Positions 1-64,000 of a stretch of DNA of 64,000 bases are shown here, piece after piece; positions within the stretch are counted from its first letter, which is position 1; each line of letters starts with the position of its first letter. The position numbers were made by a program, and so were the translations under genes. Origin of the DNA: Candidatus Magasanikbacteria bacterium RIFOXYC2_FULL_42_28. GTDB lineage: Bacteria; Patescibacteriota; Patescibacteriia; Magasanikbacterales; GWA2-37-8. The stretch covers positions 11,324 through 75,323 of the forward strand of contig MFQZ01000009.1 in assembly GCA_001784435.1 (NCBI GenBank), in the 5' to 3' direction. The notes under the pieces were generated by a model. It saw only the letters and a list, made by a program, of their open reading frames with translations, made no database searches and had not been told where the DNA came from.

Positions 1-1654
1 GGACGGTAGTGCCATTAACATCCGTACCAACAACTGTAGGTACAATATTATTAGCAGTTGTAGCCCCATCAGCCTGCACATCAATGGCAGAAAAAGTAAG
101 CGCATAACGATCATCATTGCCACCATATGGCGAACCACCACCCAAAGTCGCGCGCGCAACTATTGATTTATTTGTACCTTTTGGAATTGTATATGAGCCA
201 CCACTAAATTTACCAGAATGAAAAACGGCATTACCCGAAGCATCAACCAAAACCGGACCGGCAATTTTGGTAGTCCCGGAATACAAATTAATTTCATTTA
301 TTATATCGCGAGCATTAACAGCGCCTTCAATCGCATTAGCAAAAATACCATCTACATTCTCGTCTATATAAACATGTAGCGTCAAATTTGTTAGCCGAAT
401 ATCTTCGTTTGTGCCAGCTGACAAAAGTAACCCGAGGGAGTCAATACCAGCCGAACCATCATTTATCACCGTTCGAGTTACCGGCGTCGCGGAACGAACA
501 ATAGTGAGACTGCCACTTGGTGGAACAGGCGGAGGCATGCATGCTCCACCTTTACACGTATAACCACTGGCACAAGCTACTTGTGTAGAGCTAGCGAACG
601 TATTAAAACACATTTGCTCTGAAACCGTAGTGGTGTTGACACATGAATCATAATTAGTAGTAAAGACCGTGCCTCCAACACTAATAGAAACCGAACTACT
701 GACCATAGTATTAACCCCGCCATCGCCATCCGTACAAACAATCGGTTTACAAGCACCGGCCACACAGACATCATGAAAAGCACAGGAAGTTGTAACATAA
801 GAAACCGACGAACCGAAACCACAAACTGCTTCTAGCACTCCAATTGAAGGAGTAGACGTAGAAGCACATTTATCCGGCAACGAACTCAAAATATTTCCAT
901 TATTCAAATCAACCACCTTAGCCACCGATGATATATTTACATTACCACCATCAATATCAATACATTTCTTTACCGGGCTATAAACACAACGACCGACACT
1001 ACAACTAAACCCATCCGGACAAGATAACGCAGTTTTAGAAATAACTCCGCCACTACAAGTACCTTCCGAAACTCTACCAGAACCGGTACAAGTGTCCAAA
1101 GTGGAAGAAATCATCCTACCGCCGGACCATAAGGATGTTAGATTTTGACTAATTAAATTCAACCCACCGTCAGGATCAGAACAACCATTCACACACTTAC
1201 CCCCAACTTTTTTCATTCGCGTCGGGCTATAACAAGAATAGGTATAATTACTTGAACCGGAACAACCATTATTAAAATTTTCTGTTAAAGAAATTCCATT
1301 GGCCAGTTGACGACAAGAGCCATTAACGTAAGAATCGGTAAAAGATTTGCTGGTAATGGCGCCAACGCAAGGAGCGCGCCAAATTAAGCGAAAAGTGTTA
1401 TTATTTAGACAAACATAGGTATAACCTTTTCCAGCCGTACAACTATTTAAATATTGCCGTTCCGTGGCCACGCCACCGGCAACAGCGCTACACGATGTTA
1501 CGGTCAAATAAGTTGTTGGTGGTCTAATAGGCGCGACTGCCAAAGCCACATTGCCGGCAACAGCCAAAGCCAAAGTCGCCACTGCCAATTTTAATTTCGT
1601 GACGCTACCAGTTTTTACCAGCGTCATTGTGCCCATTGTGTCGGCTGTGTCCAT
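1..1654 (-). CDS. Cysteine-rich repeat secreted/surface protein (N-terminal 551 aa; gene runs off the window start)
   Basis: Hand translation of the minus strand from ATG 1654..1652 shows no stop through position 1. It is absent from the ORF track because it is open at the window edge. The N-terminal hydrophobic anchor is LKLAVATLALAVAGNVALAVA, followed by repeated ~50-aa Cys-rich modules (C..DxDGG..N..C). Confidence 0.55.
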   Translation of the reverse strand, partial: MDTADTMGTMTLVKTGSVTKLKLAVATLALAVAGNVALAVAPIRPPTTYLTVTSCSAVAGGVATERQYLNSCTAGKGYTYVCLNNNTFRLIWRAPCVGAITSKSFTDSYVNGSCRQLANGISLTENFNNGCSGSSNYTYSCYSPTRMKKVGGKCVNGCSDPDGGLNLISQNLTSLWSGGRMISSTLDTCTGSGRVSEGTCSGGVISKTALSCPDGFSCSVGRCVYSPVKKCIDIDGGNVNISSVAKVVDLNNGNILSSLPDKCASTSTPSIGVLEAVCGFGSSVSYVTTSCAFHDVCVAGACKPIVCTDGDGGVNTMVSSSVSISVGGTVFTTNYDSCVNTTTVSEQMCFNTFASSTQVACASGYTCKGGACMPPPVPPSGSLTIVRSATPVTRTVINDGSAGIDSLGLLLSAGTNEDIRLTNLTLHVYIDENVDGIFANAIEGAVNARDIINEINLYSGTTKIAGPVLVDASGNAVFHSGKFSGGSYTIPKGTNKSIVARATLGGGSPYGGNDDRYALTFSAIDVQADGATTANNIVPTVVGTDVNGTTV

Positions 1655-1705
1655 ATATTTTAAAGTTAATCCCATAAAAATGGGTAATAAATTTAATTTG
1701 CGTAT

Positions 1706-1736
1706 ATTATAACACAAATGCCCCCCCCCAGCACAA
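1706..1736 (-). promoter_or_regulatory. Candidate sigma70 promoter of the 1..1654 gene with a G9 homopolymer in the spacer (phase-variable?)
   Basis: Read on the minus strand the sequence is TTGTGC-t-GGGGGGGGG-catttgtgt-TATAAT. The extended -10 TGtTATAAT is at 1706-1716, the -35-like TTGTGC at 1731-1736, and C9 at 1721-1729 on the plus strand. The spacer is 19 nt, which is suboptimal and changes with tract length. Confidence 0.4.
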
Positions 1737-1801
1737 TGAATTTTAAACAAGACGGTGGATAACTTTTTTTGATACTAAAATTTCTACATTAAAAAATCAA
1801 A

Positions 1802-2161
1802 CTAAAACGGCACCTCATCTTCAAGCACTTCATCTAAAGTCGTAGAATTCATACACCGACCATCATAACAAATCGGCAATTCGGTCGGACAAGTAAATAC
1901 CGAACTGGAAACAACTGGCATTGGTGAATTTGGGGCGCAATAATATTCCAATAAATTTCTATCATCTATACACTCATCTCTTTCGGTGGATATCAAAGCA
2001 TCGTTGAGATAACTTTTTGTATAACCTCGCTCACCTAAATTTTTGCCTGTATCTAAATCTTGACAACGGTGGACATTAATTGGAGTCGTAGTATTTACAC
2101 ATGCACCATCTACACAAAAAGGAGCACCAGCCGGGCAACGATACATACTATAATTAGCCAT
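1802..2161 (-). CDS. Small cysteine-rich protein, translationally coupled to the upstream gene
   Basis: ORF track 1802..2245. The likely true start is MANYSMYRC at 2161, where the ATG overlaps the TAA of the upstream gene (ATGGCTAA). It has repeated C..DG.C motifs and no obvious signal peptide. Confidence 0.4.
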   Translation of the reverse strand: MANYSMYRCPAGAPFCVDGACVNTTTPINVHRCQDLDTGKNLGERGYTKSYLNDALISTERDECIDDRNLLEYYCAPNSPMPVVSSSVFTCPTELPICYDGRCMNSTTLDEVLEDEVPF

Positions 2162-2947
2162 ATATAGAAGGGCCGCTATAAGAACCGGCTGATTCAAACA
2201 ACATGGCCTCGATATCACTGCTATGCGCCAAAGTGGTGGTACCAACTAAACAATATTGCTCATATACAGCTCGATCGCCAGCGCACCAATCAACGCGTGG
2301 GGGCTCAAGATCAAAATGACTACCAAAACCCATTTCATAGTTGACTGCTTCTCCCTTGTAGTACAGATTCGCCCCACCATCACTATCGCGACACCGCCGA
2401 TGTTCAGGCGGATAACTAGTTAAACATTTTCCATGATAACAACCATAGGGAAGACAACGGTGTGTTGTGGTGTTAATGTCAGTGCCGGCAGTATTACAAG
2501 ATGCCTCAACTAAATCAAAAAAATTTTTACAAACATCCGCCACAGATATTCCGCCTATTACAGTAGAAGTGCCAGCAACACTATAATCATAACCACTTGG
2601 GTTATCTTCGTCAGTATTTATACAACTCACCCGACATGACCTAGAACACACCTTGTATGATTTGACCGATTCGCAAGAGTAATAATTTGATTTCTCACGT
2701 GGTGATTTAGTACGACATCTGTTATCTAAAAAAACTGGTGCACCGGAAAATGATGAGCGTCTTATATAAATTCCGTGTAACGCTGTAGTGCAAGACGCCA
2801 CCTTATATTTTACACAACCACTCATCGGAATAATTTTTGCTGGTGTAACCGCCAACACCGCCACATTCGCCGCGAGTAGCGCGAACGTCGCAACCATTAA
2901 TTTAGTATAAGTAATCGTGCTGGTTTTAACGGATGTGACAGTTTCCA
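2154..2947 (-). CDS. Cysteine-rich secreted protein
   Basis: ORF track 2154..3035. The probable start is METVTS at 2947, followed by a signal peptide (MVATFALLAANVAVLAVTPA). The mature part is rich in Cys pairs. Confidence 0.5.
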
Positions 2948-3016
2948 TATTTTTTTCATCAGTAATTAATTTTGAAAAAAGCATAAAAAATTTATTAAAG
3001 AAGGCCAGAGTCAGCC

Positions 3017-4114
3017 CTACTCCGTCTCCCGCCAATCACCAACCACTTTTTTAATATCATCACTATCCACCACGAGCACCCCCATCGCCTCGGCCTGCTT
3101 TTCCAAATCCTCGCGCCGTTTGGTTAACGCCTCGGATTTTTTAGCATAAATTTTGCGATCTAATTCTTGAATTTCACTCCATAATTTAGCGGCTTCGGGA
3201 TATTTTTCACTGGCGGTTTTAAATAAGATGGCCGGCACATCGGGGTGGACATGCGACACTTTCACCATCGCACCCGATTCATCAACCACATCCAACGCCT
3301 TGTCCGGCAAACGACGCGACACAATATATTTTTGCGATAGTTTCACGGCCGCGTCAATCGCGGCATCGGTAAATTCCACTTTGTGAAATTCGCGATAGCG
3401 GTCTTTGACATTTTTTAAAATGCCGATGGTCTCGGCCTCGGTGGGCTCCCTCACTTCTACCGGCTGAAACCGACGTTCCAAACTGGCATCGGTTTTAATA
3501 TATTTTTCATATTCTTCCGGAGTGGTGGCGCCAATCATTTGTAAATCCCCGCGCGCCAAAGCCGGTTTTAAAATATCAGAAAAATTTACCGCGCCTTCGG
3601 TGCCATGCGACTGAATGATAGTATGAATTTCATCAATAAATAAAATTATCCGCCGATCAGCCCGACAAACTTCGTCAATAATTTTTTTCGCGCGCTCTTC
3701 AAATTCCCCGCGATATTTGGTACCAGAAAGCAGACCGGCGACATCCAATGATAACAACCGGTCGCCCTGTAAATGTTCCGGTACTTGTTTTTTAACAATT
3801 AAAGACGCGAGCCCTTCGACGATGGCAGTTTTGCCCACGCCCGGCGCGCCAATTAAAATGGCGTTGTTTTTTTCCCGACGCGACATCACCTGCGCCAAGC
3901 GCGTAATTTCATCTTCGCGCCCCACGACCGGATCCAAACGATTGGCCGCGGCCAAAGCAGTGAAATCCACGGTAAAAGTGGCCAGTATATCCGCGCCACC
4001 TTTTTTAAAACTGAATCCACCGCCTTCTTTGCCTTTTTTAGTGGCAAAATAAATTAAGCCGATGACAACCGCTATTAACGGGCCGACAAAATATGAATTT
4101 AACATAAATACCAA
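3017..4114 (-). CDS. Membrane-anchored AAA+ ATPase with a single Clp/Hsp100-type D1 domain
   Basis: An N-terminal TM helix is followed by VVGREDEITRLAQVMSRREKNNAILIGAPGVGKTAIVEGLA (the ClpA/B/C D1 Walker A region), Walker B IILFIDEIH, and a coiled-coil tail. It has no D2 domain. Confidence 0.7.
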   Translation of the reverse strand: MVFMLNSYFVGPLIAVVIGLIYFATKKGKEGGGFSFKKGGADILATFTVDFTALAAANRLDPVVGREDEITRLAQVMSRREKNNAILIGAPGVGKTAIVEGLASLIVKKQVPEHLQGDRLLSLDVAGLLSGTKYRGEFEERAKKIIDEVCRADRRIILFIDEIHTIIQSHGTEGAVNFSDILKPALARGDLQMIGATTPEEYEKYIKTDASLERRFQPVEVREPTEAETIGILKNVKDRYREFHKVEFTDAAIDAAVKLSQKYIVSRRLPDKALDVVDESGAMVKVSHVHPDVPAILFKTASEKYPEAAKLWSEIQELDRKIYAKKSEALTKRREDLEKQAEAMGVLVVDSDDIKKVVGDWRETE

Positions 4115-4121
4115 AAAATGA

Positions 4122-5108
4122 TTAATCTTTTTTTGCTTCTGATTCAGATAGTTTTTCCCGCGCCCCTACTGCGTCAAATACCGGTTTTACATCCGGATCA
4201 TCTAAATCCATCCCTTCAATTTTACTGCGCACGATGGCGTTCCAAACATCAGTCTCACTCATTTTTAAATATTGGGCCATACCAACAATTACTTCATCCA
4301 AAAATTTTCTTTCCTTTTTATAACCATCATTAACCTCCAAAATATCCAGAACATCCTTAACCGTTTGGGGAGCATATGTTTCCCCATGGCAACGCAATAA
4401 ATACTTTTTCATTATGTCCCTAGTCAATCGTTCAGTAACAGCCTCATCAAACAATCTAAACCTCGAACTTGAAGAGCCCTGAGTTCTATCGTGTTCTGAA
4501 TAACCCCCTCTTGATTTACCCAAACGCACCGGCACCATACCATCTAACATATGTTCTATCACCCAAGCCGCCGCTCTTTTAACTATTGAATCAATCTTTT
4601 GTTCTTCTAAGAGATTATATGAAATAGCGTGAACTTTTTCGTGAATCATTGTATGTAAAACATTAGCAAACATCAAATTCTCATCAACAATCAAATGTCC
4701 TTTTGTTTTTTGCTTTTGACCGCCCTGAATCCAGGCCTTCGCAACCAAAAGCTTGGCATCCAAAAAAATTTTATTAGCGTGAGGGGAATAAAATCCATCA
4801 AAAGCGCTCCCACTTTCTTCCAGCTTTTTAAAATCTTCCACTACAACTTCGGCTTCGTTAAAATTTAATTTCTCTGGACTAACACCACTTTTCGCGCCAA
4901 TTTCTTCAAAAATATTTTGCAGTTCAACCATATTAACTCGTGACAAAAATTCCTCAACCGCTTTTGACCACACCTCAAATGAGCTCCTGTCTGATTTTTC
5001 AGTAAATAATCTTTCACGAACCGGCTCCTCTGCTTGGTCAAGCAAAGTTTGAAATCTTTCCGGTTGCATTGGCCGGCCACGAAAATCAATTATCTCTCTC
5101 GGACTCAT
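4122..5108 (-). CDS. Hypothetical protein with an HExxH zinc-metallopeptidase motif
   Basis: 328-aa ORF containing HTMIHEKVHAISYN. It ends 8 nt upstream of the AAA+ gene on the same strand. Confidence 0.45.
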   Translation of the reverse strand: MSPREIIDFRGRPMQPERFQTLLDQAEEPVRERLFTEKSDRSSFEVWSKAVEEFLSRVNMVELQNIFEEIGAKSGVSPEKLNFNEAEVVVEDFKKLEESGSAFDGFYSPHANKIFLDAKLLVAKAWIQGGQKQKTKGHLIVDENLMFANVLHTMIHEKVHAISYNLLEEQKIDSIVKRAAAWVIEHMLDGMVPVRLGKSRGGYSEHDRTQGSSSSRFRLFDEAVTERLTRDIMKKYLLRCHGETYAPQTVKDVLDILEVNDGYKKERKFLDEVIVGMAQYLKMSETDVWNAIVRSKIEGMDLDDPDVKPVFDAVGAREKLSESEAKKD

Positions 5109-5189
5109 AAATATAATAAATCAAAACAACATCACTATAATACCATATCTTGCCTTTTTCCACAAAATATGGTAAATTTACCGCAAAAT

Positions 5190-6440
5190 ATGCCATTTTT
5201 TAATTTACAACACACCGACAACCGCGCCCGCGCCGGCGTTCTCCATACTGCTCATGGCGATATTGCAACGCCTTGCTTTATGCCCGTCGGCACCCAAGCC
5301 ACTGTTAAAACTTTGGATTCTTTGGATTTGGAAAATTTAAACGCGCCAATAATTTTAGGAAATACTTACCACTTGCATTTGCGTCCGGGCGAAGATTTGA
5401 TTGACACGGCCGGTGGATTACATAAATTTATGAATTGGAAACGACCGATTTTGACTGACTCGGGTGGATTTCAAGTTTTTTCACTTGGTCTACAAAAGGA
5501 CACCAAATTGTCATTTCGAACCGAGCGTAGCGAGCGTGAGAAATCTCCATCCGGTAAACAATACAATAATGGAGATCCCTCGCTTGACGCTCGGGATGAC
5601 AGCAAGAACGGCAACGAAAAACTCGTAAAAATCGACGACGACGGCGTTACCTTCCGCTCGCACATTGACGGCTCTACCCATCGCTTTACCCCCGAATCCG
5701 CCATTGAAACTCAACACAAACTCGGCGCCGATATAATCATGGCTTTTGACGAATGCACACCTGATCGGGCTTCGCCTGGCTACGCCCGACAAGCCATGGA
5801 ACGAACACATCTTTGGGCCGAGCGCTGCATTACTGAACACAAAAAAGAAACTAACCGCCACGGCTACCCCCAATTTTTATTTGGCATAATCCAAGGCGCC
5901 AACCATCAGGACTTACGCGAAGAATCTGCGAAATTTATTTGCGCGCAAGATTTTGACGGCATCGCGGTCGGCGGTGAATCTATCGGCTACAATATGGAAG
6001 CCACTGACGAAATTTTAAAATGGGTGCACCCGTATTTACCAACTAATAAACCACATTACGCAATGGGGATGGGGCTTGATCCAGCTGATTTACTCGTCGC
6101 GGTTGAAAATGGCATTGATATGTTTGATTGCGTCGCGCCGACACGATTGGCTCGGCATGGAATGATATTTACAAAAACAAAAGATAAAAGTGGTAAACAT
6201 AGAATGAATATAAAAAACAGTAGTTTTGCTACTGATTTTAGTCCGATTGAGCTGGATTGCACTTGTCACACCTGCCAAAATTACACGCGCGCGTATATCC
6301 ATCATTTATTCGCGGCCGAGGAGATGACCGCCATGCGCCTGACATCCATTCACAATTTACATTTTATGGTAGATTTGATGAAACAAACACGCGAGGCAAT
6401 TTTAAATAATAATTTTGCGGAATTTAAGAAAAATTTCTAA
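5190..6440 (+). CDS. tgt: Queuine tRNA-ribosyltransferase with a ~30-aa repeat-derived insertion
   Basis: MPFFNLQHTDNRARAGVLHTAHGDIATPCFMPVGTQATVK, ILTDSGGFQVFSL, and a C-terminal zinc site CTCHTCQNYTRAYIHHLF. The start is chosen by N-terminal similarity to Tgt (M-x-F-x-L...GRAR). Confidence 0.85.
   Translation: MPFFNLQHTDNRARAGVLHTAHGDIATPCFMPVGTQATVKTLDSLDLENLNAPIILGNTYHLHLRPGEDLIDTAGGLHKFMNWKRPILTDSGGFQVFSLGLQKDTKLSFRTERSEREKSPSGKQYNNGDPSLDARDDSKNGNEKLVKIDDDGVTFRSHIDGSTHRFTPESAIETQHKLGADIIMAFDECTPDRASPGYARQAMERTHLWAERCITEHKKETNRHGYPQFLFGIIQGANHQDLREESAKFICAQDFDGIAVGGESIGYNMEATDEILKWVHPYLPTNKPHYAMGMGLDPADLLVAVENGIDMFDCVAPTRLARHGMIFTKTKDKSGKHRMNIKNSSFATDFSPIELDCTCHTCQNYTRAYIHHLFAAEEMTAMRLTSIHNLHFMVDLMKQTREAILNNNFAEFKKNF
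5508..5596 (+). mobile_element. RPE-like palindromic repeat (family 1), complete copy inserted in-frame in tgt
   Basis: The copy reads TTGTCATTTCGAACCGAGCGTAGCGAGCG...GAGAAATCTCCATCC...AATGGAGATCCCTCGCTTGACGCTCGGGATGACA. Both hairpin ends are present, and it translates as KLSFRTERSEREKSPSGKQYNNGDPSLDARDDS. Confidence 0.6.
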
Positions 6441-6466
6441 GTTTGATTACACAAGCGTAATCAAAC
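6441..6466. repeat. Perfect palindrome GTTTGATTAC-ACAAGC-GTAATCAAAC (family 3), immediately after the tgt stop
   Basis: 10-6-10 inverted repeat. An identical copy lies at 7180-7205 and variants at 7294-7320, 46963-46988 and 47037-47060. Confidence 0.6.
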
Positions 6467-6580
6467 TGGTGGTTTCGCTCGCCACACAACTTTATCCCAG
6501 AAAGACACTCTTGGCCGTTCGGCCTAGGTTACGCTTTCTGAAATAAAGTTGCGCGTCGAGCTCTATGGTGCATAAAACAA

Positions 6581-7048
6581 ATGAATATGAATATAAACTT
6601 AATCTGTCTAGGCAAACCCAAAGAATCCTACTGGCGCGAGGCCGAGGCCGAATACTTAAAACGGCTTTCTTCAACGTGCAAAATCACCATTCGCGAGCTA
6701 AAAGAGAGGAGTTTTAGCGAAAAAGATGACCCGACCACGATTAAACTACAAGAAGCCGAACTAATTAAAAACGAACTAAAAAATACCAAAACCGGCCCAA
6801 TTTTGGTGCTTTCAGAAAATGGCCAACAATTTTCTTCAACAAAATTTGCCGAAATATTCAAAAATTCCGCTAATTTTACACTAATTATCGGTGGACCGCT
6901 GGGATTAGATGAATCAATTATTAAACTGGCGGACAAAGTAATTTCACTGTCTCCCCTAACTTTTACCCACCAAATGGCGCGAGTGGTGCTGTGGGAGCAG
7001 GTTTATCGGGCGCAGATGATAAATAGCGGGCGAAGATATCATTATTGA
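6581..7048 (+). CDS. rlmH: 23S rRNA (pseudouridine1915-N3)-methyltransferase, SPOUT family
   Basis: 155 aa. IIGGPLGLDESII...SLSPLTFTHQMARVVLWEQVYRA matches the RlmH/YbeA C-terminus. Confidence 0.8.
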   Translation: MNMNINLICLGKPKESYWREAEAEYLKRLSSTCKITIRELKERSFSEKDDPTTIKLQEAELIKNELKNTKTGPILVLSENGQQFSSTKFAEIFKNSANFTLIIGGPLGLDESIIKLADKVISLSPLTFTHQMARVVLWEQVYRAQMINSGRRYHY

Positions 7049-7055
7049 CGAGCGA

Positions 7056-7176
7056 AATGTCAAATTTCCAATTTCCAATGTCAAACCAAATCCAAATTTC
7101 AAATAACAAATACCGAATTTGACATTTTTACTTTGACATTGATTGGAAATTGGAAATTTGGATTTTGAAATTATCA
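7056..7176 (+). repeat. Long palindromic AATTTCCAATTTCCAATGTCAAA...TTTGACATTGGAAATTTGGATTTTGAAATT element (family 2)
   Basis: ~120 bp imperfect hairpin starting 8 nt after the rlmH stop. Four other copies occur at 12119, 19341, 43964 and 62441. Confidence 0.7.
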
Positions 7177-7179
7177 CAA

Positions 7180-7205
7180 GTTTGATTACACAAGCGTAAT
7201 CAAAC
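7180..7205. repeat. Family 3 palindrome GTTTGATTACACAAGCGTAATCAAAC
   Basis: Identical to 6441-6466. It brackets the rlmH and family 2 element segment. Confidence 0.6.
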
Positions 7206-7247
7206 TGTGGATAACTCTGGGTATAAGTCGCCTTTTCTGTGGATAAC
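7206..7247. promoter_or_regulatory. Two perfect DnaA boxes (TGTGGATAA, the reverse complement of TTATCCACA)
   Basis: Boxes at 7206-7214 and 7239-7247, 33 bp apart, followed by an AT-rich stretch at 7260-7380. Confidence 0.5.
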
Positions 7248-7395
7248 ACTTCGCTAATTTTAGCCAAAAAATATTTTCGGCAATAAAAAACTAAATTTGT
7301 ATACACAAGCGTATACAAATTTTTTGATATTTTAAACACTTTTAATCAATAATTTGGCTAATATATAACAAAAACTGCTCGCCTGCCCCACCCCC

Positions 7396-7424
7396 TTGAC
7401 AAAACTATAAATATGTGCTATAAT
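7396..7424 (+). promoter_or_regulatory. Consensus sigma70 promoter (TTGACA-17-TATAAT)
   Basis: TTGACA at 7396-7401, a 17-nt spacer, and TATAAT at 7419-7424. Confidence 0.6.
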
Positions 7425-7430
7425 ATCTTT

Positions 7431-7760
7431 GTAGTTCATTCTACAATTCAAGTTTCACTTCTGTGAAACACCCTCACGAAACTGCCATTTATGACAAGAA
7501 ATGGACTTATCACTGTAAAAACTTCAAAAAACAGCTAACAGTGATAATCCGCACTTCTTGCCTGGTATCCCCAATTTTACATTCGTCTGCGTTTTCCGCG
7601 ACAAATGTCCGGGGTAATACCTCTCAGGTGGTCGGAGGGTAACTCTGTCCGATGATTGACATTTTTCCCTAACGGGATTGATATCTCGTCGCGATGGTTT
7701 TACTAAAGGGCTAGAGCCTTAAAATTATTTTTATCGGGTCACTATGCCCTTTTTTTAATC
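7431..7760 (+). ncRNA. Long (~330 nt) structured 5' leader or ncRNA candidate upstream of the VIT-like transporter (riboswitch-like?)
   Basis: No ORF longer than 15 aa. It contains GC-rich paired segments (GTCCGGGGTAATACC...GGTCGGAGGGTAAC...GTCCGATG), a palindrome GTTTCACTTCTGTGAAAC, and ends in a hairpin plus T7 run (GCCCTTTTTTT at 7746-7757) just before the start codon. Confidence 0.25.
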
Positions 7761-7786
7761 CAATTTTTTTGGTATACTTATCTCAT

Positions 7787-8263
7787 ATGAAACCATCACT
7801 TCTCACCGGCTTTAGTTTTGGCCTAACCTCGGCCACCATCACCACTCTGGGGCTAATGGTTGGTTTGCAGTCCGGCACTAATTCCAAATTGGCGGTTTTG
7901 GGTGGCGTCCTGACTATCGCCATTGCCGATGCTTTTTCCGATGCGCTTGGGATTCATATTTCCGAAGAATCCAAGCTGGACAGTAACGCTAAGCACATCT
8001 GGGAAGCAACCGCATCCACTTTTTTATCAAAATTCTTATTCGCGTTAACTTTTTCCATACCATTTTTCTTTTTGTCATTAACCACGGCCGTTATCGTCAG
8101 CATTATTTGGGGCATAGTACTGCTGGGAGTGTTTAGTTATCATATCGCCAAAGCGAACGGCGCCCGGCCCGGCCCGGTCATTGTTGAACATTTGGGAATC
8201 GCCACGGCCGTTATTATTATCACCCATTTTGTCGGTAAGGCGATCAACACCTTTTTTGGATAA
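7787..8263 (+). CDS. VIT1/CCC1-like (DUF125) polytopic membrane protein, putative Fe2+/Mn2+ transporter
   Basis: GFSFGLTSATITTLGLMVGL and IAIADAFSDALGIHISEESKLD resemble the VIT-family motifs GANDGLVSTASLV and SMAxGEYVSVSSQ. It has 4-5 TM helices. The ATG at 7787 is preferred over the track's TTG at 7769. Confidence 0.4.
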   Translation: MKPSLLTGFSFGLTSATITTLGLMVGLQSGTNSKLAVLGGVLTIAIADAFSDALGIHISEESKLDSNAKHIWEATASTFLSKFLFALTFSIPFFFLSLTTAVIVSIIWGIVLLGVFSYHIAKANGARPGPVIVEHLGIATAVIIITHFVGKAINTFFG

Positions 8264-8285
8264 TAAAAAAAGACACGGGTGGCTA

Positions 8286-8314
8286 TTGACTACCAAAACG
8301 AAATATCGTATAAT
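8286..8314 (+). promoter_or_regulatory. sigma70 promoter TTGACT-17-TATAAT
   Basis: TTGACT at 8286-8291 and TATAAT at 8309-8314. Confidence 0.5.
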
Positions 8315-8350
8315 CTCTCAATAAGAGCGGACGACCTCTAACTTTAATTT

Positions 8351-8737
8351 ATGACAAAAACTACTTACACTAAAGAATTTTTAGACAAAATAAAAAAATC
8401 CCTCACTGCCGAAAAGGCGCGTTTAGAGGCGGATTTAGCTAAATTCACTACCAAAAATACTCACACTTCCGATGATTACGACAGCACCTTTCCGTCTTAT
8501 GGCGATAAGGAAGATGAAAACGCCAACGAAGTCGCGGACTACGCGGCCAATTTAACTTTGGAGGACTCTTTGGAAAAAACCTTACGCGATGTCAACCAAT
8601 CGCTTGATCGCTTAAAAAAAGGCACCTACGGCGTTTGCAAATACTGCAAAAAGGAAATTGGGATAAAACGTTTAGAAGCGCGCACTACTTCCAGCGCCTG
8701 CGTGGAATGCAAAAAAGCGATTACCCAAGAAGTTTAA
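8351..8737 (+). CDS. DksA/TraR-family C4 zinc-finger protein
   Basis: An N-terminal coiled-coil region is followed by a C-terminal zinc finger, GTYGVCKYCKKEIGIKRLEARTTSSACVECKK (CxxC-17-CxxC). Confidence 0.65.
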   Translation: MTKTTYTKEFLDKIKKSLTAEKARLEADLAKFTTKNTHTSDDYDSTFPSYGDKEDENANEVADYAANLTLEDSLEKTLRDVNQSLDRLKKGTYGVCKYCKKEIGIKRLEARTTSSACVECKKAITQEV

Positions 8738-8742
8738 ATTAT

Positions 8743-9180
8743 ATGTGGAGGCAAAAATCCCTGACCATAATTTTGGCGGGATTTTTTTTGTCACTGGACC
8801 AATTTCTAAAATACCGCGCACTGGGCGCTTGGCCGGAAAAAATTCTGTTAAACAAATTCTTCGGCTGGCAACCGTTTTTAAATGACGGCGTGGCGTTTGG
8901 TTTGCCCGTGCCAATGGTGATTATTACGGTGATGTCAATTTTGATAATCGCGATGTTTGTATTCTTGTTGACACGCGATGATAAAATAAAAAACAATTTT
9001 GGGATTTTTGCTTGCTTATCAATTGCCACCGCCGGCGCGCTCTCCAATTTAATTGACCGAATAATTTACGGACACACCGTTGATTATATTTTAATTTTTA
9101 CGGGGATTATTAATTTAGCGGATGTTTTGATTGTGATGGGGGTGGGTGGCTATATTTGGTATAAGAAAAACGATAAATAG
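8743..9180 (+). CDS. lspA: Lipoprotein signal peptidase (signal peptidase II)
   Basis: NDGVAFGLP, ATAGALSNLIDRIIYGHTVDYI and NLADVLIVMGV match the Lsp signature blocks. The start is at MWRQKSLTIILAGFF (8743). Confidence 0.8.
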   Translation: MWRQKSLTIILAGFFLSLDQFLKYRALGAWPEKILLNKFFGWQPFLNDGVAFGLPVPMVIITVMSILIIAMFVFLLTRDDKIKNNFGIFACLSIATAGALSNLIDRIIYGHTVDYILIFTGIINLADVLIVMGVGGYIWYKKNDK

Positions 9181-9204
9181 ATACCTTTTAATTTCCAAAT
9201 CCAC

Positions 9205-9304
9205 TTGTCATTCCGACAACGAAGGAGGAATCTCTATCCCGTTGGCTATTGCAGGCCAAATGGAGATCCCTCGTCGGATGCGAATCCTCACTCGGGATGA
9301 CAAA
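9205..9304 (+). mobile_element. RPE-like palindromic repeat (family 1), intergenic copy
   Basis: TTGTCATTCCGACAACGAAGGAGGAATCTCTATCCC...CAAATGGAGATCCCTCGTCGGATGCGAATCCTCACTCGGGATGACAA. Confidence 0.65.
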
Positions 9305-9348
9305 AAACGCTTGGTAACCAAAAAATAATTAGTTAATTTTCAACAACT

Positions 9349-10857
9349 ATGTTTTTCAAACTCCAAACCGCCGCCACCGTCGGCCTAGACGCTCGCCCCG
9401 TTGATGTAGAAGTAGACATCAGCAAAGGCCAAACGATGTTCAACATCGTCGGCCTCGCCGACACATCCATCAAAGAAGCGCGCGACCGCGTCCATTCGGC
9501 TTTGAAAAATTCCGGATTTAATTATCCGTTTAATTTTCGGATTTTAATAAATTTAGCGCCGGCGGATTTACCAAAAGAAGGCACGGGCTATGATTTGCCG
9601 ATAGCGGTTGGACTGATTGCCGTGTCGCAAAACATCGCTTTGAATACCGCGGACTCCTTGCTCGTGGGACAGTTGGCATTGGACGGTGCCGTGCGCCACA
9701 CCCCCGGGATTTTACCAATGGCGGTGTATGCCAAATCCGCCGGTTGTCGCGCCTTGTATGTGCCGGCAATGGACGCGCCCGAGGCGGCGCTCGTGCGGGG
9801 TCTGACAATTTATCCGGTCAAAAATTTAACGCAGATAATGGATCATTTAACCGGCAAAGATTTAATCGCGCCCTATGTGGCCGAAGCACCAGCGCCATTT
9901 ATCGCGGACGCGGGCGGGTTAGATATGAGCATGATTAAAGGCCAAGAATTCGCCAAGCGCGCGTTAGAAGTCGCGGCCGCCGGTGGCCATAATATTTTGT
10001 TGTCCGGCCCACCCGGTTCGGGAAAAACTTTGCTCGCCCGCACTTTGCCTTCTATCTTACCACCACTACTCACTGACGAAGCATTAGAAATTACCAAAAT
10101 TTATTCTATCGCTGGCCTGTTGCCATCTGGTTTAATTATGGAACGACCATTTCGCGGACCACACCACACCATTTCGCATGTCGCGCTTGTGGGCGGTGGA
10201 AGATGTCCGCGCCCGGGCGAAATTTCACTGTCACATCGCGGGGTTTTATTTTTAGATGAATTTCCGGAATTTCCGCGCACAGTTTTGGAGGCGCTCCGCC
10301 AACCTTTGGAAGATGGTCAAATTACCATTGCCCGCGCGCACGGCTCTTTAACTTTTCCCGCGCGTTTTATTTTAGTGGCCAGTCAAAATCCGTGCCCCTG
10401 TGGCTACAATTCGGACCCCGACAAGGCCTGCACTTGCTCATCAGCGCAAATTTCCAATTACACGCGCAAAATCAGTGGACCGATTTTGGATAGAATTGAT
10501 TTACAAGTAGAAGTCCCCCGCGTGCCGTTTGAAAAATTATCCGATTCGTCTTTGGCCGAATCATCGGCCGTGATTGCCGAGCGCGTGCGCGTGGCGCGTG
10601 ACCGCCAAACCGAACGACTGGCCAACACCAAAATTTTAACCAACAGCGAAATGGGTAATGCCGAAATTCGCGCTCATTGCCAATTAGACAAAGAATCCGT
10701 GGCGCTACTCCGTAGCGCGGTTGACCGCTTACATTTATCCGCGCGAGCGTATGGCCGAATTTTAAAATTGGCCAGGACGATTGCAGATTTGAATGCGCGT
10801 GAGAATATTGAGGTGGTGGATATTGCGGAGGCGCTACAGTATCGGGGGAAGGAGTAA
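9349..10857 (+). CDS. comM: Mg-chelatase-like AAA+ ATPase, YifB/ComM family
   Basis: 502 aa. It has an N-terminal Lon-like domain, Walker A GPPGSGKT, VLFLDEFPEF, and a C-terminal Mg-chelatase subunit ChlI domain. Confidence 0.85.
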   Translation: MFFKLQTAATVGLDARPVDVEVDISKGQTMFNIVGLADTSIKEARDRVHSALKNSGFNYPFNFRILINLAPADLPKEGTGYDLPIAVGLIAVSQNIALNTADSLLVGQLALDGAVRHTPGILPMAVYAKSAGCRALYVPAMDAPEAALVRGLTIYPVKNLTQIMDHLTGKDLIAPYVAEAPAPFIADAGGLDMSMIKGQEFAKRALEVAAAGGHNILLSGPPGSGKTLLARTLPSILPPLLTDEALEITKIYSIAGLLPSGLIMERPFRGPHHTISHVALVGGGRCPRPGEISLSHRGVLFLDEFPEFPRTVLEALRQPLEDGQITIARAHGSLTFPARFILVASQNPCPCGYNSDPDKACTCSSAQISNYTRKISGPILDRIDLQVEVPRVPFEKLSDSSLAESSAVIAERVRVARDRQTERLANTKILTNSEMGNAEIRAHCQLDKESVALLRSAVDRLHLSARAYGRILKLARTIADLNARENIEVVDIAEALQYRGKE

Positions 10858-10870
10858 ATAAAATTTCAAA

Positions 10871-10969
10871 TTGTCATTTCGACGACGAAGGAGAAATCTC
10901 TATCCCAATCGATTACCAATGGAGATCCCTCGTCCCGACTAAGTCGGGAGTCCTCGCTCGGGATGACAA
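10871..10969 (+). mobile_element. RPE-like palindromic repeat (family 1), the fullest copy
   Basis: TTGTCATTTCGACGACGAAGGAGAAATCTCTATCCCAATCGATTACCAATGGAGATCCCTCGTCCCGACTAAGTCGGGAGTCCTCGCTCGGGATGACAA, 13 nt after the comM stop. Confidence 0.7.
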
Positions 10970-10971
10970 AA

Positions 10972-10996
10972 ACCGCCAAACGACTGGCGGTTTTTT
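10972..10996 (+). terminator. Rho-independent terminator hairpin (CCGCCAAACGACTGGCGG + T6)
   Basis: A GC stem followed by TTTTTT. Confidence 0.5.
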
Positions 10997-11039
10997 CAAT
11001 TGGGGATAACTTCTACTAAAATGTCTTGTGTGTGTGTAG

Positions 11040-11350
11040 ATTAACTGATACCATAAATCTTACCGGGCCCCGTGCAACGCACGGACTTTCCCCGGAGGAG
11101 GAACGAAGCTATGGCGACCAAACACGAGCACCGGCAGAAGACCTACGCGAAGAAGAAGGCCCAGATCAAGAAGATCGACGGCGACACCCGCACGACGAAG
11201 ACGACCGCCTAGCTCATCTCGCCGAGCAAAGTGGTCAATGCCCTCAAACACCCCCGCGGGGCCAACGCCCCCAACAAGCCGAACCATTCGGCTGGCTCGC
11301 TTTTCTGGGGGCTGTCGCTCTTTTTTTTCATCGCTCCCACCCAAGCGCTC
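11040..11350. other. GC-rich (~60%) islet with a Shine-Dalgarno-led 33-aa basic mini-ORF (11111..11212)
   Basis: GGAGGAGG lies 7 nt before ATG, and the ORF reads MATKHEHRQKTYAKKKAQIKKIDGDTRTTKTTA. The composition contrasts with the flanks. The 121- and 94-aa track ORFs here look like GC-driven artefacts. Confidence 0.2.
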
Positions 11351-11475
11351 AGGCCCCCTACATTTTTCAAAATACTATAATAGTGTTGTGAAAAGTATCA
11401 TTGGCCTGAGAAAAAATGTCTGCCTCCGAAAATTAAAAATATCTGCCAAATAAGGCGGATATTTTTTGTTAACAG

Positions 11476-12036
11476 TTATTTAGCCATCGCCAACTGCGTC
11501 GGCACGGGCACAATTTCCGGATAATAAACCTCTACAACCAAACGCTTCACCCCAAACTTCATGGCTTCAGCGCGGGTGGTATCTAACCAAATGTCAAAAC
11601 GTTCACAACCATATTTTTTATTCATCCGGTCAGAAACACGGAGTACCAAATTCTTGTCATATTCAGGGATCTTCACAGCGGTATTATGTTTCAAACAGTT
11701 ATTGGCAATCATGCCATCATATACCTGCTCGCCCCAAGCGGCCGTAAACGGATCATCGTCGGTTTGGCCCTTCGTGCTGGTATAAGCCGTAATTACCCCA
11801 TTTATTGTATAACTTGGCTTTTTATCAATATACGGGTAAAACATGCGGTCGGCCTGGGTTTGGCTTAAAACATGGTTTTTGTCGGTATTTTGGCTAATAT
11901 CAGCCAAAACAGTGGTCGGAATGACAATTTGCCACAAAATAGCGCCCAACATAGCCAAATTATAGGCAATATTGGTATACTTGTGGTTGTTTTTTGGCTT
12001 AAATAACATATTTTTAGAAATTAAAAAGGATACCAT
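11476..12036 (-). CDS. 3D-domain (RlpA/MltA-like double-psi beta-barrel) protein, membrane-anchored
   Basis: TSTKGQTDDDPFTAAWGE...LRVSDRMNKKYGCERFDIWLD shows the three conserved Asp of the 3D domain. The start is MVSFLISKN (12036), because the track's N-terminus runs into the family 2 repeat. Confidence 0.55.
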   Translation of the reverse strand: MVSFLISKNMLFKPKNNHKYTNIAYNLAMLGAILWQIVIPTTVLADISQNTDKNHVLSQTQADRMFYPYIDKKPSYTINGVITAYTSTKGQTDDDPFTAAWGEQVYDGMIANNCLKHNTAVKIPEYDKNLVLRVSDRMNKKYGCERFDIWLDTTRAEAMKFGVKRLVVEVYYPEIVPVPTQLAMAK

Positions 12037-12118
12037 ATACCGGTACCCCTGATTTGCTAACTGAATAGTATAGCACAAATTGGCATTTTTGTCAAGATGA
12101 GGTATAATATCCCTGAAA

Positions 12119-12228
12119 TGACAAATGTCAAATTTCCAATTTCCAATCAAATCCAAATTTCCAATATCAAATTAGACATTTTGATTTTGACATTGATTTG
12201 ACATTGGAAATTTGGATTTTGAAATTAT
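12119..12228 (+). repeat. Family 2 long palindromic element
   Basis: TGACAAATGTCAAATTTCCAATTTCCAATCAAATCCAAATTTCC...TTTGACATTGGAAATTTGGATTTTGAAATTATCAC. It lies in the divergent intergenic region and ends 6 nt before the pbp start. Confidence 0.7.
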
Positions 12229-12234
12229 CACCCC

Positions 12235-15126
12235 ATGCCCATCCCACAGTTACGTCCCCGCAAAACTAGAACTTACGGTATTCTGGGTGATTCTCCTCGC
12301 CGTAATTTTTCGTTTTTAAAAAAATTCCGTTTCCCGCGCTTTTGGCAACGACGCGAAGGTAGTCGCGGTTGGTTAAAAAAATTAATTAAGCCGGCCATCG
12401 CTCTTTTGGCACTTGGTATTATTAGTATTACGGCTATGGTCGCTTGGGTGAGCAGAGATTTACCAGATCCAAATAATTTATCCGGCCGACAAATCGCGCA
12501 AAGCACCAAAATTTACGACCGCACGGGCGAACATTTGCTTTACGAAATTTATCAAAACCAAAAACGCACTACCGTGGAATTAAATCAAATTTCTCCCTGG
12601 GTGGCGAAGGCAACCGTGGCGGTGGAGGACCGATTATTTTACGAACATAGTGGCGTGCGCATAGTCAGCATCATTCGCGCTGGCATAAACAATTTGCTCG
12701 GACGCAGCGCCGGTTCGGGCGGAGCGTCAACTTTGACACAACAATTTATTAAAAACGCCGTGGTCGGCGATGAACATAGTATTTTCCGAAAAATTAAAGA
12801 GGCGATTTTGGCATTGCGACTGGAACGCAAATACAGCAAAGACGAAATCATGAAAATGTATTTGAACGAGGTACCCTATGGTTCCACTAATTACGGTGTG
12901 GAATCAGCGAGTCAAAGTTATTTTAAAAAACCCGCTTCCGAATTAACCTTACCCGAAGCCGCGACGCTCGCCGCGATTGTAAAAGCGCCCACTCGTTATT
13001 TAAACAATCCGGAATCATTACGCGACCGACGTGATTTGGTTTTGCGTTTAATGTTTGATCAGGGAATGATTACGGAGAACGAAAAAACCGAGGCGCAAGA
13101 TTCCGCTCTACGCCTATATCGCAATATCGGCATTATGGAAGCGCCCCATTTTGTCTTATATGTTAAGCAATTGTTAGCCGAACAATTTGGTGAAAGTTTG
13201 GTTGATACCGGCGGACTAAAAATTATCACCACGCTCGATTATGACAAGCAAATCTCCGCGCAAAATATTATAAAAGAACAGGGCGACAAATTCGCCAAGG
13301 ACTCCAACGCCAACAACGCGGCGCTCGTGTCAATTGATCCTAAAACCGGTGAAATTTTGGCAATGGTGGGATCACGCGATTTTGCCAATGAAGAAATTGA
13401 CGGCCAATTTAACGTGGCGATTTTAGGGCGACGTCAACCTGGGTCGTCATTTAAACCGTTTGTGTATTTGGCGGCATTTGAAAAAGGATACACGCCCGAA
13501 ACCGTGCTCTATGACACCATCACCAATTTTGAACAGCGCGCCAATGGCGACGATTATATTCCTAAAAATTACGATGGCAAAGAACACGGACTGTTAACGA
13601 TGCGCACGGCTTTGCAAGGATCGCTTAATATTCCGGCGGTCAAAACCTTGTATTTGGTGGGGCAGGAAAAAGTGATTGATATTGCCAAACGTTTTGGCTA
13701 TACCACTTTGACTGCCGACAAAGTAAAAAATGCCGGCTTGAGTTTGGTATTGGGTGGGGCGGAATTAAATTTGTTGGAACACACCGCGGCCTTTGCCACG
13801 CTCGCCAATAACGGCGTCTATCATAAACCGACCAGCATTTTGAAAGTTACTAACCCCCAAGAAGAAACTTTATTTGAGAAAAAAGAAAACGTGGGCGTCG
13901 AGGCGACAACGCCGGAATTGGCCGCGCTCGTCAGTAATGTTTTAAGTGACAATAACGCGCGCGCATATATTTTTGGCTTAAACAATAATTTAGTGTTACC
14001 GGACCGACCGGTCGCGACCAAAACCGGCACGACCAATGACAACAAAGACGCTTGGACAATGGGGTATACGCCCGCGCTTGCTACGGGTGTGTGGGTGGGC
14101 AACACTATCCCCACGCCAATGAAAGCCGGGGGCAACACTTTGGCCGGAACAATCTGGAATAAATTCATGCGCACAAGCACAACAAATATGCCGGTAGAAA
14201 ATTTCCCCGAAGCGCCAACCAGCACCGCGACCAAACCGATTTTGCGGGGCGCGTCCGGTGGTATTATTTTGAAAATAAATTCCGTGAATGGTAAAATCGC
14301 GGTATCTACCACGCCCGAACATTTAATCGTGGAGAAAAAATATTTGCTACCGCACGATATTTTACATTATGTGATAAAAGACGACCCTGCCGGACCGATA
14401 CCAATGAGCCCGGCCGATGATCCGCAATACAGCCGGTGGGAAGATGGCTTGCGCGCTTGGATTGAAAAATCCGTGGCCGCGGGCGAGCAATTAACTTTGG
14501 AAGAACCGCCGAGCGAATTAGACAATAATCAATCACCGGAATTAGCGCCCATTGTCAAAATTATCACCCCTATCAATGGCCAAATTATTACCAACCGCGA
14601 ATTGTACTTGGAGGCAACCGCTTCGGCTCCGCGCGGGATCAGTCGTGTTACTTTTCTGATTGATGGCGCGCCGGCCGGAACGGTTAATGCTCCACCGTTT
14701 GTGGTAAATTATCAAGCCAAAATTTTAGAAAATGGCCAACATGTTTTGCGCGCTTATGCCGAAGATGATATGGGGAACAGCGCGGTAGCCGAACAACTAT
14801 TTGTATTGGACGCGCCCCAGGGGCCACCGGAATTTGTTTGGGCTGAAAATGATAATTTAAAATTAGAAGCGACTGATTTCCCGCGCGCGCTAAAAATAAA
14901 AGTATACCGCTGGAACGAAGTTAAGGACTTGCGTATATTTTTATACAGCGCCGGCCCCACCAAATATATTTACAATTTCAAACCAAACGAAGACAAAGCC
15001 GAAAACGGCCAATTAAACTTTGAATGGAACACCTATCCGGGCGCGGGCAACTACCAAATTAAGGGGGTGCTGACCGGTAGTGATGGGCAGACAACGGAGC
15101 AAACGCTCGCGGTGACGGTGGAATAA
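12235..15126 (+). CDS. Class A penicillin-binding protein (glycosyltransferase + transpeptidase) with a C-terminal Ig-like extension
   Basis: GT motifs EDRLFYEHSGV and GASTLTQQFIKN. TP motifs SSFKPFVY (SxxK), SLN and KTGTT. The C-terminal ~250 aa form a beta-rich extension. Confidence 0.85.
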   Translation: MPIPQLRPRKTRTYGILGDSPRRNFSFLKKFRFPRFWQRREGSRGWLKKLIKPAIALLALGIISITAMVAWVSRDLPDPNNLSGRQIAQSTKIYDRTGEHLLYEIYQNQKRTTVELNQISPWVAKATVAVEDRLFYEHSGVRIVSIIRAGINNLLGRSAGSGGASTLTQQFIKNAVVGDEHSIFRKIKEAILALRLERKYSKDEIMKMYLNEVPYGSTNYGVESASQSYFKKPASELTLPEAATLAAIVKAPTRYLNNPESLRDRRDLVLRLMFDQGMITENEKTEAQDSALRLYRNIGIMEAPHFVLYVKQLLAEQFGESLVDTGGLKIITTLDYDKQISAQNIIKEQGDKFAKDSNANNAALVSIDPKTGEILAMVGSRDFANEEIDGQFNVAILGRRQPGSSFKPFVYLAAFEKGYTPETVLYDTITNFEQRANGDDYIPKNYDGKEHGLLTMRTALQGSLNIPAVKTLYLVGQEKVIDIAKRFGYTTLTADKVKNAGLSLVLGGAELNLLEHTAAFATLANNGVYHKPTSILKVTNPQEETLFEKKENVGVEATTPELAALVSNVLSDNNARAYIFGLNNNLVLPDRPVATKTGTTNDNKDAWTMGYTPALATGVWVGNTIPTPMKAGGNTLAGTIWNKFMRTSTTNMPVENFPEAPTSTATKPILRGASGGIILKINSVNGKIAVSTTPEHLIVEKKYLLPHDILHYVIKDDPAGPIPMSPADDPQYSRWEDGLRAWIEKSVAAGEQLTLEEPPSELDNNQSPELAPIVKIITPINGQIITNRELYLEATASAPRGISRVTFLIDGAPAGTVNAPPFVVNYQAKILENGQHVLRAYAEDDMGNSAVAEQLFVLDAPQGPPEFVWAENDNLKLEATDFPRALKIKVYRWNEVKDLRIFLYSAGPTKYIYNFKPNEDKAENGQLNFEWNTYPGAGNYQIKGVLTGSDGQTTEQTLAVTVE

Positions 15127-15227
15127 TTTTAAAATAAAAATTTTGCAATATTTCTATAACCAAAATGGACTTCTAAAAAAAATTAAGGTATAATATCACC
15201 AACAATTTATTAATTAATTTATCATCT

Positions 15228-15647
15228 ATGATAAATCTGCAAACGGTGGAAAACAAACTCCACCACCCACACGTCGGCCTGCTCCTCACTCGCGTTGCGC
15301 TCGCACTCGTATTTATTCACGCCGGCTGGTTAAAAGTGACCGACATGGATATGGTGCTAACCGGATTCGCCTCCATGGGCTTTCCGGCATTTTTGGCTTA
15401 CTTTGTGTCCTATGCCGAGTTAATCGGCGGTGTTGCCCTGCTACTGGGCTTGGGGGTGCGCTACGTTGGTATCGTGCTCGCAGTTATTATGCTTGTGGCC
15501 ACGAAAGTTCTGTTTGGTAATGGCTTTGGTTTGATGGGGGGCGGTTACGAATACACCCTCATATTAATGTTATTATTGATAGCGGTGGTTACGACCGGTC
15601 CGGGAAAATATTCAGTAGAACAAATGATGAAAAAATCGGCGGTTTAA
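15228..15647 (+). CDS. DoxX-family membrane protein
   Basis: 139 aa with 4 TM helices and LLLTRVALALVFIHAGWLK, as in DoxX. Confidence 0.65.
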   Translation: MINLQTVENKLHHPHVGLLLTRVALALVFIHAGWLKVTDMDMVLTGFASMGFPAFLAYFVSYAELIGGVALLLGLGVRYVGIVLAVIMLVATKVLFGNGFGLMGGGYEYTLILMLLLIAVVTTGPGKYSVEQMMKKSAV

Positions 15648-15662
15648 AATTTTTTTATAACT

Positions 15663-15696
15663 AAAAATATCCCGACTTAGTCGGGATATTTTTTTG
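15663..15696 (+). terminator. Terminator hairpin AAAATATCCCGACTTAGTCGGGATATTTTTTT
   Basis: A perfect hairpin plus T-run. The loop CCCGACTTAGTCGGG is related to the internal hairpin of family 1 repeats. Confidence 0.6.
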
Positions 15697-15712
15697 TAGT
15701 AAAAAACTCAAA

Positions 15713-16828
15713 CTACTGCCGTATCGGCATCACAATATACAAATAACTCTCATCTTTCTCCGGCGCGAGTACGCACGGGCTGTCGGCGTTAATCATCTTC
15801 ATGTACACCCGCTCACCGCGGATGCCATTGAGGCCATCCAACAAATAGCGATGGTTTAAGTTGATATTATTTTCTTCACCCACAATATCCGCGCTAATTT
15901 GGGAACTATATTCGCCGGTTTGGGTGGACGATGACGCGAGCGCGACGCTCTCGCCGGCGAATTTAAATACTACCGCATTAACACCGGTCGTAGAAAACAA
16001 ACTGGCGGCTTTTATTTCTTTGGTTAACTGCGCCAAAGACATACCAGCAGTAGTTTTAAAATCCTTGGGAATAATTTGAGTGTAATCCGGATATTTTCCG
16101 TCCACTAAACGCGACACTAATTGCGCGCCATCGTAATGAATCACTAATTGATTTTCATTAATTAAAATCCGCACGTTTTTTTCCGCTTCTGAGCTGGCCG
16201 CGGATAATAGATGATGGATTTCTTGCGCCGTGCGTCCAGGCACAATTGCTGAAAATGATTCTTCGCCTTGGGTTAATTTAATTTTTTTCTCGGCCAAGCG
16301 ATAACTGTCGGTGGAGGCCATGACAAGCCCTTTAAAACCTTCGGGGTTAAATGAGAAAAACACCCCGGATAATTCCGGACGAATATCGTTGCGCGCGAGC
16401 GCGGGGGTAACTTGCGCCAAACCATTTTTAAAATCTTCGGCTGACACGGTAAAACCATGGCCGTCTTTACTTTGAGGAACAACCGGGAAATCATCGGCCG
16501 GCGAACCCTTAATTTTGGTAGTGGCGCGATCACAGGTTACCACCAGTTCATTATTTACCAACTCCAAATCCACTTTTTCACCCGACAAGAAATTTACAAA
16601 ATCGGCCAATGTTCGTGCCGGCACGGTAAACTGACCTGGCTCATCCACCTTGGCTCGCAAATACGCCACCATTGCCAATTCTAAATTAGTGGCGACTATT
16701 TCCACGGTTTGGGTGTCGGCTTTAATTAAAACATTTCCCAAAATCGGCAGATTAATATTTTTTCCCGCTATCCCACCCACGAGAGATAACACGAGCGCTA
16801 AATTGTCCTTGGTGCATGATAATTTCAT
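15713..16828 (-). CDS. dnaN: DNA polymerase III beta sliding clamp
   Basis: 371 aa in three-domain beta-clamp layout. The N-terminus MKLSCTKDNLALVLSLVGGIAGKNINLPILGNVLIKA is typical. Confidence 0.9.
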   Translation of the reverse strand: MKLSCTKDNLALVLSLVGGIAGKNINLPILGNVLIKADTQTVEIVATNLELAMVAYLRAKVDEPGQFTVPARTLADFVNFLSGEKVDLELVNNELVVTCDRATTKIKGSPADDFPVVPQSKDGHGFTVSAEDFKNGLAQVTPALARNDIRPELSGVFFSFNPEGFKGLVMASTDSYRLAEKKIKLTQGEESFSAIVPGRTAQEIHHLLSAASSEAEKNVRILINENQLVIHYDGAQLVSRLVDGKYPDYTQIIPKDFKTTAGMSLAQLTKEIKAASLFSTTGVNAVVFKFAGESVALASSSTQTGEYSSQISADIVGEENNINLNHRYLLDGLNGIRGERVYMKMINADSPCVLAPEKDESYLYIVMPIRQ

Positions 16829-16832
16829 ATAA

Positions 16833-17088
16833 TTTATTTATTTTTTGGTAGTGTATTGGTTTATTATATCTAATTAATAGTAATAATAAGGGTGGGGATA
16901 GTGGGGATAATTTCGTTTTTTATTTTATCTTAGCCAATTTAGGAGTGGATAATTTTTTTTATTTTTTAATAACTATGATGTGAGTTTGGGGATAACTATT
17001 TGGGTTTGTTTATTTTAAAAATTTGGTGGGGATAGAGGTGTGAGGGTGGGGATAAACTATACGAGTTATCAACAAAGTTATACACAAT
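16833..17088. promoter_or_regulatory. oriC-like region: cluster of six or more DnaA boxes (TGGGGATAA / GTGGATAA) with an AT-rich unwinding stretch
   Basis: GGTGGGGATAGTGGGGATAA, AGTGGATAA, TTGGGGATAA and GGTGGGGATAG...GGTGGGGATAA lie between dnaN and dnaA. An AT-rich stretch is at 16905-16980. Confidence 0.6.
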
Positions 17089-18462
17089 CTAAACATTATT
17101 AATGTATAATTTTTGCTTAATTAAGTCAATCTCTTGCTTTAATTTAATATCATTTTCTACCTCTCTTTTGATTTTTTCATAAGCATGCATAGCGGTAGTG
17201 TGGTCGCGTCCGCCCAATTCGTCACCAATGGTGGGAAACGAGGTTTTTAATTCTTCGCGCAACATAAACATGACAATTTGGCGCGGGTTAGACAAGCGCT
17301 TTTCCCTATTTTTACTGGTAATTTCATCAAAATTCACATTATAAAACTCACAAACAGCATCAATTACTTGGCGAGGAGCCACCGCATGGCGCATGGAACC
17401 GACAGATAGGCCGGTTAAGAGTGTTTTGATTGATTCTTCGTTTGGTTCCAGGTGTTTTAGGTCGTGGTAAGCGATAATTTTGTTAAGCGCGCCTTCTAAT
17501 TCGCGGATATTGCTTTGGATGGACAGGGCGATTAATTTAATTAATTTTTCTTCTAAAGGAAAGTTTTTTTCAATGGTTTTTTTTCCTAAAATCGCTACGC
17601 GGGTTTCAAAATCAGGCGCCGCCACATCCACGATCATCCCCCACTCAAAACGTGATTTTAAACGGTCTTCCAAGGCCGGAATGGCTTTGGGTGGTCGGTC
17701 AGAAGTTAGGATTACTTGTTTGTTGGCTTGGTGCAGTTCATTAAAAGTGTGGAAAAATGATTCTTGGGTGCCGTCTTTGCCGGCGATAAACTGGATATCG
17801 TCAATTAACAGCGCGTCGGCGGTCCGATAATGATCTTGAAAATTTTTGGCCTCGCCCCCTTTCATTGACGAAATGTAATCATTGGTGAATTTTTCCGCGC
17901 TCACATAGACAATTTGATAATGGGGATTTTTTTTGATTATTTCATTGCCGATTGCTTGGAGCAGGTGGGTTTTGCCTAAACCAACGCCACCGTAGATGAA
18001 AAGCGGGTTGTAGGCCTCGCCCGGGCGATTAGAAACAGCTTGGGCGGCCGCAAACGCGAGCTCAGTGCCACGGCCGACCACAAAATTATCAAAACTATAT
18101 TTGGGATTAAGAGTAAAGCCACCGCTAGTTGGTGTGGTTGCCGGTTTGGTTACGGTCTCGGGTGGTATTTCGGTGTTGGGGGCGGGCGCGGCGCAGGCCT
18201 CGGCAATATTTTTGATGCTATCTATTTTGTATTCTAATTTTTTAATCGGTTTTTCTGTTACTCTTTCTAATGATTTGATAATATGATGATGATATTTTTT
18301 TTCAATCCAGGCCTGGCTGAATGTGCTCGGAACGCAAACCACTACCTGGCCTTCTTGCAGGGTGGTAATGCCGGTATTTTTAAACCAAGTGTTAAAATTG
18401 GCCTTGGAAACCATTAATTCCAGTTCGGCGAGGACGGCTTGCCAGATTTCAAGGTTATTCAT
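17089..18462 (-). CDS. dnaA: Chromosomal replication initiator DnaA
   Basis: GGVGLGKTHLLQAIGNE, the Walker B/sensor regions, and a C-terminal DNA-binding domain ending in the HTH. Confidence 0.95.
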   Translation of the reverse strand: MNNLEIWQAVLAELELMVSKANFNTWFKNTGITTLQEGQVVVCVPSTFSQAWIEKKYHHHIIKSLERVTEKPIKKLEYKIDSIKNIAEACAAPAPNTEIPPETVTKPATTPTSGGFTLNPKYSFDNFVVGRGTELAFAAAQAVSNRPGEAYNPLFIYGGVGLGKTHLLQAIGNEIIKKNPHYQIVYVSAEKFTNDYISSMKGGEAKNFQDHYRTADALLIDDIQFIAGKDGTQESFFHTFNELHQANKQVILTSDRPPKAIPALEDRLKSRFEWGMIVDVAAPDFETRVAILGKKTIEKNFPLEEKLIKLIALSIQSNIRELEGALNKIIAYHDLKHLEPNEESIKTLLTGLSVGSMRHAVAPRQVIDAVCEFYNVNFDEITSKNREKRLSNPRQIVMFMLREELKTSFPTIGDELGGRDHTTAMHAYEKIKREVENDIKLKQEIDLIKQKLYINNV

Positions 18463-18570
18463 AGAAAAATCATTTATAGTGTTCGTATTTTACCATGAAA
18501 ACAAAGTTATCCACAACCACGGATAATTCCGTTTTTTGGCTTAATTGGGGATAAGTTGGGGATAAGTGTT
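18463..18570. promoter_or_regulatory. Second DnaA-box cluster upstream of dnaA (TTATCCACA at 18507-18515, TGGGGATAA x2 at 18546-18565)
   Basis: A perfect consensus box plus two variants. This is the typical dnaA autoregulatory/origin arrangement. Confidence 0.55.
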
Positions 18571-18617
18571 ATAATATCAAAATATAAATATCAAAAATCA
18601 AAATTCGACCGTTGGGC

Positions 18618-18646
18618 TTGACAAAACCACAAAAATGTGATATAAT
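18618..18646 (+). promoter_or_regulatory. sigma70 promoter (TTGACA-17-TATAAT) for rpmH-rnpA-yidD
   Basis: TTGACA at 18618-18623 and TATAAT at 18641-18646. Confidence 0.6.
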
Positions 18647-18677
18647 AAAGGGGTGATTATTAAAAATATTCAAAAAT

Positions 18678-18854
18678 ATGGTGAAACGTACATATCAGCC
18701 AAAGAAACGCAAACGTTCTAAATCCCATGGTTTTAGAAAACGTATGAAAACCAGCGCCGGTCGGGCGGTTTTGGCTCGTCGTCGTGCCAAAGGACGCAAA
18801 AAATTAACTGTTTCCGATGAAAAGAAAGGCAAATTGTTGCGTAAAAGCCGTTAA
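18678..18854 (+). CDS. rpmH: 50S ribosomal protein L34 (with a C-terminal extension)
   Basis: [45 protein letters not shown]..., 58 aa. It is not in the track because it is under 60 aa. Confidence 0.8.
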
Positions 18855-18934
18855 AATTACTAAAATTAGCGAAAAATCCGGTTTTATGCCGGATTTTGTT
18901 TTTGGATGGTGTTTTGTGTGGTATAATATAATAT

Positions 18935-19339
18935 ATGTTAACCGATCAATATCGTTTAAAAAAAGTGCGGGATTTTAATATGCTCATGGAGCGTGGACGC
19001 TGGGCAGGCGGGGCGCTTTTTACAGTTAAATGGCTTAAATTAGCGGACCCTGGCATCAGATTGCCAAAGGCAATCGGTGCAGGGCCAGAATTGAAAAAAT
19101 TTATAGAGCAATTGCGTTTTGCTTTTGTGGTGGGTTTGAAGGTGAGTAAAAAGGCGGTTGAGCGCAATCGCTTGAAACGTCAGATGCGGGAGGTTGTTAG
19201 ATTGATGATTAAGGATGGGCGAGTTAAAAGCGGGTTTTATGTGATGGTGGTAGCGAAGGGCGAGGCGCTGGGGAAAGAGTATGGTAAAATTGAGAAAGAA
19301 ATTGAGGGTTTATTAAAGAGGATCGGCGTGGCAAGTTAA
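18935..19339 (+). CDS. rnpA: Ribonuclease P protein component
   Basis: 134 aa, basic, located just after rpmH. The RNR-like motif KKAVERNRLKRQMRE is present. Confidence 0.75.
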   Translation: MLTDQYRLKKVRDFNMLMERGRWAGGALFTVKWLKLADPGIRLPKAIGAGPELKKFIEQLRFAFVVGLKVSKKAVERNRLKRQMREVVRLMIKDGRVKSGFYVMVVAKGEALGKEYGKIEKEIEGLLKRIGVAS

Positions 19340-19340
19340 T

Positions 19341-19452
19341 AATGTCAAATTTCCAATTTCCAATGTCAAATCAAATCCAAAGCTCAAATTACGAATTTGA
19401 CATTTTGATTTTGACATTGATTTGACATTGGAAATTTGGATTTTGAAATTAA
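19341..19452 (+). repeat. Family 2 long palindromic element
   Basis: AATGTCAAATTTCCAATTTCCAATGTCAAATCAAATCCAAAGCTCAAATTACGAATTTGACATTTTGATTTTGACATTGATTTGACATTGGAAATTTGGATTTTGAAATT. It starts 2 nt after the rnpA stop and ends 1 nt before the yidD ATG. Confidence 0.7.
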
Positions 19453-19453
19453 T

Positions 19454-19711
19454 ATGCTTGTAAAGAAAATATTGCTGATTCCGCGCGTGGTAGTTTTATT
19501 ATTTATTAGATTATATCAGAAAACAATATCTCCTGATCATGGCATTTTTAAAAATTTATTTCCACATGGGTATTGCCGGTTTTATCCTACCTGTTCTGAA
19601 TATGGTTATCAGGCGATAAAGAAAGGGGGGTTGGTGGTGGGTGGTTTAAAAACTATTTGGAGAATTTTGCGGTGTAATCCGTGGAATAAAGGCGGGGTGG
19701 ATTTGCCATAG
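19454..19711 (+). CDS. yidD: Membrane protein insertion efficiency factor YidD
   Basis: [39 protein letters not shown] is the YidD/haemolytic-domain signature. The ATG at 19454 is used because the track's start lies inside the repeat. Confidence 0.8.
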
Positions 19712-19821
19712 TTATAGTTGTCAAAATATCGCTTTAATGTTAAACTGAAAACAGTTTAATTTTTATTAAAAGCCCGCCCAGACACCCCGGGCTTGCCCGA
19801 GGTCGGGCTTATTTATCGGGT

Positions 19822-21069
19822 ATGAAAACTAAATTTTTCTTAGGATCTTTGGCAATTGTTATCTCGGCATTATTATGGAGTTTAGATGGCACCTTTTTAC
19901 GACCGGGGTTATTCTCTTTGCCGTCGCCATTGTTGGTATTTTTGGAACATACATTAGGATTTGTGGTGCTCGCGCCTTTTTTATTTATTTACCGTAGCCA
20001 ACTAAAAGAAATTAATAAAAAATCATGGGCTGCGATATTTTGGGTGGCGTTATTCGGGGGGGCGCTTGGCACCACTTTTTTTACCAAGGCGTTATTTGCT
20101 ACCGGGTTCGTCGATATCTCCGTGGTAATTTTATTACAAAAATTCCAACCGATTTTCGCGATAATTTTAGCGGCGATATTTTTGCGCGAACGGTTTCCGC
20201 GTGAGTTTTATGCTTATGCCGGCTTGGCAGTTGTGGCCGGATATTTTGTTACTTTTAAAGATCCGTTTATTGTGTCCGGTATTTGGAGCGCGCCCGCCCT
20301 GGCGGCGGTATTTTCGCTTTTGGCCGCGTTCGCGTGGGGTTCATCTACGGTGTTTGGTAAATATTCTTTGAAAAATTTAAATCACGGTCTGCTCGCGGCT
20401 TTGAGGTTTGGGTTAACGGTTTTGATTATGGTTTTCCCGGCGTTGTATTTTTATGGCACGGGAGTTTCGGCAGTGGCGGGCAAACAATGGTGGACACTCA
20501 TTACGATTGTATTCAGTTCCGGCGCGGTGGCGATGTTTTTGTATTATTGGGGATTAAAAAAAGTGCCGGCATCAGTTTCAACTTTGTGTGAATTAGCGTG
20601 GCCGGTGTCGGCAATTATTTTTGATTATTTTTTGAACGACAATGTTTTATCAACCACGCAAATTTTGGGCGCGTTTGTTTTAGTACTTGCGGCCTATCGC
20701 GCGACCGCGTTAAATCAGCCGATAACTTTTACCGGTAAAGTTTTGCCCGGGCAAGGCAAAGGCGAAGAGGTGGGCGCGAAGACCGCGAATTTAGATGTCG
20801 CGCTCGCGGCTAAATTACCGCCGGGTTTGTATGATTGTGTGGTAACAACCGAAGCCAAGGCGGTTTATAGTGGGTTACTGTATTATGGATATAATTCGTT
20901 GTCACAAAAAGATTGCTTGGAAGTTCATCTGTTAAATTTTTCCGGTGATTTGAAAGGGCAAGAAATTACCGTTACCACCAAAAGGTTTTTGCGCCTACCG
21001 AAAAAATTTAATTCGTTGGATGGGTTGAAGGCGAAGGTGGAGGAGGATTTGAAAAAGACCAAAGAGTAA
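19822..21069 (+). CDS. EamA/DMT-family transporter fused to a C-terminal riboflavin kinase domain
   Basis: The N-terminal ~290 aa contain 10 TM helices in EamA-like repeats. The C-terminus GKVLPGQGKGEEVGAKTANLDV...PPGLYDCVV...CLEVHLLNFSGDLKGQEITVTTKRFLRLPKKFNSLDGLKAKVEEDL matches the riboflavin-kinase motifs G.V..G.G.G...G.PTAN, P.GVY and EVHLLDF..DLYG..I.V.F...IR.E.KF. Confidence 0.6.
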   Translation: MKTKFFLGSLAIVISALLWSLDGTFLRPGLFSLPSPLLVFLEHTLGFVVLAPFLFIYRSQLKEINKKSWAAIFWVALFGGALGTTFFTKALFATGFVDISVVILLQKFQPIFAIILAAIFLRERFPREFYAYAGLAVVAGYFVTFKDPFIVSGIWSAPALAAVFSLLAAFAWGSSTVFGKYSLKNLNHGLLAALRFGLTVLIMVFPALYFYGTGVSAVAGKQWWTLITIVFSSGAVAMFLYYWGLKKVPASVSTLCELAWPVSAIIFDYFLNDNVLSTTQILGAFVLVLAAYRATALNQPITFTGKVLPGQGKGEEVGAKTANLDVALAAKLPPGLYDCVVTTEAKAVYSGLLYYGYNSLSQKDCLEVHLLNFSGDLKGQEITVTTKRFLRLPKKFNSLDGLKAKVEEDLKKTKE

Positions 21070-21083
21070 AAACAAAATAAAAA

Positions 21084-21114
21084 TACGCCTGAATAAAATC
21101 CGGCGTATTTTTTT
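21084..21114. terminator. Bidirectional terminator hairpin (ATACGCC...GGCGTAT + T-run)
   Basis: A stem-loop between convergent genes. Confidence 0.45.
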
Positions 21115-21123
21115 ATAGAAGTA

Positions 21124-22035
21124 TTATTTACAAAACGATTCGCCGTCCGGTTTGGCACCATCGTTGACGCGGAGGTTGTATCTGGAAGTGTAAACTGTTT
21201 TTAATTCCGGCGCGAAATAATCATAGGGGCAGACGGCGGTGGTGTGGATTGTGCTCCAATTAAGTTTGGAGTCGTCGGCGTATTTATTTTTTGTCGCGGA
21301 GTTGTAGAGGCCAAAATCCCAGTTGCCAGCGACGTTTGTTCCAGTGGTGTAACCAATTAAATCTCCGGCTTTGAAATCAACCTTATTTTTTATTTGCTGG
21401 TCGCGGCTGTCGCTCGCCGGTTCAGATAGGAAAACATCTTTTATTGTTTGGATTGGGTCGGTGATATGCATCAAGCGCAATGTTACCTCACAACTGACTT
21501 GGAAATCCAATCGGTATGGGCCCTGCACGTAATACGCGCCAGTAACCAAAGTCATATCGGTGGGGGCGTAGAGAGGCACTTTGGTGTGGTCGGTTTCAAT
21601 GTAGCTGTGGGTTTTTAGTTCTGTGCCTACGAAATTTGGCGGGATGACGATGTTGATTATTTTTGAGGTATCGGTTAAATGATGGGTAAAAATCGGATTG
21701 GGATTATTGGCACAGGAATTGCCGGTAATTTTTTTGATTATTTGTGTGATTGGATTGGTTGGTGGAGTTTTGATTTCGATTGAGGCAGTGGTTTTAGTGG
21801 AGGTAGCAATTGGCGGGATGGTGATGTTGATATTTTGGATATTTTGTTTTGACGGTGTTATTTTTATTTCAGCGGTTGGTGTTTCCGTTTGTGAGGTTGT
21901 CGGGGTGGCAATTTTCGGTGTGTTTTTGGGTGGATTGACAATACTGTGGTTGTCTATGATAAAGGTTTTTACAGCTCTGATGCCGATTAGTATGGCTACG
22001 ATTAGTAAGAGCGCGATAGTTTTGGTATTTTTCAT
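21124..22035 (-). CDS. Hypothetical secreted/membrane-anchored protein with a Thr/Pro/Ile-rich linker
   Basis: 303 aa. It has an N-terminal TM, a low-complexity TPT linker, and a C-terminal globular domain ending in a cysteine (FCK). Confidence 0.35.
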   Translation of the reverse strand: MKNTKTIALLLIVAILIGIRAVKTFIIDNHSIVNPPKNTPKIATPTTSQTETPTAEIKITPSKQNIQNINITIPPIATSTKTTASIEIKTPPTNPITQIIKKITGNSCANNPNPIFTHHLTDTSKIINIVIPPNFVGTELKTHSYIETDHTKVPLYAPTDMTLVTGAYYVQGPYRLDFQVSCEVTLRLMHITDPIQTIKDVFLSEPASDSRDQQIKNKVDFKAGDLIGYTTGTNVAGNWDFGLYNSATKNKYADDSKLNWSTIHTTAVCPYDYFAPELKTVYTSRYNLRVNDGAKPDGESFCK

Positions 22036-22253
22036 AAAATTTCCACGATTTTGTTTTTAGATTTTTCTCCGGAGATTATTTTAATTCGGCTTTTTGGGGT
22101 TTGGTATTCTTTGCTTAATAATTTAATCAGCGCCTCATTGGCCGCGTTATCTACCGGCGGGGCGGTTAATTTTACTTTAATGACGCCGTCGGCCATCGGG
22201 CCGATGATTTCGTTTTTACTGGAGCGGGGGATAACTTTTATTTTTAGTTTCAT
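22032..22253 (-). CDS. DUF167/YggU-family protein
   Basis: KIKVIPRSSKNEIIG...IKVKLTAPPVDNAANEALIKLLSKEYQTPKSRIKIISGEKSKNKIV. The start is at MKLKIKV, because the track's N-terminus comes from the adjacent repeat. Confidence 0.6.
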   Translation of the reverse strand: MKLKIKVIPRSSKNEIIGPMADGVIKVKLTAPPVDNAANEALIKLLSKEYQTPKSRIKIISGEKSKNKIVEIL

Positions 22254-22262
22254 ATTTTTTCG

Positions 22263-22305
22263 TTTGTCATTTGTCATCCCGAGCGCAGCCGAGGGATCCC
22301 TTAAA
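22263..22305 (+). mobile_element. Family 1 repeat, solo half-copy (TTGTCATCCCGAGCGCAGCCGAGGGATCCCTTAAAC)
   Basis: It matches the left arm of the 22610-22712 copy. Confidence 0.5.
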
Positions 22306-22591
22306 CCCATTCTGCGCTTAAATCTTTCCAATGCGGATTGATTTGTTTAATTAAAAATTCTTTTTTGTCTCGACGCCAACTCTTTAACTGTTTCTCTCGG
22401 GTTATCGCCGTGTTGATATCTTGATAGTGTTCATAAAAAACTAGTCTGCCAACATCATATTTTTTTGTAAATCCTTCAACTAATTTTTGTTTATGTTCAG
22501 AAAGTCGTTTTTCTAAATTATTTGTAACGCCGGTGTATAGCGTGCCACTATCACTTGCCAATATGTAAACATAATAATTGTGCTGTTTCAT
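22301..22591 (-). CDS. GIY-YIG nuclease-domain protein (UPF0213-like)
   Basis: YYVYILASDSGTLYTGVTNNLEKRLSEHK is the GIY-YIG core. The start is taken at MKQHNYYVYIL. Confidence 0.65.
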   Translation of the reverse strand: MKQHNYYVYILASDSGTLYTGVTNNLEKRLSEHKQKLVEGFTKKYDVGRLVFYEHYQDINTAITREKQLKSWRRDKKEFLIKQINPHWKDLSAEWV

Positions 22592-22609
22592 AGATTTGTA
22601 AATGTGATC

Positions 22610-22712
22610 GTCGTTTGTCATTCCGAGCGTAGCCGAGGAATCCCTTAAACTTATTATTGTACAAATACTATCTGTAAGGGATCCCTCCGCTCGCTAAGGC
22701 TCGGTCGGGATG
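22610..22712 (+). mobile_element. Family 1 repeat (variant subtype with both arms)
   Basis: TTGTCATTCCGAGCGTAGCCGAGGAATCCCTTAAAC...TAAGGGATCCCTCCGCTCGCTAAGGCTCGGTCGGGATGACAAG. Confidence 0.6.
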
Positions 22713-22720
22713 ACAAGCGA

Positions 22721-23554
22721 TTAACCCCGTATTTTTTTCAAAATTGCCAGATCTTTTTCAACTTTATCATGATCAGTTTCTAAATAGAAATTAATATTTT
22801 GTAATCGTTTGTCAGTTAATAATGCTTGAAATCCCTTCAATCCAATTAGGCCGTCACCGATATGTTCGTGGCGATCTTTTTTCGCGCCGAGTTCTACTTT
22901 AGAATCATTGCAGTGCGCCATTTTTAATTTATCAAGACCGATTATTTTATCAAATTTTTTGAGAGTGGTGTCAACTGTTTCGGGTGTGCGGCAATCATAA
23001 CCGGAGGCAAACGCGTGTTCGGTATCGTAACACACACCGATGTCATATTTTTTTAATTTAGGGTGATAAATAATTTCCGCGATTTCTTCAAAAGTGTCGC
23101 CGATAATTTCGCCGGCGCCGGCGGCAATTTCAATTAAAAATTGCGTTTCGCCTTTGTATCCTTTTAACATTTCCGCCAAGTCCTGTGCCACTTGCGCCAA
23201 TCCCAAATCGTGTCCCAAATCTTTGTAACTGCCGAGGTGCGCCATTAAATATTTGGCGCCCAGAAGCGACGCCCGTTCCAATTCTTCGCGCACAATTTTA
23301 ATAGAGCCAAATCTAATGCGATTATTAGCAGAGGCAAAATTGATAATATACGGCGCGTGCACCGCCCATTCTTTTTGATTAAATGCTTTACACCGATCTT
23401 GAAATTCTTTACCAATACTCTCAGTTATTGGTGGGGTAAATCCGCCCTGAGGCGAGCGTGTAAACATTTGAAAAACTTCGCAACCTAAATTAGCCGCGTT
23501 TTGCGGGGCGTTGGTAATCGCGCCGGCAATGGAAACGTGTGCGCCAAAAAGCAT
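22721..23554 (-). CDS. nfo: Endonuclease IV (AP endonuclease family 2)
   Basis: 277 aa xylose-isomerase-like TIM barrel. AVHAPYIINFAS, metal-binding His/Asp/Glu are spaced as in Nfo, and HCNDSK is present. Confidence 0.8.
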   Translation of the reverse strand: MLFGAHVSIAGAITNAPQNAANLGCEVFQMFTRSPQGGFTPPITESIGKEFQDRCKAFNQKEWAVHAPYIINFASANNRIRFGSIKIVREELERASLLGAKYLMAHLGSYKDLGHDLGLAQVAQDLAEMLKGYKGETQFLIEIAAGAGEIIGDTFEEIAEIIYHPKLKKYDIGVCYDTEHAFASGYDCRTPETVDTTLKKFDKIIGLDKLKMAHCNDSKVELGAKKDRHEHIGDGLIGLKGFQALLTDKRLQNINFYLETDHDKVEKDLAILKKIRG

Positions 23555-23575
23555 ATGGTTGTTACTTGGGGTACT

Positions 23576-24310
23576 TTACAACTTTTCCCAAATTAATTCA
23601 AATATAATTTTAAAAGTGTTGGCTAAATGATGGCTTGTGATCACAGTACCAAAAATAGGTTGTTCCAAAGTGAGTAGCGCGATGTTGTTGTCCCAAATCA
23701 ATATATCAGTTGGCTGGTCGCGGTATTTTTCCGGCAGAAATTTAAAATTATACATACCGCCAATTATTTTTTTGGTCTCTTCGGTGGCGCGCTGCCGGGA
23801 TGCGCCGGTTACTATATCAATTAGAGCGATATTATTTTCTTTTACTTTTTGTTCAAAATATATCAAAAAATCGCCTTCCAATTTTGATAATAAATTTGTG
23901 GACCCAAAGGCGTAAATTTTTTTGTCATTAGTCGTCAGAGATGATAAATAAATTTCTTTAACTTGTTCCCAGCCGTCAAAAAACAATACCCGTGGTTTAT
24001 TTTTGTTGGTGGTGTATAAAGCACGCAAGTCCGGGAGCATTTTTTCCAGATCAATTTTTTGTTTTTCCCAGTTTAAGATTAGCGCCTGCGGGTCGGCCGC
24101 CAAATAAACCTTGCGTTTACGAACTAATTCCGATTTCACCAGTCCGCGATTTTGCAAAGAGCGCAATACATTATAGGCGTTGGTGCGAGCGATACCAGTG
24201 CCAAGCGCGATTTGGGGCGGGGTTGATTGGCCTTGCCCAAGCAGATATAAGTAAATGTCAGCTTCATTATCGTTTAAGTCGGCGTTTTTTAGTTGGGTTT
24301 TTAGGTCCAT
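23576..24310 (-). CDS. TrmB-family HTH transcriptional regulator
   Basis: The N-terminal EADIYLYLLGQGQSTPPQIALGTGIARTNAYNVLRSLQNRGLV is TrmB-type wHTH. It is divergent from the ABC transporter operon. Confidence 0.55.
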   Translation of the reverse strand: MDLKTQLKNADLNDNEADIYLYLLGQGQSTPPQIALGTGIARTNAYNVLRSLQNRGLVKSELVRKRKVYLAADPQALILNWEKQKIDLEKMLPDLRALYTTNKNKPRVLFFDGWEQVKEIYLSSLTTNDKKIYAFGSTNLLSKLEGDFLIYFEQKVKENNIALIDIVTGASRQRATEETKKIIGGMYNFKFLPEKYRDQPTDILIWDNNIALLTLEQPIFGTVITSHHLANTFKIIFELIWEKL

Positions 24311-24428
24311 ATTAGATAATTGTCAATTTTATTTATATCATATTTTATCTATATTGTCAAATAAAAATTACTTTGTAAGTTAAAAAGGTATAGATAATAT
24401 TGACAAATGCTGGTTTTTATGTTATAAT
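24311..24428 (+). promoter_or_regulatory. Divergent control region: three AGATAAT(A)TTGACAA-like operator repeats and a consensus promoter TTGACA-17-TATAAT (24400-24428)
   Basis: AGATAATTGTCAAT (24313), CTATATTGTCAAAT (24349) and AGATAATATTGACAAAT (24392). TTGACA is at 24400-24405 and TATAAT at 24423-24428. Confidence 0.45.
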
Positions 24429-24512
24429 TTAATGTTTAAAACTATTTTTTAATTAATTTCTCGCTATTAATGGTCATTTAATTTGGCCGTGGCGGGAGGA
24501 AAGACAAAATAT

Positions 24513-25514
24513 ATGAGTAAGAAATTAATAGCGGTAGCGGTATTGGTAGCGGTAGCGATATTTGGCGGGTGGAGGTTATTGGGCGGCAATAAGCAGTCCA
24601 ATTCGCCGATCACCTCGTTGCCCAAGGTGAAAATCGCGATGGTAACTTTTCCCGGCTATGGCCCGCTTTATGTGGCCGAGGAAAAAGGTTTTTTTGGCGA
24701 TTTAGATGTTGAGTTGGTGCGGATAGAATCCATTGGTGATATTCGCGCGGCCATGCGCAGTGGTGCAGTTAATATGTACGCGGCCACTTATGACATTTTC
24801 CAATCAACCAAAGGGGTCGCCCCGGAAGGAATAGGTTTTGTGGTGATTGATGAGTCGCACGGCGCTGATGGCGTGGCCGTGGCCGGTGGAATTAATTCAG
24901 TCGCGGATTTGCGCGGTAAAAAAGTTGCCGCCGAACCCGGATTCCCGCCGTATTTAGTGTTGCAGTATTTACTAAATAAAGAAGGGATGACTTTGGCTGA
25001 TTTGGATTTTCAAGATATGCCGACGGTTGATGCCGGCAACGCGTTTGCGGCCGGGAAATTATCAGCTGCCGGTATTTATGAACCGGCCTTGTCTGCGAGT
25101 GTGGCAGCACATTCGGGCGCTAAGGTATTGGCGAGTAGCGCTGATGTTCCCGGTTTAATTCAGGATTTGCTTTTTGCCGATGAAAAGTTTACCAAAGAAA
25201 ATCCTCAGGTCTTAGAAAAGGTGGCTGACGGTTATTTTAAAGCGCTTGATTATATTAACACCAACCATGATGACGCGTATCAGATAATGGCGAAGGCCTT
25301 TGGGGTGAGCGTGCCGGAAATGGAAGATTTCAAAACCGGCGTTAGCTGGGTAAGCAAAGAAGAAAACAAAAAATTATTCAACCAAGCAAGCGATGTTAAT
25401 GTTTTTAAGACATACGACATTGTTTGTGAATTGTTGAAGAAAAATGGCGATGCCGATGTCTGTTTGCCGGCCGCGGCAAAATTAACAGAGGAAATTATTA
25501 ATAATATCAAGTAA
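24513..25514 (+). CDS. ABC transporter substrate-binding protein, NMT1/SsuA/ThiY-like
   Basis: A signal/TM segment is followed by KIAMVTFPGYGPLYVAEEKGFF. The ATG at 24513 follows GGAGG, whereas the track uses an upstream TTG. Confidence 0.65.
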   Translation: MSKKLIAVAVLVAVAIFGGWRLLGGNKQSNSPITSLPKVKIAMVTFPGYGPLYVAEEKGFFGDLDVELVRIESIGDIRAAMRSGAVNMYAATYDIFQSTKGVAPEGIGFVVIDESHGADGVAVAGGINSVADLRGKKVAAEPGFPPYLVLQYLLNKEGMTLADLDFQDMPTVDAGNAFAAGKLSAAGIYEPALSASVAAHSGAKVLASSADVPGLIQDLLFADEKFTKENPQVLEKVADGYFKALDYINTNHDDAYQIMAKAFGVSVPEMEDFKTGVSWVSKEENKKLFNQASDVNVFKTYDIVCELLKKNGDADVCLPAAAKLTEEIINNIK

Positions 25515-25515
25515 T

Positions 25516-26280
25516 ATGGACCTTGGCCCGATAAAAATTAGTAAGAAAAACTTACCTTTGATAGTGTCGCTATTATTTTTGTCGGGCCTATGGTTTTTCG
25601 TTACCGAAACTACTCGCATAGTTAATCCTTTATTTTTACCGTCGCCGGTAAAAGTGGCGACTGCCCTTAGCGGATTGATAACCAATGGTTTGAGCGCTGA
25701 TGTATTTGCCACTGTGGGCCGAGTCGCGGCGGCGTTTGTGCTGTCGGTGTCTTTGGCTTTGCCAGTCGCACTTTTGATGTCAGAATCAAAATTCTTTCAG
25801 CGCCTGTTTACTCCTTATCTGGATTTTATTCGCTATATCCCGGTGCCGGTTTTGATTCCTTTGGCAATACTTTTTTTTGGCATCGGTGAAACCGCCAAAA
25901 TTGTTCTACTTTTTGTTGGGACTTTTTTCCAAGTAGCGCTTCAATTTGAAGTTGATTTAGATGATGTTCCGGTGGATTATTTTGATTTGGCGCATTCGCT
26001 TAATTTTTCTTTTTGGCAACGTTTAAAAATGAAATTATTGGCCGCCGCTCCGGAAATGTACAATAATATGCGCATCTCGCTCGGATTAAGTTGGTCGTAT
26101 GTGGTAATAGCGGAGCTTGTGGCCGCACCCACCGGCATTGGGCATATGATCAAAGAGGCGCAAAGATTTTCACTAACCGCTGATGTTTATGTGGGTATAC
26201 TGTTGATGGGGCTGGTTGGTTTTTTGTCGGATTATATTTTTCGGAAAAGTTATTTTAAATTATTTCCTTACAAAAATTAG
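25516..26280 (+). CDS. ABC transporter permease (BPD-transporter fold, SsuC/TauC-like)
   Basis: 254 aa with 6 TM helices and the EAA-like loop region. Confidence 0.7.
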   Translation: MDLGPIKISKKNLPLIVSLLFLSGLWFFVTETTRIVNPLFLPSPVKVATALSGLITNGLSADVFATVGRVAAAFVLSVSLALPVALLMSESKFFQRLFTPYLDFIRYIPVPVLIPLAILFFGIGETAKIVLLFVGTFFQVALQFEVDLDDVPVDYFDLAHSLNFSFWQRLKMKLLAAAPEMYNNMRISLGLSWSYVVIAELVAAPTGIGHMIKEAQRFSLTADVYVGILLMGLVGFLSDYIFRKSYFKLFPYKN

Positions 26281-26282
26281 TT

Positions 26283-27854
26283 ATGAGCGGAATTAGTGTT
26301 CAAAAATTAAATAAAAATTTTGGAGCGAAAAAAGTGTTGGAAGACATTTATTTTGAAGTAGAAAATGGTGAAGTCGTCGCCATCTTAGGTCCGTCTGGTT
26401 GCGGTAAGACGACACTGCTCAAATGTATTTTGGGTTTGGAAAAATCGGACAGTGGAGAAATTTTTGTCGGTTCCACGCGACTGACCGAGTGGTTAAAAGA
26501 TAATCGCATCGCTTATGTTCCCCAAAAGTACGCCAATTTTAATTATTTGACTGTTGCTCAAAATATTTTGGCGGCTCTAAATGGACAAGAATTAAACCTG
26601 GATAGCCTGGTTGAAAGTAGTTTAAAAAATGTCGGATTGGATAAATTTAAAACATCATATCCCGGGCAGCTTTCGGGCGGGATGCAACAGCGGCTGGCTT
26701 TGGCGCGCGCGCTCGCCTCGGGTGCCGGTATTATCGCTTTTGATGAGCCGTTTAGTTCTTTGGATGTGGAGACGCGCCAGCAAATGCAGGAATTAATTTT
26801 AGAATCTCGTTCGGATAATAAGAAAACGATGTTGTTTGTAACGCACGATATTGAAGAAGCGATATTTTTAGCGCGCAAGATCGTGGTGATGGGGACGAAA
26901 CCCGGCGTAGTTAGAGAAATTATTGATGTGCCGTTTAATTATCCCCGCCCATCATCTTTGCGGTTTGATGAAGAGTTCCAAAAAATTCGCCGGGCGCTGT
27001 CATTTATCGTGCGCTCGGAAGGGATTAAGGGTAAACTTTCCGAAGGTGAGCCGATCGTTGGTCGCTCTCATAAAATCGGACTTTATTATTGGCCGGGCAA
27101 TAGCCCATTTTTTTACGCGCAAGAACGCGGTTGGTTTGAAAATGATTTATTACCGGTCGAGTTTATTTCTTTCAGCGATAATCGCCAGAAAATTGATTTT
27201 TGGAAGTCCGGCAAAATTGATATTTTAAATGTTACCATTGATACCGCGCTTAGATTAAAAAAGGAAATACCGGATACGGAAATTATTATGGGTCTTAATA
27301 TTTCTCGTGGTGGCGACGCGCTTATTAGCCGTGATCCGATAAGTTCGGTAAAGGAAATTAAAAATAAACGGGTGGCTTTGGAAAAAGATGAGATCAGCGA
27401 GTTTTTCTTGCGTTATGTCTTGTATAAAAATGGCATGAATTTGGAGGATGTGATAGTGGCGGATATGAAGGGAGATGAAATCGGCGCCGCTTTAATAAGC
27501 GGTCGGGTTGATGCGGCCGTTTTGTGGGAGCCGTGGCTTTCCAAAACATTGGAATTGTCGCGCGCGCATGTTGTCGCAACCAGCCGTGATTTTTCAGTTT
27601 TCGCGGATGTTTTAGTGGCGCGAAAAAGTTTCGCGGAAGAAAATAAAGAAGAGATTCAAAAAATAAAAATGATTTGGCAGAAATCCGTTGACGCTTATTA
27701 TTTAAACAAACAAGATTTTACGCGCGCAGTCGCGCCCGCCGTGGGGCTAAGTGCTCGGGATTTGGCCAGCCAGCTTGAGTTAATTGAATTTTTTGATGGT
27801 GGGACTAAGCGGGTACTGGAAATTGGCGGGGAGATTAAAGACATGATGAGATAA
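26283..27854 (+). CDS. ABC transporter ATP-binding protein fused to a C-terminal NMT1-like substrate-binding domain
   Basis: GPSGCGKTT, LSGGMQQRLALARAL and IIAFDEPFSSLD, followed by a ~270-aa domain (IGLYYWPGNSPFFYAQERGWF...) resembling the periplasmic SBP of the same family. Confidence 0.7.
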   Translation: MSGISVQKLNKNFGAKKVLEDIYFEVENGEVVAILGPSGCGKTTLLKCILGLEKSDSGEIFVGSTRLTEWLKDNRIAYVPQKYANFNYLTVAQNILAALNGQELNLDSLVESSLKNVGLDKFKTSYPGQLSGGMQQRLALARALASGAGIIAFDEPFSSLDVETRQQMQELILESRSDNKKTMLFVTHDIEEAIFLARKIVVMGTKPGVVREIIDVPFNYPRPSSLRFDEEFQKIRRALSFIVRSEGIKGKLSEGEPIVGRSHKIGLYYWPGNSPFFYAQERGWFENDLLPVEFISFSDNRQKIDFWKSGKIDILNVTIDTALRLKKEIPDTEIIMGLNISRGGDALISRDPISSVKEIKNKRVALEKDEISEFFLRYVLYKNGMNLEDVIVADMKGDEIGAALISGRVDAAVLWEPWLSKTLELSRAHVVATSRDFSVFADVLVARKSFAEENKEEIQKIKMIWQKSVDAYYLNKQDFTRAVAPAVGLSARDLASQLELIEFFDGGTKRVLEIGGEIKDMMR

Positions 27855-27895
27855 AAAATAACGGCTCATAATTTTTTCGGTTGAGTACAAAACAA

Positions 27896-27924
27896 ATAAT
27901 ACCGCCAAATTTGGCGGTATTATT
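27896..27924. terminator. Bidirectional terminator (AATACCGCCAAATTTGGCGGTATT)
   Basis: A perfect hairpin between convergent genes. Confidence 0.5.
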
Positions 27925-27939
27925 ACTTATAATTTAATT

Positions 27940-28974
27940 TTACACCTCACTGATCACATCAAATCCTTTAAAACTACCGGTCAAAGCCAAGCCGATAATT
28001 TTTCCGGAACACAGCCCTTTGTTTTTTATTTTTTCCGCCACGGCGTTTAGGGTTGCGCCCGACCCAACGGCGTCGTCTATCAGCAAAATATTTTTGAATT
28101 TGCGATTGTCATCCACAAAAATAGTACGACGAGCGTTTTCTACGCGGTCGGACAATTTTGACAATGATTTTTGCGGTACCGCGACATCGGATACAGTTTT
28201 TACCAAGTTCAATTGGGGCAAACTGAAATTAAGAATAGTAGCAAATTCTTTTTGAAACTGAATTTGTCTTGGCACGGTGGGCGGAATAAATCCCAGAGCG
28301 TCAATTTTATTTTCCTCTATTAAACGCGTCAGGCGCGCGCGGGTGAGTGCCACTACCATTTTAATCAGTTCTTTATTTTGAGTTTGTTTGGCGTGCAACA
28401 GCAGGGTGCCGAGTTTGGTTTTGCCAAATCTTTCAATGCTGTAAAAATCAAAATAATAAACTTCATCCAAGAAAATTTGCGGAAAAGTGTTTTGAAATTT
28501 CGTTAGCCCGCTAATTAGGCCATCGCGTTTATGTTGATTATATTTTTGCAGTGTCGTTTGATATTCACGCGCGGTTTTTTCTAGAGGCAAATTGTTTTGT
28601 CGGCAGAATTGCGCGAAACCGGATAGGCCGGGCATAAAATTTCCTGCGGATGAGATAAGCAGGTAGTTATCGTTGATGAATTGCAGGAGTGGTTTATCGT
28701 TTATAGATTCTGCCGCAGTCAAGGTTGGTTCGGCCAGGTGATAATAAACTTTCGGTGGTCGTCCCGATTTAGCTATTTTTTGGGTTGATAGCAATTTGTT
28801 GAGGTGTTTGTAAAGGGCCTGGTGACTAATACCAAAAAAACGCTTCATTTCGTTGATTGAAGCCGTATTTTTTTCTTTCAAATAAGCCATTATTTTGTCG
28901 CCAGTGGTATGTTCTTGGTTCATAGTTGCAGGTTGAATATCAACTATCATATCACAATAACCAAAAATTGTCAA
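27940..28974 (-). CDS. HTH-domain protein with a C-terminal phosphoribosyltransferase (PRT) fold (PurR-like / ComF-like)
   Basis: The N-terminal wHTH is INEMKRFFGISHQALYKHLNKLL. The C-terminal PRPP-binding loop is ILLIDDAVGSGATLNAVAEKI. Confidence 0.45.
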   Translation of the reverse strand: MTIFGYCDMIVDIQPATMNQEHTTGDKIMAYLKEKNTASINEMKRFFGISHQALYKHLNKLLSTQKIAKSGRPPKVYYHLAEPTLTAAESINDKPLLQFINDNYLLISSAGNFMPGLSGFAQFCRQNNLPLEKTAREYQTTLQKYNQHKRDGLISGLTKFQNTFPQIFLDEVYYFDFYSIERFGKTKLGTLLLHAKQTQNKELIKMVVALTRARLTRLIEENKIDALGFIPPTVPRQIQFQKEFATILNFSLPQLNLVKTVSDVAVPQKSLSKLSDRVENARRTIFVDDNRKFKNILLIDDAVGSGATLNAVAEKIKNKGLCSGKIIGLALTGSFKGFDVISEV

Positions 28975-28978
28975 GTAT

Positions 28979-29010
28979 TAAAAAATCCGCTAGTTTTAGC
29001 GGATTTTGTG
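28979..29010 (-). terminator. Terminator hairpin AAAATCCGCTAGTTTTAGCGGATTTT
   Basis: A stem-loop downstream of tig. Confidence 0.45.
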
Positions 29011-29018
29011 TGTAATTA

Positions 29019-30302
29019 TTATTTTCCAACCACCTTTTCTTTTAAATATTCCACCACCTTACGATTTTGAACGGTGACAGCGAGCATATCCAGCACCTCC
29101 GGGCGTTTGAGGGCATCTTCCACTTTATCATCGCCTTTATACGCGGTGCGAATGGCCTCTTTTTCTTTTTCAATTTCGCTTGGCTCCACTTTGATGTTAT
29201 TATCTAATGCCACTTGGCGGGAGACCAGCGCGGCTTTGACGCGAGTGATCGCGCGCTCTTCAAAATCCTTGAAAATTTCGTCTTCGGTTTTTTTCAAGTC
29301 CTTTAAATATTTTTCCATATCAATACCGGCGCGTTCTAAGTCGGCTTTTAATTCGTTAAACATTTTATGTTTTTCCGTGCGCATTAATACTTCGGGCAAT
29401 TCGCCAAACTCGGCCACTTCAATAATTTTATGTAAAATTTCTTCTTCCAGACGTTGGGTTTCTTTTTTCTCGGCTTCGGCGGTTAAATTTCCGTGTAATA
29501 ATTTTTTTAATGTTTCCAAATCGGTTTGGCCCAAGCCCTTGGCGAATTCGTCGTCAAGTGTTGGGTATTCCAAAGTATAAATATCTTTTACTAATACTTC
29601 AAAATCAATATCCTTGCCGGCCAGATGTTTTTGATAATGATCGGCCGGGAATTTCAAAGTAAAATTTTTCTTGTCATCTTTTTTCAAACCGACAATTTGC
29701 TCGGCAAAGCCCGGGATATAGTGGGGCTCGGATAAATATACTTGGTGGTTGGGGGCTTGCCCGCCTTCGACCGGCACTTTGTCAATAAACATATTCATGG
29801 ACACGACCGCTTTGTCGGCGGTAGTGGCGACGCCGTCTTTTAACACCTCTTTACCGCGCATTTTTTTCAAATTATCCAAAACGTCATTCAACTGTTTGTC
29901 TCCCACTTTCACTTCTTTTTTAGCAATTTTAATGGTCGCAAGATCCGGTAATTTTAGCGAGGGGAAAAGCGCGACTATGGCTTTGAAAACAAAATCATTG
30001 CCCGGTGCCATTTTTTCCAAACTGATTTCCGGCATGCCGACCGTGGTTAATTTTTCCGCCACGACCGCGGTGTGGAAATTTTTCTCCACGATGATTTGCA
30101 TCGCCTCTTCCAGAATTTTAATTTCGCCGATTTGTTGTTTGACAATATCATAAGGCGCTTTGCCCGGGCGGAAGCCGTGAATAGCGGCGCGTAAGGATAT
30201 GCGCGTAGCGGCGTCTTCCATATCTTTTTTGTAATCGGCAACCGCGACAGTGATGATGAGTTCGGCTTGGGATTGGGGGAGGAGTTTTAGGGTGTGGGAC
30301 AT
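29019..30302 (-). CDS. tig: Trigger factor
   Basis: 427 aa with the GFRPGKAP ribosome-binding signature and a PPIase-like middle domain. Confidence 0.9.
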   Translation of the reverse strand: MSHTLKLLPQSQAELIITVAVADYKKDMEDAATRISLRAAIHGFRPGKAPYDIVKQQIGEIKILEEAMQIIVEKNFHTAVVAEKLTTVGMPEISLEKMAPGNDFVFKAIVALFPSLKLPDLATIKIAKKEVKVGDKQLNDVLDNLKKMRGKEVLKDGVATTADKAVVSMNMFIDKVPVEGGQAPNHQVYLSEPHYIPGFAEQIVGLKKDDKKNFTLKFPADHYQKHLAGKDIDFEVLVKDIYTLEYPTLDDEFAKGLGQTDLETLKKLLHGNLTAEAEKKETQRLEEEILHKIIEVAEFGELPEVLMRTEKHKMFNELKADLERAGIDMEKYLKDLKKTEDEIFKDFEERAITRVKAALVSRQVALDNNIKVEPSEIEKEKEAIRTAYKGDDKVEDALKRPEVLDMLAVTVQNRKVVEYLKEKVVGK

Positions 30303-30314
30303 AGTGTTAATTTA

Positions 30315-30362
30315 AAATGTAAATATCAAAATGGAAAATGACAAGTTAAAATTAAAAATAAG
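30315..30362. repeat. AT-rich AAATATCAAAATG...ACAAGTTAAAATTAAAAAT repeat (family 4)
   Basis: Near-identical to 35918-35975. Related ATATCAAAA units occur at 18571-18610 and in-frame in polA (36836-36870, 38694-38725). Confidence 0.45.
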
Positions 30363-30459
30363 TGATTGAAGTTTAACCGATTTTTTGGAAAAAGTCAAGT
30401 TTAACAGGTCTTTTCTTTTTAAAATCTTTATGATAGGGTAATTGGTGAAAGGAGGGCGG

Positions 30460-30621
30460 ATGAAATATTTCGCCCAATGGTATGATCCCGTTTTGGCCGC
30501 TTCTGTTGTAGGTGGCGTCGTGTTCGGCGTTGCCGGCAGTGTTGTGGTCGCAACTGCGGTCGGCTTGGTGGCAGGGGCCGGATTTCTCGGCCTGCTCATC
30601 AAGCACGATTCCAACCGTTAG
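30460..30621 (+). CDS. Small hydrophobic protein (53 aa) in a GC-rich islet
   Basis: AGGAGGG lies 5 nt upstream. The ORF reads MKYFAQWYDPVLAASVVGGVVFGVAGSVVVATAVGLVAGAGFLGLLIKHDSNR and is under 60 aa, so it is not in the track. Confidence 0.35.
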   Translation: MKYFAQWYDPVLAASVVGGVVFGVAGSVVVATAVGLVAGAGFLGLLIKHDSNR

Positions 30622-30644
30622 GAGGTTTTGTGTTAACCGATTTT

Positions 30645-30773
30645 ATGGTACCGTCTGATGACATGCTGATCCCGTGCGCGACGATCATCGGTGTACTCAT
30701 CGGCGTACTCATCGCGTGGTTCGTCGTGGCGGGAGATGTTCGCCCTGTCTCTCGTCGTCCGCAGTCCAAGTGA
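30645..30773 (+). CDS. Small hydrophobic protein (42 aa), second gene of the mini-operon
   Basis: AGGAGG lies 13 nt upstream. The ORF reads MVPSDDMLIPCATIIGVLIGVLIAWFVVAGDVRPVSRRPQSK and is followed by the hairpin GGGGCGAAG...CTTCGCCCC. Confidence 0.35.
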   Translation: MVPSDDMLIPCATIIGVLIGVLIAWFVVAGDVRPVSRRPQSK

Positions 30774-30835
30774 CAGCCAACCTTTCACGGGGCGAAGATT
30801 TGAGGACCTTCGCCCCTAGTCCTAAATTTAAAATC

Positions 30836-30866
30836 ATCCCGACTAAGTTGGGATGATTTTTTTGTT
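30836..30866. terminator. Hairpin AAAATCATCCCGACTAAGTTGGGATGATTTTTTTG
   Basis: The same CCCGACTAAGTxGGG core as the 15663 terminator and the family 1 internal hairpin. Confidence 0.5.
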
Positions 30867-32080
30867 TAAAGTAATGGGATAAAAAGTTCGTTGGTTTTTT
30901 CGTTGTTGTCAACCCCGTTAAAATATAAACAATAAGTCGCGGAATTCGGGTAGTCCAGCTTAAAAGCAGTGGGCAGGCGGCACTTGCTTTGGTTGGATTT
31001 TATTTCCAAGGCGATATTTTGACCATTGCCGATGTCTAAAATAAAATCCACTTCATTCTGATTTTTATCTCGCCAATATTGAGGTGAATATTTGTTTTTG
31101 ACAAATTGCATGTAGGTGGCGTTTTCCAAGAGTGGGCCGTTATCGGCGCGTTTATCAAAAATTTGAAAATTATTAATAATGTGATTGCGCAAGCCGGTAT
31201 CAAAAAAATAAACTTTTTGATTTTTTACTATTTCTTTTCTTTTGTTATTATAAAATGGGCGGATTAAACTGATGATGTAGGTCTTGCTAAGAAAGTTTAG
31301 GTATTTTTTTAAGGTATGATAGGCGAATTCGGATATTTCCGTCAGTTCTTTATATTCAATTAAATTACCAGTTTGCAGAGCTAGTGCTTTGATTAATTTC
31401 CCTAATTTATAATCATCCACTAACCCCAAAATATCCTTTACATCTCTTAAAAAATAAGTGTTATAAATATTTTTTAGCACTTCCTTTTTTTCGGCCTCTG
31501 TTTTTGATAATATTACCGCCGGGTATCCACCCCAAATCGCGTATTCTTCAAAATATTTTTTTAAAATTATATTTTGCTCGGCAGTCAAAGAATAATTTTT
31601 AGTGTTTTCCCAATCAATTTTATTTTTAGTATAGATACTGCAATATTTAGGGTCGCGACATTGCAAATACTCTTCAAAATTGAATGGCAACATTTCTAAA
31701 ACAAACACTCGGCCGACCAGAAATTTGGCCGCCTTGATAGTAAGATCAAGTGCTGACGAGCCGGAAATAATTATTTTGGTAGGATGTTCGTCGTAGATAT
31801 ATTTTAAAAGCTTTCCGCCGTTTTTAGCATACTGGAATTCATCAATAAAGACATAATCGTTGCCAGCGATGTGGGTACTAATAAATTCTTTGATATTTTT
31901 CTCAAATAAATTAAGCGTGTCTTGATCTTCAAATGTTAAAAATACCGCTTTTTTTAAATCGTTATAAATTTTTTTAATAGTGGTAGTTTTACCGCATTGG
32001 CGGGGGCCAATAAGCGCGATTATTTCCGGTCTTTTTAAATACCCAATAATCTCGGCTTCTATTTTTCGCTTAATATACAT
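30866..32080 (-). CDS. AAA+ ATPase (AAA_14 + DUF4143 type)
   Basis: The Walker A is IALIGPRQCGKTT, the Walker B is YVFIDEFQY, and the C-terminal domain is typical of the COG1373 family. Confidence 0.65.
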   Translation of the reverse strand: MYIKRKIEAEIIGYLKRPEIIALIGPRQCGKTTTIKKIYNDLKKAVFLTFEDQDTLNLFEKNIKEFISTHIAGNDYVFIDEFQYAKNGGKLLKYIYDEHPTKIIISGSSALDLTIKAAKFLVGRVFVLEMLPFNFEEYLQCRDPKYCSIYTKNKIDWENTKNYSLTAEQNIILKKYFEEYAIWGGYPAVILSKTEAEKKEVLKNIYNTYFLRDVKDILGLVDDYKLGKLIKALALQTGNLIEYKELTEISEFAYHTLKKYLNFLSKTYIISLIRPFYNNKRKEIVKNQKVYFFDTGLRNHIINNFQIFDKRADNGPLLENATYMQFVKNKYSPQYWRDKNQNEVDFILDIGNGQNIALEIKSNQSKCRLPTAFKLDYPNSATYCLYFNGVDNNEKTNELFIPLL

Positions 32081-32159
32081 AAAATTAAGGTTACTACTCT
32101 AAAATTGACTTGTATGTTAATTATAGAGTATGCGGTGATTATTGTCAATAGTTGGTGTT

Positions 32160-32491
32160 TTGGTTTGACAGAGAGAGAGATGTTTGATAGATTTTAGGGG
32201 CGAGATGGAGAAAGGGAGGGTATATGGAGCAGCACTTTGTTTTGTCAGAAATGGAGGATGTAGATGTTTTTAGGTTTTCTCCGAATTTTTATGGCCAAAG
32301 GCCAAAGGAGGTGTTGTTCGGGTATGCAAGGTTTAACGCCTTGCATCATTTGCTCGACGATTGGCGTGCTCGTCTTCAAGGTGGCAGTTCCGCCACCTCG
32401 GATACGGACGCGACCTAACAGGGGGTTTCCATCTCGCACCCCCAATTATTTAAAATCACCCGCCGAATTGGCGAGTGATTTTTTTGTTTGA
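32160..32491. other. GC-richer islet with overlapping mini-ORFs; best candidate is 32324..32491 (55 aa, AAGGAGG-led)
   Basis: GGCCAAAGGCCAAAGGAGG is followed by ATG MQGLTPCIICSTIGVLVFKVAVPPP... The alternative is 32224..32418, which follows GGGAGGG. The coding frame cannot be decided by eye. Confidence 0.2.
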
Positions 32492-32499
32492 ATTTATTT

Positions 32500-34485
32500 T
32501 TATTTCATGAGCAATCCCACAATTAAAAGCGCCATAATATTCGCCACTTTAATCATCGGGTTAATCGCCGGACCAGCCGTGTCCTTGTAGGGGTCGCCAA
32601 CCGTGTCGCCGGTTACCGCGGCTTGATGAGCAAACGATCCTTTGCCTCCATAATTTCCTTTTTCAATATATTTTTTCGCGTTGTCCCAAGCGCCACCACC
32701 AGTTGTCATTGAGATTGCGACAAATAATCCGGTGACGATTGTACCAATAAGTAATCCACCCAACGCGGCAATTCCTAAAGTGTAGCCGACGATAATCGGA
32801 GCCAACACCGGAATCGCTGCCGGTAAAATCATTTGACCGATTGCGCCTTTGGTCACGATATCCACGGCCTTGCCATAATCTGGCTTGGCAGTACGTTCCA
32901 TGATACCGGGAATTTCTTTGAATTGGCGACGAACTTCTTCGACAACTTTACCCGCGACTTTTCCGACTGATTCCATTAACAATGCGCCGAAGAAGTATGG
33001 GAGTAACCCACCAATAAATAATCCAGCTAAAACTTTTGGATCATTAATTAAAAATTGGAATGTGTCTGGTAATTTATGAGTGAAGTCAGCGAATAAAACT
33101 AACGAAGCCAACGCGGCCGAACCGATTGCATAGCCTTTTGTCACCGCTTTTGTGGTGTTGCCAACCGCGTCCAATGGATCAGTGATGTCGCGTACAGATT
33201 GTGGCAATTCCGCCATCTCGGCAATACCGCCGGCGTTGTCAGTGATTGGGCCGTAAGCGTCAATTGTTACTACTATACCAGTCAAAGACAACATACCCAT
33301 CGCAGCGACAGCCACGCCATAAATTCCAGCGAAGTGATAAGCGCCAAGCATACCAGCAACGATACATAATACTGGCAAAGCAGTTGATTTCATTGAGACC
33401 GCTAAACCGGCAATTACGTTTGTGCCATGTCCGGTTTCAGAGGCTTTGGCAATTTGTTTTACCGGGCCATATTTAGTCGCGGTATAATATTCAGTAATCC
33501 AAACCATCGCGGCTGTCAAAACTAAACCGATTACCGCGCAGAAGAAAATATTGTTTGCGGTGTAACCAACAAGGTCGCCCATTAACCATTTGGTGGCTGG
33601 ATAAAATCCGATCAAAGCCAAAACGCCAGAAGCGCCTAAACCTTTGTACAAAGCGTTCATCACGTTTAAATCTTTGCCCAAGCGAATGGCAAAAGTTCCA
33701 ACGATGGAAGCGATAATAGAAATACCGCCGAGCACGAGTGGGTAGACAACGGCTTTTTCATTCCCAACAAATAAAATTCCACCCAAGATCATAGCAGCGA
33801 CAGCTGTGACAGCATAAGTTTCAAATAAATCCGCGGCCATACCGGCGCAGTCGCCAACATTATCACCGACGTTATCGGCAATTACGGCCGGGTTGCGTGG
33901 GTCATCTTCTGGAATTCCTTTTTCTACTTTACCGACAAGGTCGGCGCCCACATCAGCGGCTTTGGTGAAAATACCACCGCCGATACGAGCGAAGACAGAA
34001 ATTAAACTTCCGCCAAAACCTAAACCAATCAAAGCGGATAAATCTTTGGTTAATAAATAAAATCCGGACACGCCGAGCAAGCCTAAACCCACGACCAGTA
34101 AACCAGTAATTGAACCACCGCGAACCGCGACGTTCATCGCTTCTTTAAAACCGGTTTTAGCAGCTTCGGCCGTGCGGACATTGGCGCGCACCGAGACACT
34201 CATGCCGATGACGCCAGCGACTCCGGACAACACCGCTCCGACTACAAATCCGAAACCGGTCATCCAATCAACGAATAATCCGATTAATAAAAAAACTAAA
34301 AACGCGACATAAGCAATAGTTTTGTACTGGCGTTTTAAATAAGCATTGGCGCCGTCTTGAATGGCGCGAGCGATTGCTTTCATCCGGTCGTCTCCAGCCG
34401 GAAGTTTGTTAATCCAGTAAACTAAAACACCGCCATAGATAATGGCGATAAGCGCGGGCAAAAGCGCGAACAGGACTACGGTCAT
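32500..34485 (-). CDS. hppA: Membrane-bound H+/Na+-translocating pyrophosphatase
   Basis: 661 aa with 15-16 TM helices. [20 protein letters not shown] and [18 protein letters not shown] are diagnostic. Confidence 0.9.
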
Positions 34486-34589
34486 ATTTGGCTAGGTTAA
34501 GATTTAAAACACCTGCTTGGGACAGGTTGAAGGGTTGATTTATACCGTATTTTATGCTAAAATAGGTCAACAGTCAAGTGGCGTAAGTT

Positions 34590-35915
34590 ATGAAAAATAT
34601 AATTTTGTTAAAGACCTTGCGCGCGCTTATATATAGTAAGCGTGTTTTGTGGTGGTTGGGGTCGGGTTTTGGGCGAGTTTTAGGTGTTATTTTTATTCCG
34701 GTGCATCGGGTTTTTGGGTGGGGACATTATAAAATCGGGTATTTTTTTAAAAGAACCGGCCTGACTAGCAGTGGCGCTTGGTGGTTGCGTCGGAGTGTGA
34801 TGCAAATGGCGGTATTTGTGGTGGTGATTGTTTTGGCTATGCCCCAAACCAAATTATACGCTAAACGCGATATCTCCACCGTTGGTCAAGATAGTCTGGC
34901 TTTTCGTTTGACCAGCCCGGAAGAAAAATTTTCTACTGAGGACATTATTGTTGTCAGTGATAATTTTACGCCTGATGTTAATCGGCAAGCCGGGGTAGTT
35001 GAGGCCGAAATGTTTTTACCCGGCAATGTGTTTGATGCTTGGCAAGATCAGGAATTATCCGCGATCGTAGCCGGAGGTACCGCTTTTGGCAAGCCGATTT
35101 TGTTGCCGGGCGGACATAGTTTGGCCAATAGCACGCGTACCGAGCCGGTGGAATATATTATTGAAGCCGGTGATAATTTGGGCAGTATTGCTAATCGGTT
35201 TGGCGTGAGTTTGGCAACAATTTTATGGGAGAATAAATTAACGGAAAGATCAATTTTACGTTTGGGACAAAAAATTATTATCTTGCCGGTAACCGGCGTC
35301 ACTCACAAAGTGGTCAAAGGCGATGTGGTGAGTAAATTAGCCAAGACCTACCGGACCGAAGAAACAAAAATTATTGAATTTAATAAGTTAGAAGAAAATG
35401 GCGGTGGTTTGGTAGCGGGCAATTTTATAATTATTCCCGATGGCGTGAAACCGGCATCAGCGGTTCCGGCTTCCGCTCGTATTACTCCGACGGTTGGTAA
35501 TGTGACGCGACCGCCGGCATCAGCCGCCGCGCCGACTGCTTCCGGTTTTGTTTGGCCGGCCGGTGTTCGTGTCATAACGCAATATTATAATTGGAATCAT
35601 CACGCGATTGATATTGCCGGTGGTAATTTTAAGACGCCAATTTACGCGTCTAAGGCCGGCACGGTAGTAGTTTCGCAATGCGGTTGGAATGGCGGTTATG
35701 GTTGTTATGTTACTTTGGATCACGGCGGTGGTGTTCGGACAATTTATGGGCATAATTCTAAATTATTGGTTAGTGTTGGCGATTATGTTGGTACTGGCGA
35801 AACCATCGCGCTCATGGGCAATACCGGTAATGTGCGCGGTAAGACCGGCATTCATTTGCATTTTGAAGTATTGGTGAATGGGGTGAGGAAGAACCCGTTG
35901 AGTTATGTGAAGTAA
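34590..35915 (+). CDS. LysM-domain M23 peptidase (cell-wall endopeptidase)
   Basis: Two LysM domains (YIIEAGDNLGSIANRFGVSLATI, HKVVKGDVVSKLAKTY). The C-terminal M23 domain is HHAIDIAG...GHNSKLLVSVGDYVGTGETIALMGNTG...HLHFEV. Confidence 0.8.
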   Translation: MKNIILLKTLRALIYSKRVLWWLGSGFGRVLGVIFIPVHRVFGWGHYKIGYFFKRTGLTSSGAWWLRRSVMQMAVFVVVIVLAMPQTKLYAKRDISTVGQDSLAFRLTSPEEKFSTEDIIVVSDNFTPDVNRQAGVVEAEMFLPGNVFDAWQDQELSAIVAGGTAFGKPILLPGGHSLANSTRTEPVEYIIEAGDNLGSIANRFGVSLATILWENKLTERSILRLGQKIIILPVTGVTHKVVKGDVVSKLAKTYRTEETKIIEFNKLEENGGGLVAGNFIIIPDGVKPASAVPASARITPTVGNVTRPPASAAAPTASGFVWPAGVRVITQYYNWNHHAIDIAGGNFKTPIYASKAGTVVVSQCGWNGGYGCYVTLDHGGGVRTIYGHNSKLLVSVGDYVGTGETIALMGNTGNVRGKTGIHLHFEVLVNGVRKNPLSYVK

Positions 35916-35917
35916 AA

Positions 35918-35975
35918 AAAATATCAAAAATTAAATATCAAATATCAAAATGACAATTTAAAATTAAAAATTTAC
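35918..35975. repeat. Family 4 AT-rich repeat
   Basis: AAAAAATATCAAAAATTAAATATCAAATATCAAAATGACAATTTAAAATTAAAAATTTACAG. Confidence 0.45.
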
Positions 35976-36033
35976 AGTAATGCGTTTGGGCTTGAAAATT
36001 TAAAGATTATCTGATATTGTGTAATCATAAAAT

Positions 36034-36108
36034 GGTACCGTGGCCAAGTAGTAAGGCGAAGCTCTGCAAAAGCTTTATGCGTGGGTGCAACTCCCACCGG
36101 TACCTCCA
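36034..36108 (+). tRNA. tRNA-Cys (GCA)
   Basis: The acceptor is GGTACCG/CGGTACC, the anticodon stem AAGCT/AGCTT, the loop CTGCAAA (U33, A37) and the discriminator U73, with CCA encoded. The T-loop TGCAACT is atypical (G at position 55). Confidence 0.6.
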
Positions 36109-36187
36109 AATCCGTCTTTTGTTTAGGCGGATTTTTTGTTTGCTAAAATAAGATTTTAGAGGTAAAATATAGCCACAAAATATATCT

Positions 36188-38905
36188 ATGAAGAAACTTG
36201 TTATTATAGATGGGAACGCAATAATACATAGGGCCTATCACGCCATTCCGCCCATGAACACCAAAAACGGGATGATGGTCAATGCGGTGTATGGGTTTAC
36301 TTCCATGTTGTTGCGCGTTTGGAAAGATTTAAAGCCGACACATATTGCCGTCACTTTTGATATGCGCGGTCCGACTTTTCGGCATGAAAAATTTAAGGAA
36401 TACAAAGCCACGCGCGTGAAAGCGGATCAGGAATTGTATGATCAGATTCCTTTGGTGCACAATGTTGTTCGTGCTTTTAATATTCCGATTTATGAAAAGG
36501 CCGGTTATGAGGCCGACGATGTGATTGGCACGGTCGCTCGCATGGTAGAAAATAAAAAAGAGGTTGAGACGTATATTGTGACGGGTGATAAAGATACTCT
36601 ACAGTTGATTGAGCCAGGGGTGAAAGTTTTTACCTTGCGTAAAGGGATGAGTGATACGGTAATTTATGATGCCGAGGGTGTAAAAGAAAAATTTGGATTT
36701 TTACCGGATAAAATGGTGGATTACAAAGCGCTGGCCGGTGATGCGTCGGATAATATTCCGGGGGTGCCGGGGGTGGGAGAGAAGACGGCGACAGATTTGA
36801 TTCAGAAGTTTGGGGGGATTGATGAGATTTATGATAATATCAAAAATCAAAAATCAAATATCAAAGATATTAAGGCGGGTGTCTTGAAAAAATTGATTGA
36901 CGGCGAAGAGTCGGCGCGGATGAGTTTTGAACTTGCGACGATTGACCGCAATGTTCCGGGGGTGGATTTTAAGTTGGAAGATTGCGTGGCAAAAGAATTT
37001 GACCGCGAGAAAGTGGTTAAGATTTTTCAGGAGTTGGAGTTTATGTCGTTGTTGAAGCGTTTACCCGGCGAAGCATTAGCGAAGACGGGGTTGCCGGGGG
37101 CGAGTGGGGATGGAGATCCCTCGCTTGACACTCGGGATGACAAACAAAAAAAAGTCCGAGCGAAATTTAAAGTTGATGAAATAAAGACAAAAGATGAAGT
37201 TGAGAAATTAGTTGAGCAGATTCGTAAAACAAAATCATTTGCCTGCCGTGAGGCCACGGCTGGACGTGAAGTTTATAATTCAGAATTGTTTGGTGTGGCG
37301 GTTATTGTTTCTGGCGCCGGATATTTTATTAGTGAAAAATTATTAAAAGAATTTTTGCCGGTATTTGAATTTTCGGATTGTGAATTCGTTGGTCATGATT
37401 TAAAACAGTTAATCAAAATTTTAAAACTGCAGGGCGTGGAAATAAAAAATAAATTGTTTGACACGATGATCGCGTCGTATCTGCTGGAACCGGGCAGTCG
37501 GGCGCATGACAGCGCCAGTATTGTTTTGAAAGTGTTAGGCCAAGAATTACCAGCCGGTGCCGGGCAGAATAGTTTGTTTGGGGCGGATATGCTTGCGGTA
37601 ACACAAGAATTATACCAACTATCTTTGGCGGCCGAAAAATTAAAAAAAGAATTAGTCGCGATTAGCGATTTTGGTTTAATGGAAAAAATAGAGATGCCAC
37701 TTTTGCCGGTCCTCGCGCAAATGGAATTAAACGGTATTGCCGTGGATTTAAAATTACTACAAAAATTATCCGAACAAGTGACGGCGGAAATTAAAACCGT
37801 GAGCGCGACTATTTTTAAATTGAGTGGAACGGAATTTAATATCTCGTCGCCGACACAATTGCGCGAAGTGCTGTTTGAAAAAATGGAAATTCCAGTGGAA
37901 GGAATTAAAAAAGGCAAAACCGGTTTGTCCACTTCTGCCGAACAGTTAGAAAAATTGCGCGGTCAACACCTAATCATTGAACATATTGAAAATTATCGCG
38001 AATTGGAAAAATTGCGCAATACCTATATTGATGTTTTGCCGACTTTGATAAATAAAAAGACCGGTCGGATTCACACCACTTTTAATCAGGCGGTCGCGGC
38101 GACTGGGCGCCTGTCATCGTCTGATCCAAATTTACAAAATATTCCCATTCGCACGGAGTTGGGGCGCAAGATCCGCAAGGCCTTTGTGGCCGAAGATGGC
38201 AATGTGCTTATTTCCGCCGATTATTCGCAAATTGAATTGCGCGTGGTGGCATCACTCGCCGAGGATAAAAAAATGATGGAAATTTTTGAGGCTGGTTTGG
38301 ATATTCACGCGGCGACAGCAGCGGCGATAAATCATGTGGATTTAAAAGATGTTACCAAGGACATGCGTCGCGCGGCCAAGGAAGTAAATTTTGGCGTGTT
38401 GTATGGCATGGGCGCATATGGCTTGGCTTGGCGGGCCGATATTCCCCAGTGGCAAGCCAAAGATTTTATTGATAAATATTTTAGTGAATTTAGTGGTGTG
38501 AAAAAATATTTAGACGCGACTTTGGAATTTACCAAAAAAGAGGGATACTGCGAAACACTGTTTGGTCGGCGCCGGTATATTCCGGAATTAAACGCCAGCA
38601 ACCACCAATTGCGGATGGCCGGCGAACGGATGGCGATTAATCATCCGATTCAGGGGACGGCCGCGGATTTGATTAAGATGGCGATGATAGAAATATCAAA
38701 ATGTAAATATCAAAATGAAAAATTATTGAGCGACGATGTGCGAATGATATTACAAGTGCACGACGAATTGGTGTTTGAAGTAAAAAAAGAATTGGCTGAT
38801 GAAGTCGGTAAAAAGGTAAAAGAAATTATGGAGGGTGTGGCCAAATTGCGCGTGCCGATTGTGGTGGAGGTGAATGTTTCTAAAAGTTGGGGGGAGATGA
38901 AATAA
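36188..38905 (+). CDS. polA: DNA polymerase I (5'-3' exonuclease, 3'-5' exo-like and polymerase domains)
   Basis: 905 aa. The polymerase motifs are RRAAKEVNFGVLYGM (motif B) and QVHDELVFEV (motif C). The N-terminal FEN-like domain is present. Confidence 0.9.
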   Translation: MKKLVIIDGNAIIHRAYHAIPPMNTKNGMMVNAVYGFTSMLLRVWKDLKPTHIAVTFDMRGPTFRHEKFKEYKATRVKADQELYDQIPLVHNVVRAFNIPIYEKAGYEADDVIGTVARMVENKKEVETYIVTGDKDTLQLIEPGVKVFTLRKGMSDTVIYDAEGVKEKFGFLPDKMVDYKALAGDASDNIPGVPGVGEKTATDLIQKFGGIDEIYDNIKNQKSNIKDIKAGVLKKLIDGEESARMSFELATIDRNVPGVDFKLEDCVAKEFDREKVVKIFQELEFMSLLKRLPGEALAKTGLPGASGDGDPSLDTRDDKQKKVRAKFKVDEIKTKDEVEKLVEQIRKTKSFACREATAGREVYNSELFGVAVIVSGAGYFISEKLLKEFLPVFEFSDCEFVGHDLKQLIKILKLQGVEIKNKLFDTMIASYLLEPGSRAHDSASIVLKVLGQELPAGAGQNSLFGADMLAVTQELYQLSLAAEKLKKELVAISDFGLMEKIEMPLLPVLAQMELNGIAVDLKLLQKLSEQVTAEIKTVSATIFKLSGTEFNISSPTQLREVLFEKMEIPVEGIKKGKTGLSTSAEQLEKLRGQHLIIEHIENYRELEKLRNTYIDVLPTLINKKTGRIHTTFNQAVAATGRLSSSDPNLQNIPIRTELGRKIRKAFVAEDGNVLISADYSQIELRVVASLAEDKKMMEIFEAGLDIHAATAAAINHVDLKDVTKDMRRAAKEVNFGVLYGMGAYGLAWRADIPQWQAKDFIDKYFSEFSGVKKYLDATLEFTKKEGYCETLFGRRRYIPELNASNHQLRMAGERMAINHPIQGTAADLIKMAMIEISKCKYQNEKLLSDDVRMILQVHDELVFEVKKELADEVGKKVKEIMEGVAKLRVPIVVEVNVSKSWGEMK
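37109..37144 (+). mobile_element. Family 1 repeat half-copy embedded in-frame in polA
   Basis: ATGGAGATCCCTCGCTTGACACTCGGGATGACAA translates as GDGDPSLDTRDDK, in the linker between the 5'-exo and 3'-exo-like domains. Confidence 0.55.
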
Positions 38906-38908
38906 ATT

Positions 38909-39046
38909 ATGATTATCTATCTATCCGGCCCCGACACCTTTCGGAGTCGGCAATATTTAAAAGAACAAGTGGAGAAGCTTAAAATTGCCCACTACTACGA
39001 TGGATACGAGAAAATTTTAGAAGATATTTTGGCTAATATATAATAA
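38909..39046 (+). pseudogene. Truncated duplicate of the holA 5' end (45-aa remnant)
   Basis: MIIYLSGPDTFRSRQYLKEQVEKLKIA matches MIIFIHGPDTFRSRQYLKEQVEKFKIA of holA at 43001. The two are ~90% identical at the DNA level over 83 bp, and the copy starts 3 nt after the polA stop. Confidence 0.6.
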
Positions 39047-39120
39047 AAATCGTCCTCTTGACAATTAGTATACTCATAAGGTATAATACTCACGAGTATA
39101 CTAATTAAAGTATCTATCAT

Positions 39121-40536
39121 ATGTCATTTATAAATCGTGAACAAGAGTTAAAAATGCTAAATGAAAAATGGCAATCAAATATCGCTCAGTTTTTTATTAT
39201 TTATGGTAAACGCCGCGTTGGCAAGACTGAGTTGATTAAACAATTTATCAAAGACAAACCAGCGTTATATTTTTTAGCCGATAAGCGCACGACGGCGGAT
39301 CAATTGCGGGAGCTGGGGCAAATAGTGGGAAATTATTTTAAGGATGAAATTCTGATTAGCAATGGTTTTAGTGATTGGTTGGAAGTATTTCTATATTTAA
39401 AAACAAAGACAATCACCGAACCTTTGATTTTGGCGATAGACGAATATCCGTATTTGGTTGAAAATGATAAATCCACCAGTTCGCTTTTTCAAAAGGGTTG
39501 GGATGAATATTTAAAAAATACTAAAATATTTTTGATACTGTCCGGGTCCAGCATCGCCATGATGGAATCGGAAACGCTGAACCAAAGCGCGCCGTTGTTT
39601 GGCAGGCGTACCGGTCAAATTTTGGTTGACCCATTAAATTTTTTGCAATCGCGCCAATTTTTTCCAGAGAAAAATTTTTCTGATTTTTTAAATATCTACA
39701 CTATTACCGGTGGCATGCCGGCGTATTTGAAACAGTTTGAAGAGGGCGCGGGAATGTCCGAAGAGATTAAGAATAAAATTTTTAACAAAACCGCTTTTTT
39801 ATACAACGAAGTGGAGTTTACCCTGAAAGAAGAGTTGCGTGAACCAAAAAATTATTTAGCAATTTTGCGCGCCATTGCACTCGGGAAAAGAAAGTTAAGT
39901 GAAATTGTTAATGAAGTCGGGATGGACACAGCCGCCACCAACAAATATCTTTCGGTGCTTATTAATTTGCGTTTGGCGGAACGGGAGGTGCCGGTAACCG
40001 AGAATAAGCCGGAGAAGTCGCGACGCGGTTTGTATAAAATTTTGGATAATTTTTTTGGATTTTGGTTTCAATATATTTTTCCTTATAAAAGTTATTTGGA
40101 AATGGGCAATTATAATTATGTTTTGGAGAAAATGTTTAGCGGTTTAAAATATAATGATAAGGTTAATTCCGGTTTCAAACTTATTGTCGCGCAAGTTTAT
40201 GAACGCGTCGCGATTGAATTGCTGCCCGCTTGGCAAGATAAAATTTTCTCGTTTGAGCGCGTTGGTCGTTATTGGGACAATAATCAAGAAATTGATGTGG
40301 TGGGGATAAGTTTGCCGGAAAAGAAAATAATTTTCGGTGAGTGTAAGTGGTCCGAAAAACCAGTGGGGACAGATATTTATGAAGAATTAAAAAAGAAAGC
40401 GGAAAAAGTGGAGTGGAATTTGGGCGATAGAAAAGAATTTTATATTTTATTTAGTAAGAGTGGTTTTACCGAGGCAATGATAAAAATAGCGAAGAGCGAA
40501 GGTGTGTTTTTAGTGGAGAAGGATACTATGAAGTAA
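39121..40536 (+). CDS. AAA+ ATPase (archaeal-ATPase/DUF234 type)
   Basis: The Walker A is IIYGKRRVGKTEL and the Walker B LAIDEYPYLV. The C-terminal DUF234-like domain is present. Confidence 0.65.
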   Translation: MSFINREQELKMLNEKWQSNIAQFFIIYGKRRVGKTELIKQFIKDKPALYFLADKRTTADQLRELGQIVGNYFKDEILISNGFSDWLEVFLYLKTKTITEPLILAIDEYPYLVENDKSTSSLFQKGWDEYLKNTKIFLILSGSSIAMMESETLNQSAPLFGRRTGQILVDPLNFLQSRQFFPEKNFSDFLNIYTITGGMPAYLKQFEEGAGMSEEIKNKIFNKTAFLYNEVEFTLKEELREPKNYLAILRAIALGKRKLSEIVNEVGMDTAATNKYLSVLINLRLAEREVPVTENKPEKSRRGLYKILDNFFGFWFQYIFPYKSYLEMGNYNYVLEKMFSGLKYNDKVNSGFKLIVAQVYERVAIELLPAWQDKIFSFERVGRYWDNNQEIDVVGISLPEKKIIFGECKWSEKPVGTDIYEELKKKAEKVEWNLGDRKEFYILFSKSGFTEAMIKIAKSEGVFLVEKDTMK

Positions 40537-40652
40537 AGATAATTATCCAACAAAAAACCAACAGTGATAAGCCGTTGGTTTTTTGTTATCTTCTTGGTAC
40601 CAACAAGAATGGTGCGCACGGGGTGAAGACGGTGCGCGCGTCTGTGGGGTGG

Positions 40653-41195
40653 TCAAAATGCATATGACACCCCGGGTTGAAAGAGCAAGGTCCAGATGCC
40701 GGTGCCGAGCGTGGTGCCCGGGCCGACCACGAGCGCCAGTGACAAGCCGTTGCCGATTTTGACACTGGTGCCGAGTCCGCCACCGATGAAGTGGGAGTGG
40801 GGTGTGTTGTTGTACCAGTAGTTAAACTGGTACACGACCGAGGTGCTCACTCCGACTCGATCGGTGAGCGCGTATGACACTCCGATTCCAGCGCGTGGGG
40901 CAGGACGGAAGGTGTCATTCGGCGTTTTGAAGCCGATGAGGGCGGACACACCGAAGTTATTCGGCAGTTTCCACCCGAGCGACAGGTGGAGCCGGGTGGA
41001 AACCTCGCCTGGGGAGGTCGCACCGTCTTTAAAGACGATGATCATCCCTTCGGCCATCGCCACCGAGACGCTCGGAGTGGTCGGGTTGGGCTCTTCACCG
41101 GCGTTGGCGCACATTGAGATCATCAAAACTCCGATGATGGTTACCAGCCAGATCATTCCACCCGTCAGAAAACAAGTTTTCGCCATCCTATTCAT
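40653..41195 (-). CDS. OmpW/OmpA-like small beta-barrel outer-membrane-type protein (GC-rich, likely foreign)
   Basis: The signal peptide is MNRMAKTCFLTGGMIWLVTIIGVLMISMCANA. Alternating amphipathic beta-strands end in ...FQPGVSYAF (an aromatic beta-signal). GC is ~56% against a ~40% background. Confidence 0.45.
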   Translation of the reverse strand: MNRMAKTCFLTGGMIWLVTIIGVLMISMCANAGEEPNPTTPSVSVAMAEGMIIVFKDGATSPGEVSTRLHLSLGWKLPNNFGVSALIGFKTPNDTFRPAPRAGIGVSYALTDRVGVSTSVVYQFNYWYNNTPHSHFIGGGLGTSVKIGNGLSLALVVGPGTTLGTGIWTLLFQPGVSYAF

Positions 41196-41336
41196 CTCAC
41201 CCTCCTTTTTGTAGAAGAACCTGCCGAGACCATCTCGACTTAGCATTATATCATAAAATAATATACATGTCAAGGGTTATTTGGCTAATATAAGGCAAAA
41301 AGTAGTCAAGTTTGTAATGATTAAACTAAAATTATC

Positions 41337-41365
41337 TTGACTTTTTTGGCTTTGTTTACTATAAT
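41337..41365 (+). promoter_or_regulatory. sigma70 promoter TTGACT-17-TATAAT
   Basis: TTGACT at 41337-41342 and TATAAT at 41360-41365. Confidence 0.5.
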
Positions 41366-41402
41366 ATTATTATCATAAAAATTATGACAGAAGTAATAAA
41401 AT

Positions 41403-42956
41403 ATGATTGAAAATCAATTAAAACAGTTGGGTTTTGGTAAAAATGAAATTAAAATATATTTGGCTTTGTTTGAATTAGGCAAATGTAAGGCGCATGAGGT
41501 AATTGTTCATACTGGTTTGCATCGCAATATTGTGTATCAAGATTTAGAGGATTTAGTTAAGCGGGGGTTGGTGACAAAAACTGAAGTTAAAAATGTTTTT
41601 GAATACAGCGCCAATAATCCCGAGGCATTAGTAGAGGAATTTGAAAACAAAAAAGAAATATCGCAAAAAATCGCCGAACAGTTAAAAGAAAAACAAATTG
41701 AAACACCGCGCGAGGTGGCGGTGTATGAAGGGGTGGATGGTTTGAAAAAAAGCCGAGCCAAAATTTTAAATTATCAATCCGGTGATGAAGTTTTTATTTT
41801 TGGCGCTGATTTAGAACCATCAATGGAAAAAGTAATGCGTAAAATTCACAAAAAACGCGAGGATGCTGGGATTAATATGAAAATTTTATACGACCAAAGC
41901 GCTAACAAATCGGATGTTGCTTGGCGTAATACATTGGAGCATAGTAAAGCAAAATTATTGCCATTTAGTCAAAAGTTTCCAATTTGGTTTGCTGGTATTG
42001 GAGAGCATTTGGAAATTGGTATACCACAACATAACAATCCCTTAATTTTTAATATTCGCAACCAAGAAGCAGTTGATGGTTTTAAAACTTTTTTTGATTA
42101 TTTTTGGAATCAAGAAAGCATAAGTTACCAAGGGATAGATGAAGTAGAGTCGGCCTATAATGAAATTTTGGAAAATTCGAGTAATGACCAGGATGTTGTG
42201 ATTTTTGCAGCTAAGCCAAGCGAGCAGAGAAGTTCTAATTTTAATTTAGAGTGGAATAAGCAATTGCGGAAAAAAGTTAAACGTTTGCGTTTGTTATATT
42301 ATGGCGCAAATGAAATTAATATCAGTAGGGCAAAAGAAATGTTGGACGTGGGCGCAGAAGCAAAAGTGAGTGGCACTAGCCAGTCGCTTCCAATTTCTAC
42401 AATTATTGCTGGTGATGTTGTGTTAACGGTGGTTTGGGATAAAAATCCAGCTTGTTTTAAAATAAAAAATAAAACAGTAGCTGATTCTTTAAAAAATAAT
42501 TTTGAATTATTGTGGAATCAGCAGGTTGGTGTTGAATCTGGCTTAGATCCATTGAAAAATATTATTTATGAAATGTTAGATGAATTAAATTCTGGGGAAG
42601 AGTATTGCGTGCTGGGTGCTTCGTATGGCCATGAGACCGGCGGGGTTCAAGAATTGTATGATAAATTTCATACCGACAGAATTAAAAAAGGTGTAGTGAC
42701 GAAAATGTTAGTTTATCGTGAATCATTTGAGCGGATAAAAAAACGGTTTGAGAGATGTGGTGATCAGTTTGGCAAAGTAAGCCAGTTGAAACAATATGGG
42801 TCTGCGCCGAAAATACCTATGCAAATTAATTTATATAATAACAAGGCATTTATAATTTTTTATGGCGAGGCTCCAACTGTAATTAAATTTAATCGGCCGG
42901 AATTTTTTGCCGGGTTTAAAACTTATTTTGATGAGCTGTGGAGAAAGGGTGGATAA
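41403..42956 (+). CDS. TrmB-family regulator, long form (paralogue of 23576..24310)
   Basis: The N-terminal NEIKIYLALFELGKCKAHEVIVHTGLHRNIVYQDLEDLVKRGLV is TrmB wHTH. A duplicated C-terminal sugar-binding-like domain is present. Confidence 0.55.
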   Translation: MIENQLKQLGFGKNEIKIYLALFELGKCKAHEVIVHTGLHRNIVYQDLEDLVKRGLVTKTEVKNVFEYSANNPEALVEEFENKKEISQKIAEQLKEKQIETPREVAVYEGVDGLKKSRAKILNYQSGDEVFIFGADLEPSMEKVMRKIHKKREDAGINMKILYDQSANKSDVAWRNTLEHSKAKLLPFSQKFPIWFAGIGEHLEIGIPQHNNPLIFNIRNQEAVDGFKTFFDYFWNQESISYQGIDEVESAYNEILENSSNDQDVVIFAAKPSEQRSSNFNLEWNKQLRKKVKRLRLLYYGANEINISRAKEMLDVGAEAKVSGTSQSLPISTIIAGDVVLTVVWDKNPACFKIKNKTVADSLKNNFELLWNQQVGVESGLDPLKNIIYEMLDELNSGEEYCVLGASYGHETGGVQELYDKFHTDRIKKGVVTKMLVYRESFERIKKRFERCGDQFGKVSQLKQYGSAPKIPMQINLYNNKAFIIFYGEAPTVIKFNRPEFFAGFKTYFDELWRKGG

Positions 42957-43000
42957 AGTGTTTTGCATAACATTGGGGAACATATTATAATGAGCTTACT

Positions 43001-43963
43001 ATGATTATATTTATACACGGCCCCGACACCTTTCGGAGCCGGCAATATTTAAAAGAACAAGTGGAGAAATTTAAAATTGCCCGCGATCCACAGGGGTATA
43101 ATGTTGTGTTTGCGGACGCGGTGAGCGACGAGCCGGGGAAAATTTTAGGGGAGATTTCCAGCGCGCCGTTTTTGGCAGATAAGAGAATGATTGTTGTAGA
43201 AAATATTTTGGCATGCAAGGATAAGGATTTTATGGCTACGCTCATTGAAATGGTAAAAAATAATAAAGTGCCGGAAAGTAATGTTGTTTTGTTTTGGCAA
43301 GGCGAAGATAAATCAAAAATAAAAGAAGTGGATGAATTGGATAAATTATTGAAAAAAGAAAAATACGCGAAAGAATTTGATATGTTAACGGGCGCGCAAT
43401 TGTCCGTTTGGATAAAACAGGAATTTGTTAAATCAAAAGCGACTGTCAGTATGCCGGCGTTAAATTTTTTGGCGCAGAACGCGGGTGGTGATATGTGGCG
43501 ATTGTCGTCTTTAATCGCGCAATTGTCGGCCTATGCCACTGGGCGCGAGGTCGGCGTGGAAGGTGTAAAATTATTTTTGGATGAAAAGGTTGATGATAAT
43601 GTTTTTAATATGGTGGAAGCGGTCGTGTCGGGCAATCGTAAGCAGGCGTATAAATTATTAACCGAGCAAAGGCGGTTAGGCGAAGAGGACGGAAAATTAT
43701 TTGGTTTGATATTGTGGCAATTTCGGATTTTGGTGAATTTAAGGTCGTTGTTTGAAACTGAAGATAATTTAACGGCTGATCAAATGGCTAAACAACTTGG
43801 TTTGCATCCGTTTGTCGTGAAAAAGAATTTGGCACTGGTAAAACGAATGAGCTCGGCACGCTTAAAAGAAATTTACGAGATGCTTTTGGATATTGATAAA
43901 AAAATAAAAACCGGGCGGGGGGACTTGGGGTTGTTGGTTGATGTGCTGGTGGGACGCTTATGA
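43001..43963 (+). CDS. holA: DNA polymerase III delta subunit
   Basis: 320 aa with the HolA N-terminal fold IFIHGPDTF...FLADKRMIVVEN and a C-terminal helical domain. Confidence 0.75.
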   Translation: MIIFIHGPDTFRSRQYLKEQVEKFKIARDPQGYNVVFADAVSDEPGKILGEISSAPFLADKRMIVVENILACKDKDFMATLIEMVKNNKVPESNVVLFWQGEDKSKIKEVDELDKLLKKEKYAKEFDMLTGAQLSVWIKQEFVKSKATVSMPALNFLAQNAGGDMWRLSSLIAQLSAYATGREVGVEGVKLFLDEKVDDNVFNMVEAVVSGNRKQAYKLLTEQRRLGEEDGKLFGLILWQFRILVNLRSLFETEDNLTADQMAKQLGLHPFVVKKNLALVKRMSSARLKEIYEMLLDIDKKIKTGRGDLGLLVDVLVGRL

Positions 43964-44066
43964 ATGTCAAATTTCCAATTTCCAATGTCAAATCAAAGCC
44001 AAAATGACAAATTTGACATTTTTATTTTGACATTGATTGGAAATTGGATATTTGGATTTTGAAATT
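43964..44066 (+). repeat. Family 2 long palindromic element
   Basis: It starts immediately after the holA TGA as AATGTCAAATTTCCAATTTCCAATGTCAAATCAAAGCC...TTTGACATTGATTGGAAATTGGATATTTGGATTTTGAAATT. Confidence 0.7.
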
Positions 44067-44101
44067 AGTAAAGTCAGACACATACAGAAGCTTGAGTTTA
44101 A

Positions 44102-44131
44102 AACAAAAAATCTCCTTGGCAGGAGATTTTT
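44102..44131. terminator. Bidirectional terminator AAAAAATCTCCTTGGCAGGAGATTTTT
   Basis: A perfect 7-bp stem flanked by an A-run and a T-run, between convergent holA and rpsT. Confidence 0.6.
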
Positions 44132-44143
44132 GATTTAAGTAGC

Positions 44144-44398
44144 TTATTTTAACGCATTCACTTTCTTCATCAAGCGCGATAATTTGCGCGTGGCGGTGTT
44201 TTTCTTGATAGTACCGTGCTTAACGGCTTTGCCGAGCGCTTTTTGAGCGATTTTTACCGCTTTTAACGCTTCGGCTTTGCTGGCGGCTTTTAAGGTCGCC
44301 TTGAAACCATCGCGAATGGCGGTTTTTTTGGCGACATTCAGAAGCGCGCGTTTTTTGGCTTGGCGCAAGGCCTTGGCGGCATTTTTTAGATTAGGCAT
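44144..44398 (-). CDS. rpsT: 30S ribosomal protein S20
   Basis: MPNLKNAAKALRQAKKRALLNVAKKTAIRDGFK... is the S20 signature. Confidence 0.9.
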   Translation of the reverse strand: MPNLKNAAKALRQAKKRALLNVAKKTAIRDGFKATLKAASKAEALKAVKIAQKALGKAVKHGTIKKNTATRKLSRLMKKVNALK

Positions 44399-44440
44399 AG
44401 ATAATTAGTTTGAATAAAATTGAGAGTGATTATGCGGTGG

Positions 44441-44469
44441 ATTATATATGATAATGACTAAAAAGTCAA
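44441..44469 (-). promoter_or_regulatory. rpsT promoter (TTGACT-17-TATAAT on the minus strand)
   Basis: AGTCAA at 44464-44469 and ATTATA at 44441-44446 on the plus strand. Confidence 0.5.
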
Positions 44470-44745
44470 GGTTATCCTATAAAGCTGCAGATGGTGGACC
44501 TCGGCCTCTAAAGTCCACCAGTGTCGCGTCGACACGCCTTGGGGCGGCCCGTGCACGCCCCGAATGTCTTTTTGTGTGGCGTTGGCCAGCAAGCTTACCT
44601 GTGGTAAGACAAAATTTGAGAGGACGCATGAGGCATCAACTCAGTAATTTTGTCCCGGCAAGCCCGGACCGGTCGATTGGTCACCCTCCTTGTGCAACCG
44701 CGCGAGCACCATAGAACAGTAGAAGCCGAGGTATTTATATTGTAC
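44470..44745. other. GC-rich (~58%) non-coding block with strong hairpins; unidentified structured RNA or foreign DNA remnant
   Basis: GGGGCGGCCCGTGCACGCCCC, TGGTGGAC...GTCCACCA and GTCCCGGCAAGCCCGGACCGGTCGATTGGTCACC. The 88-aa track ORF is Arg/Pro/Ala-rich and probably an artefact. Confidence 0.2.
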
Positions 44746-44782
44746 AACTATTTAATTTTGTTATCAAAAACTTATCCCCAGC

Positions 44783-45856
44783 TTAGTCATTTTCTTCTAA
44801 TCTCGGCTTATCAAGTGTCAACGGTTCAATCGCTTTTTCTCCATCGGTAATTTTCACCACGTCTTTATCAATTTTATTTAATTCTTTGTAAGCGGTGTTG
44901 TAAGAATTTACCGTAGTCGTTAAATTATTTCCTAATTTTTTAAAATAATCATCATAGGCCATAAGGTGTTTGCCTAATTGTTCCACGCGGTCGCGAATTT
45001 CTTTGGCCGACTCCTCTATCTTCATGGCGCGCAAACCTTGCAAAACAGTTTGTAAATATGCCAAGAATGATGTTGGTGAAACAATTATCACGTGCCTTTC
45101 TTTAAAGGCATATTCAATTAAATCATGCGTATTTACTTTGACCGCACCAACTTGATTGATAAGTAAATCATAATAAATTCCTTCGGCCGGGATGAACATA
45201 AATGCGAAATCCATGGTGTTTTCCTTGGGTTTGATATATTTACTGGTTTCGTCAATGCGATTTTTTAAATCATTTTTAAATATTTTTTCCAATTCAATTC
45301 GGCGCGTCGGATCACGCTCTTCCACAATGCGATTATAGTTTTCCAAACTGAATTTGGAGTCAATTGGTATGACTTTGTCTTTTACAAAAACAGCGGCGTC
45401 CACGATGTCGCCGTCCGTAAATTTATATTGCATTTGATAACTGCCGGGCGGTAAAACATTTTTCAAAACATTTTCCAAATAATATTCCCCGAGGATGCCA
45501 CGCTGTTTTGGATTTTGTAAAATATTTTCTAAGTTTTGTAATTGATCGGCAAAGCCAACGACTTGGCGATTGGTCTCGTCTAACTTGGCGAGTCGTTCGG
45601 TAACGTCGGTAATTATTTTTACACTTTGGCCGTGTTGTGATTGTAACGCTTGGTGCATGCTTGCTTGCGTGGCGTTAACAATTTTATGGGTGTCGGAAGT
45701 TTTCTGGTCAATTAAGCGCGACAGATCCTGAATTTGGTTTTGGAGCATTAGGAGCGATTGGGTGTTTTCGGGTGGTTTGGGTTTTTTGGAATTGAAAATT
45801 AAAATACCCAGTCCAACGGCGATAATTAATAGTAAGATTATAATCCAAATGTCCAT
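44783..45856 (-). CDS. rmuC: DNA recombination protein RmuC
   Basis: An N-terminal TM helix is followed by a long coiled coil and the C-terminal RmuC nuclease-like domain (FAFMFIPAEGIYYDLL). Confidence 0.8.
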   Translation of the reverse strand: MDIWIIILLLIIAVGLGILIFNSKKPKPPENTQSLLMLQNQIQDLSRLIDQKTSDTHKIVNATQASMHQALQSQHGQSVKIITDVTERLAKLDETNRQVVGFADQLQNLENILQNPKQRGILGEYYLENVLKNVLPPGSYQMQYKFTDGDIVDAAVFVKDKVIPIDSKFSLENYNRIVEERDPTRRIELEKIFKNDLKNRIDETSKYIKPKENTMDFAFMFIPAEGIYYDLLINQVGAVKVNTHDLIEYAFKERHVIIVSPTSFLAYLQTVLQGLRAMKIEESAKEIRDRVEQLGKHLMAYDDYFKKLGNNLTTTVNSYNTAYKELNKIDKDVVKITDGEKAIEPLTLDKPRLEEND

Positions 45857-45882
45857 ATTATTTTTTGGCTAATTCAAAATTG

Positions 45883-45954
45883 TCTCCTCACCAGGAATTG
45901 AACCTGGATCTAGACGTTAGGAGTGTCTTATTCTATCCGTTGAACTATGAGGAG
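45883..45954 (-). tRNA. tRNA-Arg (CCU)
   Basis: On the minus strand: CTCCTCA-TA-GTTC-AACGGATA-GAAT-A-AGACA-CTCCTAA-CGTCT-AGAT-CCAGG-TTCAATT-CCTGG-TGAGGAG-A. CCA is not encoded. Confidence 0.75.
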
Positions 45955-46576
45955 AAATGATTTTGTTGACCTGTGTATTTATAGCAGAAATTTTCTTAAA
46001 AAGCAACCCAGCTTTCTTGACCCTAACTCGACACATGCCAAACTTAAGTTTTCCGATTTTTTTGCCTTTAAGTACATTTATACTTACATTGTCCCACAAA
46101 TCCAGTTTAGTAATGGTTGACCAATGGCGAATGCACGCGTCTTTGTCCAGATCTTCATAAATTCTAATTGAAATCTTAAAATCCAAATCTTTTACGTGAA
46201 ATTCAGTTCGCAATATATCCATAAATACTGCCACCATTTTTGAATCGGTGTTTGAGAAACTGAAGTCGCTTTTACTTCCCTCTGCCCAATATAATGCGCT
46301 GGCGAAAAGCATTCTTTCCCGATGGCTTAATTCAGTGAGTGTTGTAGTTGCGTGTAAGATGGCTTTGTCCCAATTTCTCTCGGACATGATTTTGCTCGCA
46401 TTTCTACGCGCCAGCCAGCGTTGTTTAAATTCAGGCAAAATAGTAGTATTTTTTGAAATTCGCCACGCAGTTGCACGATTTACTCCCAAGATTTGGCTAA
46501 TCTCAGGCATACTTCGGCCGTGTTTTCTTAATTCGACAATTTTATCTTTTATTTCTTGTTTGATTAGTTTCGACAT
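45917..46576 (-). CDS. HTH + LAGLIDADG-like (single-motif) homing-endonuclease-family protein
   Basis: The N-terminal HTH is ELRKHGRSMPEISQILGVNRATAWRI. Downstream, LFASALYWAEGSKSDFSF resembles the LAGLIDADG/EG motif. The 3' end of the ORF overlaps the first 38 nt of tRNA-Arg. Confidence 0.4.
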   Translation of the reverse strand: MSKLIKQEIKDKIVELRKHGRSMPEISQILGVNRATAWRISKNTTILPEFKQRWLARRNASKIMSERNWDKAILHATTTLTELSHRERMLFASALYWAEGSKSDFSFSNTDSKMVAVFMDILRTEFHVKDLDFKISIRIYEDLDKDACIRHWSTITKLDLWDNVSINVLKGKKIGKLKFGMCRVRVKKAGLLFKKISAINTQVNKIISPHSSTDRIRHS

Positions 46577-46763
46577 AATCTATCTTAATTTATTACCTAA
46601 AATGTATTATAGCATGAAATAGCCAAGTAGTCCAAGTGATGTTTGGCTCTTTACAATAGATTTTGGTAATAATATAGGTCTTGATTAATTTGTAAATATA
46701 GTGTATAATTTTATCTAGCGGAATTTGTATTATTATGATAGTGTTTCTGGTTGTAGTTATAAT

Positions 46764-46834
46764 GGGCCCATGGTCTAGTGGTATGACACGGCATTCGCAT
46801 TGCCGGAGCGGCAGTTCGATTCTGCCTGGGTCCA
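46764..46834 (+). tRNA. tRNA-Ala (CGC)
   Basis: The acceptor GGGCCCA/TGGGTCC has G3:U70 and A73. The anticodon loop is TTCGCAT and the T-loop TTCGATT. CCA is not encoded. Confidence 0.8.
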
Positions 46835-46925
46835 CACGGCTTCACTGCGTTACGCCGTGTAAACTACGGCTATTAAATTAAATACAAAGTAGAGTTTACA
46901 GGGCGTAGCCGTAGGCGAAGCCCTG

Positions 46926-46948
46926 GGGATAACTTTGGGGATAAATCA
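46926..46948. promoter_or_regulatory. Tandem GGGGATAA DnaA-box-like motifs
   Basis: TGGGGATAACTTTGGGGATAA, the same variant box as in the dnaA-flanking clusters. Confidence 0.3.
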
Positions 46949-46962
46949 GTTGAAAAGTGGAT

Positions 46963-47060
46963 GTTTGTATACGCTAGCGTAATCAAACTTTAAAAATGCT
47001 CAATTTTGGGCGTTTTTTTGATATATTTAAAATTTGATTACGCTAGTGTAATCAAACGCG
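46963..47060. repeat. Two family 3 palindromes (GTTTGTATACGCTAGCGTAATCAAAC at 46963-46988; TTTGATTACGCTAGTGTAATCAAA at 47037-47060)
   Basis: The same arms as the 6441/7180 copies with a different 6-7 nt centre. Confidence 0.5.
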
Positions 47061-47146
47061 CTAGTTCAGGTGTAGTTTTTCAGGTTTTTGTGGTTATATT
47101 GCGTGATTTTTGTTTAAAGGTTTGGTTAGGATATGGCGCTCACAGT

Positions 47147-47245
47147 GTTTCATGTGAAACAAATGGTTTTTACTTTATATTTAGCCAATTTATCTATTAA
47201 ATCACGAAAATACTGCAAAAATGTTTCATGTGAAACGTTTTTGTT
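47147..47245. promoter_or_regulatory. Two copies of the palindrome GTTTCATGTGAAAC, 85 bp apart (candidate operator pair)
   Basis: Copies at 47147-47160 and 47232-47245. A related GTTTCACTTCTGTGAAAC lies at 7452-7469. Confidence 0.35.
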
Positions 47246-47458
47246 GGTCCAATATGGTAATTATCAACCTATTATCATTTGGCAAGTAAAAAATATTTTT
47301 CTTAAACTCTGATCATTTAAATTTTTTTAATGGTATCACCGGTGTCCTTGATGCCAAGTTTTGGAAAATTTATTTTATAAAATTAGCTTACCCCGACGCT
47401 GTCGGTCGGGGTCAATTTGATCTTGCGATCAGATTGAAAGTTATACACAGTTTTTTAT

Positions 47459-47487
47459 AAGAAAAAAATTAGATTGTGTGCTATAAT
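47459..47487 (+). promoter_or_regulatory. Extended -10 promoter (TGcTATAAT) for the 47534 gene
   Basis: TGTGCTATAAT at 47477-47487, with a weak -35. Confidence 0.35.
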
Positions 47488-47533
47488 ATAATAAATAATA
47501 AGTAAAAGGAAATTAATTTTTTACATTAAAGCT

Positions 47534-49837
47534 ATGTTTCAGAAACAGTTGGCAAAATTTTTTGAGTTTGGGTCGTATATTTTATTGTTGTTATCAGTAT
47601 TGTTGGTGCCGATGGCCATTGATAACCAGCTGGTGAATTCGTATATCATACCAAAACAGTATGTATTAGGGGGATTGGTTTTGCTCGCGGCATTATTTTG
47701 GGCGGCGCGGGCGGTAGTAACTAAAAAGGTTTCTTATATTCAATCATTTGCCGACAAGCCCTTGATTTTATTTCTGTTAGTCGCTTTACTCACGGCAATT
47801 TTTTCTGCCAATCGTAGCAGTTCGTTTTTAGGAGTGGCTGATTATTATATTTTGAGTTTTGCGTCTTTTGTGGTTTCGGTGCTTTTTTATTTTTTAATTG
47901 TTAATCATTTCACCACGGCCAAACGTTGGCGTCTCGGCGTTGATTTGACGGTATTAGTTGGTGGTGTTTCGGCAACGTTATTTTTATTGCGCACTGTTTT
48001 TAATTTTGATGTTTTGTCTAAGTTGGGGATCTCGGCCTGGAATCTGATTGACCCAACTAACACCGCGTTTGGAATTTGGCTCGTTGCTATTTTTATGCTT
48101 TCGGCCGGTCAATTAATCAAGAAAAATTGTCCGGTCGGTCGGTCGTTGTTTAATTTTTTTGTGGCTTTGCTCGCGGTGGCGTGTCTCTTAACTTTAGGGT
48201 TTGATGTTTTGTGGTGGGTGTTGTTGATTGGTTTAGCGTTGCTGTTATTGTTAGGTGTAACATTTTTGCGTGAAGCGCGTTTGGGGTGGTTGACGGTTTT
48301 GTTTGCTCTGCTTGTTACCGATATAATTTTTATCACTTTTAATTCGCCTAAAGTTTTACAGACCAGCGTGCCGGTAGAAGTGGCGCTGGGCGCGCGACCA
48401 TCTTGGGATGTTACCAGCGCGACGCTTGGAGGCGGGGTAAAGAGTTTTCTTTTGGGTTCCGGTTTGGGTACTTTTGGCGTGGATTTTTCTCGTTATCGCA
48501 GTGTGGATTTTAACAACGACCCAGTCGCGTGGTCATTGCGTTTTAATCAACCGTTTAATACTTTATTGGCATTTTTGTCAGAGGGCGGGTTGTTGCTGGC
48601 GTTGGCGTTTGTTTTTGTGGTGGTCTTTTTCTTGGGGCATATTTTGTATGTCTGGCTTGGGCAAAGAGCGGAAGTAATGTTTGGCGGGTTGTCCGGAGAT
48701 TTGGGTTGGAAGTCCGGAGATTTGCGGTTTGAAATATTTTTAGTGTCTTTGGTTTGGGTGCTACTGACTATTTGCACGGGGTTTGCTTTTTTTGGACAAA
48801 GTTTGTGGTGGTTGTGGTGGTTTTTGCTTGGACTTTCCGCCAGCGGTTTGGGTTTTATTTATTCTAAGGCACATAATTTGCGCGAGTGGGAAATAGAAGA
48901 CGCGCCGCAATATAGCTTGTCCTTTTCTTTTATTTTAGTGGTATTGTCAGCCGGGATTGTAATGTCGGGGGTGATTGGGGCGCGAATGTATATGGCGGAA
49001 CGAGCGTACGCGGTCGCGGTTAGAGCCGATGATTTGGATACAGTAGAAATAAATTTAAAAAAGGCGATTAGTTTGCGTGATAATTACAGTGTTTATAATT
49101 TTTATATGGCGCGCTTGTTTTTGTCTCGGGCGGTTGAAGCCAGTAAAAATTCCAATCCAGACCCCGCGGTAATAAGCGCGCTTATGAGTAACGCGGTAAA
49201 TACCGCTCGTCGCGCTACCGATATCGCGCCGGCATCGGTGGGGTTGTGGGAAAATTTAGCCACGATGTATGAAAACGCGGCAGTGATAGTGCCGGAAGCG
49301 CGTGATTGGGCGGTGAAATCTTGGATGAAATGTACTGAATTAGAGCCCACCAACCCGGTCTTGTGGTTGCGACTGGGGAATAATTATTTGGCGAGCGGGA
49401 ATAACGAAGACGCGAAGAAAAGTTTTGAGGAGGCGATAAAATTAAAATCTGATTATGTCGTCGCGAGCATTTCTTTGTCGCAGATTTATGAGACCGAACA
49501 GAATTTTGAAAAGGCGGTTGAAATATACGAAAAAATTATGACCATAGCCGGCAATAACGCGGAGGTGGCTTATAACTATGGTCGTTTGTTGTATAACCGC
49601 AATGCCAAAGGTGATCGCGACGGGGCCGAACAGATTTGGCTAAAAGTGATTGAAGCGCAACCGAATTTCTCCAATGTTTTGTATAGTTTGGGGATGTTGT
49701 ATGAAACGCGTGGCGATAAATATAAAGCGTTAGATTATTATTATCAAGTAAAAGAATTAAATCCGGATAACAAAGATATCACAGCGAAGATTAAATCACT
49801 CGTCGGTGTACCGGTGGCTGAAGTCAATAAAAAATAA
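47534..49837 (+). CDS. O-antigen-ligase-like (Wzy_C) polytopic membrane protein with C-terminal TPR repeats
   Basis: ~12 TM helices with a large periplasmic loop are followed by TPR-like repeats (AEVAYNYGRLLYNRN...VLYSLGMLYETRGDKYKALDYYYQ). Confidence 0.6.
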   Translation: MFQKQLAKFFEFGSYILLLLSVLLVPMAIDNQLVNSYIIPKQYVLGGLVLLAALFWAARAVVTKKVSYIQSFADKPLILFLLVALLTAIFSANRSSSFLGVADYYILSFASFVVSVLFYFLIVNHFTTAKRWRLGVDLTVLVGGVSATLFLLRTVFNFDVLSKLGISAWNLIDPTNTAFGIWLVAIFMLSAGQLIKKNCPVGRSLFNFFVALLAVACLLTLGFDVLWWVLLIGLALLLLLGVTFLREARLGWLTVLFALLVTDIIFITFNSPKVLQTSVPVEVALGARPSWDVTSATLGGGVKSFLLGSGLGTFGVDFSRYRSVDFNNDPVAWSLRFNQPFNTLLAFLSEGGLLLALAFVFVVVFFLGHILYVWLGQRAEVMFGGLSGDLGWKSGDLRFEIFLVSLVWVLLTICTGFAFFGQSLWWLWWFLLGLSASGLGFIYSKAHNLREWEIEDAPQYSLSFSFILVVLSAGIVMSGVIGARMYMAERAYAVAVRADDLDTVEINLKKAISLRDNYSVYNFYMARLFLSRAVEASKNSNPDPAVISALMSNAVNTARRATDIAPASVGLWENLATMYENAAVIVPEARDWAVKSWMKCTELEPTNPVLWLRLGNNYLASGNNEDAKKSFEEAIKLKSDYVVASISLSQIYETEQNFEKAVEIYEKIMTIAGNNAEVAYNYGRLLYNRNAKGDRDGAEQIWLKVIEAQPNFSNVLYSLGMLYETRGDKYKALDYYYQVKELNPDNKDITAKIKSLVGVPVAEVNKK

Positions 49838-49850
49838 GCGGAATTAATTT

Positions 49851-50489
49851 ATGCGTAATTTTTTGGCAATAATTTTAATCGCGCTTGGGCTTGTGGTTGA
49901 CCCGGTTATTTTGCGCGCGGCGATGTCGTCCACGGATTATTATATTTACGCGGATGATTTTAGTATGGGCGGTGGTTTGAGTACCGGTGGCGAATATAGT
50001 TTACAAGATACGATTGGTCAATCGCCGGTCGACGCAATTAGTGGTGGTAGTTATGCTTTAAGCGCCGGGTATCAATTTCAAACGCTTGGAACAATCAGCA
50101 TGTCAATTTCCAGTTCGTCGTTGAGTTTGGGGACGTTGTCTGCCACGGGCGCGTCGTCAACAGCCGAGACCACGGTTACGGTTATTACTGATTCTGCCAG
50201 TGGGTATGTTTTATCGGTTTCAGATGTAAGTGGCGAAAGTTTAACGCCGGTGGCCGATGACGCGGTGGATGGTAATGGTGATTCCGAGGAGTATGGGTTG
50301 GCGGTGAGCGGGAGTGACGCGGATTTTGCGACCGATGAACCGGTGGCGACCAGTTTAACATTGGCTTCCAATTCTGAAATAGCCAATGGTAACGCGACCG
50401 TTTTGACTTTTAAGGCAATTCGCGGGGTGTCTTCTACCGCCGATACCTATAGCCAGAGTATTACACTTTCGGCAGTGGCGAATTTTTAA
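49851..50489 (+). CDS. Secreted Ser/Thr-rich hypothetical protein
   Basis: A signal peptide is present, and the sequence is Ser/Thr/Gly-rich with no Cys or Trp. Confidence 0.35.
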   Translation: MRNFLAIILIALGLVVDPVILRAAMSSTDYYIYADDFSMGGGLSTGGEYSLQDTIGQSPVDAISGGSYALSAGYQFQTLGTISMSISSSSLSLGTLSATGASSTAETTVTVITDSASGYVLSVSDVSGESLTPVADDAVDGNGDSEEYGLAVSGSDADFATDEPVATSLTLASNSEIANGNATVLTFKAIRGVSSTADTYSQSITLSAVANF

Positions 50490-50539
50490 TCCCGCTTCGC
50501 CTTTGGCTACGCAGGACAAGTGCCTGATTTAATAGTTTA

Positions 50540-51418
50540 ATGGTCATGAAAAAAATTTTCTTAATTATTTTACTGGGGATTTTGGCACCGACTTTGGGGG
50601 CGCGCGCCTTTTCTTTAAGTCCATTGAAATATATTTTTTCTGTGGAACGTGGTGAAAGCACGGTGATTACAGTAACTCTAAATAATTATGAATCCGGGGT
50701 GATTGCCTTGGAGCCGGCGGTGGTGGGGATGAAAACCGACAAAGCCGGTCGGCCGGTTTATGATAGCACAGCCGAGGTAATTGGTTGGGTAAAGTCGGAT
50801 TGGAATTTTATAAATTTAAAAGAAGGCCAAGGCCAAAAAGTTCATTTTTTAGTTACCGTTCCAGCTGGCGCGTATCCGGGTGATTATTATTTAGGTGTCG
50901 GCGCGAAACGCGTTGCCGGTGTCGGCGCGGTAAGTATCGGTGAGCAACTTTTGACAGTAGTGAATTTGAAAGTGGCTGGAACTGCGCGCGAGGATTTGGT
51001 GGTGAAAAAATTTGAAGTTAGTGGAAAATTTTTTGAAAAAAATAAAAAATTTAATTTGGAAATTGAAAATAAAGGCAATGTGGAAATGCCGATAAGCGCG
51101 GTTTTAAAAATAAGCGATTGGCGTGGGCGGATAATTTTGGAACAGCCGGTTGCGGTGGGAAATAAAATTTTGCCATTAGCATCGCGAGTAGCATCAACCG
51201 ATTTTGTCATTGCGAGGAGCGAAGCGACGCGGCAATCTATCGTGCCGGGTTTGTATCAAGTGGATTTAACAGTTGATTACGGTTTGACTAAACAAAAAAT
51301 TACCGCGGTGGAAAATTTTTGGTATGTGCCAACTTGGACGTTGGGTGTGTTGGTGGGGGTGATTATATTGGTGGGATTAATTATTTTTATTAAAAATAGG
51401 AAAAATTTTGGGTATTAA
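50540..51418 (+). CDS. DUF916/DUF3324-like cell-surface protein with a C-terminal TM anchor
   Basis: A signal peptide is followed by FSLSPLKYIFSVERGESTVITVTLNNYESGVIALEPAV (a DUF916-like start). The C-terminal TM ends in the basic tail KNRKNFGY. Confidence 0.4.
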   Translation: MVMKKIFLIILLGILAPTLGARAFSLSPLKYIFSVERGESTVITVTLNNYESGVIALEPAVVGMKTDKAGRPVYDSTAEVIGWVKSDWNFINLKEGQGQKVHFLVTVPAGAYPGDYYLGVGAKRVAGVGAVSIGEQLLTVVNLKVAGTAREDLVVKKFEVSGKFFEKNKKFNLEIENKGNVEMPISAVLKISDWRGRIILEQPVAVGNKILPLASRVASTDFVIARSEATRQSIVPGLYQVDLTVDYGLTKQKITAVENFWYVPTWTLGVLVGVIILVGLIIFIKNRKNFGY

Positions 51419-51427
51419 ATATTACTC

Positions 51428-54400
51428 ATGTTTAGTCCGAAAAAAATATTTTTTACAATTTTGACAGCAGTGCTGGCGGTTGGTTTATCAACCGCCTCTT
51501 TAGTATTAGCCGAAACGCAAACCGGGGGGTTGACAGTGGGGGTTACTATTGGGAGTGACGCTGTTTGTGGAAATGGCGCGGTTGAAGGCGATGAGGCCTG
51601 TGATGCCGGCAGTAGTAACGGGCTTTGTTCCGCGACTTGTAGTACCAGTTGTACGGTTAAGGCCACGACCGATTGTGGTGGCGGTGGCGATACCGACAAT
51701 TCTCCGACAATTTCCAATGTAACCACTACTCTGATTACGGTTAACAGCGCAACGGTGAGCTGGAACGCGACTGATAACAACGGAATTTCCACCTCCACTT
51801 TTGTTTATGGAATTGATATCAATTATGGCAGTAGTGCGACAATATCAGGTTCCAATCCGTATAGCGTAAATTTATTCGGTTTATCTGCCAACACGGTTTA
51901 TTATTTTCAAATTTCCGTTACTGATACTGGCAGTCATACCGTTGAATCTACTGGCAGTTTTACGACTTTATCAACGGCGGTAGGAGATACCATCCCTCCT
52001 AATATTTTTAATGTTATTGTTTCCCCAATCGGCGTAACTATGGCGACAATTTCATTTGATACCAACGAGTTGACGACAGCGCAAATTAAATTTAGTTCCG
52101 ACTTTTCTTATGCCAGCAGTACGGCCTTGGACGCGGTTTTGGCTACCACACACACAATTTCAGTGCTGGGTTTATGGCCGGATACTACCTATCATTTTCA
52201 AATTATCGCCAATGATGAACCGAATAATACCACCACCACTTTGGATGCTACCTTTACTACTTTGCCGGCGCCGGCCGTGGCCGATGTTGGTCATTTTGAA
52301 TTATCACCGTCATTTGAAGCAATTACTTTAAGTTGGGATTTGCCTGATTCTCCGTATTACGACCATATTATATTAAATCGTCAAGTTACCGGCGATCCGG
52401 CCACATTGGTAGAGTTGCCGGTTGATCCATTGGATAGTTTATTTATCGATTATGGGATTGATTTTAATATCAATTATACCTATACGATTTATGTCGTAGA
52501 TATTTTTGACCAACAAAGCCAAGGGGTATCGGTAAATGGCGAAGTTTTAGCATTTGGTTTAGAGGATTGTGATAACGGTGATGTTGACGATGATGGCGAT
52601 GGTGATGCTGATTGTGGTGATTTAGACTCTTGTTTCTCCCACCCCCACTGTGTAATTGAGGAAGTGTGTCATGATGAAAATGGTGATGGCTTGGAAAATT
52701 GTGATGATCCGAGTTGCGCTGGCAATGCGGTATGTTTAGCATTACACGAAGATGAGATTTGCGGTAACTTGTTTAATGATAACGGCGATGATTTTGAAAG
52801 TGATTGCGAAGACCCTGACTGTGCCGGATTCCCCGACCCGCAATGTGTCCTTTTTGATGTCGTGGCTTGTTCGGACCAGCAAGACAACGATGGCGACGGC
52901 CAAATTGATTTTGGCAATGACACCGGTTGCGTGAGCGCTGGTGATAATGACGAAAGTGACGACACGGTGCCGAGTTTTTTACAGTTGAATGTTAATGATA
53001 TTAAATTTTTTGCCGGTAATCGTCAAATTCCTTTGGCGCCGGTTAATGAAGTGGTGAGCAGTTTGGCTGGTAGTAACTTTACTGTGGCGGTCGCGCCGGC
53101 AATTACTCCCCAGGCAGTTACCTTGGTTTTGGAAGGGGCCACTTATCAGTTTGGCTTTAATGCGGTGGATAATATTTATTATTCAGATTTTACTTTGCCA
53201 TTTGTTGGTGTGCATAGCGCTTATTTAAATATTGATTATGGCAATGGCCAACAGGATAGCGTATTGATTAAAATAAATTGTTTGCCTTGGGGGCAAGTGG
53301 AAAGTGGTGGTGAGCTAATTGCGGGCGTGGAAATGTTTTTGCTTGATACCAATAATGAAAAAATATATTTGGGTGAATACGGTCAAACTAATCCGGTTTT
53401 GACGAGCGCGAGCGGGTTATATGGCTGGTCGGTATTGCCTGGTCACTACCTCGTGCGCGCAAACAAGGAGGGATTTTATGAACGGACTGTTCAAATTTAT
53501 GAGGTAAAAAATAATTCCATTAACGCGAATATTGATTTAATTAAAATGCCGACTAATTGGTTAGGGGCCATAGACGCGGCGCGGGGGTTGGCTCTACAAG
53601 CGGTAAATGATGTTGCCGATAATCCGGCAGTGGAGCAAGTCGCCCAGCAGGTAGTGGCGCCGGTGGCAGTAGGGGTGTCAGCGGTGGGGACGATTTTGGT
53701 GGTGCCGTGGTGGAATTTGTTGGCGCTGTTACGTTTCTTATTTTTACAACCGCTTTTACTTATCGGTCGGGGCAAACGCAAACAGTGGGGCATGGTTTAT
53801 AATTCTTTGAGCAAAATGCCAATTGATTTGGCAATCGTGCGTTTGTTTGACGCGACCACCGGCAAATTGTTGCGTTCGCGTGTTACCGACGAACACGGTC
53901 GTTATGCGTTTATTATGCCACCAGGCAAATATCGTCTGCAAGTGGTAAAAATGAATATGACTTTTCCCTCCGTGTTGTTAGCCGGTATTACGCACGACGG
54001 CAATCGGCCGGATATTTATCATGGTGAAGAAATTATTGTTAATGAAAAAAATGTTTTGATTACGGCCAATGTCCCGCTTGATCCGTCCGGAGATGGTAAA
54101 ACGCCGAAACGGATTTTGCGTGAGCGGTTTTGGCGTAAAGTGCAGTCGGGCGTGTCCGGTTTGGGTTTGGTTTTCACTTTGGTCGCGTTATATATTTCAC
54201 CGCGTTGGTATATGTGGGTTTTGGCCGGGGCGCATATTGGTTTGATGTTGGTATTTAGACGTTTGGCAAAACCAAAAACTGCCAAGGGCTGGGGAATTGT
54301 TTCCGATACTGTCACGAGTAAACCGGTGGGGCGCACGGTGGCGCGTTTGTTTGATACCAAATTTAATAAATTGGTGGCCACCGAAGTTACTGATAAACAC

Positions 54401-54562
54401 GGGCGGTATAACTTTTTGGCCGGTGATAATAAGTATTATGTTACCTATGAGCATGAAAATTACGAGACGACTAAGACCGATGTACTGGATTTAACCGGTA
54501 AAGAAGAGGACGCGATCGCGACAGACGCGAAGTTAAAAAAGAAAGATTTATCCACAGAGTAA
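51428..54562 (+). CDS. Large surface protein with a myxo-type Cys-rich repeat, fibronectin-III-like domains, an Asp/Cys-rich module, CarbopepD_reg-like domains and C-terminal TM segments
   Basis: CGNGAVEGDEACDAGSSNGLCSATCSTSC matches CxxGxxExxExCDxG...C. Three segments resemble Fn3 (VSWNATDNNG.., ISFDTNELTT.., LSWDLPDSPY..). The Asp/Cys module is DCDNGDVDDDGDGDADCGDLDSC. Three DEHGRY/DKHGRY beta-sandwich units are present. Confidence 0.55.
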   Translation: MFSPKKIFFTILTAVLAVGLSTASLVLAETQTGGLTVGVTIGSDAVCGNGAVEGDEACDAGSSNGLCSATCSTSCTVKATTDCGGGGDTDNSPTISNVTTTLITVNSATVSWNATDNNGISTSTFVYGIDINYGSSATISGSNPYSVNLFGLSANTVYYFQISVTDTGSHTVESTGSFTTLSTAVGDTIPPNIFNVIVSPIGVTMATISFDTNELTTAQIKFSSDFSYASSTALDAVLATTHTISVLGLWPDTTYHFQIIANDEPNNTTTTLDATFTTLPAPAVADVGHFELSPSFEAITLSWDLPDSPYYDHIILNRQVTGDPATLVELPVDPLDSLFIDYGIDFNINYTYTIYVVDIFDQQSQGVSVNGEVLAFGLEDCDNGDVDDDGDGDADCGDLDSCFSHPHCVIEEVCHDENGDGLENCDDPSCAGNAVCLALHEDEICGNLFNDNGDDFESDCEDPDCAGFPDPQCVLFDVVACSDQQDNDGDGQIDFGNDTGCVSAGDNDESDDTVPSFLQLNVNDIKFFAGNRQIPLAPVNEVVSSLAGSNFTVAVAPAITPQAVTLVLEGATYQFGFNAVDNIYYSDFTLPFVGVHSAYLNIDYGNGQQDSVLIKINCLPWGQVESGGELIAGVEMFLLDTNNEKIYLGEYGQTNPVLTSASGLYGWSVLPGHYLVRANKEGFYERTVQIYEVKNNSINANIDLIKMPTNWLGAIDAARGLALQAVNDVADNPAVEQVAQQVVAPVAVGVSAVGTILVVPWWNLLALLRFLFLQPLLLIGRGKRKQWGMVYNSLSKMPIDLAIVRLFDATTGKLLRSRVTDEHGRYAFIMPPGKYRLQVVKMNMTFPSVLLAGITHDGNRPDIYHGEEIIVNEKNVLITANVPLDPSGDGKTPKRILRERFWRKVQSGVSGLGLVFTLVALYISPRWYMWVLAGAHIGLMLVFRRLAKPKTAKGWGIVSDTVTSKPVGRTVARLFDTKFNKLVATEVTDKHGRYNFLAGDNKYYVTYEHENYETTKTDVLDLTGKEEDAIATDAKLKKKDLSTE

Positions 54563-54602
54563 TTTTATTAAAAATGTGGTATAATATATGGAAGAGAAGT
54601 GA

Positions 54603-57600
54603 GTGATTATGGCAATTATAGGATTGAAAAATTTATTAAAATTATCAAGCCGAATTTTTGTAATATCCGCCATATTTTTGTCCGCAATTTTTAGTTTATG
54701 GTTATGGCAAAATAGCGCGGTCGCGGCGATCGCGCCATCAGTAATTACTTACCAAGGTAAAGTATTAGTAAGCGGTTCACCAGCGTCATCTACTTTATCA
54801 ATGAAGTTTGTTTTGTATGACTCTTTAACTGGTGGCACTGCGCTCTATACTGCTTCCGGCACTTTGCCAACCACGAGCACAATTAGTATTACTCCTTCCA
54901 GTGGTATATTTAGTGTTGATCTTGGTGGTAGTGGTACAAACACGATTGATCCAACTATTTTTCAAAATAACAGTAGTGTATATTTAGAAGTAACCATCGG
55001 CAGTCAAACCCTTACCCCCCGAAAACAAATCACTGCCGCTCCTTATGCTTTCAACGCTAAATATCTAGATGGTCTCGCCACTTCATCATTCGCCAAACTT
55101 GGATCCAATGAAACGGTTACCGGCACTTGGACCTTTTCGGCAACCACGACTATGGTCACGACGACGGTGAGTGGGAGGTTAGGTATTGGGACGACCACGC
55201 CAGATCAAGCGTTGACAGTGGTGGGGAGTATTAGTAATCCGGTGAATGGGAATTCTGGGATAACAGAAATTGCGACTCTATCAACAGGTAACGACCCGTT
55301 TGCGATATTTGTCTCTGGTCGGTATGCTTATGTGGCCAATTCTGCTTCTAGCACCATGACTATAATTGATATTTCTAAACCAACCGTGCCGGTGCAGGTA
55401 GCAACAGTTTCTGTCGGAAATTCACCGCGTTCCGTATTTGTTTCTGGTCGTTATGCGTATGTTGGAAATTATGGACATGGCACTATATCCATCGTGGACG
55501 TGTCTAATCCATTTTCTCCTGTTGTTGTTGCTACCCAGCAGGATTTGCCGGGTATCCCATCTTCTATTTTTATCTCCGGTCGGTATTTGTATACCACCTT
55601 ACAAGGCCAAGATATCTTGGCGGTTGTTGATATATCAGATCCGCTGACTCCGGTTTTGGCTGCGGCTGTCACTGTCGGTGATTACCCACAATCAGTTTTT
55701 GTCTCCGGTCGTTATGCTTATGTGGCGAATAGAGCATCCGGCACCATTTCTGTGGTTGACATATCTAATCCTTTGTCTCCAGTCCAAATTGCCACGACCT
55801 CTGTTGGTGTTTGGCCTAGTTCTATAGCTGTCTCTGGTCGTTATGCTTATGTGGCCCATGATTCTGATTTGTTTATTTCTGTAGTGGACGTGTCTAACCC
55901 CGCTATCCCAGTTCAAGTGGCTACCACCTCTGTCGGTTTTGTACAGTCGTCCGTATTTGTTTCCGGTCGTTATGCGTATTTTAGCACGGGTATTACTGCA
56001 AATGATTTAGGCAATCTTTCGGTTGTGGATATTTTAAATCCGTTGGTACCGGTTTTAGTGGCAACTACGCCGGTTGGAAAAAATCCACAATCAGTTTTTG
56101 TCTCCGGTCGTTATGCTTATGTGGCTAATGCGGGGCCTCTTGCGGGCAATGGTGGGGAAAATACTATTTCCATCATCGATCTCTCCGGCGCCGAATTTTC
56201 CACCCTAATCGCCCACTCCGCCGAAGTCGGCCAAATCCAATCGCGCAATGACATCATCGCTCAAGGCATAGTTGGCGCCAACAGTTTACAAATCGGCAGT
56301 GGTGGTATCCTCTCTAACGGGCCCATCAGTATCACCGCCACCGATACCTATTCTTACTTCGGCGGTGGCATTACCGCCACCGGCACAGTAACCACTACTA
56401 ATTTGGCGGTCATCGGCAATGCCACTTTTGGTGGCACATTGTCGCTGGGCAATACCGACATCACCGGCAATCTTACTGTCTCCGGCAACGCTACTACCAC
56501 TGGTAATCAAGTAATATCCGGCACACTTAATATTTCCGGCACTTCCACTCTCGTTACCACCACTGCCACTGCCTTAACTGTCACTGGCACATCAACTTTA
56601 ACAAATATTTCATCCACTGGCATTTCCAATCTAGGCACTTTAAACGTTTCTGGCAGTACCATTCTTTCTGGCACATTAAATGTAACCGGCACATCAACTT
56701 TGGCCACTACCACCATTTCCAAATTAACCATTAGCAGTCAAGGTATTATTATTTCCAGTAGCACTCCGGTCGTTACTTCTTCCACTTTGTATAATGTTGG
56801 TGACACCCTTTATTGGAACGGCAACGCCTTATCAACCTCTACTGGTAGCGGTTTGCCGTCTAGTATTGATGGCCAAATTTTATTCTCCGCTGGTTCTACT
56901 TGGACCGCGACTTCGGCGATTAGTATTGTGAGTACAACTGGTAATGTTGGTATCGGTACCACCAACCCAGGTACTTTGCTCACAGTCCACAACACCAATA
57001 TCGCTTCGGCCACTTCTTCCACTTTAAAACAATCATATTTATCAGTTGACCAAATGGCCTTGTCACAATTAGAAGGTGGAGCATATTTTGGCCGAACAAA
57101 AATAAAAAATAATAATTGGGTAGTTCAAGTAGCGGATAATTTTGTTTTGAGTGAGGCACCGTTATCTATGAAGGGTTCGGCTGGTTCGGCTGATGGGGAA
57201 ATTTTAGCAATAGTTTTAGATGGCAATCAAATCGGGCTGTTTTCCGGTTTTGATGCTGATGTTCAATTGGTGGCTAGCGTTCAAAATTGGGAGGATATCG
57301 CGATGTCCGTTGATGGTAAAATTATGTCGGCTGTGATTGATAATGGCGGGATTCATCGTTCCATTGATTATGGCGCCACTTGGGCGACCTCATCCGCTTT
57401 GACAAAAAATTGGACAGGTATTGCAATGTCGGCCGATGGTAAATATCAAACGGCCGTGGCCACCGGTGATAGCGTTTATATTTCTGCTGATTTTGGTGTT
57501 ACCTGGATCGCCAAAGACAGCAGTCGCGCTTGGACCGGTGTGGCCATGTCATCGGACGGTAAATTACAAATTGCCACTGTTTCAAGCACCGGCAATATTT

Positions 57601-60600
57601 ATCTTTCGGTTGATTATGGTAGTACTTGGGTTGCTAAAGCCAGTGCCAATGATTGGGACAGCGTGGTTATGTCGGCTGATGGGCGGGTAGTATTGGCCGG
57701 AGTGAATAGTGGCAATCTTTATCTTTCCACTAATTACGGCTATTCTTGGACAACCACTACCGCTCCGACCGGAGCTTGGAGCGCGGTCGGTATGGATGGC
57801 GATGGTAAATATCAAGTGGCCGGAATTTCGGGTGGGGCGTTATATATATCTGGTGATTATGGTTCCACTTGGGCCACTTCAACGTCAGCTACGAGTGGGG
57901 TTTGGTATGATATTGACGTTACGGCCGATGGCGCTACGGTGGTTGCAACGGACAATGTCGCGGGGTATTATATCAATCAGGCCGATCAGTTTAGTTTAAA
58001 AAATATTGCGATTGGCGCGACTACGGTTGCCAGCGGTTTGGCGCTTGATGTTACCGGTGTTGGTTCTTTTTCCGGTAATTTATCGGTTGGTGGCGGTTTA
58101 ACTGTTACCGGTAATGCTACCAGCACTAATTTTATTGCGACCGGCAATGTTGGAATTGGCACCACAACACTTACCGAAAGATTAAATGTTAAAGGTAATA
58201 TTAATTTGGTCGGCAATCTTAATTTAGCAACCGGTACGATAAAATATTCCGGCAGTAATTTATTGTCAATTACCGGTGGCGCGTCATCAGTTGCTTTAGG
58301 GGTAAATGCCGGGCACAGTGCAACCGGCACAGGTAATGTGTTTGTTGGCAGTGGAGCCGGCCAAAACAATGATTCTGGTTATAACAATACTTTTATTGGT
58401 CTTAATGCCGGGCAGACTAATACCTCATCGGCCGGGAACACCTTTATCGGGGCGACCGCTGGCGCTAGCAACACATCTGGTAGTAGTAATGTCTTTGTTG
58501 GTTCGGGGGCGGGGGGGCTTAACACTACCGGTCTGGGTAATTCGTTTTTTGGTGCTCAAGTGGCCAGTGCCAATACCAGCGGTAGCATTAATTCGTTTTT
58601 TGGAGCCTACGCCGGCATTGCTAATACTGAAGGCGGCAATAATTCGTTTTTTGGAGCATACGCCGGCACTGCCAACATTACCGGTAATTATAATGTATTT
58701 ATTGGCGAATACGCCGGATCAAGTGTTACTTCCGGGTATTCCAATACTTTTTTGGGCGCGCGCTCTGGTTATTTGAATATTATTGGGGCCGGTAATGTGT
58801 TTTTAGGCAATCAAGCCGGTTATAACGAGACAGGCTCTAATAAATTATATATTGCCAATTCCAACACAGATTCGCCTTTGATTTATGGTGATTTTAGCGC
58901 GAGTGCCTTGACGATAAATGGAAGTTTAACGGTGTCATCAACTAACACTTCTACTTTTAATAGTAGCATTAATATCACCAGCGGATGTTTCGCGGTCGGT
59001 GGAAATTGTTTGTCAGACGGCACTACTCTTAATACCACCGTGCTTAATGTTAGTAGTACTCTTACCACCAACAGCACCACAATTTTGGTTGGTAATAATT
59101 ATTTTAATTTTACCGGGGCAAATATTGGTGGAAATGATTATGCGTCTTTATCTATCGGTAATGGCGCATCTTCCACTAACGGAGCGGTAGCAATTTGGGG
59201 TGATACCACGGTTGGGCCAAGATTTATGTTAGTGGCGACCACATCCGCGCCTTCTGCCACTGTTGGCGATAGTCCGATTTTTGTCGTTGATATGACTAGT
59301 GGTTATGCGCGCGTGGATATTGGCAGTACCGGTAACGCCAAATCAGGATTGTTAAGATTATATGATAACGCCGGTGTGAATAAAATTTATTTGAGCGCCA
59401 GTTCTACCGACGGCGATTCGTTTGTGTTGGATAATTTTTTAGTGGGCGCGAATTCCGAGAGTATTGCCAACACTGGTTTTGTTTTAACTAATAACAACAG
59501 TTTATACACCGAAGGCGATTTGGGTGTTAATGGTAATATTTATACCGACGGGGCAATTTATATTTCTGGCACTTCTACTTTGGCTATTACCACTATTACC
59601 GCCTTAACTGTATCTGGAGATGTAACTCTATCTACCTCCACTATCTTTTTAAATAATGTTGGCAGCTTCACCAGCTCAACCGCTTTTATTTTTAATGTTG
59701 CTAATTTTTCTTTGTCTGCCGCTGATAGATATATTTTGTCTTTACGTTCTAATAACGCACCAGTATTTTCCGTCTCCGCCAATGGTGATGTTAATACAGT
59801 AGGTAGTTTGCATGCGTTTTCAGCCACTGTTGGGGCCGATGGTAATCCCGGTGACTTGGCCGAACGCGTTGATATTGCCGTTGATGATATCGCCGAAGCT
59901 GGCGATGTGGTCGTGGTTGATCCAAATAATATTGATACCTATCGCCGTAGTAGTGAGGCATATAGTCAATCCGTGGCTGGAGTAATTTCTACCGCTCCAA
60001 CCATCGTAGTTGGTGATGGTAAAACTGATTACACCGCTGTCATGGCTATGATTGGTCGCGTGCCAGTTAAAATTTCCAGTGAAAACGGCGCGATTAAGCG
60101 TGGTGATTTATTAGTGTCGGCATCGCTTCCCGGTTACGCGATGAAATATAATCCGGAAGATGATAATGGTTTGAAGATGGTGGGTATTGTGGGTGTGGCT
60201 TTGGATAGTTTTGCCGATGTCGGCGGAACCGGGAAAATTATGGCTTTAATCCGCACCGGTTGGGTCAATTCGCGTGGGCAAACTATCAATGATATTAAGA
60301 GTGACTTAGAAACTTTGGCGCAGAGTCAAGGTGTGAATATTAATTCTAATCCAAGTGATTTGACAGTGGAGCCAAGTGGCGGTAATTTGGTGTATAGCAG
60401 TGGTAATTTGAATTTACATGGTGGCAGTTTGTTGGGCGTAGCGGCGATTTCCGGCTTGAATGGTCGGTGGGAAATAAACGCTGATGGTTGGTTTATCACG
60501 CGCGTTGACACCACGAGTGGGCAAAAAGAAATGTATGGTTTGCAATCACCGGCCGCGGAATTTGTATTTTCCAGCTCATCACAGTTGATGAATGGTGAAG

Positions 60601-61106
60601 CGCGGGTTACTTTTGATGTTGCCGCGCAGGAAATTATTGATACGGACGCGATATTAAAAGTAAGTGTAACTTTAACATCGGGCGAAGCAATGGGTGTGTA
60701 TGTAACTGATAAAAATGCGACTGGTTTTACGGTAAAAGAAGTAGGGAATGGCACAAGTAACGCGACTTTTGATTGGGTGGTGGTGGTAAAGCAAAAAGAT
60801 CCCAATACTCCGGTAAGCGCGCCGGTTAGTGAACCAATAATAGACACGCCCGTTTCCTCTGGCGATTCTAGCGGTTCGTCAACCACCTTAACCACCGAAA
60901 CGCCACTGGTTATTGAATCAACCACAACCTCAACTACTGAGCCAGCGCCAGCACCGGTTGAAATCCTAACCCAGGAACCGACTGCCACAGTTGAGCCAAC
61001 ACCAGAAACAACGCCTGTGCCTGAACCAGCGCCGGTAGTTGTTGAGCCCACCCCTGAACCAGCGCCAGCACCGGTTGAAATTCCATCCTCGGAACCAGCA
61101 CCTTGA
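54603..61106 (+). CDS. Giant (2167 aa) cell-surface protein with LVIVD-like propeller repeats, BNR/Asp-box repeats, NxFxGxxAG 14-residue repeats and a Pro/Thr/Glu-rich tail
   Basis: After a signal/TM segment there are ~9 units of VFVSGRYAYVAN...ISVVDISNP (LVIVD-like). Six SxDxGxTW Asp-boxes follow (SIDYGATW, SADFGVTW, SVDYGSTW, STNYGYSW, SGDYGSTW). There are ~12 tandem repeats of the form NVFVGSGAG.., NTFIGLNAG.., NSFFGAYAG... The C-terminus has PAPAPVE/EPTPE repeats. Confidence 0.6.
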   Translation: MIMAIIGLKNLLKLSSRIFVISAIFLSAIFSLWLWQNSAVAAIAPSVITYQGKVLVSGSPASSTLSMKFVLYDSLTGGTALYTASGTLPTTSTISITPSSGIFSVDLGGSGTNTIDPTIFQNNSSVYLEVTIGSQTLTPRKQITAAPYAFNAKYLDGLATSSFAKLGSNETVTGTWTFSATTTMVTTTVSGRLGIGTTTPDQALTVVGSISNPVNGNSGITEIATLSTGNDPFAIFVSGRYAYVANSASSTMTIIDISKPTVPVQVATVSVGNSPRSVFVSGRYAYVGNYGHGTISIVDVSNPFSPVVVATQQDLPGIPSSIFISGRYLYTTLQGQDILAVVDISDPLTPVLAAAVTVGDYPQSVFVSGRYAYVANRASGTISVVDISNPLSPVQIATTSVGVWPSSIAVSGRYAYVAHDSDLFISVVDVSNPAIPVQVATTSVGFVQSSVFVSGRYAYFSTGITANDLGNLSVVDILNPLVPVLVATTPVGKNPQSVFVSGRYAYVANAGPLAGNGGENTISIIDLSGAEFSTLIAHSAEVGQIQSRNDIIAQGIVGANSLQIGSGGILSNGPISITATDTYSYFGGGITATGTVTTTNLAVIGNATFGGTLSLGNTDITGNLTVSGNATTTGNQVISGTLNISGTSTLVTTTATALTVTGTSTLTNISSTGISNLGTLNVSGSTILSGTLNVTGTSTLATTTISKLTISSQGIIISSSTPVVTSSTLYNVGDTLYWNGNALSTSTGSGLPSSIDGQILFSAGSTWTATSAISIVSTTGNVGIGTTNPGTLLTVHNTNIASATSSTLKQSYLSVDQMALSQLEGGAYFGRTKIKNNNWVVQVADNFVLSEAPLSMKGSAGSADGEILAIVLDGNQIGLFSGFDADVQLVASVQNWEDIAMSVDGKIMSAVIDNGGIHRSIDYGATWATSSALTKNWTGIAMSADGKYQTAVATGDSVYISADFGVTWIAKDSSRAWTGVAMSSDGKLQIATVSSTGNIYLSVDYGSTWVAKASANDWDSVVMSADGRVVLAGVNSGNLYLSTNYGYSWTTTTAPTGAWSAVGMDGDGKYQVAGISGGALYISGDYGSTWATSTSATSGVWYDIDVTADGATVVATDNVAGYYINQADQFSLKNIAIGATTVASGLALDVTGVGSFSGNLSVGGGLTVTGNATSTNFIATGNVGIGTTTLTERLNVKGNINLVGNLNLATGTIKYSGSNLLSITGGASSVALGVNAGHSATGTGNVFVGSGAGQNNDSGYNNTFIGLNAGQTNTSSAGNTFIGATAGASNTSGSSNVFVGSGAGGLNTTGLGNSFFGAQVASANTSGSINSFFGAYAGIANTEGGNNSFFGAYAGTANITGNYNVFIGEYAGSSVTSGYSNTFLGARSGYLNIIGAGNVFLGNQAGYNETGSNKLYIANSNTDSPLIYGDFSASALTINGSLTVSSTNTSTFNSSINITSGCFAVGGNCLSDGTTLNTTVLNVSSTLTTNSTTILVGNNYFNFTGANIGGNDYASLSIGNGASSTNGAVAIWGDTTVGPRFMLVATTSAPSATVGDSPIFVVDMTSGYARVDIGSTGNAKSGLLRLYDNAGVNKIYLSASSTDGDSFVLDNFLVGANSESIANTGFVLTNNNSLYTEGDLGVNGNIYTDGAIYISGTSTLAITTITALTVSGDVTLSTSTIFLNNVGSFTSSTAFIFNVANFSLSAADRYILSLRSNNAPVFSVSANGDVNTVGSLHAFSATVGADGNPGDLAERVDIAVDDIAEAGDVVVVDPNNIDTYRRSSEAYSQSVAGVISTAPTIVVGDGKTDYTAVMAMIGRVPVKISSENGAIKRGDLLVSASLPGYAMKYNPEDDNGLKMVGIVGVALDSFADVGGTGKIMALIRTGWVNSRGQTINDIKSDLETLAQSQGVNINSNPSDLTVEPSGGNLVYSSGNLNLHGGSLLGVAAISGLNGRWEINADGWFITRVDTTSGQKEMYGLQSPAAEFVFSSSSQLMNGEARVTFDVAAQEIIDTDAILKVSVTLTSGEAMGVYVTDKNATGFTVKEVGNGTSNATFDWVVVVKQKDPNTPVSAPVSEPIIDTPVSSGDSSGSSTTLTTETPLVIESTTTSTTEPAPAPVEILTQEPTATVEPTPETTPVPEPAPVVVEPTPEPAPAPVEIPSSEPAP

Positions 61107-61144
61107 CGAAATTGAAAGTTGATTGTATAATCTAATTGTTTTTT

Positions 61145-61215
61145 AAGGGCCCGTAGTATAACGGTAATACACGTCCATGGCATGGATGAGTTAAGGGTTC
61201 GATTCCCTTCGGGTC
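61145..61215 (+). tRNA. tRNA-Ala (GGC)
   Basis: The acceptor GGGCCCG/CGGGTCC has G3:U70 and A73. The anticodon loop is ATGGCAT and the T-loop TTCGATT. Confidence 0.8.
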
Positions 61216-61216
61216 C

Positions 61217-61243
61217 ACAAAACTTCCTGTTCAAGGAAGTTTT
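61217..61243 (+). terminator. Terminator AACTTCCTGTTCAAGGAAGTTTTTT
   Basis: A perfect 7-bp stem plus T6, directly after the tRNA. Confidence 0.6.
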
Positions 61244-61255
61244 TTAAAAAATTTT

Positions 61256-62407
61256 ATGTCTTTTTCCATCGGGATTGTCGGATTGCCAAATGTCGGTAAA
61301 TCAACTTTATTTAATGCTTTGACGCGCAGTAAGCAAGCGGACGCTGCCAATTATCCTTTTTGCACTATTGATCCGAATGTGGGCGTAGTCGCGGTTCCGG
61401 ATGAGCGGTTAGCAAAGTTATCCGAAATTTCTAAATCAAAAAAAATTATCCCAACGGTGATTGAATTTGTGGATATTGCCGGTTTGGTAAAAGGCGCGAG
61501 CGAAGGCGAGGGTTTGGGTAATAAATTTTTATCACATATTCGCGAAGTGGACGCCATCGCGCAAGTAGTGCGCGCGTTTTCGGATAGTAATGTTATTCAT
61601 GTGAATAATAAAGTGGACCCAAAGAATGATAGCGAGGTGATTAATTTAGAATTGGCGTTGGCGGATTTACAAGTTGTTACCAAAAGATTAAGCACTGCCA
61701 AAAAAGATACCAAAGGTTCGGTGGCAAAAGACAAAGAAAAAGAAATTGAATTATTGACAAAAATTAATGCCCAGCTCGAGGCCGGCAAACCGGCGCGCGC
61801 GTTAGAATACAATGATGATGAAAAAATAATTTTAAAAAAATTACAGCTGTTGACAGCCAAACCGATGTTGTATGTGGTGAATACTGACGAAGGGGGCGGA
61901 ATTTCACCAATTGTTACTCCGACGACGAAGGAGGAATCTCTATCCCAATTGATTGCCAATGGAGATCCCTCGTCCCGACTAAGTCGGGAGTCCTCGCTCG
62001 GGATGACAACGCAAATAAACGTTTGTGCCAAGTTGGAAGCGGAATTGGCAGATTTGAGTGTGGAGGAAGCCAAAGAATATTTAAAAACTGCTGGCATTAC
62101 CGAAACCGGTTTGGATAAATTAGTTGTCGCCAGTTACAAATTATTGGATTTAATAACTTTTCTAACTTCGGGCGAACCGGAAACGCGCGCTTGGACGGTA
62201 AAAAATGGCGCGAGGGCCCCGGAAGCGGCCGGAGTCATTCACACGGATTTTATCAAAGGTTTTATTAAAGCCGATGTTTGTGACTGGCAAGATTTTGTTA
62301 CGCACCACGGTTGGTCAAAAATAAAAGAAACCGGAAAACTCCGATTAGAGGGAAAAGATTATGTCGTGAGAGATGGAGATGTTGTGTATTTCCATGTTAG
62401 TACCTGA
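61256..62407 (+). CDS. ychF: Ribosome-binding ATPase YchF (Obg family) with a repeat-derived insertion
   Basis: IGIVGLPNVGKSTLFNALT, NYPFCTIDPN and the C-terminal TGS domain (VVRDGDVVYFH). It is 383 aa, against ~363 aa typical for YchF. Confidence 0.85.
   Translation: MSFSIGIVGLPNVGKSTLFNALTRSKQADAANYPFCTIDPNVGVVAVPDERLAKLSEISKSKKIIPTVIEFVDIAGLVKGASEGEGLGNKFLSHIREVDAIAQVVRAFSDSNVIHVNNKVDPKNDSEVINLELALADLQVVTKRLSTAKKDTKGSVAKDKEKEIELLTKINAQLEAGKPARALEYNDDEKIILKKLQLLTAKPMLYVVNTDEGGGISPIVTPTTKEESLSQLIANGDPSSRLSRESSLGMTTQINVCAKLEAELADLSVEEAKEYLKTAGITETGLDKLVVASYKLLDLITFLTSGEPETRAWTVKNGARAPEAAGVIHTDFIKGFIKADVCDWQDFVTHHGWSKIKETGKLRLEGKDYVVRDGDVVYFHVST
61911..62009 (+). mobile_element. Family 1 repeat, full copy inserted in-frame in ychF
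   Basis: TTGTTACTCCGACGACGAAGGAGGAATCTCTATCCCAATTGATTGCCAATGGAGATCCCTCGTCCCGACTAAGTCGGGAGTCCTCGCTCGGGATGACAA is 96% identical to the 10871 copy and translates as IVTPTTKEESLSQLIANGDPSSRLSRESSLGMT. Confidence 0.65.
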
Positions 62408-62440
62408 TTATTCTTATGGAGTTAGAATAAGTATTAATAA

Positions 62441-62549
62441 TTTCAAAATCTAAATTTCCAATGTCAAATCAATGTCAAAATCTTAATGTCAAATTTAGTA
62501 TTTGAGCTTTGGATTTGATTTGACATTGGAAATTGGAAATTTGACATTT
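62441..62549 (+). repeat. Family 2 long palindromic element (variant)
   Basis: TTTCAAAATCTAAATTTCCAATGTCAAATCAATGTCAAAATC...GATTTGATTTGACATTGGAAATTGGAAATTTGACATTTCG, located between convergent ychF and the methyltransferase. Confidence 0.6.
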
Positions 62550-62551
62550 CG

Positions 62552-63742
62552 CTATACTTTTTTGAACCTCCAAATCTCCCGCCCTACTCGCTGTCCCGGC
62601 CGGCCATACAACAAGTATGGCTTTTTTTGTTGAAGCGAGACCGTTTTAAATCCTAAATTATTTATTTCCGATTCGCAATTAATCGTGATCCACTGCCCGC
62701 GTGAAAAAAAACGGGGAATAATAAAAATTACTGTGCCATCTTTTTTTAACAATTTTGTAAACGCGCGAAAAGCATTTAAATACAAGGTTTTTAATTCGCC
62801 AACTTGTAATCGTAACTCGCTTTCGCTTTCACGTCCGGTTAATGGTTTTCCTAAATATGATTCGGTGATGATTGTGTCAATTGAATGGGGTTTTATTTTT
62901 TTCTCTAAATTATCAATATCAATATTGTAAATTGGAAATTGAGAATTGATTGGAAATTTGAAATTTGAAATTGGAAATTGCCGTGCCGTCCACTCCACAT
63001 TTTTTCGTGTATCCGCTATCGCTTTTTCAGATATATCACTCCCGATTAAATTTTTATAACCCAAAATCATCGCCTCGGTCAAAATTGTCCCCGAACCACA
63101 AAATGGATCGAGCAAGGTCGCGTCCAAATCTGCTTGCGCCAAATTTATCATCATCATCGCCAACTTCGGCGGCAACATGCCCGAAAAATCATCGCGTCCC
63201 GGTCGTCCAAAGTCGCGCGCGCCTAATTCTTCAAACGGTTGAATGGCAATTGTTTTGGCCAAAGCAAAACCGTCAGCAGTTTTGGTGATTAAAAACTCCC
63301 GTCCTTTAGTAGTGAGTTGGTTGTGAAATACGGTTGCCGAAGATAACTGGTTATGTTCATCGCTCGGCACATAACGCACTGACAGGCCATTCTTTTTCAA
63401 TTCTTTTTTTATGTCCAAGGCAAATGGCTTAACGCCAATTTGTCCGGACTTATCATATAAACTGATGCCAAAATGGATTTTGCCGGTAATGGTTTGCAGT
63501 TCTGCAATAATTTTTTCTTTTAATTCGTTTTCTGTTAATTCCGAGCCGACCTCTTCGGCGATCTTAATTGTTCCGCCTAAACGTTTAATTAAATCGGTTT
63601 CCACGGCCGTATTAATTTTTAAAATATTTTCCGCCAAAAATTTAACCGCTTCATTTGGTAATTTTAAAACCGTGGTGATTTCCGCCGTGGATATTTCCGG
63701 TTCTCGTCCTAAAACAAACCAAGTGAAATTATTTTTTTTCAT
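62552..63742 (-). CDS. THUMP-domain RNA methyltransferase (Trm14/RlmL/TrmN-like, class I SAM MTase)
   Basis: The N-terminal THUMP-like region is followed by SAM motif I LLDPFCGSGTIL and the catalytic region. The ATG is at 63742. Confidence 0.65.
   Translation of the reverse strand: MKKNNFTWFVLGREPEISTAEITTVLKLPNEAVKFLAENILKINTAVETDLIKRLGGTIKIAEEVGSELTENELKEKIIAELQTITGKIHFGISLYDKSGQIGVKPFALDIKKELKKNGLSVRYVPSDEHNQLSSATVFHNQLTTKGREFLITKTADGFALAKTIAIQPFEELGARDFGRPGRDDFSGMLPPKLAMMMINLAQADLDATLLDPFCGSGTILTEAMILGYKNLIGSDISEKAIADTRKNVEWTARQFPISNFKFPINSQFPIYNIDIDNLEKKIKPHSIDTIITESYLGKPLTGRESESELRLQVGELKTLYLNAFRAFTKLLKKDGTVIFIIPRFFSRGQWITINCESEINNLGFKTVSLQQKKPYLLYGRPGQRVGREIWRFKKV
62925..62990. repeat. 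Family 2 repeat fragment (GGAAATTGGAAATT units) embedded in-frame in the methyltransferase gene
   Basis: AAATTGGAAATTGAGAATTGATTGGAAATTTGAAATTTGAAATTGGAAATT encodes QFPISNFKFPINSQFPIYN on the minus strand. Confidence 0.45.
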
Positions 63743-63993
63743 AGGGTAGTACTGGTAGTGGCGCTGGTCGTGGTAGTGGCATCAGCATAATTAAAAATAT
63801 CGCGCGGATTGGCTGGCCATTCGGTCGTAGTGGATTTTAACAGTAAATTTTTTTGCGCTTGTTCATAAGCCGTGATGTCCACCGCGTCCGTTGACGGCGT
63901 TGATTCCCAGACCGCAATCGCGGCGGTGTTGGAAATCGTAGTATAGATATTACTATAAATGAACCAGATTGAAAATAGCGCGCTACCAAACAT
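63739..63993 (-). CDS. Small membrane protein (84 aa), stop overlapping the methyltransferase start
   Basis: Track ORF with an N-terminal TM MFGSALFSIWFIYSNIY. The gene may start beyond the window end. Confidence 0.3.
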   Translation of the reverse strand: MFGSALFSIWFIYSNIYTTISNTAAIAVWESTPSTDAVDITAYEQAQKNLLLKSTTTEWPANPRDIFNYADATTTTSATTSTTL

Positions 63994-64000
63994 CGCGCCG

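Follow-up and report, generated by a model that had tools for sequence, protein, structure and literature searches.

A dispersed TGTC-tagged hairpin repeat lies in frame within the interdomain linker of polA in a Patescibacteria genome

The analyzed window, a 64-kb stretch of a Magasanikbacteria genome, carries polA together with tgt, ychF, and a small gene for a GIY-YIG nuclease, and all of these genes contain or adjoin copies of a short hairpin repeat (Table 1). In PolA, the Pfam family 5_3_exonuc is found at residues 173–274 and an exo-like domain begins at residue 331, where PF22619 (residues 362–446) scores above its cut-off and PF01612 (22.3 bits at residues 331–453) falls slightly below its cut-off of 23.6. 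A first-pass annotation had placed a repeat arm between the 5′-nuclease and the exo-like domain, which is borne out by the Pfam assignments; the site is a hypervariable, disordered linker. In an AlphaFold2 model of PolA the pLDDT drops below 50 at residues 295–325.

The linker holds a complete, well-preserved monomer of the dispersed repeat, which reads TTGTCATCCCGAGTGTCAAGCGAGGGATCTCCATCC on the minus strand and is translated on the plus strand into the peptide (G)DGDPSLDTRDDK. The 34-mer ATGGAGATCCCTCGCTTGACACTCGGGATGACAA is located at 37110–37143 and the interval 37109–37144 corresponds to codons 308–319 of the ORF, with GDGDPSLDTRDDK representing residues 307–319. The 36 nt of the monomer are divisible by three, and stop codons are absent from five of its six reading frames, including the one used. 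The segment had previously been described as half of a "family 1" element lying in frame in polA. The in-frame repeat copy stands but the "half" does not, as the unit spans a full monomer that begins with the tag TTGTC and closes with the tail CTCCATCC. Two such monomers in inverted orientation make up the family 1 element, and the polA "half" is one basic unit.

Table 1 Features of the window and their coordinates (position 1 is the first nucleotide of the window).
Feature	Position	Strand	Details
Inverted dimer in tgt	5507–5601		ORF 5034–6440; in frame, encodes SFRTERSEREKSPSGKQYNNGDPSLDARDDS
Intergenic inverted dimer	9204–9304		HMM
Intergenic inverted dimer 3′ of ORF 9349–10857	10870–10970		HMM; followed by terminator-like hairpin
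Truncated remnant	11913–11928	−	Tag and 5′ half of stem only; tag match, HMM
Solo arm directly after GIY-YIG stop codon	22270–22304	+	Inverted relative to gene; HMM
ssnA-like single-domain GIY-YIG gene	22301–22621	−	Longest ORF 106 aa; PF01541 E 4e-17
Inverted arm pair upstream of and overlapping GIY-YIG start	22614–22716		22614–22648 (+), 22674–22716 (−)
polA, 905 aa	36188–38905	+	5′-nuclease aa 3–274, disordered linker aa 292–328, exo-like aa 331–453, polymerase aa 523–903
A/T-rich family 4 unit in polA	36836–36865	+	Encodes NIKNQKSNIK; period-8 ATCAAA-type repeat
Solo monomer in polA, TGTC-tagged hairpin repeat (SRM/NTS-like)	37108–37143	−	36 nt, 12 codons; best HMM match
Flanks of polA monomer			...GGGGGCGAGTGG on one side, ACAAAAAAAAGTCCGAGCG on the other; would join directly without the unit
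A/T-rich family 4 unit, polymerase-domain loop of polA	38691–38721	+	Encodes ISKCKYQNEK; AAATATCAAAA repeats
Inverted dimer in ychF	61910–62009		ORF 61256–62407; in frame, encodes IVTPTTKEESLSQLIANGDPSSRLSRESSLGMT

Sequence statistics confirm that the polA segment is a repeat copy and not a chance resemblance. A 29-nt core of the unit has a second copy at 5574–5602 with two mismatches, while a second copy within three mismatches occurred in none of 100 shuffles (0 expected). The 13-nt end CACTCGGGATGAC matches the window eight times (0.71 expected) and the tag TTGTCATYYCGA 14 times (1.2 expected). An HMM trained on the 12 window arms recovered exactly those 12 and one fragment, with the polA copy, itself part of the training set, as the top match (34.8 bits, E 4.9e-10). 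The linker composition is unconstrained and the genome is metagenome-assembled, and one might thus suspect that the segment is ordinary PolA sequence, with a match due to chance, low complexity, or a chimeric assembly. The probability of this is negligible given the shuffle control and the HMM E-value; furthermore, the ORF is open throughout the unit, the identical 905-aa protein is recorded on two public contigs, and a mis-join would need to comprise exactly 36 nt, in frame.

Comparison with homologues points in the same direction. The stretch following SLLKRLPG is hypervariable among 120 PolA homologues, of which the nearest shares 70% identity, and comprises 33 residues in the window vs. 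a median of 21; the surplus of ~12 aa equals the length of one monomer. The peptide DPSLDTRDDK at the linker is absent from the 119 other PolA homologues among the matches listed. Conservation of the segment in distant PolA proteins, named beforehand as the observation that would speak against a repeat, was not seen, since alignments to Taq and mycobacterial Pol I end at query residue 291–292 and restart at residue 403 at the earliest. The comparison of orthologues at the DNA and the codon level that had been proposed alongside likewise favors a repeat: the protein is hypervariable at this site, and the DNA matches the arm inside tgt at 32 of 34 positions. Two scans of metagenome contigs, for the polA flank and for the exact 33-nt unit, respectively, yielded no empty-site or sister polA alleles from a collection that apparently does not include the source sample. 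We infer the insertion into polA from the comparison of homologues, rather than from an observed empty-site allele.

The 12 arms of the window form five inverted pairs and two singletons, and five of the arms lie within conserved genes (tgt, ychF, and polA). The dimers in tgt and ychF appear as alignment gaps against solved structures; in the case of tgt, 44 query residues of the dimer region stand opposite one residue of Z. mobilis TGT. Orthologous polA genes carry six, two, and six arms and holA carries three, with insertion sites that vary among the polA orthologues. As ten of the 12 window arms occur in inverted pairs and many Pseudomonas REP singletons are remnants of dimers (PMC3733652), the polA copy could also be the 3′ arm left over from a full inverted dimer after decay or deletion of the 5′ arm. 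We regard this as improbable. Local alignment of the flanks (78 nt on the upstream and 77 nt on the downstream side) with five partner arms on both strands detected no trace of a partner (best p = 0.013 in 20 tests, i.e., at the level of shuffles), and the extra linker length of ~12 aa amounts to a single monomer. Moreover, the polA arm comes closest to the consensus of all window arms, which would make decay of its partner alone odd, and another solo arm is known at 22270–22304.

On the minus strand, the monomer consists of the unpaired tag, the stem ATCCC/GGGAT extended by tandem G-A/A-G and a closing G-C pair, a 7-nt loop, and the tail. Across 26 aligned arms, pair 8/48 is A-U in all 26 and pair 9/47 is U-A in 25, and columns 10/46 are U-A in 14, C-G in 12, and unpaired in none. 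The covariation score of these arms is 0.270 vs. 0.127 in shuffles (0/500). Changes in the 5-bp stem are strictly compensatory across the 26 arms and the hairpin is thus maintained through compensatory change, although arms from other loci were chosen by a finder requiring stem complementarity, which favors pairing. Thermodynamically, single arms showed no significant fold (z between −0.1 and −1.0): as a lone DNA strand, the polA monomer reaches −4.1 kcal/mol (z −1.0) and its minimum-energy fold differs from the proposed hairpin. Clear folding was found only in dimers (z −5.3 and −2.7). An Rfam scan of the whole window at the gathering threshold returned four tRNAs and nothing else, and in permissive scans, the polA unit and one intergenic dimer gave no match or sub-threshold noise on the adjacent terminator.

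On sequence comparison, the polA unit belongs to the class of CGTC/TGTC-tagged REPs that also comprises the Neisseria NTS/dRS3 and Ssn-related motifs. CGTC REPs often carry the tag TGTC instead, and may carry CCTC; they begin their stem with A-T and T-A pairs and occur predominantly as inverted dimers. Intragenic units are described as well, and the genes concerned include DNA polymerase I and others of replication and repair (PMC3733652, Di Nocera et al. 2013). The window arms share the unpaired tag (TTGTC) and the A-T/T-A first pairs, and most are likewise arranged as inverted dimers with some intragenic copies. They depart from CGTC REPs in stem and loop: the latter have stems of 8–9 fully paired bp, loops of 4–5 nt, and a CCA-like tail (PMC3733652), whereas the window arms have five Watson-Crick pairs plus G-A/A-G and G-C, tails of CTCCAT or CCCTTA, and loops of 7 nt in the polA unit and 6–24 nt in other arms. 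Patescibacteria are not among the phyla given for CGTC REPs in 2013 (PMC3733652).

A second relative is the NTS of Neisseria, with the consensus CGTCATTCCCGCGMAVGCGGGAATCYRG, which is dispersed in hundreds of copies and brackets the gene of its nuclease (PMC11893778). This nuclease, SsnA, is a GIY-YIG protein of ~95 aa that binds the hairpin on one ssDNA strand and cuts just 5′ of it (PMC11893778, Chenal et al. 2025); Patescibacteria are not mentioned in that work. Like NTS and other SRMs, the window units are oriented hairpins with the tag (C/T)GTCAT, a 3′ GGRATC half, and a motif-bracketed nuclease gene. The unit falls in the SRM range of a 20–50 nt inverted repeat capable of forming a hairpin, albeit with weak folding of the isolated monomer, and its non-palindromic 5′ flank (C/T)GTC provides orientation. 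In an alignment that includes two gonococcal NTS, G5, T6, and A8 do not vary, and T4, C7, and T9 show conservation of 90% or more. The units differ from NTS by tandem G-A/A-G in place of C-G/G-C and by a longer loop; the polA unit deviates from the NTS consensus in inner stem and loop, and the published degenerate SRM pattern had no match on either strand of the window. Yet one orthologous polA (L003) carries, at 6413–6435, TGTCATTCCCGCGCAGGCGGGAATCCAG, which equals the 28-nt Neisseria consensus except for the first base. Intragenic NTS are rare in N. meningitidis (2%; PMC11893778) compared with five of the 12 window arms. In these compact Patescibacteria genomes, a large fraction of the copies ends up within essential genes.

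The presumed partner of the hairpin is the GIY-YIG protein encoded 14 kb from the polA copy. A 100% identical database protein has a length of 96 aa, which places the start near 22591. The window protein shares 52% identity over 85 aa (BLASTP E 2e-28) with a GIY-YIG protein of N. gonorrhoeae whose gene is surrounded by nine NTS copies, counted up to 600 bp to each side; this gonococcal locus, taken from a plasmid collection, stood in for N. meningitidis SsnA as the comparison sequence. Inverted arms bracket the gene at ~4–50 nt in four of four homologous GIY-YIG loci, two of which are identifiably Patescibacteria. No NCBIfam model matches the window protein, and its PDB relatives are UPF0213 proteins only (E 7e-6). 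Together, a single-domain GIY-YIG gene (PF01541) with arms on both sides corresponds to the cognate nuclease expected of an SRM, and the 96–106 aa protein is presumed to act as the partner of the hairpin unit. Short tagged hairpins dispersed as monomers and inverted dimers, together with a small gene for a single-strand-specific DNA enzyme that has its own repeats on both sides, also recall REP/RAYT systems (REPtrons) in outline. However, these combine a GTAG tag with an IS200/IS605-type tyrosine (HUH) transposase, and the window carries a TGTC tag and brackets a GIY-YIG rather than an HUH/Y1 gene, which argues against REP/RAYT membership within the window.

In its behavior, the polA unit recalls the RPEs of Rickettsia. 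These are reportedly palindromic repeats that lie in frame in conserved housekeeping genes and are tolerated as surface or loop peptides, and they are said to be composite elements of ~100–150 bp in an alphaproteobacterial endosymbiont. The window, by comparison, holds a single 36-nt monomer and dimers of ~95 nt in a Patescibacteria genome. The position of the polA unit within a linker of pLDDT <50 fits an RPE-like, in-frame insertion that spares the fold, as do the alignment-gap positions of the tgt and ychF dimers. The likeness is one of behavior, i.e., in-frame palindromic insertions in conserved genes, with a further link in that RPE-4 and RPE-6 of R. conorii are themselves CGTC REPs, in a superfamily that includes Neisseria dRS3 (PMC3733652).

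We estimate a probability of roughly 85% that the polA segment represents a single monomer of a REP-type DNA hairpin repeat with dispersed copies, carried as a tolerated in-frame passenger. The copy would have arrived by the repeat family's own spreading process, which presumably involves single-stranded DNA intermediates and the SsnA-like nuclease. It may have persisted since 12 hydrophilic residues do no harm in a flexible linker, while insertions elsewhere or out of frame would be purged; as such it would be a tolerated passenger and not a working part of PolA. Retention for a function in polA, either as an SsnA target modulating recombination or transformation of the gene, in the manner of NTS in Neisseria, or as an mRNA or DNA structure slowing translation or replication between the gene halves, appears highly improbable. 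In N. meningitidis, SsnA/NTS pairs do lower the integration of transforming DNA (PMC11893778), REPs are reported as frequent in genes of replication and repair, DNA polymerase I among them (PMC3733652), and many arms occur in orthologous polA and holA. However, neutral survivorship also predicts enrichment in long essential genes with flexible loops, the insertion is limited to this lineage among the 120 homologues, sites vary between orthologues, and tgt and ychF carry insertions too. The weak fold of the monomer and the lack of an Rfam family match further weigh against a function.

Beyond the tolerated passenger, the hairpins may still be spreading in Magasanikbacteria, perhaps favoring replication genes, with the SsnA-type GIY-YIG protein as the mobilizing enzyme on ssDNA at replication forks, although we consider this doubtful. 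If true, the many polA and holA alleles in public metagenomes, which differ in their occupancy, would constitute a natural filled-site/empty-site series from which the insertion mechanism of CGTC REPs and SRMs could be read. As intragenic REPs, including those in DNA polymerase I, were already reported in 2013 (PMC3733652), the polA copy clearly exemplifies a described phenomenon, here in Patescibacteria, and by itself changes nothing in the understanding of PolA. The arms around the GIY-YIG gene would extend the pairing of NTS/SRM with SsnA, characterized in 2025 mainly in Proteobacteria, to Patescibacteria with the same gene-flanked-by-arms architecture.

The arms mark permissive loops in PolA, Tgt, and YchF and explain odd recurring peptides in metagenome-predicted proteins (CHPERSEGS, DSS..SAQNDS, and DPSL..RDDK), and such repeat-encoded segments should not be annotated as protein motifs. 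The ten reverse-oriented arms that lie within genes of the window or of three orthologue loci all use the frame D[SP]S...[ND]D, but several of these share ancestry, and among 39 ORF-embedded arms from other phyla just two of the 13 in reverse orientation use this frame; a general frame bias is accordingly not claimed. Of 153 arms from other phyla, 37 fall in stretches of 200 codons or more without a stop, a rough upper bound as GC-rich genomes inflate such stretches.

The first-pass annotation had further listed two in-frame "family 4" units in polA, and both proved to be repeats at the DNA level. The unit at 36836 matches intergenic positions 35920–35949 at 28 of 30 nucleotides (0 expected). 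The protein is not lengthened there (17 residues vs. an orthologue median of 18), and orthologous polA genes carry other repeats in this loop, i.e., (AATCAAAA)x4 in one (L001) and a CCTGCCGGTAGGCAGG hairpin in another (L003). Due to the lack of extra length and these other repeats in relatives, the loop is a repeat-prone site rather than a demonstrable recent insertion. For the second unit, no further copy of the 29-mer at 38693–38721 was found in the window within three mismatches, and its element AAATATCAAAA, with 0.38 occurrences expected, is present seven times in the window, including twice in polA (38691 and 38705). The pLDDT is below 50 at PolA residues 841–844 in the AlphaFold2 model, and hairpin dimers occupy the same loop as this unit in orthologous polA genes.

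The polA unit is a DNA repeat. Its 29-nt core has a second copy at 5574-5602 with 2 mismatches (0 expected), its 13-nt end occurs 8 times (0.71 expected) and the 12-nt tag TTGTCATYYCGA 14 times (1.2 expected). When every copy is read tag-first, one common unit or arm emerges: tag TTGTC, stem ATYYC...GRRAT, inner GA...GA(G), a loop that varies from 6 to 24 nt, and either CTCCAT or CCCTTA as tail. An HMM trained on the window's 12 arms recovered exactly those 12 and one truncated remnant. Its top score, 34.8 bits, fell on the polA arm, which argues for an intact rather than eroded copy, although this is mild evidence only, as that arm was in the training set. The first-pass annotation had described half of a "family 1 element" lying in frame within polA; the repeat and its frame are upheld, but a family 1 element is an inverted pair of arms, tags outward, and the polA unit is a complete single arm; no remnant of a partner arm was found on either flank.

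The arms are a further member of a kind of repeat that is already known, occurrence in polA included. CGTC-tagged repetitive extragenic palindromic (REP) repeats were defined by Di Nocera et al. 2013 (PMC3733652) and are the same as Neisseria dRS3 and R. conorii RPE-4/RPE-6; as in the window, their tag is frequently TGTC, the stem opens with an A-T and a T-A pair, and inverted dimers predominate. They were reported within known genes, with DNA polymerase I among the replication and repair genes named, and no enzyme for them was known to those authors (PMC3733652). SsnA, a ~94-aa GIY-YIG nuclease, binds and cuts NTS (CGTCATTCCCGCGMAVGCGGGAATCYRG), the longer Neisseria form, as well as the "SRM" motifs related to it; it acts 5' of the hairpin, on one strand only and on single-stranded DNA, and its own gene typically has the motif on its flanks (Chenal et al. 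2025, PMC11893778). The published degenerate SRM pattern had 0 matches in the window, which counts against strict membership; the window arms have G-A/A-G in the inner stem instead of C-G/G-C, and their loops exceed the described length. In a relative (locus L003), the orthologous polA holds TGTCATTCCCGCGCAGGCGGGAATCCAG, which equals the Neisseria consensus at every base but the first. No paper that we found on this topic names both REP repeats and Patescibacteria.

Base pairing within the arm is indicated by covariation. In a set of 26 arms that combined those of the window with arms of related loci and two gonococcal copies, changes at the three variable stem pairs were exclusively compensatory; alignment columns 10/46 hold U-A in 14 and C-G in 12, with 0 unpaired, and the covariation score was 0.270 vs 0.127 in shuffles (0/500). 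Because arms from other loci were picked by a finder that demands complementarity, the cleaner evidence comes from the window's 12, which were located by their tag or by the HMM: in 11 of them the 5-bp stem is perfect, with three different stem sequences. An isolated single-arm strand folds weakly, clear folding being restricted to dimers (z -5.3 and -2.7). Rfam scans of the window, the polA unit and an intergenic dimer returned no family that matches the repeat.

Coordinates of repeats and associated genes (window positions unless a relative's locus is named)
Feature	Position	Strand	Remarks
Single arm in polA	37108-37143	-	36 nt
Single arm	22270-22304		directly after GIY-YIG stop codon
Inverted arm pairs, tags outward	9204-9304; 10870-10970
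Inverted arm pair	22614-22716		arms 22614-22648 and 22674-22716, at GIY-YIG start
Inverted arm pair in tgt	5507-5601		complete, in frame
Inverted arm pair in ychF	61910-62009		in frame
Truncated arm remnant	11913-11928
tgt (tRNA-guanine transglycosylase)	5034-6440
ychF	61256-62407
GIY-YIG ORF	22301-22621	-	PF01541; database protein 96 aa
polA	36188-38905		905 aa; Pfam: 5'-nuclease aa 3-274, exo-like from aa 331, polymerase aa 523-903
Family 4 unit in polA	36836-36865		first of two
Intergenic family 4 units	35917-35975; 18556-18602; 30314-30359		A/T-rich, AAATATCAAAA...AAAATGACAAnTTAAAATTAAAAAT; just after/before genes
Second repeat family	7049-7173; 12117-12227; 19341-19451; 43957-44067; 62439-62549		~110-nt A/T-rich palindromes
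Third hairpin type	L003 6706-6798, 6949-7083; L002 6689-6750		CCTGCCGG(Y)AGGCAGG
holA-derived direct repeat	38908-38990; 43000-43082		83 nt, 90% identity
AAA-type ATPase	39121-40536		between holA repeats
ORF	40653-41273	-	between holA repeats
517-aa ORF	41403-42956		between holA repeats

The interval given by the first-pass annotation, 37109-37144, is codons 308-319 of DNA polymerase I (the 34-mer quoted there lies at 37110-37143), and the Pfam boundaries place the arm, as had been proposed, between the 5'-nuclease and exo-like domains, the latter scoring 22.3 bits against a 23.6 cut-off with PF01612 and above cut-off with PF22619. The unit spans 12 codons and is open in 5/6 reading frames. 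The interdomain linker of Pol I is flexible and protease-sensitive, and cleavage there gives the Klenow fragment. The 905-aa product is 100% identical to a protein of Candidatus Magasanikbacteria bacterium RIFOXYC2_FULL_42_28, and the homologue ranking next has 70% identity. Alignment of orthologues, set beforehand as the refuting test, found no conservation of the segment: Taq and mycobacterial Pol I alignments stop at query residue 291-292 and restart at >=403, and across 120 homologues the stretch following SLLKRLPG, itself conserved, is hypervariable, in length (33 residues here vs a median of 21) as well as in sequence, with the repeat-encoded peptide absent at this site in all the others. 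In the AlphaFold2 model (mean pLDDT 83), residues 292-328 lack secondary structure and pLDDT is <50 at 295-325. The arm is shown to be additional sequence at a permissive position; the encoded peptide is probably neutral.

The two A/T-rich family 4 units reported in polA are likewise genuine DNA repeats, with second copies or counts above expectation. The first adds no length relative to orthologues, and its loop is occupied by (AATCAAAA)x4 in L001, and in L003 by a different hairpin; the second occupies a polymerase-domain loop (pLDDT <50) where the relatives' loci L001-L003 carry hairpin dimers. One intergenic unit lies between an M23 peptidase gene and a tRNA upstream of polA. The second repeat family is built of AAATTTCCAAT / ATTGGAAATTT units; in L001 and L002, units of the similar AAATCNCAAAT type lie in the PolA linker, where they encode KSQILNSKSQINNKSQISKSKINN. 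The third hairpin type, read as LPAGRQG or LPTGRQV, occurs in frame in a relative's PolA loops and, in holA, also inside an SRM arm's loop.

Arms recur within conserved genes. With the in-frame copies in tgt and ychF and the polA arm, 5/12 arms in the window are intragenic, in contrast to 2% of the motif in N. meningitidis (PMC11893778). The tgt dimer, immediately past the conserved DSGGFQV motif, accounts for 44 query residues opposite one Z. mobilis TGT residue, and that in ychF for ~20 extra residues relative to E. coli YchF. In the latter, the 5' arm is mutated in tag and stem (TTGTTACTCC); the loop of the 3' arm measures 24 nt and contains its own hairpin, and the reading frame changes mid-arm (D-P-S -> L-G-M-T). 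Orthologous polA genes carry 6 (L001), 2 (L002) and 6 (L003) arms in several loops, and holA of L002 (DNA polymerase III delta subunit, 6428-7606) has three in frame, CHPEPCLPAGRRSPKGGVEGS, HVILSGRSKGTPSGKDL and DSSAAPQNDN. The exact stem occurs in at least 120 loci of the species-representative genomes scanned; the matches listed include Acidobacteriota, Verrucomicrobiota, Gemmatimonadota, Bacteroidota, Proteobacteria, Chloroflexota, Planctomycetes, Omnitrophota and Patescibacteria.

The gene of the presumed cognate nuclease is present in the window. The GIY-YIG protein shares 52% identity over 85 aa with its gonococcal counterpart (BLASTP E 2e-28); tblastn matched two N. gonorrhoeae chromosomes, at a locus with nine NTS copies <=600 bp either side. 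These replicons (2.17 Mb; PLSDB NZ_CP119142.1, NZ_CP119140.1), the source of the gonococcal ssnA locus, are filed as plasmids and are evidently chromosomes. Inverted arms bracket the gene at ~4-50 nt in 4/4 homologue loci, two of them identifiably Patescibacteria. The bracketing arms have the CCCTTA tail, and gene-embedded copies CTCCAT. The repeat may spread via single-stranded DNA with an SsnA-like enzyme. The locus is syntenic with L125 of a relative (AP endonuclease, GIY-YIG, DUF167), so the nuclease gene does not look recently mobile.

Downstream of polA, the direct repeat represents a duplicated holA 5' end: next to polA comes a stub ORF of 44 aa, and holA in full length (320 aa) begins at 43001. 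The intervening 4.1 kb includes a 517-aa ORF that may encode a TrmB-like regulator. Since holA directly follows polA in L002, the region looks like an inserted island with target duplication.

Follow-up and report, generated by a model that had tools for sequence, protein, structure and literature searches.

How three accessory genes came to lie between polA and holA in an uncultured groundwater bacterium, with the start of holA present on both sides of them, is the question raised by this locus. The block measures 4.1 kb and is situated within the window, i.e. the whole stretch of 64,000 nt analysed here, with positions counted from its first letter. An initial annotation interpreted it as a genomic islet integrated by recombination at the start of holA, with duplication of the target. 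The islet is real yet fairly ordinary, with some interesting side features, and is most simply explained as a scar left when foreign DNA entered by recombination, no integrase being involved.

The duplicated start of holA and the ancestral junction

The left core flank is polA (DNA polymerase I; 36188–38905, plus strand), identified by Pfam through DNA_pol_A (512 bits) and 5′–3′ exonuclease domains, the last codons and stop of which belong to the presumed ancestral polA|holA junction. The right core flank is holA (43001–43963, plus strand), encoding the delta subunit of DNA polymerase III (clamp-loader delta). This gene is intact, with the Pfam domains DNA_pol3_delta and DNA_pol3_delta_C and a full-length match to TIGR01128 (200.4 bits for a cutoff of 80; residues 2–317, end to end). 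A repeat search identified a direct repeat of 83 nt on the plus strand, at 38908–38990 and 43000–43082 (spacing 4092 nt), the right copy being the start of the working holA. Each copy opens 1 nt 5′ of its ATG, and 75 of the 83 positions are identical (90%), including two stretches, of 21 and 29 nt, without any mismatch. The ~90% duplication reported initially is therefore borne out, with a local alignment score of 126 versus a mean of 18 and a maximum of 31 in 300 shuffles.

The left copy starts 3 nt past the polA stop, which is the spacing of intact holA in four Magasanikbacteria species (L012, L039, L040 and L042) where polA directly adjoins holA; the two genes also abut in a member of the Saccharibacteria (L020). 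These gene orders make it likely, as initially proposed, that polA immediately followed by holA is the ancestral state. Since the polA|remnant junction of the window (GAGATGAAATAAATTATG) matches the polA|holA junctions of these relatives, the 4.1 kb is inserted DNA, and in the left copy the original holA start has been left stranded. The remnant noticed after polA is present as a pseudo-ORF (38909–39043, plus strand) in the ORF list, in which holA codons 1–27 read on through the junction into the adjacent cassette's left end; it has 44 codons, the earlier figure of 45 aa, ending at 39046, having counted the stop. The 44-aa stub has no Pfam match. Non-conservative changes affect conserved residues of the left copy (I5L, H6S and F24L), all of them common to the remnant of a sister species (L001), in which the same ORF has independently lost 51 nt by internal deletion. 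Given these changes and this deletion, the stub is a decaying pseudogene.

The remnant ORF, lying in the same context, is 100% identical in at least eight contigs from independent assemblies, and all eight stub-bearing assembled contigs are occupied by the insert; no closely related empty-site genome with the remnant's allele was found. An ancient fixed gene order combined with chance similarity, or an assembly chimera, is already refuted and keeps next to no probability. Such a view could invoke the widespread occurrence of two of the islet genes upstream of holA in the family, but chance similarity is ruled out by the alignment score and by the location of the stub exactly at the ancestral junction, and an artefact or chimera by the recurrence of the same structure both in another species and in contigs of independent assemblies. 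The refuting condition named at the outset, the three genes between polA and holA without a duplicated holA start, was not encountered: L001, alone among the relatives in combining the three, also shows the duplication, and those with two of them lack it.

The two sides of the islet differ. On the right, the sequence runs uninterrupted from the regulator gene through the promoter into holA, as in most relatives where holA does not abut polA, while the left side shows an abrupt break at 38990/38991. It is followed by a joint of 20 nt between holA-derived and cassette-derived DNA (38991–39010) that matches neither holA nor most cassette copies and is weakly similar to the flank of one of them (L033; score 40 versus a shuffle maximum of 33). 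A microhomology of ~10 nt at the illegitimate joint, possibly TAAAAT(A)TGCC common to the L033 flank, is weakly indicated. In the HolA tree, loci with and without inserts are interspersed, the pattern expected of a recombination hotspot; L037 likewise bears the end of a TrmB gene upstream of holA.

The ATPase–nuclease cassette

The presence of three genes between the copies (an AAA+ ATPase, a GC-rich OMP-like barrel and a TrmB regulator) was confirmed by Pfam, AlphaFold2 and Foldseek. The first belongs to a mobile cassette of promoter and ORF (39011–40536, plus strand), delimited by DNA identity to other copies. Its ORF (39121–40536) encodes ATPase_2, wHTH and DUF234 (PD-(D/E)XK) domains, with Pfam matches to PF01637 (94 bits) and PF03008 (68 bits) and the motif EIDVVG...IFGECKW read from the translation; DUF234 corresponds to COG1672 (PMC3424549). 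The promoter (TTGACA-18-TATAAT) lies at 39058–39087 and an 18-nt palindrome at 39063–39080/39089–39106. Residues 2–450 match the PADLOC PDC-S27 model PDLC04984 (E=8.9e-47). PDC-S27 is a candidate defence system of PADLOC in which an ATPase is fused to PD-(D/E)XK, the anti-phage activity of the family being unproven (PMC12988326). With the same domain order and a strong match to the model, the ATPase gene is a candidate single-gene defence system.

Copies of the cassette occur in at least 11 contexts. Their DNA is 80–82% identical, with similarity confined to 39011/39027–40524, and the protein is 80–87% identical among Uhr-, Azam- and Magasanikbacteria. The GC content is constant regardless of that of the host, and the ends are ragged and vary between copies. 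At three other loci, the end of the adjacent host gene is duplicated around the cassette over 18–83 nt, namely 83 nt at 88% identity (L067/L068), 41–48 nt at 83% (L026–29) and 18/18 nt (L064). These duplications have one edge at the gene's stop, vary in length and have the duplicated end directly adjoining the cassette; in L026, 8-nt overlaps are read from the sequence at both joints. Each consists of a different host gene, without a shared core, and 6 of the 11 contexts have no flanking repeat. Neither the near-identity of the cassette across CPR lineages nor the gene-end scars were found described in the literature searched.

These properties raise the question of a self-moving cassette, the ATPase–wHTH–PD-(D/E)XK protein cutting near gene ends and promoting copying-in, sometimes with neighbours, so that long and variable target duplications result. 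The conservation of the same gene in so many contexts and lineages, duplicated host gene ends at four independent loci, the nuclease and DNA-binding domains (PMC3424549) and the constant GC would agree with such activity. However, the ends are imprecise, many contexts are devoid of repeat, the duplicates are 10–17% diverged, as expected of two genomes and not of copying of one target, and the family otherwise counts as a candidate for defence (PMC12988326). As the pattern is also indistinguishable from the entry of any foreign gene into these genomes, self-movement seems very improbable.

The beta-barrel gene and its divergent regulator

A hairpin with a 14-bp stem and a T-run (40549–40587), formed by a perfect inverted repeat, likely serves as a bidirectional terminator for the flanking ATPase and barrel genes; it is single-copy in the window, and related copies accompany GC-rich genes in L001, L008 and L014. 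The barrel gene itself (40653–41195, minus strand, counted from the ATG preceded by an RBS; 180 aa) has a GC content of 0.62, a GC3 of 0.73 and a promoter at 41273–41245 scoring 12/12. Its family comprises 48 representatives, and a GC3 of 0.68–0.84 is retained in genomes of 36–43% GC. No Pfam, NCBIfam or PADLOC entry matches the protein. The AlphaFold2 model (pLDDT 90.8) displays a helix at residues 5–30 and then eight strands, which are long and antiparallel, and the top Foldseek matches are Ail, NspA, OmpA-TM and OmpX (probability 1.0 for the predicted structure; TM 0.53–0.66 for Ail, NspA and OmpX). With a signal peptide, eight transmembrane strands and an aromatic last residue (...SYAF), the protein is predicted to be a secreted barrel of the OmpX/Ail type. 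Unlike those barrels, it belongs to no Pfam family, has a high GC3 and occurs in a CPR host, a group from which an outer membrane is generally assumed to be missing.

The third gene (41403–42956, plus strand; promoter at 41337–41365) is divergent from the barrel gene, which it probably controls, and encodes a TrmB-type regulator of 517 aa. Its N-terminal winged helix matches PF01978 (46.3 bits versus a cutoff of 25.6), and three internal repeats of ~140 aa each are mirrored by DNA repeats at 42073, 42481 and 42907. Equivalence over the full length to the sugar-sensing TrmB was rejected, the match to NCBIfam NF040851 reaching 33.6 bits versus a cutoff of 600, at the N-terminus only.

The divergent TrmB and GC-rich barrel pair lies directly upstream of holA in L002, L003, L004, L006, L008 and L056; in L005, L011 and L044, the locus is cut or TrmB alone is visible. 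None of these relatives, with the pair but not the cassette next to holA, has a second holA start. The initial view of three genes foreign to the polA–holA context thus holds for the ATPase cassette, which is promiscuously mobile, but not for the barrel/TrmB pair, which habitually adjoins holA in many Magasanikbacteria and is accompanied by a conserved holA promoter. The islet is a composite of these two parts. Copies of the island, for which a search had been suggested, do exist, the whole islet in L001 and the cassette elsewhere, but not as one mobile unit.

A promoter scan located the holA promoter (TTTGCA-18-TATAAT; 42962–42991, plus strand) 9 nt 5′ of the ATG. An equivalent box (TATTACAAT) precedes holA at the same distance in most loci where holA does not adjoin polA; a clear box is absent in L007, L009, L045, L051 and L056. 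The promoter–holA joint right of the islet is hence that of most non-abutting relatives, which fits a donor origin of the right copy.

Exchange with a sister species

The sister species L001 (assembled twice, L001 = L047) possesses the same islet with its further-decayed remnant. The insertion predates the split of the two species or crossed it by transfer, and is not private to this genome. Third-position identities between the window and L001 are 0.99 for TrmB, 0.97 for the barrel and 0.89 for the ATPase, versus 0.74 for PolA, 0.78 for HolA, 0.70 for RmuC and 0.71 for S20 in the flanks, so that the islet, chiefly its barrel/TrmB part, was exchanged recently. The near-identical block extends over 40858–43008 and ends at the holA start.

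The younger age of this block can be accommodated by a history in two steps, whereby the ATPase cassette inserted ~83–100 nt into holA, giving a stub–cassette–holA arrangement, and barrel/TrmB with the promoter later recombined in from a relative. Duplicated gene ends bracket the cassette alone at the three other loci, just 20 nt separate the stub from the cassette's left edge, the barrel/TrmB block is much younger than the ATPase in the comparison with L001, and the order barrel, TrmB, promoter, holA is common in relatives. Such a history nevertheless requires two rare events, the second without an obvious left homology arm; the intermediate is not seen among ~45 related loci, and holA would be deprived of its own promoter after the first step. 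It is accordingly rated unlikely.

Recombinase and transposon signatures

No ORF of at least 120 aa in the 64-kb window matches Phage_integrase, Resolvase, Recombinase or DDE, so the search for an integrase or recombinase in the island and its flanks, advised at the outset, found none in the islet or elsewhere in the window. Inverted repeats pairing the islet ends were not found either, and recA and competence genes are absent from the same 64 kb. A transposon or IS was rejected, given the lack of transposase and terminal inverted repeats and duplications of 18–83 nt that are variable and diverged. Of the interpretation given at the outset, insertion is supported, but target duplication of the transposon type is not, the two repeat copies stemming more likely from two genomes, recipient and donor.

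Integrase-type islands target the ends of genes, at att sites in tRNA/tmRNA or protein genes, and bring along a replacement for the end concerned. The islet resembles them by its flanking direct repeats and by a target gene kept intact through a second copy of its end. In a site-specific integration, the 83-nt copies would be attL and attR, the islet would target the 5′ end of holA with a replacement end, and the tyrosine or serine recombinase would be lost or act in trans. The perfectly identical blocks within the repeat and a Xer-like recombinase 2.3 kb away from one of the cassette copies elsewhere (L021) are compatible with this scheme. On the other hand, no recombinase lies in or beside the islet within the window, the parts of the islet are distributed separately, the bracketing repeats elsewhere share no att-like core, relatives with barrel/TrmB beside holA show no second holA start, and a search of viral contigs yielded no relative of the ATPase. 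Integration of this kind is a doubtful explanation, on a par with the two-step history.

A proposed homology-anchored origin of the islet

A homology-anchored insertion at the ancestral polA|holA junction, with one homologous and one illegitimate end, or by single crossover of a circularised fragment, is somewhat favoured, at slightly better than even probability. The following account of how the donor DNA was organised, in which order events took place and by what pathway it recombined is inferred. An ancestor in which holA directly followed polA would have taken up DNA of a related Magasanikbacterium, on which the ATPase–nuclease cassette, the barrel gene and TrmB, the promoter of holA and the beginning of that gene succeeded one another in this order. 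Pairing of this donor holA sequence with the resident holA would have led to a homologous crossover, and the other end of the fragment would have been joined illegitimately 83 nt inside the resident gene; equivalently, the fragment may have circularised and integrated through one crossover located in the initial 83 nt of the gene. Either way, the resident copy of this segment would have been left behind polA as a dead 44-codon stub, and the rebuilt holA would have acquired a donor-type start together with its own promoter, with a gain of 4,092 nt of accessory DNA. An islet-encoded recombinase would be unnecessary, host RecA-type recombination being sufficient, and later transfer between sister species, clearest for the barrel/TrmB part, may have proceeded by ordinary homologous recombination, the arms being polA and holA. 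Besides the window and L001, no donor was found in which the cassette lies upstream of barrel/TrmB. For the circular route, 83 nt is a short anchor for a RecA-dependent crossover, which counts against it; the 2.4 kb of other genes that separate the cassette from the right copy fit the two-step history equally.

Both routes are established ways for linear foreign DNA to enter (PMC3240628). The two, homology-facilitated illegitimate recombination and insertion-duplication, are known from naturally transformable bacteria and from conjugation in E. coli (PMC3240628; original papers cited in PMC5361080). The islet shares with them one homologous anchor and an illegitimate joint (or a single crossover), the lack of an element recombinase, a piece of the anchor gene left behind and ragged breakpoints; in contrast to laboratory crosses, its mechanism is deduced from natural scars in uncultured CPR genomes, where the duplicated anchor spans only 18–83 nt. 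A similar model was put forward to account for the displaced orphan modules of T6SS and Rhs loci (PMC5361080). In T6SS effector–immunity and Rhs modules, as here, a module arrives beside a conserved gene and the old gene end is displaced as a remnant; however, the pieces displaced there are 3′ portions of toxin or immunity modules and can retain their function, whereas the holA stub is the dead 5′ start of an essential replication gene.

The islet would provide its host with a candidate anti-phage ATPase–nuclease, a predicted surface or pore barrel and the probable regulator of the latter. Recombination between the 83-nt copies could excise it precisely and restore polA|holA.

Organization of the polA-holA locus

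In the window, part of a Candidatus Magasanikbacteria (CPR/Patescibacteria) genome, the polA gene (36188-38905) is followed, 3 nt past its end, by a stub ORF of 44 codons (38909-39043), and the intact holA gene (43001-43963) lies beyond an islet of three genes that code for an ATPase with ATPase_2, wHTH and DUF234 domains (39121-40536), a predicted β-barrel protein (62% GC, 40653-41195, minus strand) and a TrmB-type regulator of 517 aa (41403-42956). A hairpin with a perfect 14-bp stem is found at 40549-40587, and each gene of the region has its own near-consensus sigma-70 promoter, holA included (42962-42991). The stub holds the left copy of an 83-nt direct repeat (38908-38990 versus 43000-43082, spacing 4092 nt). 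The two copies, noticed in the initial annotation, were confirmed by alignment: 75 of the 83 positions are identical, and the local alignment score of 126 compares with a maximum of 31 in 300 shuffles. The stub ORF occurs in the same context, 100% identical, in at least eight contigs of independent assemblies, and a homologous stub is present in a second species, the closest public relative of the window genome (MAG RIFOXYD2_FULL_41_14, here L001; HolA 83% identical); chance or artefact as the source of the repeat is hardly credible. An extension of the stub-holA homology past nt 83, with a 36-nt deletion (39010-39029 versus 43138-43157, 17/20), was rejected because the sequence from 39011 onward is the left end of a cassette (promoter, palindrome and ATPase gene, 39011-40536) common to copies in other genomes. 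The dnaN, dnaA and rnpA genes lie at 15713-19339, about 20 kb upstream of the islet, which places the locus near the likely replication origin.

The ancestral polA-holA junction

A scan for HolA in one genome per species and then in metagenome contigs gave about 45 related loci. The two genes are directly adjacent, 6-7 nt apart, in L012, L039, L040 and L042, and in the Saccharibacteria outgroup L020 the end of polA likewise meets the start of holA, in keeping with the synteny predicted initially. The junction of the abutting genomes, GAGATGAAATAAAAT-ATG, is essentially the same as the polA/stub junction of the window, GAGATGAAATAAATT-ATG, and the left repeat copy is thus the original holA start in its native place. 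Judged by sequence, everything from the left copy up to the right copy is inserted DNA. This junction and the 83-nt repeat together uphold the main proposal of the initial annotation, namely that the islet recombined into the holA start and split an ancestral polA-holA pair.

The stub is decaying: its changes I5L, H6S and F24L affect residues conserved in every HolA examined and are common to the L001 stub, which has lost a further 51 nt. When each locus was searched with its own holA start, no relative other than L001 had a stub, and a search for an empty-site variant found L037 and the short contigs L073-L075 all occupied. In a neighbour-joining tree of HolA, abutting and insert-bearing species are interspersed, the pattern expected from a recombination hotspot.

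Separation from polA mostly goes with a promoter element of holA. At most loci where holA lies apart from polA, its ATG is preceded at a distance of 9-10 nt by a -10 box of the TATTACAAT type, seen at 42962-43003 in the window and at equivalent positions in L002-L052; no clear box precedes holA in L007, L009, L045, L051 and L056. A -10 box some 9 nt from the ATG implies a predicted leaderless or near-leaderless transcript, and where the two genes abut, expression of holA must depend on read-through from polA.

The ATPase cassette and its scars at other loci

In PADLOC, the ATPase gene is matched by the candidate defence model PDC-S27 (E=9e-47), an abundant, unvalidated ATPase-nuclease defence candidate (PMC12988326); DUF234 is a PD-(D/E)XK nuclease family (PMC3424549). 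The proteins are 80-87% identical in MAGs labelled Uhrbacteria, Azambacteria, Magasanikbacteria and others, whereas PolA is only about 65% identical within Magasanikbacteria. At the DNA level, identity to those copies is 80-82% and limited to 39011/39027-40524, a span made up of the promoter, the palindrome of 18 nt and the ORF, and cassette GC is steady at 0.32-0.39 regardless of the host flanks. The gene was found in at least 11 unrelated neighbourhoods, several of which adjoin restriction-modification genes. The cassette ends are ragged, the upstream flank being shared over differing lengths and the C-terminal tails differing between copies. Precise ends were considered and rejected: the shared right end at 40524 reflects nothing more than the junction in the window, and longer, different tails and upstream flanks are common to other copies. 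The immediate flanks of the window cassette contain no significant repeat (score 20 versus a shuffle mean of 17), and what looked like a second polA 3' end with its hairpin, directly on the right side of the cassette (40528-40584 versus L001 5441-5492, 84%) was discarded, the similarity being that of the recurrent hairpin. A phage or plasmid vehicle for the cassette was rejected: IMG/VR contained no relative, and identity reached at most 33% in phage records and 44% on plasmids.

Cassette flanks in other contexts were compared by shuffle-controlled local alignment. In L067/L068, the upstream PIF1/WYL helicase gene has its last 83 nt duplicated, one copy on each side of the cassette (1936-2018 and 3621-3703 in L067; 88% identical, z=39), the far copy forming a small pseudo-ORF with the same ending ...RVFRVDRILEMREG*. 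In L026-L029, the last 41-48 nt of an iPGM gene are present in two copies (5852-5899 and 7414-7461 in L026; 83% identical, z=14), and in L064/L065 the terminal 18 nt of a peptidase S8 gene, with the stop codon, recur without a mismatch (2699-2716 and 4476-4493 in L064; z about 6). At all three loci one edge of the duplicate is the gene terminus, with a variable reach into the gene, and these 3' duplicates mirror the 5' duplicate of holA in the window. Like scars at three other loci of one candidate defence gene suggest a general recombination-based route of gene gain in CPR. Six other cassette contexts are without a flanking gene-end repeat. The repeats of the window and of L067 have one string of 9 nt in common, GAGTCGGCA, which is too weak a match for a shared core.

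One reading of the scars assigns the insertion activity to the cassette itself: PDC-S27-type ATPase-wHTH-PD-(D/E)XK genes would be self-propagating single-gene elements in CPR, whose own nuclease and ATPase open DNA beside conserved gene ends and drive the copying-in of the cassette, sometimes with neighbouring genes. Such elements would leave the host gene end duplicated over long stretches of variable length, and would explain the high identity across CPR lineages (80-87%), the occurrence in at least 11 contexts, the scars seen at four loci and the islet's recent sweep across species. Set beside the contexts without scars, this reading is regarded as improbable to a high degree.

Three unrelated CPR genomes have the cassette flanked by a dispersed repeat rich in G (…GGCGAGGGGGGGGGCGACGAGCGAGCGAATTGAGGGG…; L021 5817-5900; L035 1738-1811, 3753-3821 and 5441-5510; L066 1-56 and 1695-1748). 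In L035, which has a third copy, and in L066 it was rejected as a target duplication; the repeat may either belong to a longer ancestral cassette or form a repeat family of its own. The window has a second ATPase-nuclease gene (AAA_14+DUF4143, 30866-32080, minus strand; PADLOC PDC-S01, E=3.5e-91), bracketed by a weak direct repeat of 22 nt that is rich in T (30854 and 32476) and lying beside a 380-nt GC-rich island (region 30441-32080) with two small hydrophobic ORFs (30442-30621 and 30630-30773).

The β-barrel/TrmB pair

The view of the islet as a single foreign element had to be abandoned, since its parts differ: the cassette has copies in many contexts, and the barrel/TrmB pair is usual upstream of holA in many other Magasanikbacteria. 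The two genes form a divergent pair directly upstream of holA in L002, L003, L004, L006, L008 and L056, and TrmB alone is visible there in L005, L011 and L044. These relatives with the pair by holA have neither the ATPase nor a second holA start. A history in two steps, in which the cassette arrived first and the pair later, would accord with such separate occurrence of the parts but is judged unlikely. L014 has probably retained no more than the hairpin and a piece of the GC-rich gene with an internal deletion.

An exhaustive profile-free search of 1.8 billion proteins gave only 48 representatives of the barrel family; a word-indexed search returned the self-match only, and no curated sequence family matched. 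The AlphaFold2 model, built on an alignment of 29 representatives (pLDDT 90.8), has a signal helix followed by eight long strands, and Foldseek against the PDB retrieved Ail, NspA, OmpA-TM and OmpX (probability 1.0). By this model, the family is one of predicted secreted OmpX/Ail-like 8-stranded β-barrels in Magasanikbacteria. In the homologues examined (L002 6337-6858; L003 7341-7850; L004 8070-8564; L006 7175-7762; L008 4145-4816 and 7198-7716), the gene invariably forms a divergent pair with a TrmB-type regulator gene and has a GC3 of 0.68-0.84, in genomes of 36-43% GC whose neighbouring genes have a GC3 of 0.30-0.45. Despite this uniformly high GC3, the proteins are mutually only 35-46% identical. 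Such a family, with its GC-rich codons and TrmB partner, may interest the field of CPR cell envelopes and host attachment more than the insertion does.

The hairpin AAACAAAAAACCAAC...GTTGGTTTTTTGTT is 84-92% conserved across species, although the GC-rich genes that it terminates are far less so at the protein level; further copies are found in L001 (5455-5495 and 7550-7590), L008 (3053, 4010 and 7084) and L014 (9737). L001 also has an extra GC-rich insert of ~520 nt (5450-5972) that precisely separates the polA stop from the holA stub, opens with a copy of the hairpin motif, includes a 95-aa hydrophobic ORF (GC3 0.74) and has the bracketing sequence AAAGTT...AAAGTT. Units of high GC that carry the hairpin seem to have inserted independently. 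The TrmB protein has three internal repeats of ~140 aa, each closing with an F..YFD.LW-like motif, and sizes in its family are about 380, 515, 650 and 790 aa, as if repeats were gained or lost. It has no near-identical copies outside the window/L001 species pair (one cluster at ≥90%, the next at 56%). A second, short TrmB-type gene lies at 23576-24310.

Recent exchange and route of entry

Exchange was measured as third-position identity between the window and L001 in codons with identical amino acids. The values are 0.99 for TrmB, 0.97 for the barrel gene and 0.89 for the ATPase, versus 0.78 for HolA, 0.74 for PolA, 0.71 for S20, 0.70 for RmuC and 0.48 for the M23 peptidase, and a 2.2-kb block (40858-43008) that ends at the holA start is about 99.5% identical. 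Therefore, the islet, above all its barrel/TrmB part, moved between species after their divergence, most plausibly by homologous recombination through the flanking core genes.

No ORF of at least 120 aa in the 64-kb window has a Pfam match to integrase, resolvase or transposase families, so that the recombinase looked for after the initial annotation did not appear, and no inverted repeat pairing the islet ends was found. An integrase acting in trans or since lost is given a low probability. We lean, by a little, towards entry of a linear donor fragment, either with one homologous and one illegitimate end or through circularization and a single crossover. Ragged ends, variable duplicate length, duplicate divergence of 10-17% and an edge always at a gene terminus all fit the arrival of linear DNA from a related donor, in which accessory DNA would already have adjoined the anchor gene; one end of the fragment would recombine within that gene, and the other would form an illegitimate joint a short way inside the resident copy, or the fragment would circularize and then integrate through one crossover. 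Foreign DNA is documented to enter by either route (PMC3240628), and the same idea was invoked to explain how orphan modules were displaced at T6SS and Rhs loci (PMC5361080). For the window, the stub would be the holA start that the recipient had originally, the donor would have supplied the working start of holA, its promoter and the three genes, and the 20 nt at 38991-39010 would be the illegitimate joint, where a 10-nt microhomology is possible, if weakly supported. The recipient type would be an intact holA starting ATGATYATCTATCTATCC and adjoining polA; the donor type, in a one-step model, would be cassette-barrel-TrmB-holA without a stub. The two copies of the holA start, taken in the initial annotation for a target duplication, are better read as one from the recipient and one from the donor.

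The finding is real, and the islet is an accessory islet in a hotspot, gained by recombination and of a kind already known; it gains moderate weight from the odd β-barrel family and from the way gene-end scars recur around a candidate defence gene with a pan-CPR distribution. CPR/Patescibacteria genomes are small, uncultured and poor in classical mobile elements, and the gain of accessory and defence genes in them is therefore largely inferred. The locus is a clean natural example, an islet between two essential replication genes without an integrase and with the scar preserved.

Two further differences from L001 lie downstream. A GC-rich segment of ~265 nt between rmuC and rpsT (44470-44735, minus strand), absent in L001, has RNA fold z-scores of -4.8 (minus strand) and -2.2 (plus strand) and a TTGATA-17-TACAAT promoter-like site just upstream; it has no Rfam match even at E≤1 and is possibly an undescribed small RNA. 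A gene for a 219-aa HTH protein with weak Cbp1/HTH_23-like matches (45917-46576, minus strand) overlaps tRNA-Arg (45882-45954; region 45882-46576); absent in L001 and present in L008 (65% identical), it represents another indel between close relatives.

Follow-up and report, generated by a model that had tools for sequence, protein, structure and literature searches.

The small outer-membrane proteins of the Ail/OmpX/Lom group and NspA (2n2l, 3qra, 1qj9, 1p4t) consist of a signal peptide followed by a barrel-only chain of about 150 amino acids, in which eight antiparallel strands expose hydrophobic and aromatic residues to the outside and enclose a small, polar lumen, and which ends with a C-terminal phenylalanine. 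The same eight-stranded fold is present in the N-terminal domains of OmpA (1qjp, 9fzc) and OprF (4rlc), OmpW (PF03922; 2f1v) is likewise an eight-stranded outer-membrane barrel, and the lipid A 3-O-deacylase PagL (PF09411) is another eight-stranded barrel. On the regulatory side, the archaeal TrmB proteins (3qph) are sugar-sensing regulators with an N-terminal winged helix-turn-helix (HTH) that are encoded beside their targets. According to published reports (bioRxiv 10.1101/2021.05.31.446380; PMC12102498), CPR bacteria are monoderms whose porins have been lost; no membrane that could house a barrel of this type, and no machinery that could assemble it, is therefore known in them.

We analysed a 64,000-nt stretch of DNA (hereafter the window) from a Candidatus Magasanikbacteria genome. 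This places the host in the Patescibacteria/Parcubacteria group; a host of CPR type had been considered, as an inference, in the preliminary description. The window encodes a small protein, predicted to be exported, that shares with Ail, OmpX, Lom and NspA the features listed above, next to the divergent gene of a TrmB-family regulator (Table 1). The preliminary description had placed the barrel gene at 40586-41273. A real minus-strand open reading frame lies there, but this interval is stretched at both ends: upstream it extends to an in-frame TTG (206 aa) situated inside the promoter, and downstream it includes 67 nt of the 3' UTR. The plausible coding sequence is thus shorter, and its start is matched by the N-termini of the homologues in the alignment. 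The arrangement of the locus was recovered independently in JGI, ENA, Logan and NCBI assemblies, and therefore the contig is not chimeric.

Table 1 Features of the barrel-TrmB locus and its surroundings (window coordinates; a dot marks a feature given without strand)
Feature	Position	Strand	Description and basis
Duplicated holA 5' end	38908..38990	+	Truncated 44-aa ORF; 90% identical to 43000-43082
ATPase_2/DUF234 ATPase gene	39121..40536	+	Pfam; lineage-specific insertion between polA and barrel gene, outside the conserved module
Bidirectional intrinsic-terminator hairpin	40549..40587	.	Inverted repeat, RNA fold; common to the convergent ATPase gene
GC-rich 3' UTR	40588..40652	-	43% C; small conserved hairpin TTCTTGTTGG-TACC-AAGAAG at 40590-40609
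Barrel gene, CDS	40653..41195	-	180 aa + stop; residues 1-32 signal peptide, 42-179 eight beta-strands; ORF, AF2, Foldseek, strand-face composition, GC3 0.73
Signal-peptide coding part	41100..41195	-	MNRMAKTCFLTGGMIWLVTIIGVLMISMCANA, cleaved before GEE; SPase I AXA type; sequence, model helix 9-30, homologues
Shine-Dalgarno AGGAGGG	41200..41206	-	Ends 4 nt before ATG
Stem-loop at 5' end of predicted mRNA	41223..41239	-	GTCGAGA-TGG-TCTCGGC
Barrel promoter	41245..41273	-	TTGACA, 17 nt, TATAAT; 12/12 consensus positions, extended -10 TG; conserved in orthologous loci
Conserved TTAGCCAAA motif abutting -35 box	41268..41288	-	Near-invariant columns, 10-locus intergenic alignment
Upstream imperfect palindrome, candidate second operator	41303..41321	.	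T(A/G)TCA-N9-10-TGAC(T)A; conserved block
Divergent promoter of TrmB gene	41337..41365	+	TTGACT, 17 nt, TATAAT; 11/12 matches; conserved across loci
Palindrome, candidate autoregulatory operator	41371..41389	.	TGTCAT-N7-ATGA(C/T)A, between TrmB -10 and start codon; invariant in 10 loci
TrmB-family regulator, 517 aa	41403..42956	+	N-terminal winged HTH, then three tandem homologous ~138-aa domains; divergent partner of barrel gene

The signal peptide noticed in the preliminary description is well defined: an n-region and an h-region precede a predicted Sec cleavage site between ANA and GEE, residues 9-30 form a helix in the AF2 model, and the homologues possess classic signal peptides too. A lipoprotein was ruled out, since the residue before the cysteine is methionine (no lipobox) and this cysteine is missing from the homologues. 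For the mature part, AF2 with 43 homologues predicted eight strands with a pLDDT of 91.5 and a pTM of 0.76; our statements on the fold refer to this alignment-based model, as single-sequence AF2 gave an unusable result (pLDDT 40.9). All loops of the model are short (2-8 residues), and there is no extra-membrane domain. The best Foldseek matches in the PDB were Ail (5e-6), OmpX, the transmembrane domain of OmpA, NspA and the N-terminal domain of OprF. Almost all of the best 50 PDB matches were membrane barrels (probability 1.00), the top ones being outer-membrane or designed transmembrane barrels, and no soluble barrel was found among these 50. Phage OMP-like barrels in BFVD matched the protein as well, at the fold level only.

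The composition of the strands confirms the amphipathic character described earlier. Family-wide, aliphatic residues account for 48% of one face, aromatic ones for 21% and charged ones for 4%, and the other consists of 55% Gly/Ala/Ser/Thr with 13% charged and 3% aromatic residues; charged residues make up 10-12% of the barrel protein. A polar face rich in these small residues together with low charge is taken to fit transmembrane rather than soluble barrels. The C-terminal aromatic residue (SYAF) to which the preliminary description had also pointed is the terminal phenylalanine of the sequence QPGVSYAF, which we take to be OMP beta-signal-like in comparison with the published consensus. Of the 43 family members, 29 end in an aromatic residue, and 32 have one within the last three positions. 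The conserved loop motifs (PNDxFxPAPR, YQxNPxY and KDG) are located at one barrel end.

At the sequence level, the window protein had no significant curated-family match in Pfam or NCBIfam: only PagL (E 0.04) and DUF2490 (E 0.12) were touched in Pfam, both below the cut-off, and NCBIfam gave nothing. Among the family, weak Pfam matches were obtained with PF13505 OMP_b-brl for 9 of 43 members (best 6.8e-5) and with DUF2490 for 8 of 43, and a PDB profile search returned 3dwo alone (E 0.019). The weak sequence matches of the family are all to membrane-barrel families. The predictions point to an OMP-type beta-barrel of eight strands that is exported.

An exhaustive HMMER search of 1.84 billion proteins yielded 48 representatives of the barrel family. 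Word-index searches were weaker, with the single protein returning only its own cluster and the family alignment four proteins. The 48 relatives resemble orphans, and those that carry a name all belong to Magasanikbacteria or Patescibacteria; the closest relatives (46-34% identity) are encoded on contigs of these groups. The lone likely diderm relative seen was the very distant P0049 (25% identity, E 1.7e-4), on a contig with 74% GC and with a GST gene and an ABC permease gene alongside. Among its placeable members, the family thus seems to be confined to Magasanikbacteria and related Patescibacteria. No sequence relatives of the barrel were present in viral contigs, phage records or plasmids, and we rejected a phage or plasmid cargo on this ground, the phage likeness being restricted to the fold.

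For all 12 of the 12 family genes (11 independent loci), the adjacent gene is a divergent TrmB-family gene, and further metagenome loci with a barrel (L022, L026, L029) were found from the TrmB side. The order polA-barrel-TrmB-holA is common to six loci: the window, L005, L010, L013, L017 and L018. Barrel identity rises with PolA identity (rho 0.58, p 0.02), and its correlation with TrmB identity is weak (rho 0.17); the barrels have diverged faster, with 22-46% identity where PolA has 56-69%. The best reading of this distribution is a resident, lineage-conserved gene that appears to be inherited mostly vertically. Positions 41000-43000 of the window are 99-100% identical to the sister strain L014, versus 78-92% for the flanks, and the barrel-TrmB module is, on these sequence comparisons, exchanged among close relatives by homologous recombination.

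The winged HTH of the divergent regulator was identified with Pfam (PF01978, 3.8e-12, residues 6-74) and matched PDB TrmB 3qph (1.4e-4) over residues 3-99 only. Its internal repeats are clear (z 14.4, 11.3 and 6.6), and past residue ~100 there was no Pfam or PDB match to a TrmB-type C-terminal sugar-binding domain. The intergenic region between the barrel and TrmB genes has 60% mean column identity with 37 invariant columns, though the barrels themselves are as divergent as stated above. Considering the conserved adjacency and the TGTCA/TGACA palindromes, it is most likely that the TrmB-family protein binds these palindromes and regulates the barrel gene along with its own. A second TrmB paralogue of the window (23576-24310) is also divergent from an adjoining gene cluster (24513-27854). 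At the transcript level, a hairpin is found at the equivalent 5' place in L009, L012, L015 and L019, and one similar to the 3' UTR hairpin in L015 and L010. Rfam gave no family above noise at the locus (SpF25, E 0.17, over the terminator), and a known RNA as explanation was dropped for this reason. In other loci the same TrmB slot is occupied by two unrelated small exported protein families (L016/L028; L019, 227 aa), for which no homology to the barrel family was detectable with hhalign.

The preliminary description had emphasized the high GC content of the gene, and indeed the coding sequence has 57.8% GC (interval 40586-41273: 55.5%), compared to 35.2% in the rest of the islet, i.e. the segment between the two holA copies, and 42.5% in the window. 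The richest 543-nt GC stretch of the whole window coincides with the barrel gene (0.597; mean 0.425, sd 0.046). The expected deviation in codon usage was evident as well when compared within the window: the GC3 value of the gene, against 0.30-0.45 in the neighbours and 0.28-0.57 in the window, makes it the sole GC3 outlier among ~50 ORFs. GC3 is far above GC1 and GC2, which corresponds to coding periodicity. A GC3 excess was present in every orthologue, with AT-rich flanks and in genomes of 31-45% GC, and also in the two unrelated exported proteins of the same TrmB slot. In the best reading, GC-richness would be a property of the genes in this regulatory slot and not the footprint of recent foreign origin. 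A GC or GC3 spike that is a heritable property of a slot, as it appears to be here, is no proof of foreign origin and calls for caution in genome scans.

As candidate causes we consider expression-linked selection, mRNA-level selection and GC-biased conversion. The frequency of C at NNY codons in the barrel gene (0.74) is the highest of 53 window ORFs (mean 0.29), it is raised in S20, trigger factor and the H+-PPase too, and at 7 of 10 loci the barrel gene takes rank 1. In the window, the codons of the barrel gene end predominantly in C, while Lys, Glu and Gln keep the A-ending habit of the genome; in several orthologues and in other TrmB-partner families, G-ending Lys/Glu/Gln codons are enriched. 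Pure translational selection is therefore only partly consistent with the data: the G-ending codons found elsewhere and the GC-rich non-coding 3' UTR do not fit, and this simple explanation does not account for everything. The predicted barrel transcript folds well below dinucleotide shuffles (z -6.35), but synonymous-codon shuffles gave a mixed picture, with mRNA folding z values of -3.5, -3.95 and -2.6 for three orthologues, +0.8 and -0.15 for two others, and -2.9 for a TrmB control. The consensus extended -10 promoter, the strong Shine-Dalgarno sequence, the stem-loop at the 5' end and a preference for codons ending in G or C, mostly C, make very high expression of the barrel gene probable once it is switched on.

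Taken as a whole, we favour with moderate confidence a native, TrmB-controlled, probably abundantly expressed envelope barrel of this CPR lineage. In the proposed mechanism, the mature protein of ~148 amino acids would be exported by Sec and fold as an eight-stranded membrane-type beta-barrel. Its gene would form a conserved two-gene module with that of the divergent 517-aa TrmB protein (winged HTH and three putative sensor domains), which would bind the palindromes between the back-to-back promoters and control both genes, and the barrel gene would be very highly expressed once switched on. With low certainty, the cell surface or the contact zone between symbiont and host may provide a lipid layer that takes up the barrel without help from a classical BAM, and there it might serve as an abundant, fast-evolving surface protein.

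Concerning the ultimate origin of the gene, it is possible, though somewhat unlikely, that it is of ancient diderm descent, either as a relic of a diderm Terrabacteria/CPR ancestor or through one old transfer, with vertical inheritance and co-option afterwards. This explanation agrees with the favoured one on the present state of the locus and differs only over where the gene ultimately came from. It draws on signs of common ancestry with diderm OMPs, namely the fold, the beta-signal-like C-terminus, the weak OMP_b-brl, DUF2490 and FadL family matches, and on the distant member on a high-GC, probably diderm contig. Against it, the 48 representatives seem to be limited to one part of Patescibacteria and not to extend CPR-wide, and CPR have been reported to have lost porins (10.1101/2021.05.31.446380).

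Two further alternatives accept the module and place the protein elsewhere. The episymbiont could export the barrel for insertion into the membrane of its host, possibly by the host BAM in view of the beta-signal, and thereby gain an anchor or a small channel where the two cells touch. A lineage without a known outer membrane (PMC12102498; 10.1101/2021.05.31.446380), the fit of the C-terminus to a beta-signal, evolution as fast as expected of interface proteins (22-46% versus 56-69% for PolA), tightly regulated and potentially ligand-sensing expression and the recent exchange of the module by recombination are in line with such an effector. However, no delivery system is encoded beside the gene, the protein has short loops only and no extra-membrane domain, and BAM works from within the periplasm, a compartment hardly accessible to a symbiont outside the cell, so that we regard this role as improbable. 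Still more doubtful is a barrel that is not embedded in a membrane at all, i.e. a secreted or wall-associated protein that would bind a hydrophobic ligand, for example in lipid scavenging, or oligomerise via its hydrophobic surface. Dependence on lipids from outside is generally assumed for most CPR, soluble eight-stranded barrels exist, and the conserved motifs are grouped in loops at one end; but the 50 best structural matches include no soluble barrel, Gly/Ala/Ser/Thr prevail on the polar face with only ~10-12% charged residues in the protein, and the weak sequence matches are all to membrane-barrel families.

The preliminary description had pointed to horizontal acquisition from a diderm, possibly a host or neighbour; in the form considered here, the transfer would be recent, the donor GC-rich and the gene part of a foreign islet. 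The islet is bounded by two holA copies that form an 83-nt direct repeat (90% identity), and this repeat, together with the 58% GC against 35% in the flanks, the GC3 of 0.73, an OMP fold typical of diderms and the distant relative P0049 on its 74% GC contig, speaks for such a transfer. Nevertheless, we consider it very improbable. What is lineage-specific at the site is only the ATPase gene, missing at the same site in L013, L010, L017 and L018, and the duplicated holA fragment, which is present in L014 and missing in more distant relatives; the barrel-TrmB pair is kept between polA and holA in five other lineages (L005, L010, L013, L017, L018), with the same TrmB and cis-elements. No integrase or transposase was found in the islet with Pfam, and no tRNA adjoins it, the nearest one lying beyond polA. 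Moreover, the search of 1.84 billion proteins gave no close non-CPR homologue (the best possible diderm match being P0049), the same GC3 excess is shared by AT-rich genomes and by unrelated families of TrmB partners, the promoter element is conserved and of native type, and the Lys/Glu/Gln codons of the gene follow the A-ending habit of the genome. Best matches in the same lineage with similar GC had been named in the preliminary description as evidence against transfer, and such matches are what we found: the best relatives are from the same lineage, similarly GC-rich, and have the same polA-holA site and the same TrmB, so that this proposal is not supported. A practically negligible alternative is that the ORF is an artefact of a structured RNA or other non-coding element, open since GC-rich DNA has few stops, for which the long ORFs on both strands across 40586-41273 and the strong transcript folding could be cited, but which is contradicted by amino-acid-level conservation in a family of 48 representatives, the confident alignment-based AF2 model, the GC3 periodicity, the properly placed Shine-Dalgarno sequence and signal peptide, and the lack of an Rfam match.

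The view of CPR/Patescibacteria as monoderms that have lost porins together with the outer-membrane machinery feeds models of the gain or loss of a second membrane, and a barrel conserved in one such lineage raises the question of its seat in bacteria thought to have no outer membrane. As a tentative and rather unlikely generalization, some Patescibacteria might make abundant, TrmB-controlled, genuine OMP-type barrels with a beta-signal in a lineage devoid of outer membrane and BAM; this would imply an unrecognised outer lipid layer, self-insertion, or insertion into the host membrane at the episymbiotic contact. These surface genes would then be subject to a selective or recombinational regime of their own, marked by the persistent GC-richness of the slot across three unrelated families. 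At any rate, this OMP-type barrel, which is conserved and regulated, is probably made in abundance and ends like a beta-signal, is a cloneable test object with which its destination in such a cell, any folding without BAM and a possible role at the symbiont-host interface become accessible to experiment.

Compared with the known barrels, Ail, OmpX, Lom and NspA are the closest in structure, with Foldseek E values of 5e-6 to 5e-4 and TM scores of 0.5-0.6 (target-normalised), but their sequence identity to the window protein is merely 10-17%, and significant Pfam or NCBIfam matches are missing. Ail and OmpX possess long external loops, in contrast to the short loops throughout the model of the window protein. 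Full-length OmpA carries the peptidoglycan-binding OmpA_C domain, whereas the window protein stops at strand 8 and has no PF00691 match in Pfam. Judging from the alignment, an internal charged pair as in OmpA would be possible, formed by the conserved E49 and R68 on adjoining strands, and the 5' stem-loop of the barrel mRNA recalls the stabilising 5' UTR of ompA. The designation "OmpW/OmpA-like" in the preliminary description is only loosely right, in that the OmpA transmembrane domain is among the nearest folds; its OmpW part fares less well, as OmpW 2f1v took rank 30 among the fold matches (TM 0.38) and a Pfam OmpW match, like any other curated-family match, is absent. PagL was rejected as an assignment: the match reached 14.5 bits versus a cut-off of 23, covered 33 residues and recurred in no other family member, and the catalytic triad of PagL is not identifiable in the window protein.

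Unlike Ail, OmpX and NspA, the window barrel invariably has a TrmB-type regulator as its partner and belongs to a lineage reported to have no outer membrane. The regulator shares with archaeal TrmB the N-terminal winged HTH and the position beside its putative target, but homology ends at residue ~99, and three ~138-aa domains take the place of the remainder. Archaeal TrmB acts on adjacent target operons for a sugar transporter, whereas the putative target here is a single exported barrel gene.

The preliminary description had placed a GC-rich gene of a possibly CPR-type host at 40586-41273. Indeed, a minus-strand open reading frame ends at 40653; its mechanical start is the TTG at 41273, and NCBI starts it at the ATG at 41246 (197 aa). 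Both of these starts fall within a consensus promoter, and the ATG at 41195, with AGGAGGG ahead of it (41200-41206), gives a product of 180 aa whose N-terminus lines up with those of the homologues. Therefore, the interval extends past the coding sequence on both sides, by 67 nt of 3′ UTR and by 78 nt comprising promoter and 5′ UTR. Its GC content is 55.5% (57.8% for the coding sequence) versus 35.2% in the rest of the 'islet' (38908-43082) and 42.5% in the window, which upholds the value of about 56% described before. No other 543-nt stretch in the 64 kb is as rich in GC (0.597; mean 0.425, s.d. 0.046), and the GC of the gene at third codon positions (GC3) is 0.73 compared with 0.28-0.57 in all other ORFs of the window. 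The same DNA was recovered in independent assemblies (JGI, ENA and Logan data) and GenBank holds a sister strain, Candidatus Magasanikbacteria RIFOXYD2_FULL_41_14 (locus L014), so the gene is not an assembly chimera. The organism belongs to the Patescibacteria/Parcubacteria group, so the host is CPR as guessed earlier.

The window protein had no significant match to a Pfam or NCBIfam model (PagL: E 0.04), and a word-index homologue search returned its own cluster alone. An exhaustive HMMER search across 1.84 billion representatives yielded a small family, with 48 proteins at E≤1e-3, 20 of them at E≤1e-10. The family is lineage-restricted: all members bearing a name are Magasanikbacteria or 'Patescibacteria group'. 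All but a few are 159-189 aa long, and the sequences examined at full length carry an N-terminal signal peptide and have the motifs EGY..FKDG..PG..TR, TPNDxFxPAPR, YQxNPxY and QPxxxYxF in common. AlphaFold2 reached a pLDDT of 40.9 with the single sequence; we used the model run with a 43-sequence alignment (pLDDT 91.5, pTM 0.76), which has an N-terminal helix corresponding to the signal peptide, followed by eight antiparallel strands with loops of 2-8 residues. Nearly all Foldseek matches in the PDB were membrane barrels, the best being Ail, OmpA-short, a de novo transmembrane barrel, NspA, OmpX and OprF-N (E 5e-6 to 5e-4, probability 1.00), and phage OMP-like barrels were matched in BFVD. Alternating strand positions across the family form two faces, one of them 48% aliphatic, 21% aromatic and 4% charged, the other 55% Gly/Ala/Ser/Thr; charged residues make up 10-12% overall. 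We take this two-face pattern with low charge as a likely signature of a transmembrane barrel and not of a soluble one. Of 43 members, 29 end in an aromatic residue, and the QPGVSYAF C-terminus resembles the OMP beta-signal consensus. Weak matches to PF13505 (OMP_b-brl) and DUF2490 were obtained for 9 and 8 of the 43 members, respectively, and UniProt automatically labels two members 'Outer membrane protein beta-barrel domain-containing protein'. The eight-strand transmembrane-type fold is thus predicted with good support, and the protein is by prediction an exported OMP-type barrel, far from every curated family. The fold, strands and faces support the beta-barrel proposed earlier; the label 'OmpW-like' is inaccurate, because OmpW is only 30th among the fold matches.

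Genomic context was compared for the window and ten members (P0054, P0007, P0051, P0010, P0014, P0009, P0059, P0024, P0062 and the L015 barrel). A divergently transcribed TrmB-family gene, usually of 513-520 aa, adjoins all 12 family genes in all 11 loci (window counted; two in L010). In six loci (window, L005, L010, L013, L017, L018) the pair is flanked by polA and holA; among them, PolA identity is 56-69% and barrel identity 22-40%, and the two are correlated (rho 0.58, p 0.02, the pairs not being independent). A search of GTDB genomes and metagenomes from the TrmB side added the barrel loci L015, L022, L026 and L029. The single examined relative outside the TrmB setting was P0049 (25% identity, E 1.7e-4), whose gene is flanked by ABC permease and GST genes on a 74% GC contig, probably from a diderm. 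No relatives were found in the plasmids, phage genomes and viral contigs searched. The second L010 paralogue is 38% identical to the first and also GC-rich; one gene caller annotated its opposite strand (208 aa), likely a mis-call from GC-rich, stop-poor sequence. In several relatives, the conserved promoter is separated from the barrel gene by a short non-conserved ORF of 36-125 aa, which in some cases has transmembrane segments; no such ORF occurs in the window.

The 207-nt spacer between the barrel and TrmB genes contains two back-to-back promoters. Over ten loci, its alignment has a mean column identity of 60% with 37 invariant columns, at barrel protein identities of just 22-46%. The 517-aa TrmB-family protein (41403-42956) resembles archaeal TrmB over residues 3-99 only: a winged HTH precedes three tandem homologous domains of ~138 aa (z 14.4, 11.3, 6.6), each ending in F..F..LW and without a Pfam or PDB match. 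Paralogues in related loci have about 240, 380, 517 and 922 aa, which suggests that the family is modular and that its members carry one, two, three or more copies of this domain. Since the second paralogue in the window is also divergent from a neighbouring three-gene cluster, which from its ORF starts alone is a probable ABC-type transporter operon, local divergent control appears to be a habit of this TrmB family.

Coordinates of features in the window and, where named, in related loci
Feature	Position	Strand	Remarks
Hairpin TTCTTGTTGG-TACC-AAGAAG	40590-40609	-	Barrel 3′ UTR, just ahead of terminator; similar hairpins in L015 and L010 3′ UTRs; preceding 42 nt very C-rich
Stem-loop	41223-41239		Barrel transcript 5′ end; conserved block
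Barrel promoter	41273-41245	-	12/12 consensus positions, extended -10 TG
Extended -10			Conserved block, ten-locus alignment
TTAGCCAAA motifs			Beside both -35 boxes; conserved block, ten-locus alignment
Imperfect TRTCA-N9-10-TGAC	41303-41321		Conserved block, ten-locus alignment
TrmB promoter	41337-41365	+	11/12 consensus positions
Palindrome TGTCAT-N7-ATGACA	41371-41389		Between TrmB -10 box and start codon; conserved block, ten-locus alignment
Second TrmB paralogue	23576-24310	-	244 aa
Three-gene cluster	24513-27854	+
TrmB paralogue, L019	9401-10126		Divergent from NMT1/ABC_tran/BPD_transp_1 operon
Second barrel paralogue, L010	6283-6906	+	Own divergent TrmB gene (520 aa)
Short ORFs before barrel	L005 7684-7980; L013 3760-4137; L012 7849-7983; L018 5765-6004; L015
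Alternative slot ORF, L016	3622-4218	-	Signal peptide, beta-rich, divergent from TrmB
Alternative slot ORFs, L028 and L024	Upstream of 3001 in each		As L016
holA repeat copies	38908-38990; 43000-43082
ATPase_2/DUF234 gene	39121-40536		'Archaeal-type', GC 0.37; own near-consensus promoter
AAA_14/DUF4143 ATPase gene	30866-32080		'Archaeal-type', GC 0.33
303-aa ORF	21124-22035	-	N-terminal hydrophobic segment, no Pfam match
Exported-protein cluster	47534-61106		767-aa TPR; unassigned secreted 212 aa and 292 aa; 1044-aa CarboxypepD_reg + fn3; 2165-aa LVIVD-repeat

An 83-nt direct repeat (90% identity) bounds the segment 38908-43082, and no integrase was found in the 4.1 kb between its copies. The repeat duplicates the 5′ end of holA; its copy on the left begins 3 nt past the stop codon of polA and contains a truncated ORF of 44 aa. 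Both this duplicate and the adjoining low-GC ATPase_2/DUF234 gene occur in the sister strain L014 and are missing in more distant relatives, where the barrel terminator abuts polA. The ATPase gene and holA fragment are thus a lineage-specific insertion at a site where the barrel-TrmB pair is ancestral. Window 41000-43000, which spans the 5′ half of the barrel gene, both promoters and all of the TrmB gene, is 99-100% identical to L014 4598-6597, whereas the flanking genes are 78-92% identical, and the break falls precisely where holA starts. The pattern looks like a tract of recent homologous recombination and indicates exchange of the module among close relatives, the grain of truth in the earlier 'islet' idea.

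The GC3 excess of the barrel gene was present in every orthologue examined. In three loci (L016, L028, L024), a different small exported beta-rich ORF occupies the barrel slot beside three-domain TrmB relatives; those of L016 and L028 are 36% identical, that of L024 is a third type, and no kinship to the barrel family was detectable where tested. These unrelated ORFs are GC-rich too (GC3 0.62-0.875 versus 0.31-0.44 in the partner TrmB gene). Therefore, GC-richness is a heritable property of the regulatory slot and not of a gene lineage.

GC3 of barrel genes and their surroundings in related loci
Locus	Barrel	Neighbour/TrmB genes	Locus median
L009	0.82	0.25-0.29 (one neighbour 0.53)
L010	0.76	0.42-0.54
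L013	0.67	about 0.4
L012	0.53	0.23
L005	0.37	about 0.2
L029	0.74	0.29
L017	0.63		0.44
L018	0.53		0.33
L019	0.60		0.44

The candidate causes are expression-linked codon or mRNA selection and GC-biased gene conversion. The codon shift in the window gene is mainly to C-ending codons: C at NNY codons is 0.66 versus 0.16 in background genes, and C at fourfold sites 0.44 versus 0.21; G at Lys/Glu/Gln codons equals the background and is not higher at fourfold sites. By C at NNY codons, the gene leads the 53 ORFs of the window (values are raised for S20, trigger factor and H+-PPase too) and is first in 7 of 10 loci. This codon use, the consensus promoter and the strong Shine-Dalgarno sequence together speak for a very high level of expression. 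The 303-aa ORF, second in the window for C-ending codon bias (0.57), may likewise encode a highly expressed envelope protein. The expression account is incomplete, because G-ending codons are enriched as well in other loci and the non-coding barrel 3′ UTR is C-rich. Compared with dinucleotide shuffles, the predicted 701-nt barrel transcript has a much lower folding energy (z -6.35); when codons are shuffled synonymously instead, the signal is inconsistent between orthologues and a control gene shows it too. Exchange of the module among close relatives keeps GC-biased conversion as a candidate. Horizontal acquisition from a diderm, as proposed earlier, is not supported, given the GC3 excess in every orthologue and in unrelated slot ORFs, and the ancestral position of the pair between polA and holA.

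We propose that the 517-aa TrmB protein would repress or activate both promoters via the palindromes, that the barrel gene would be very highly expressed, and that the barrel would be inserted in a membrane without BAM and have a role at the surface or an interface. The large exported proteins encoded at 47534-61106 are probably a cell-surface apparatus. The setting is biologically awkward, since the host is presumed to be monoderm: CPR have been grouped with the monoderm Chloroflexi/Dormibacteraeota clade, with porins stated to be lost (bioRxiv 10.1101/2021.05.31.446380), and cell walls are undescribed for most CPR (PMC8871954). Literature searches on Patescibacteria or Magasanikbacteria and beta-barrels or outer membranes did not turn up an account of such a family. 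The barrel, although a finding by prediction, opens the question of the CPR envelope to direct tests: compared with the known small OMP barrels, it is a new lineage-restricted variant within a conserved TrmB-controlled module.
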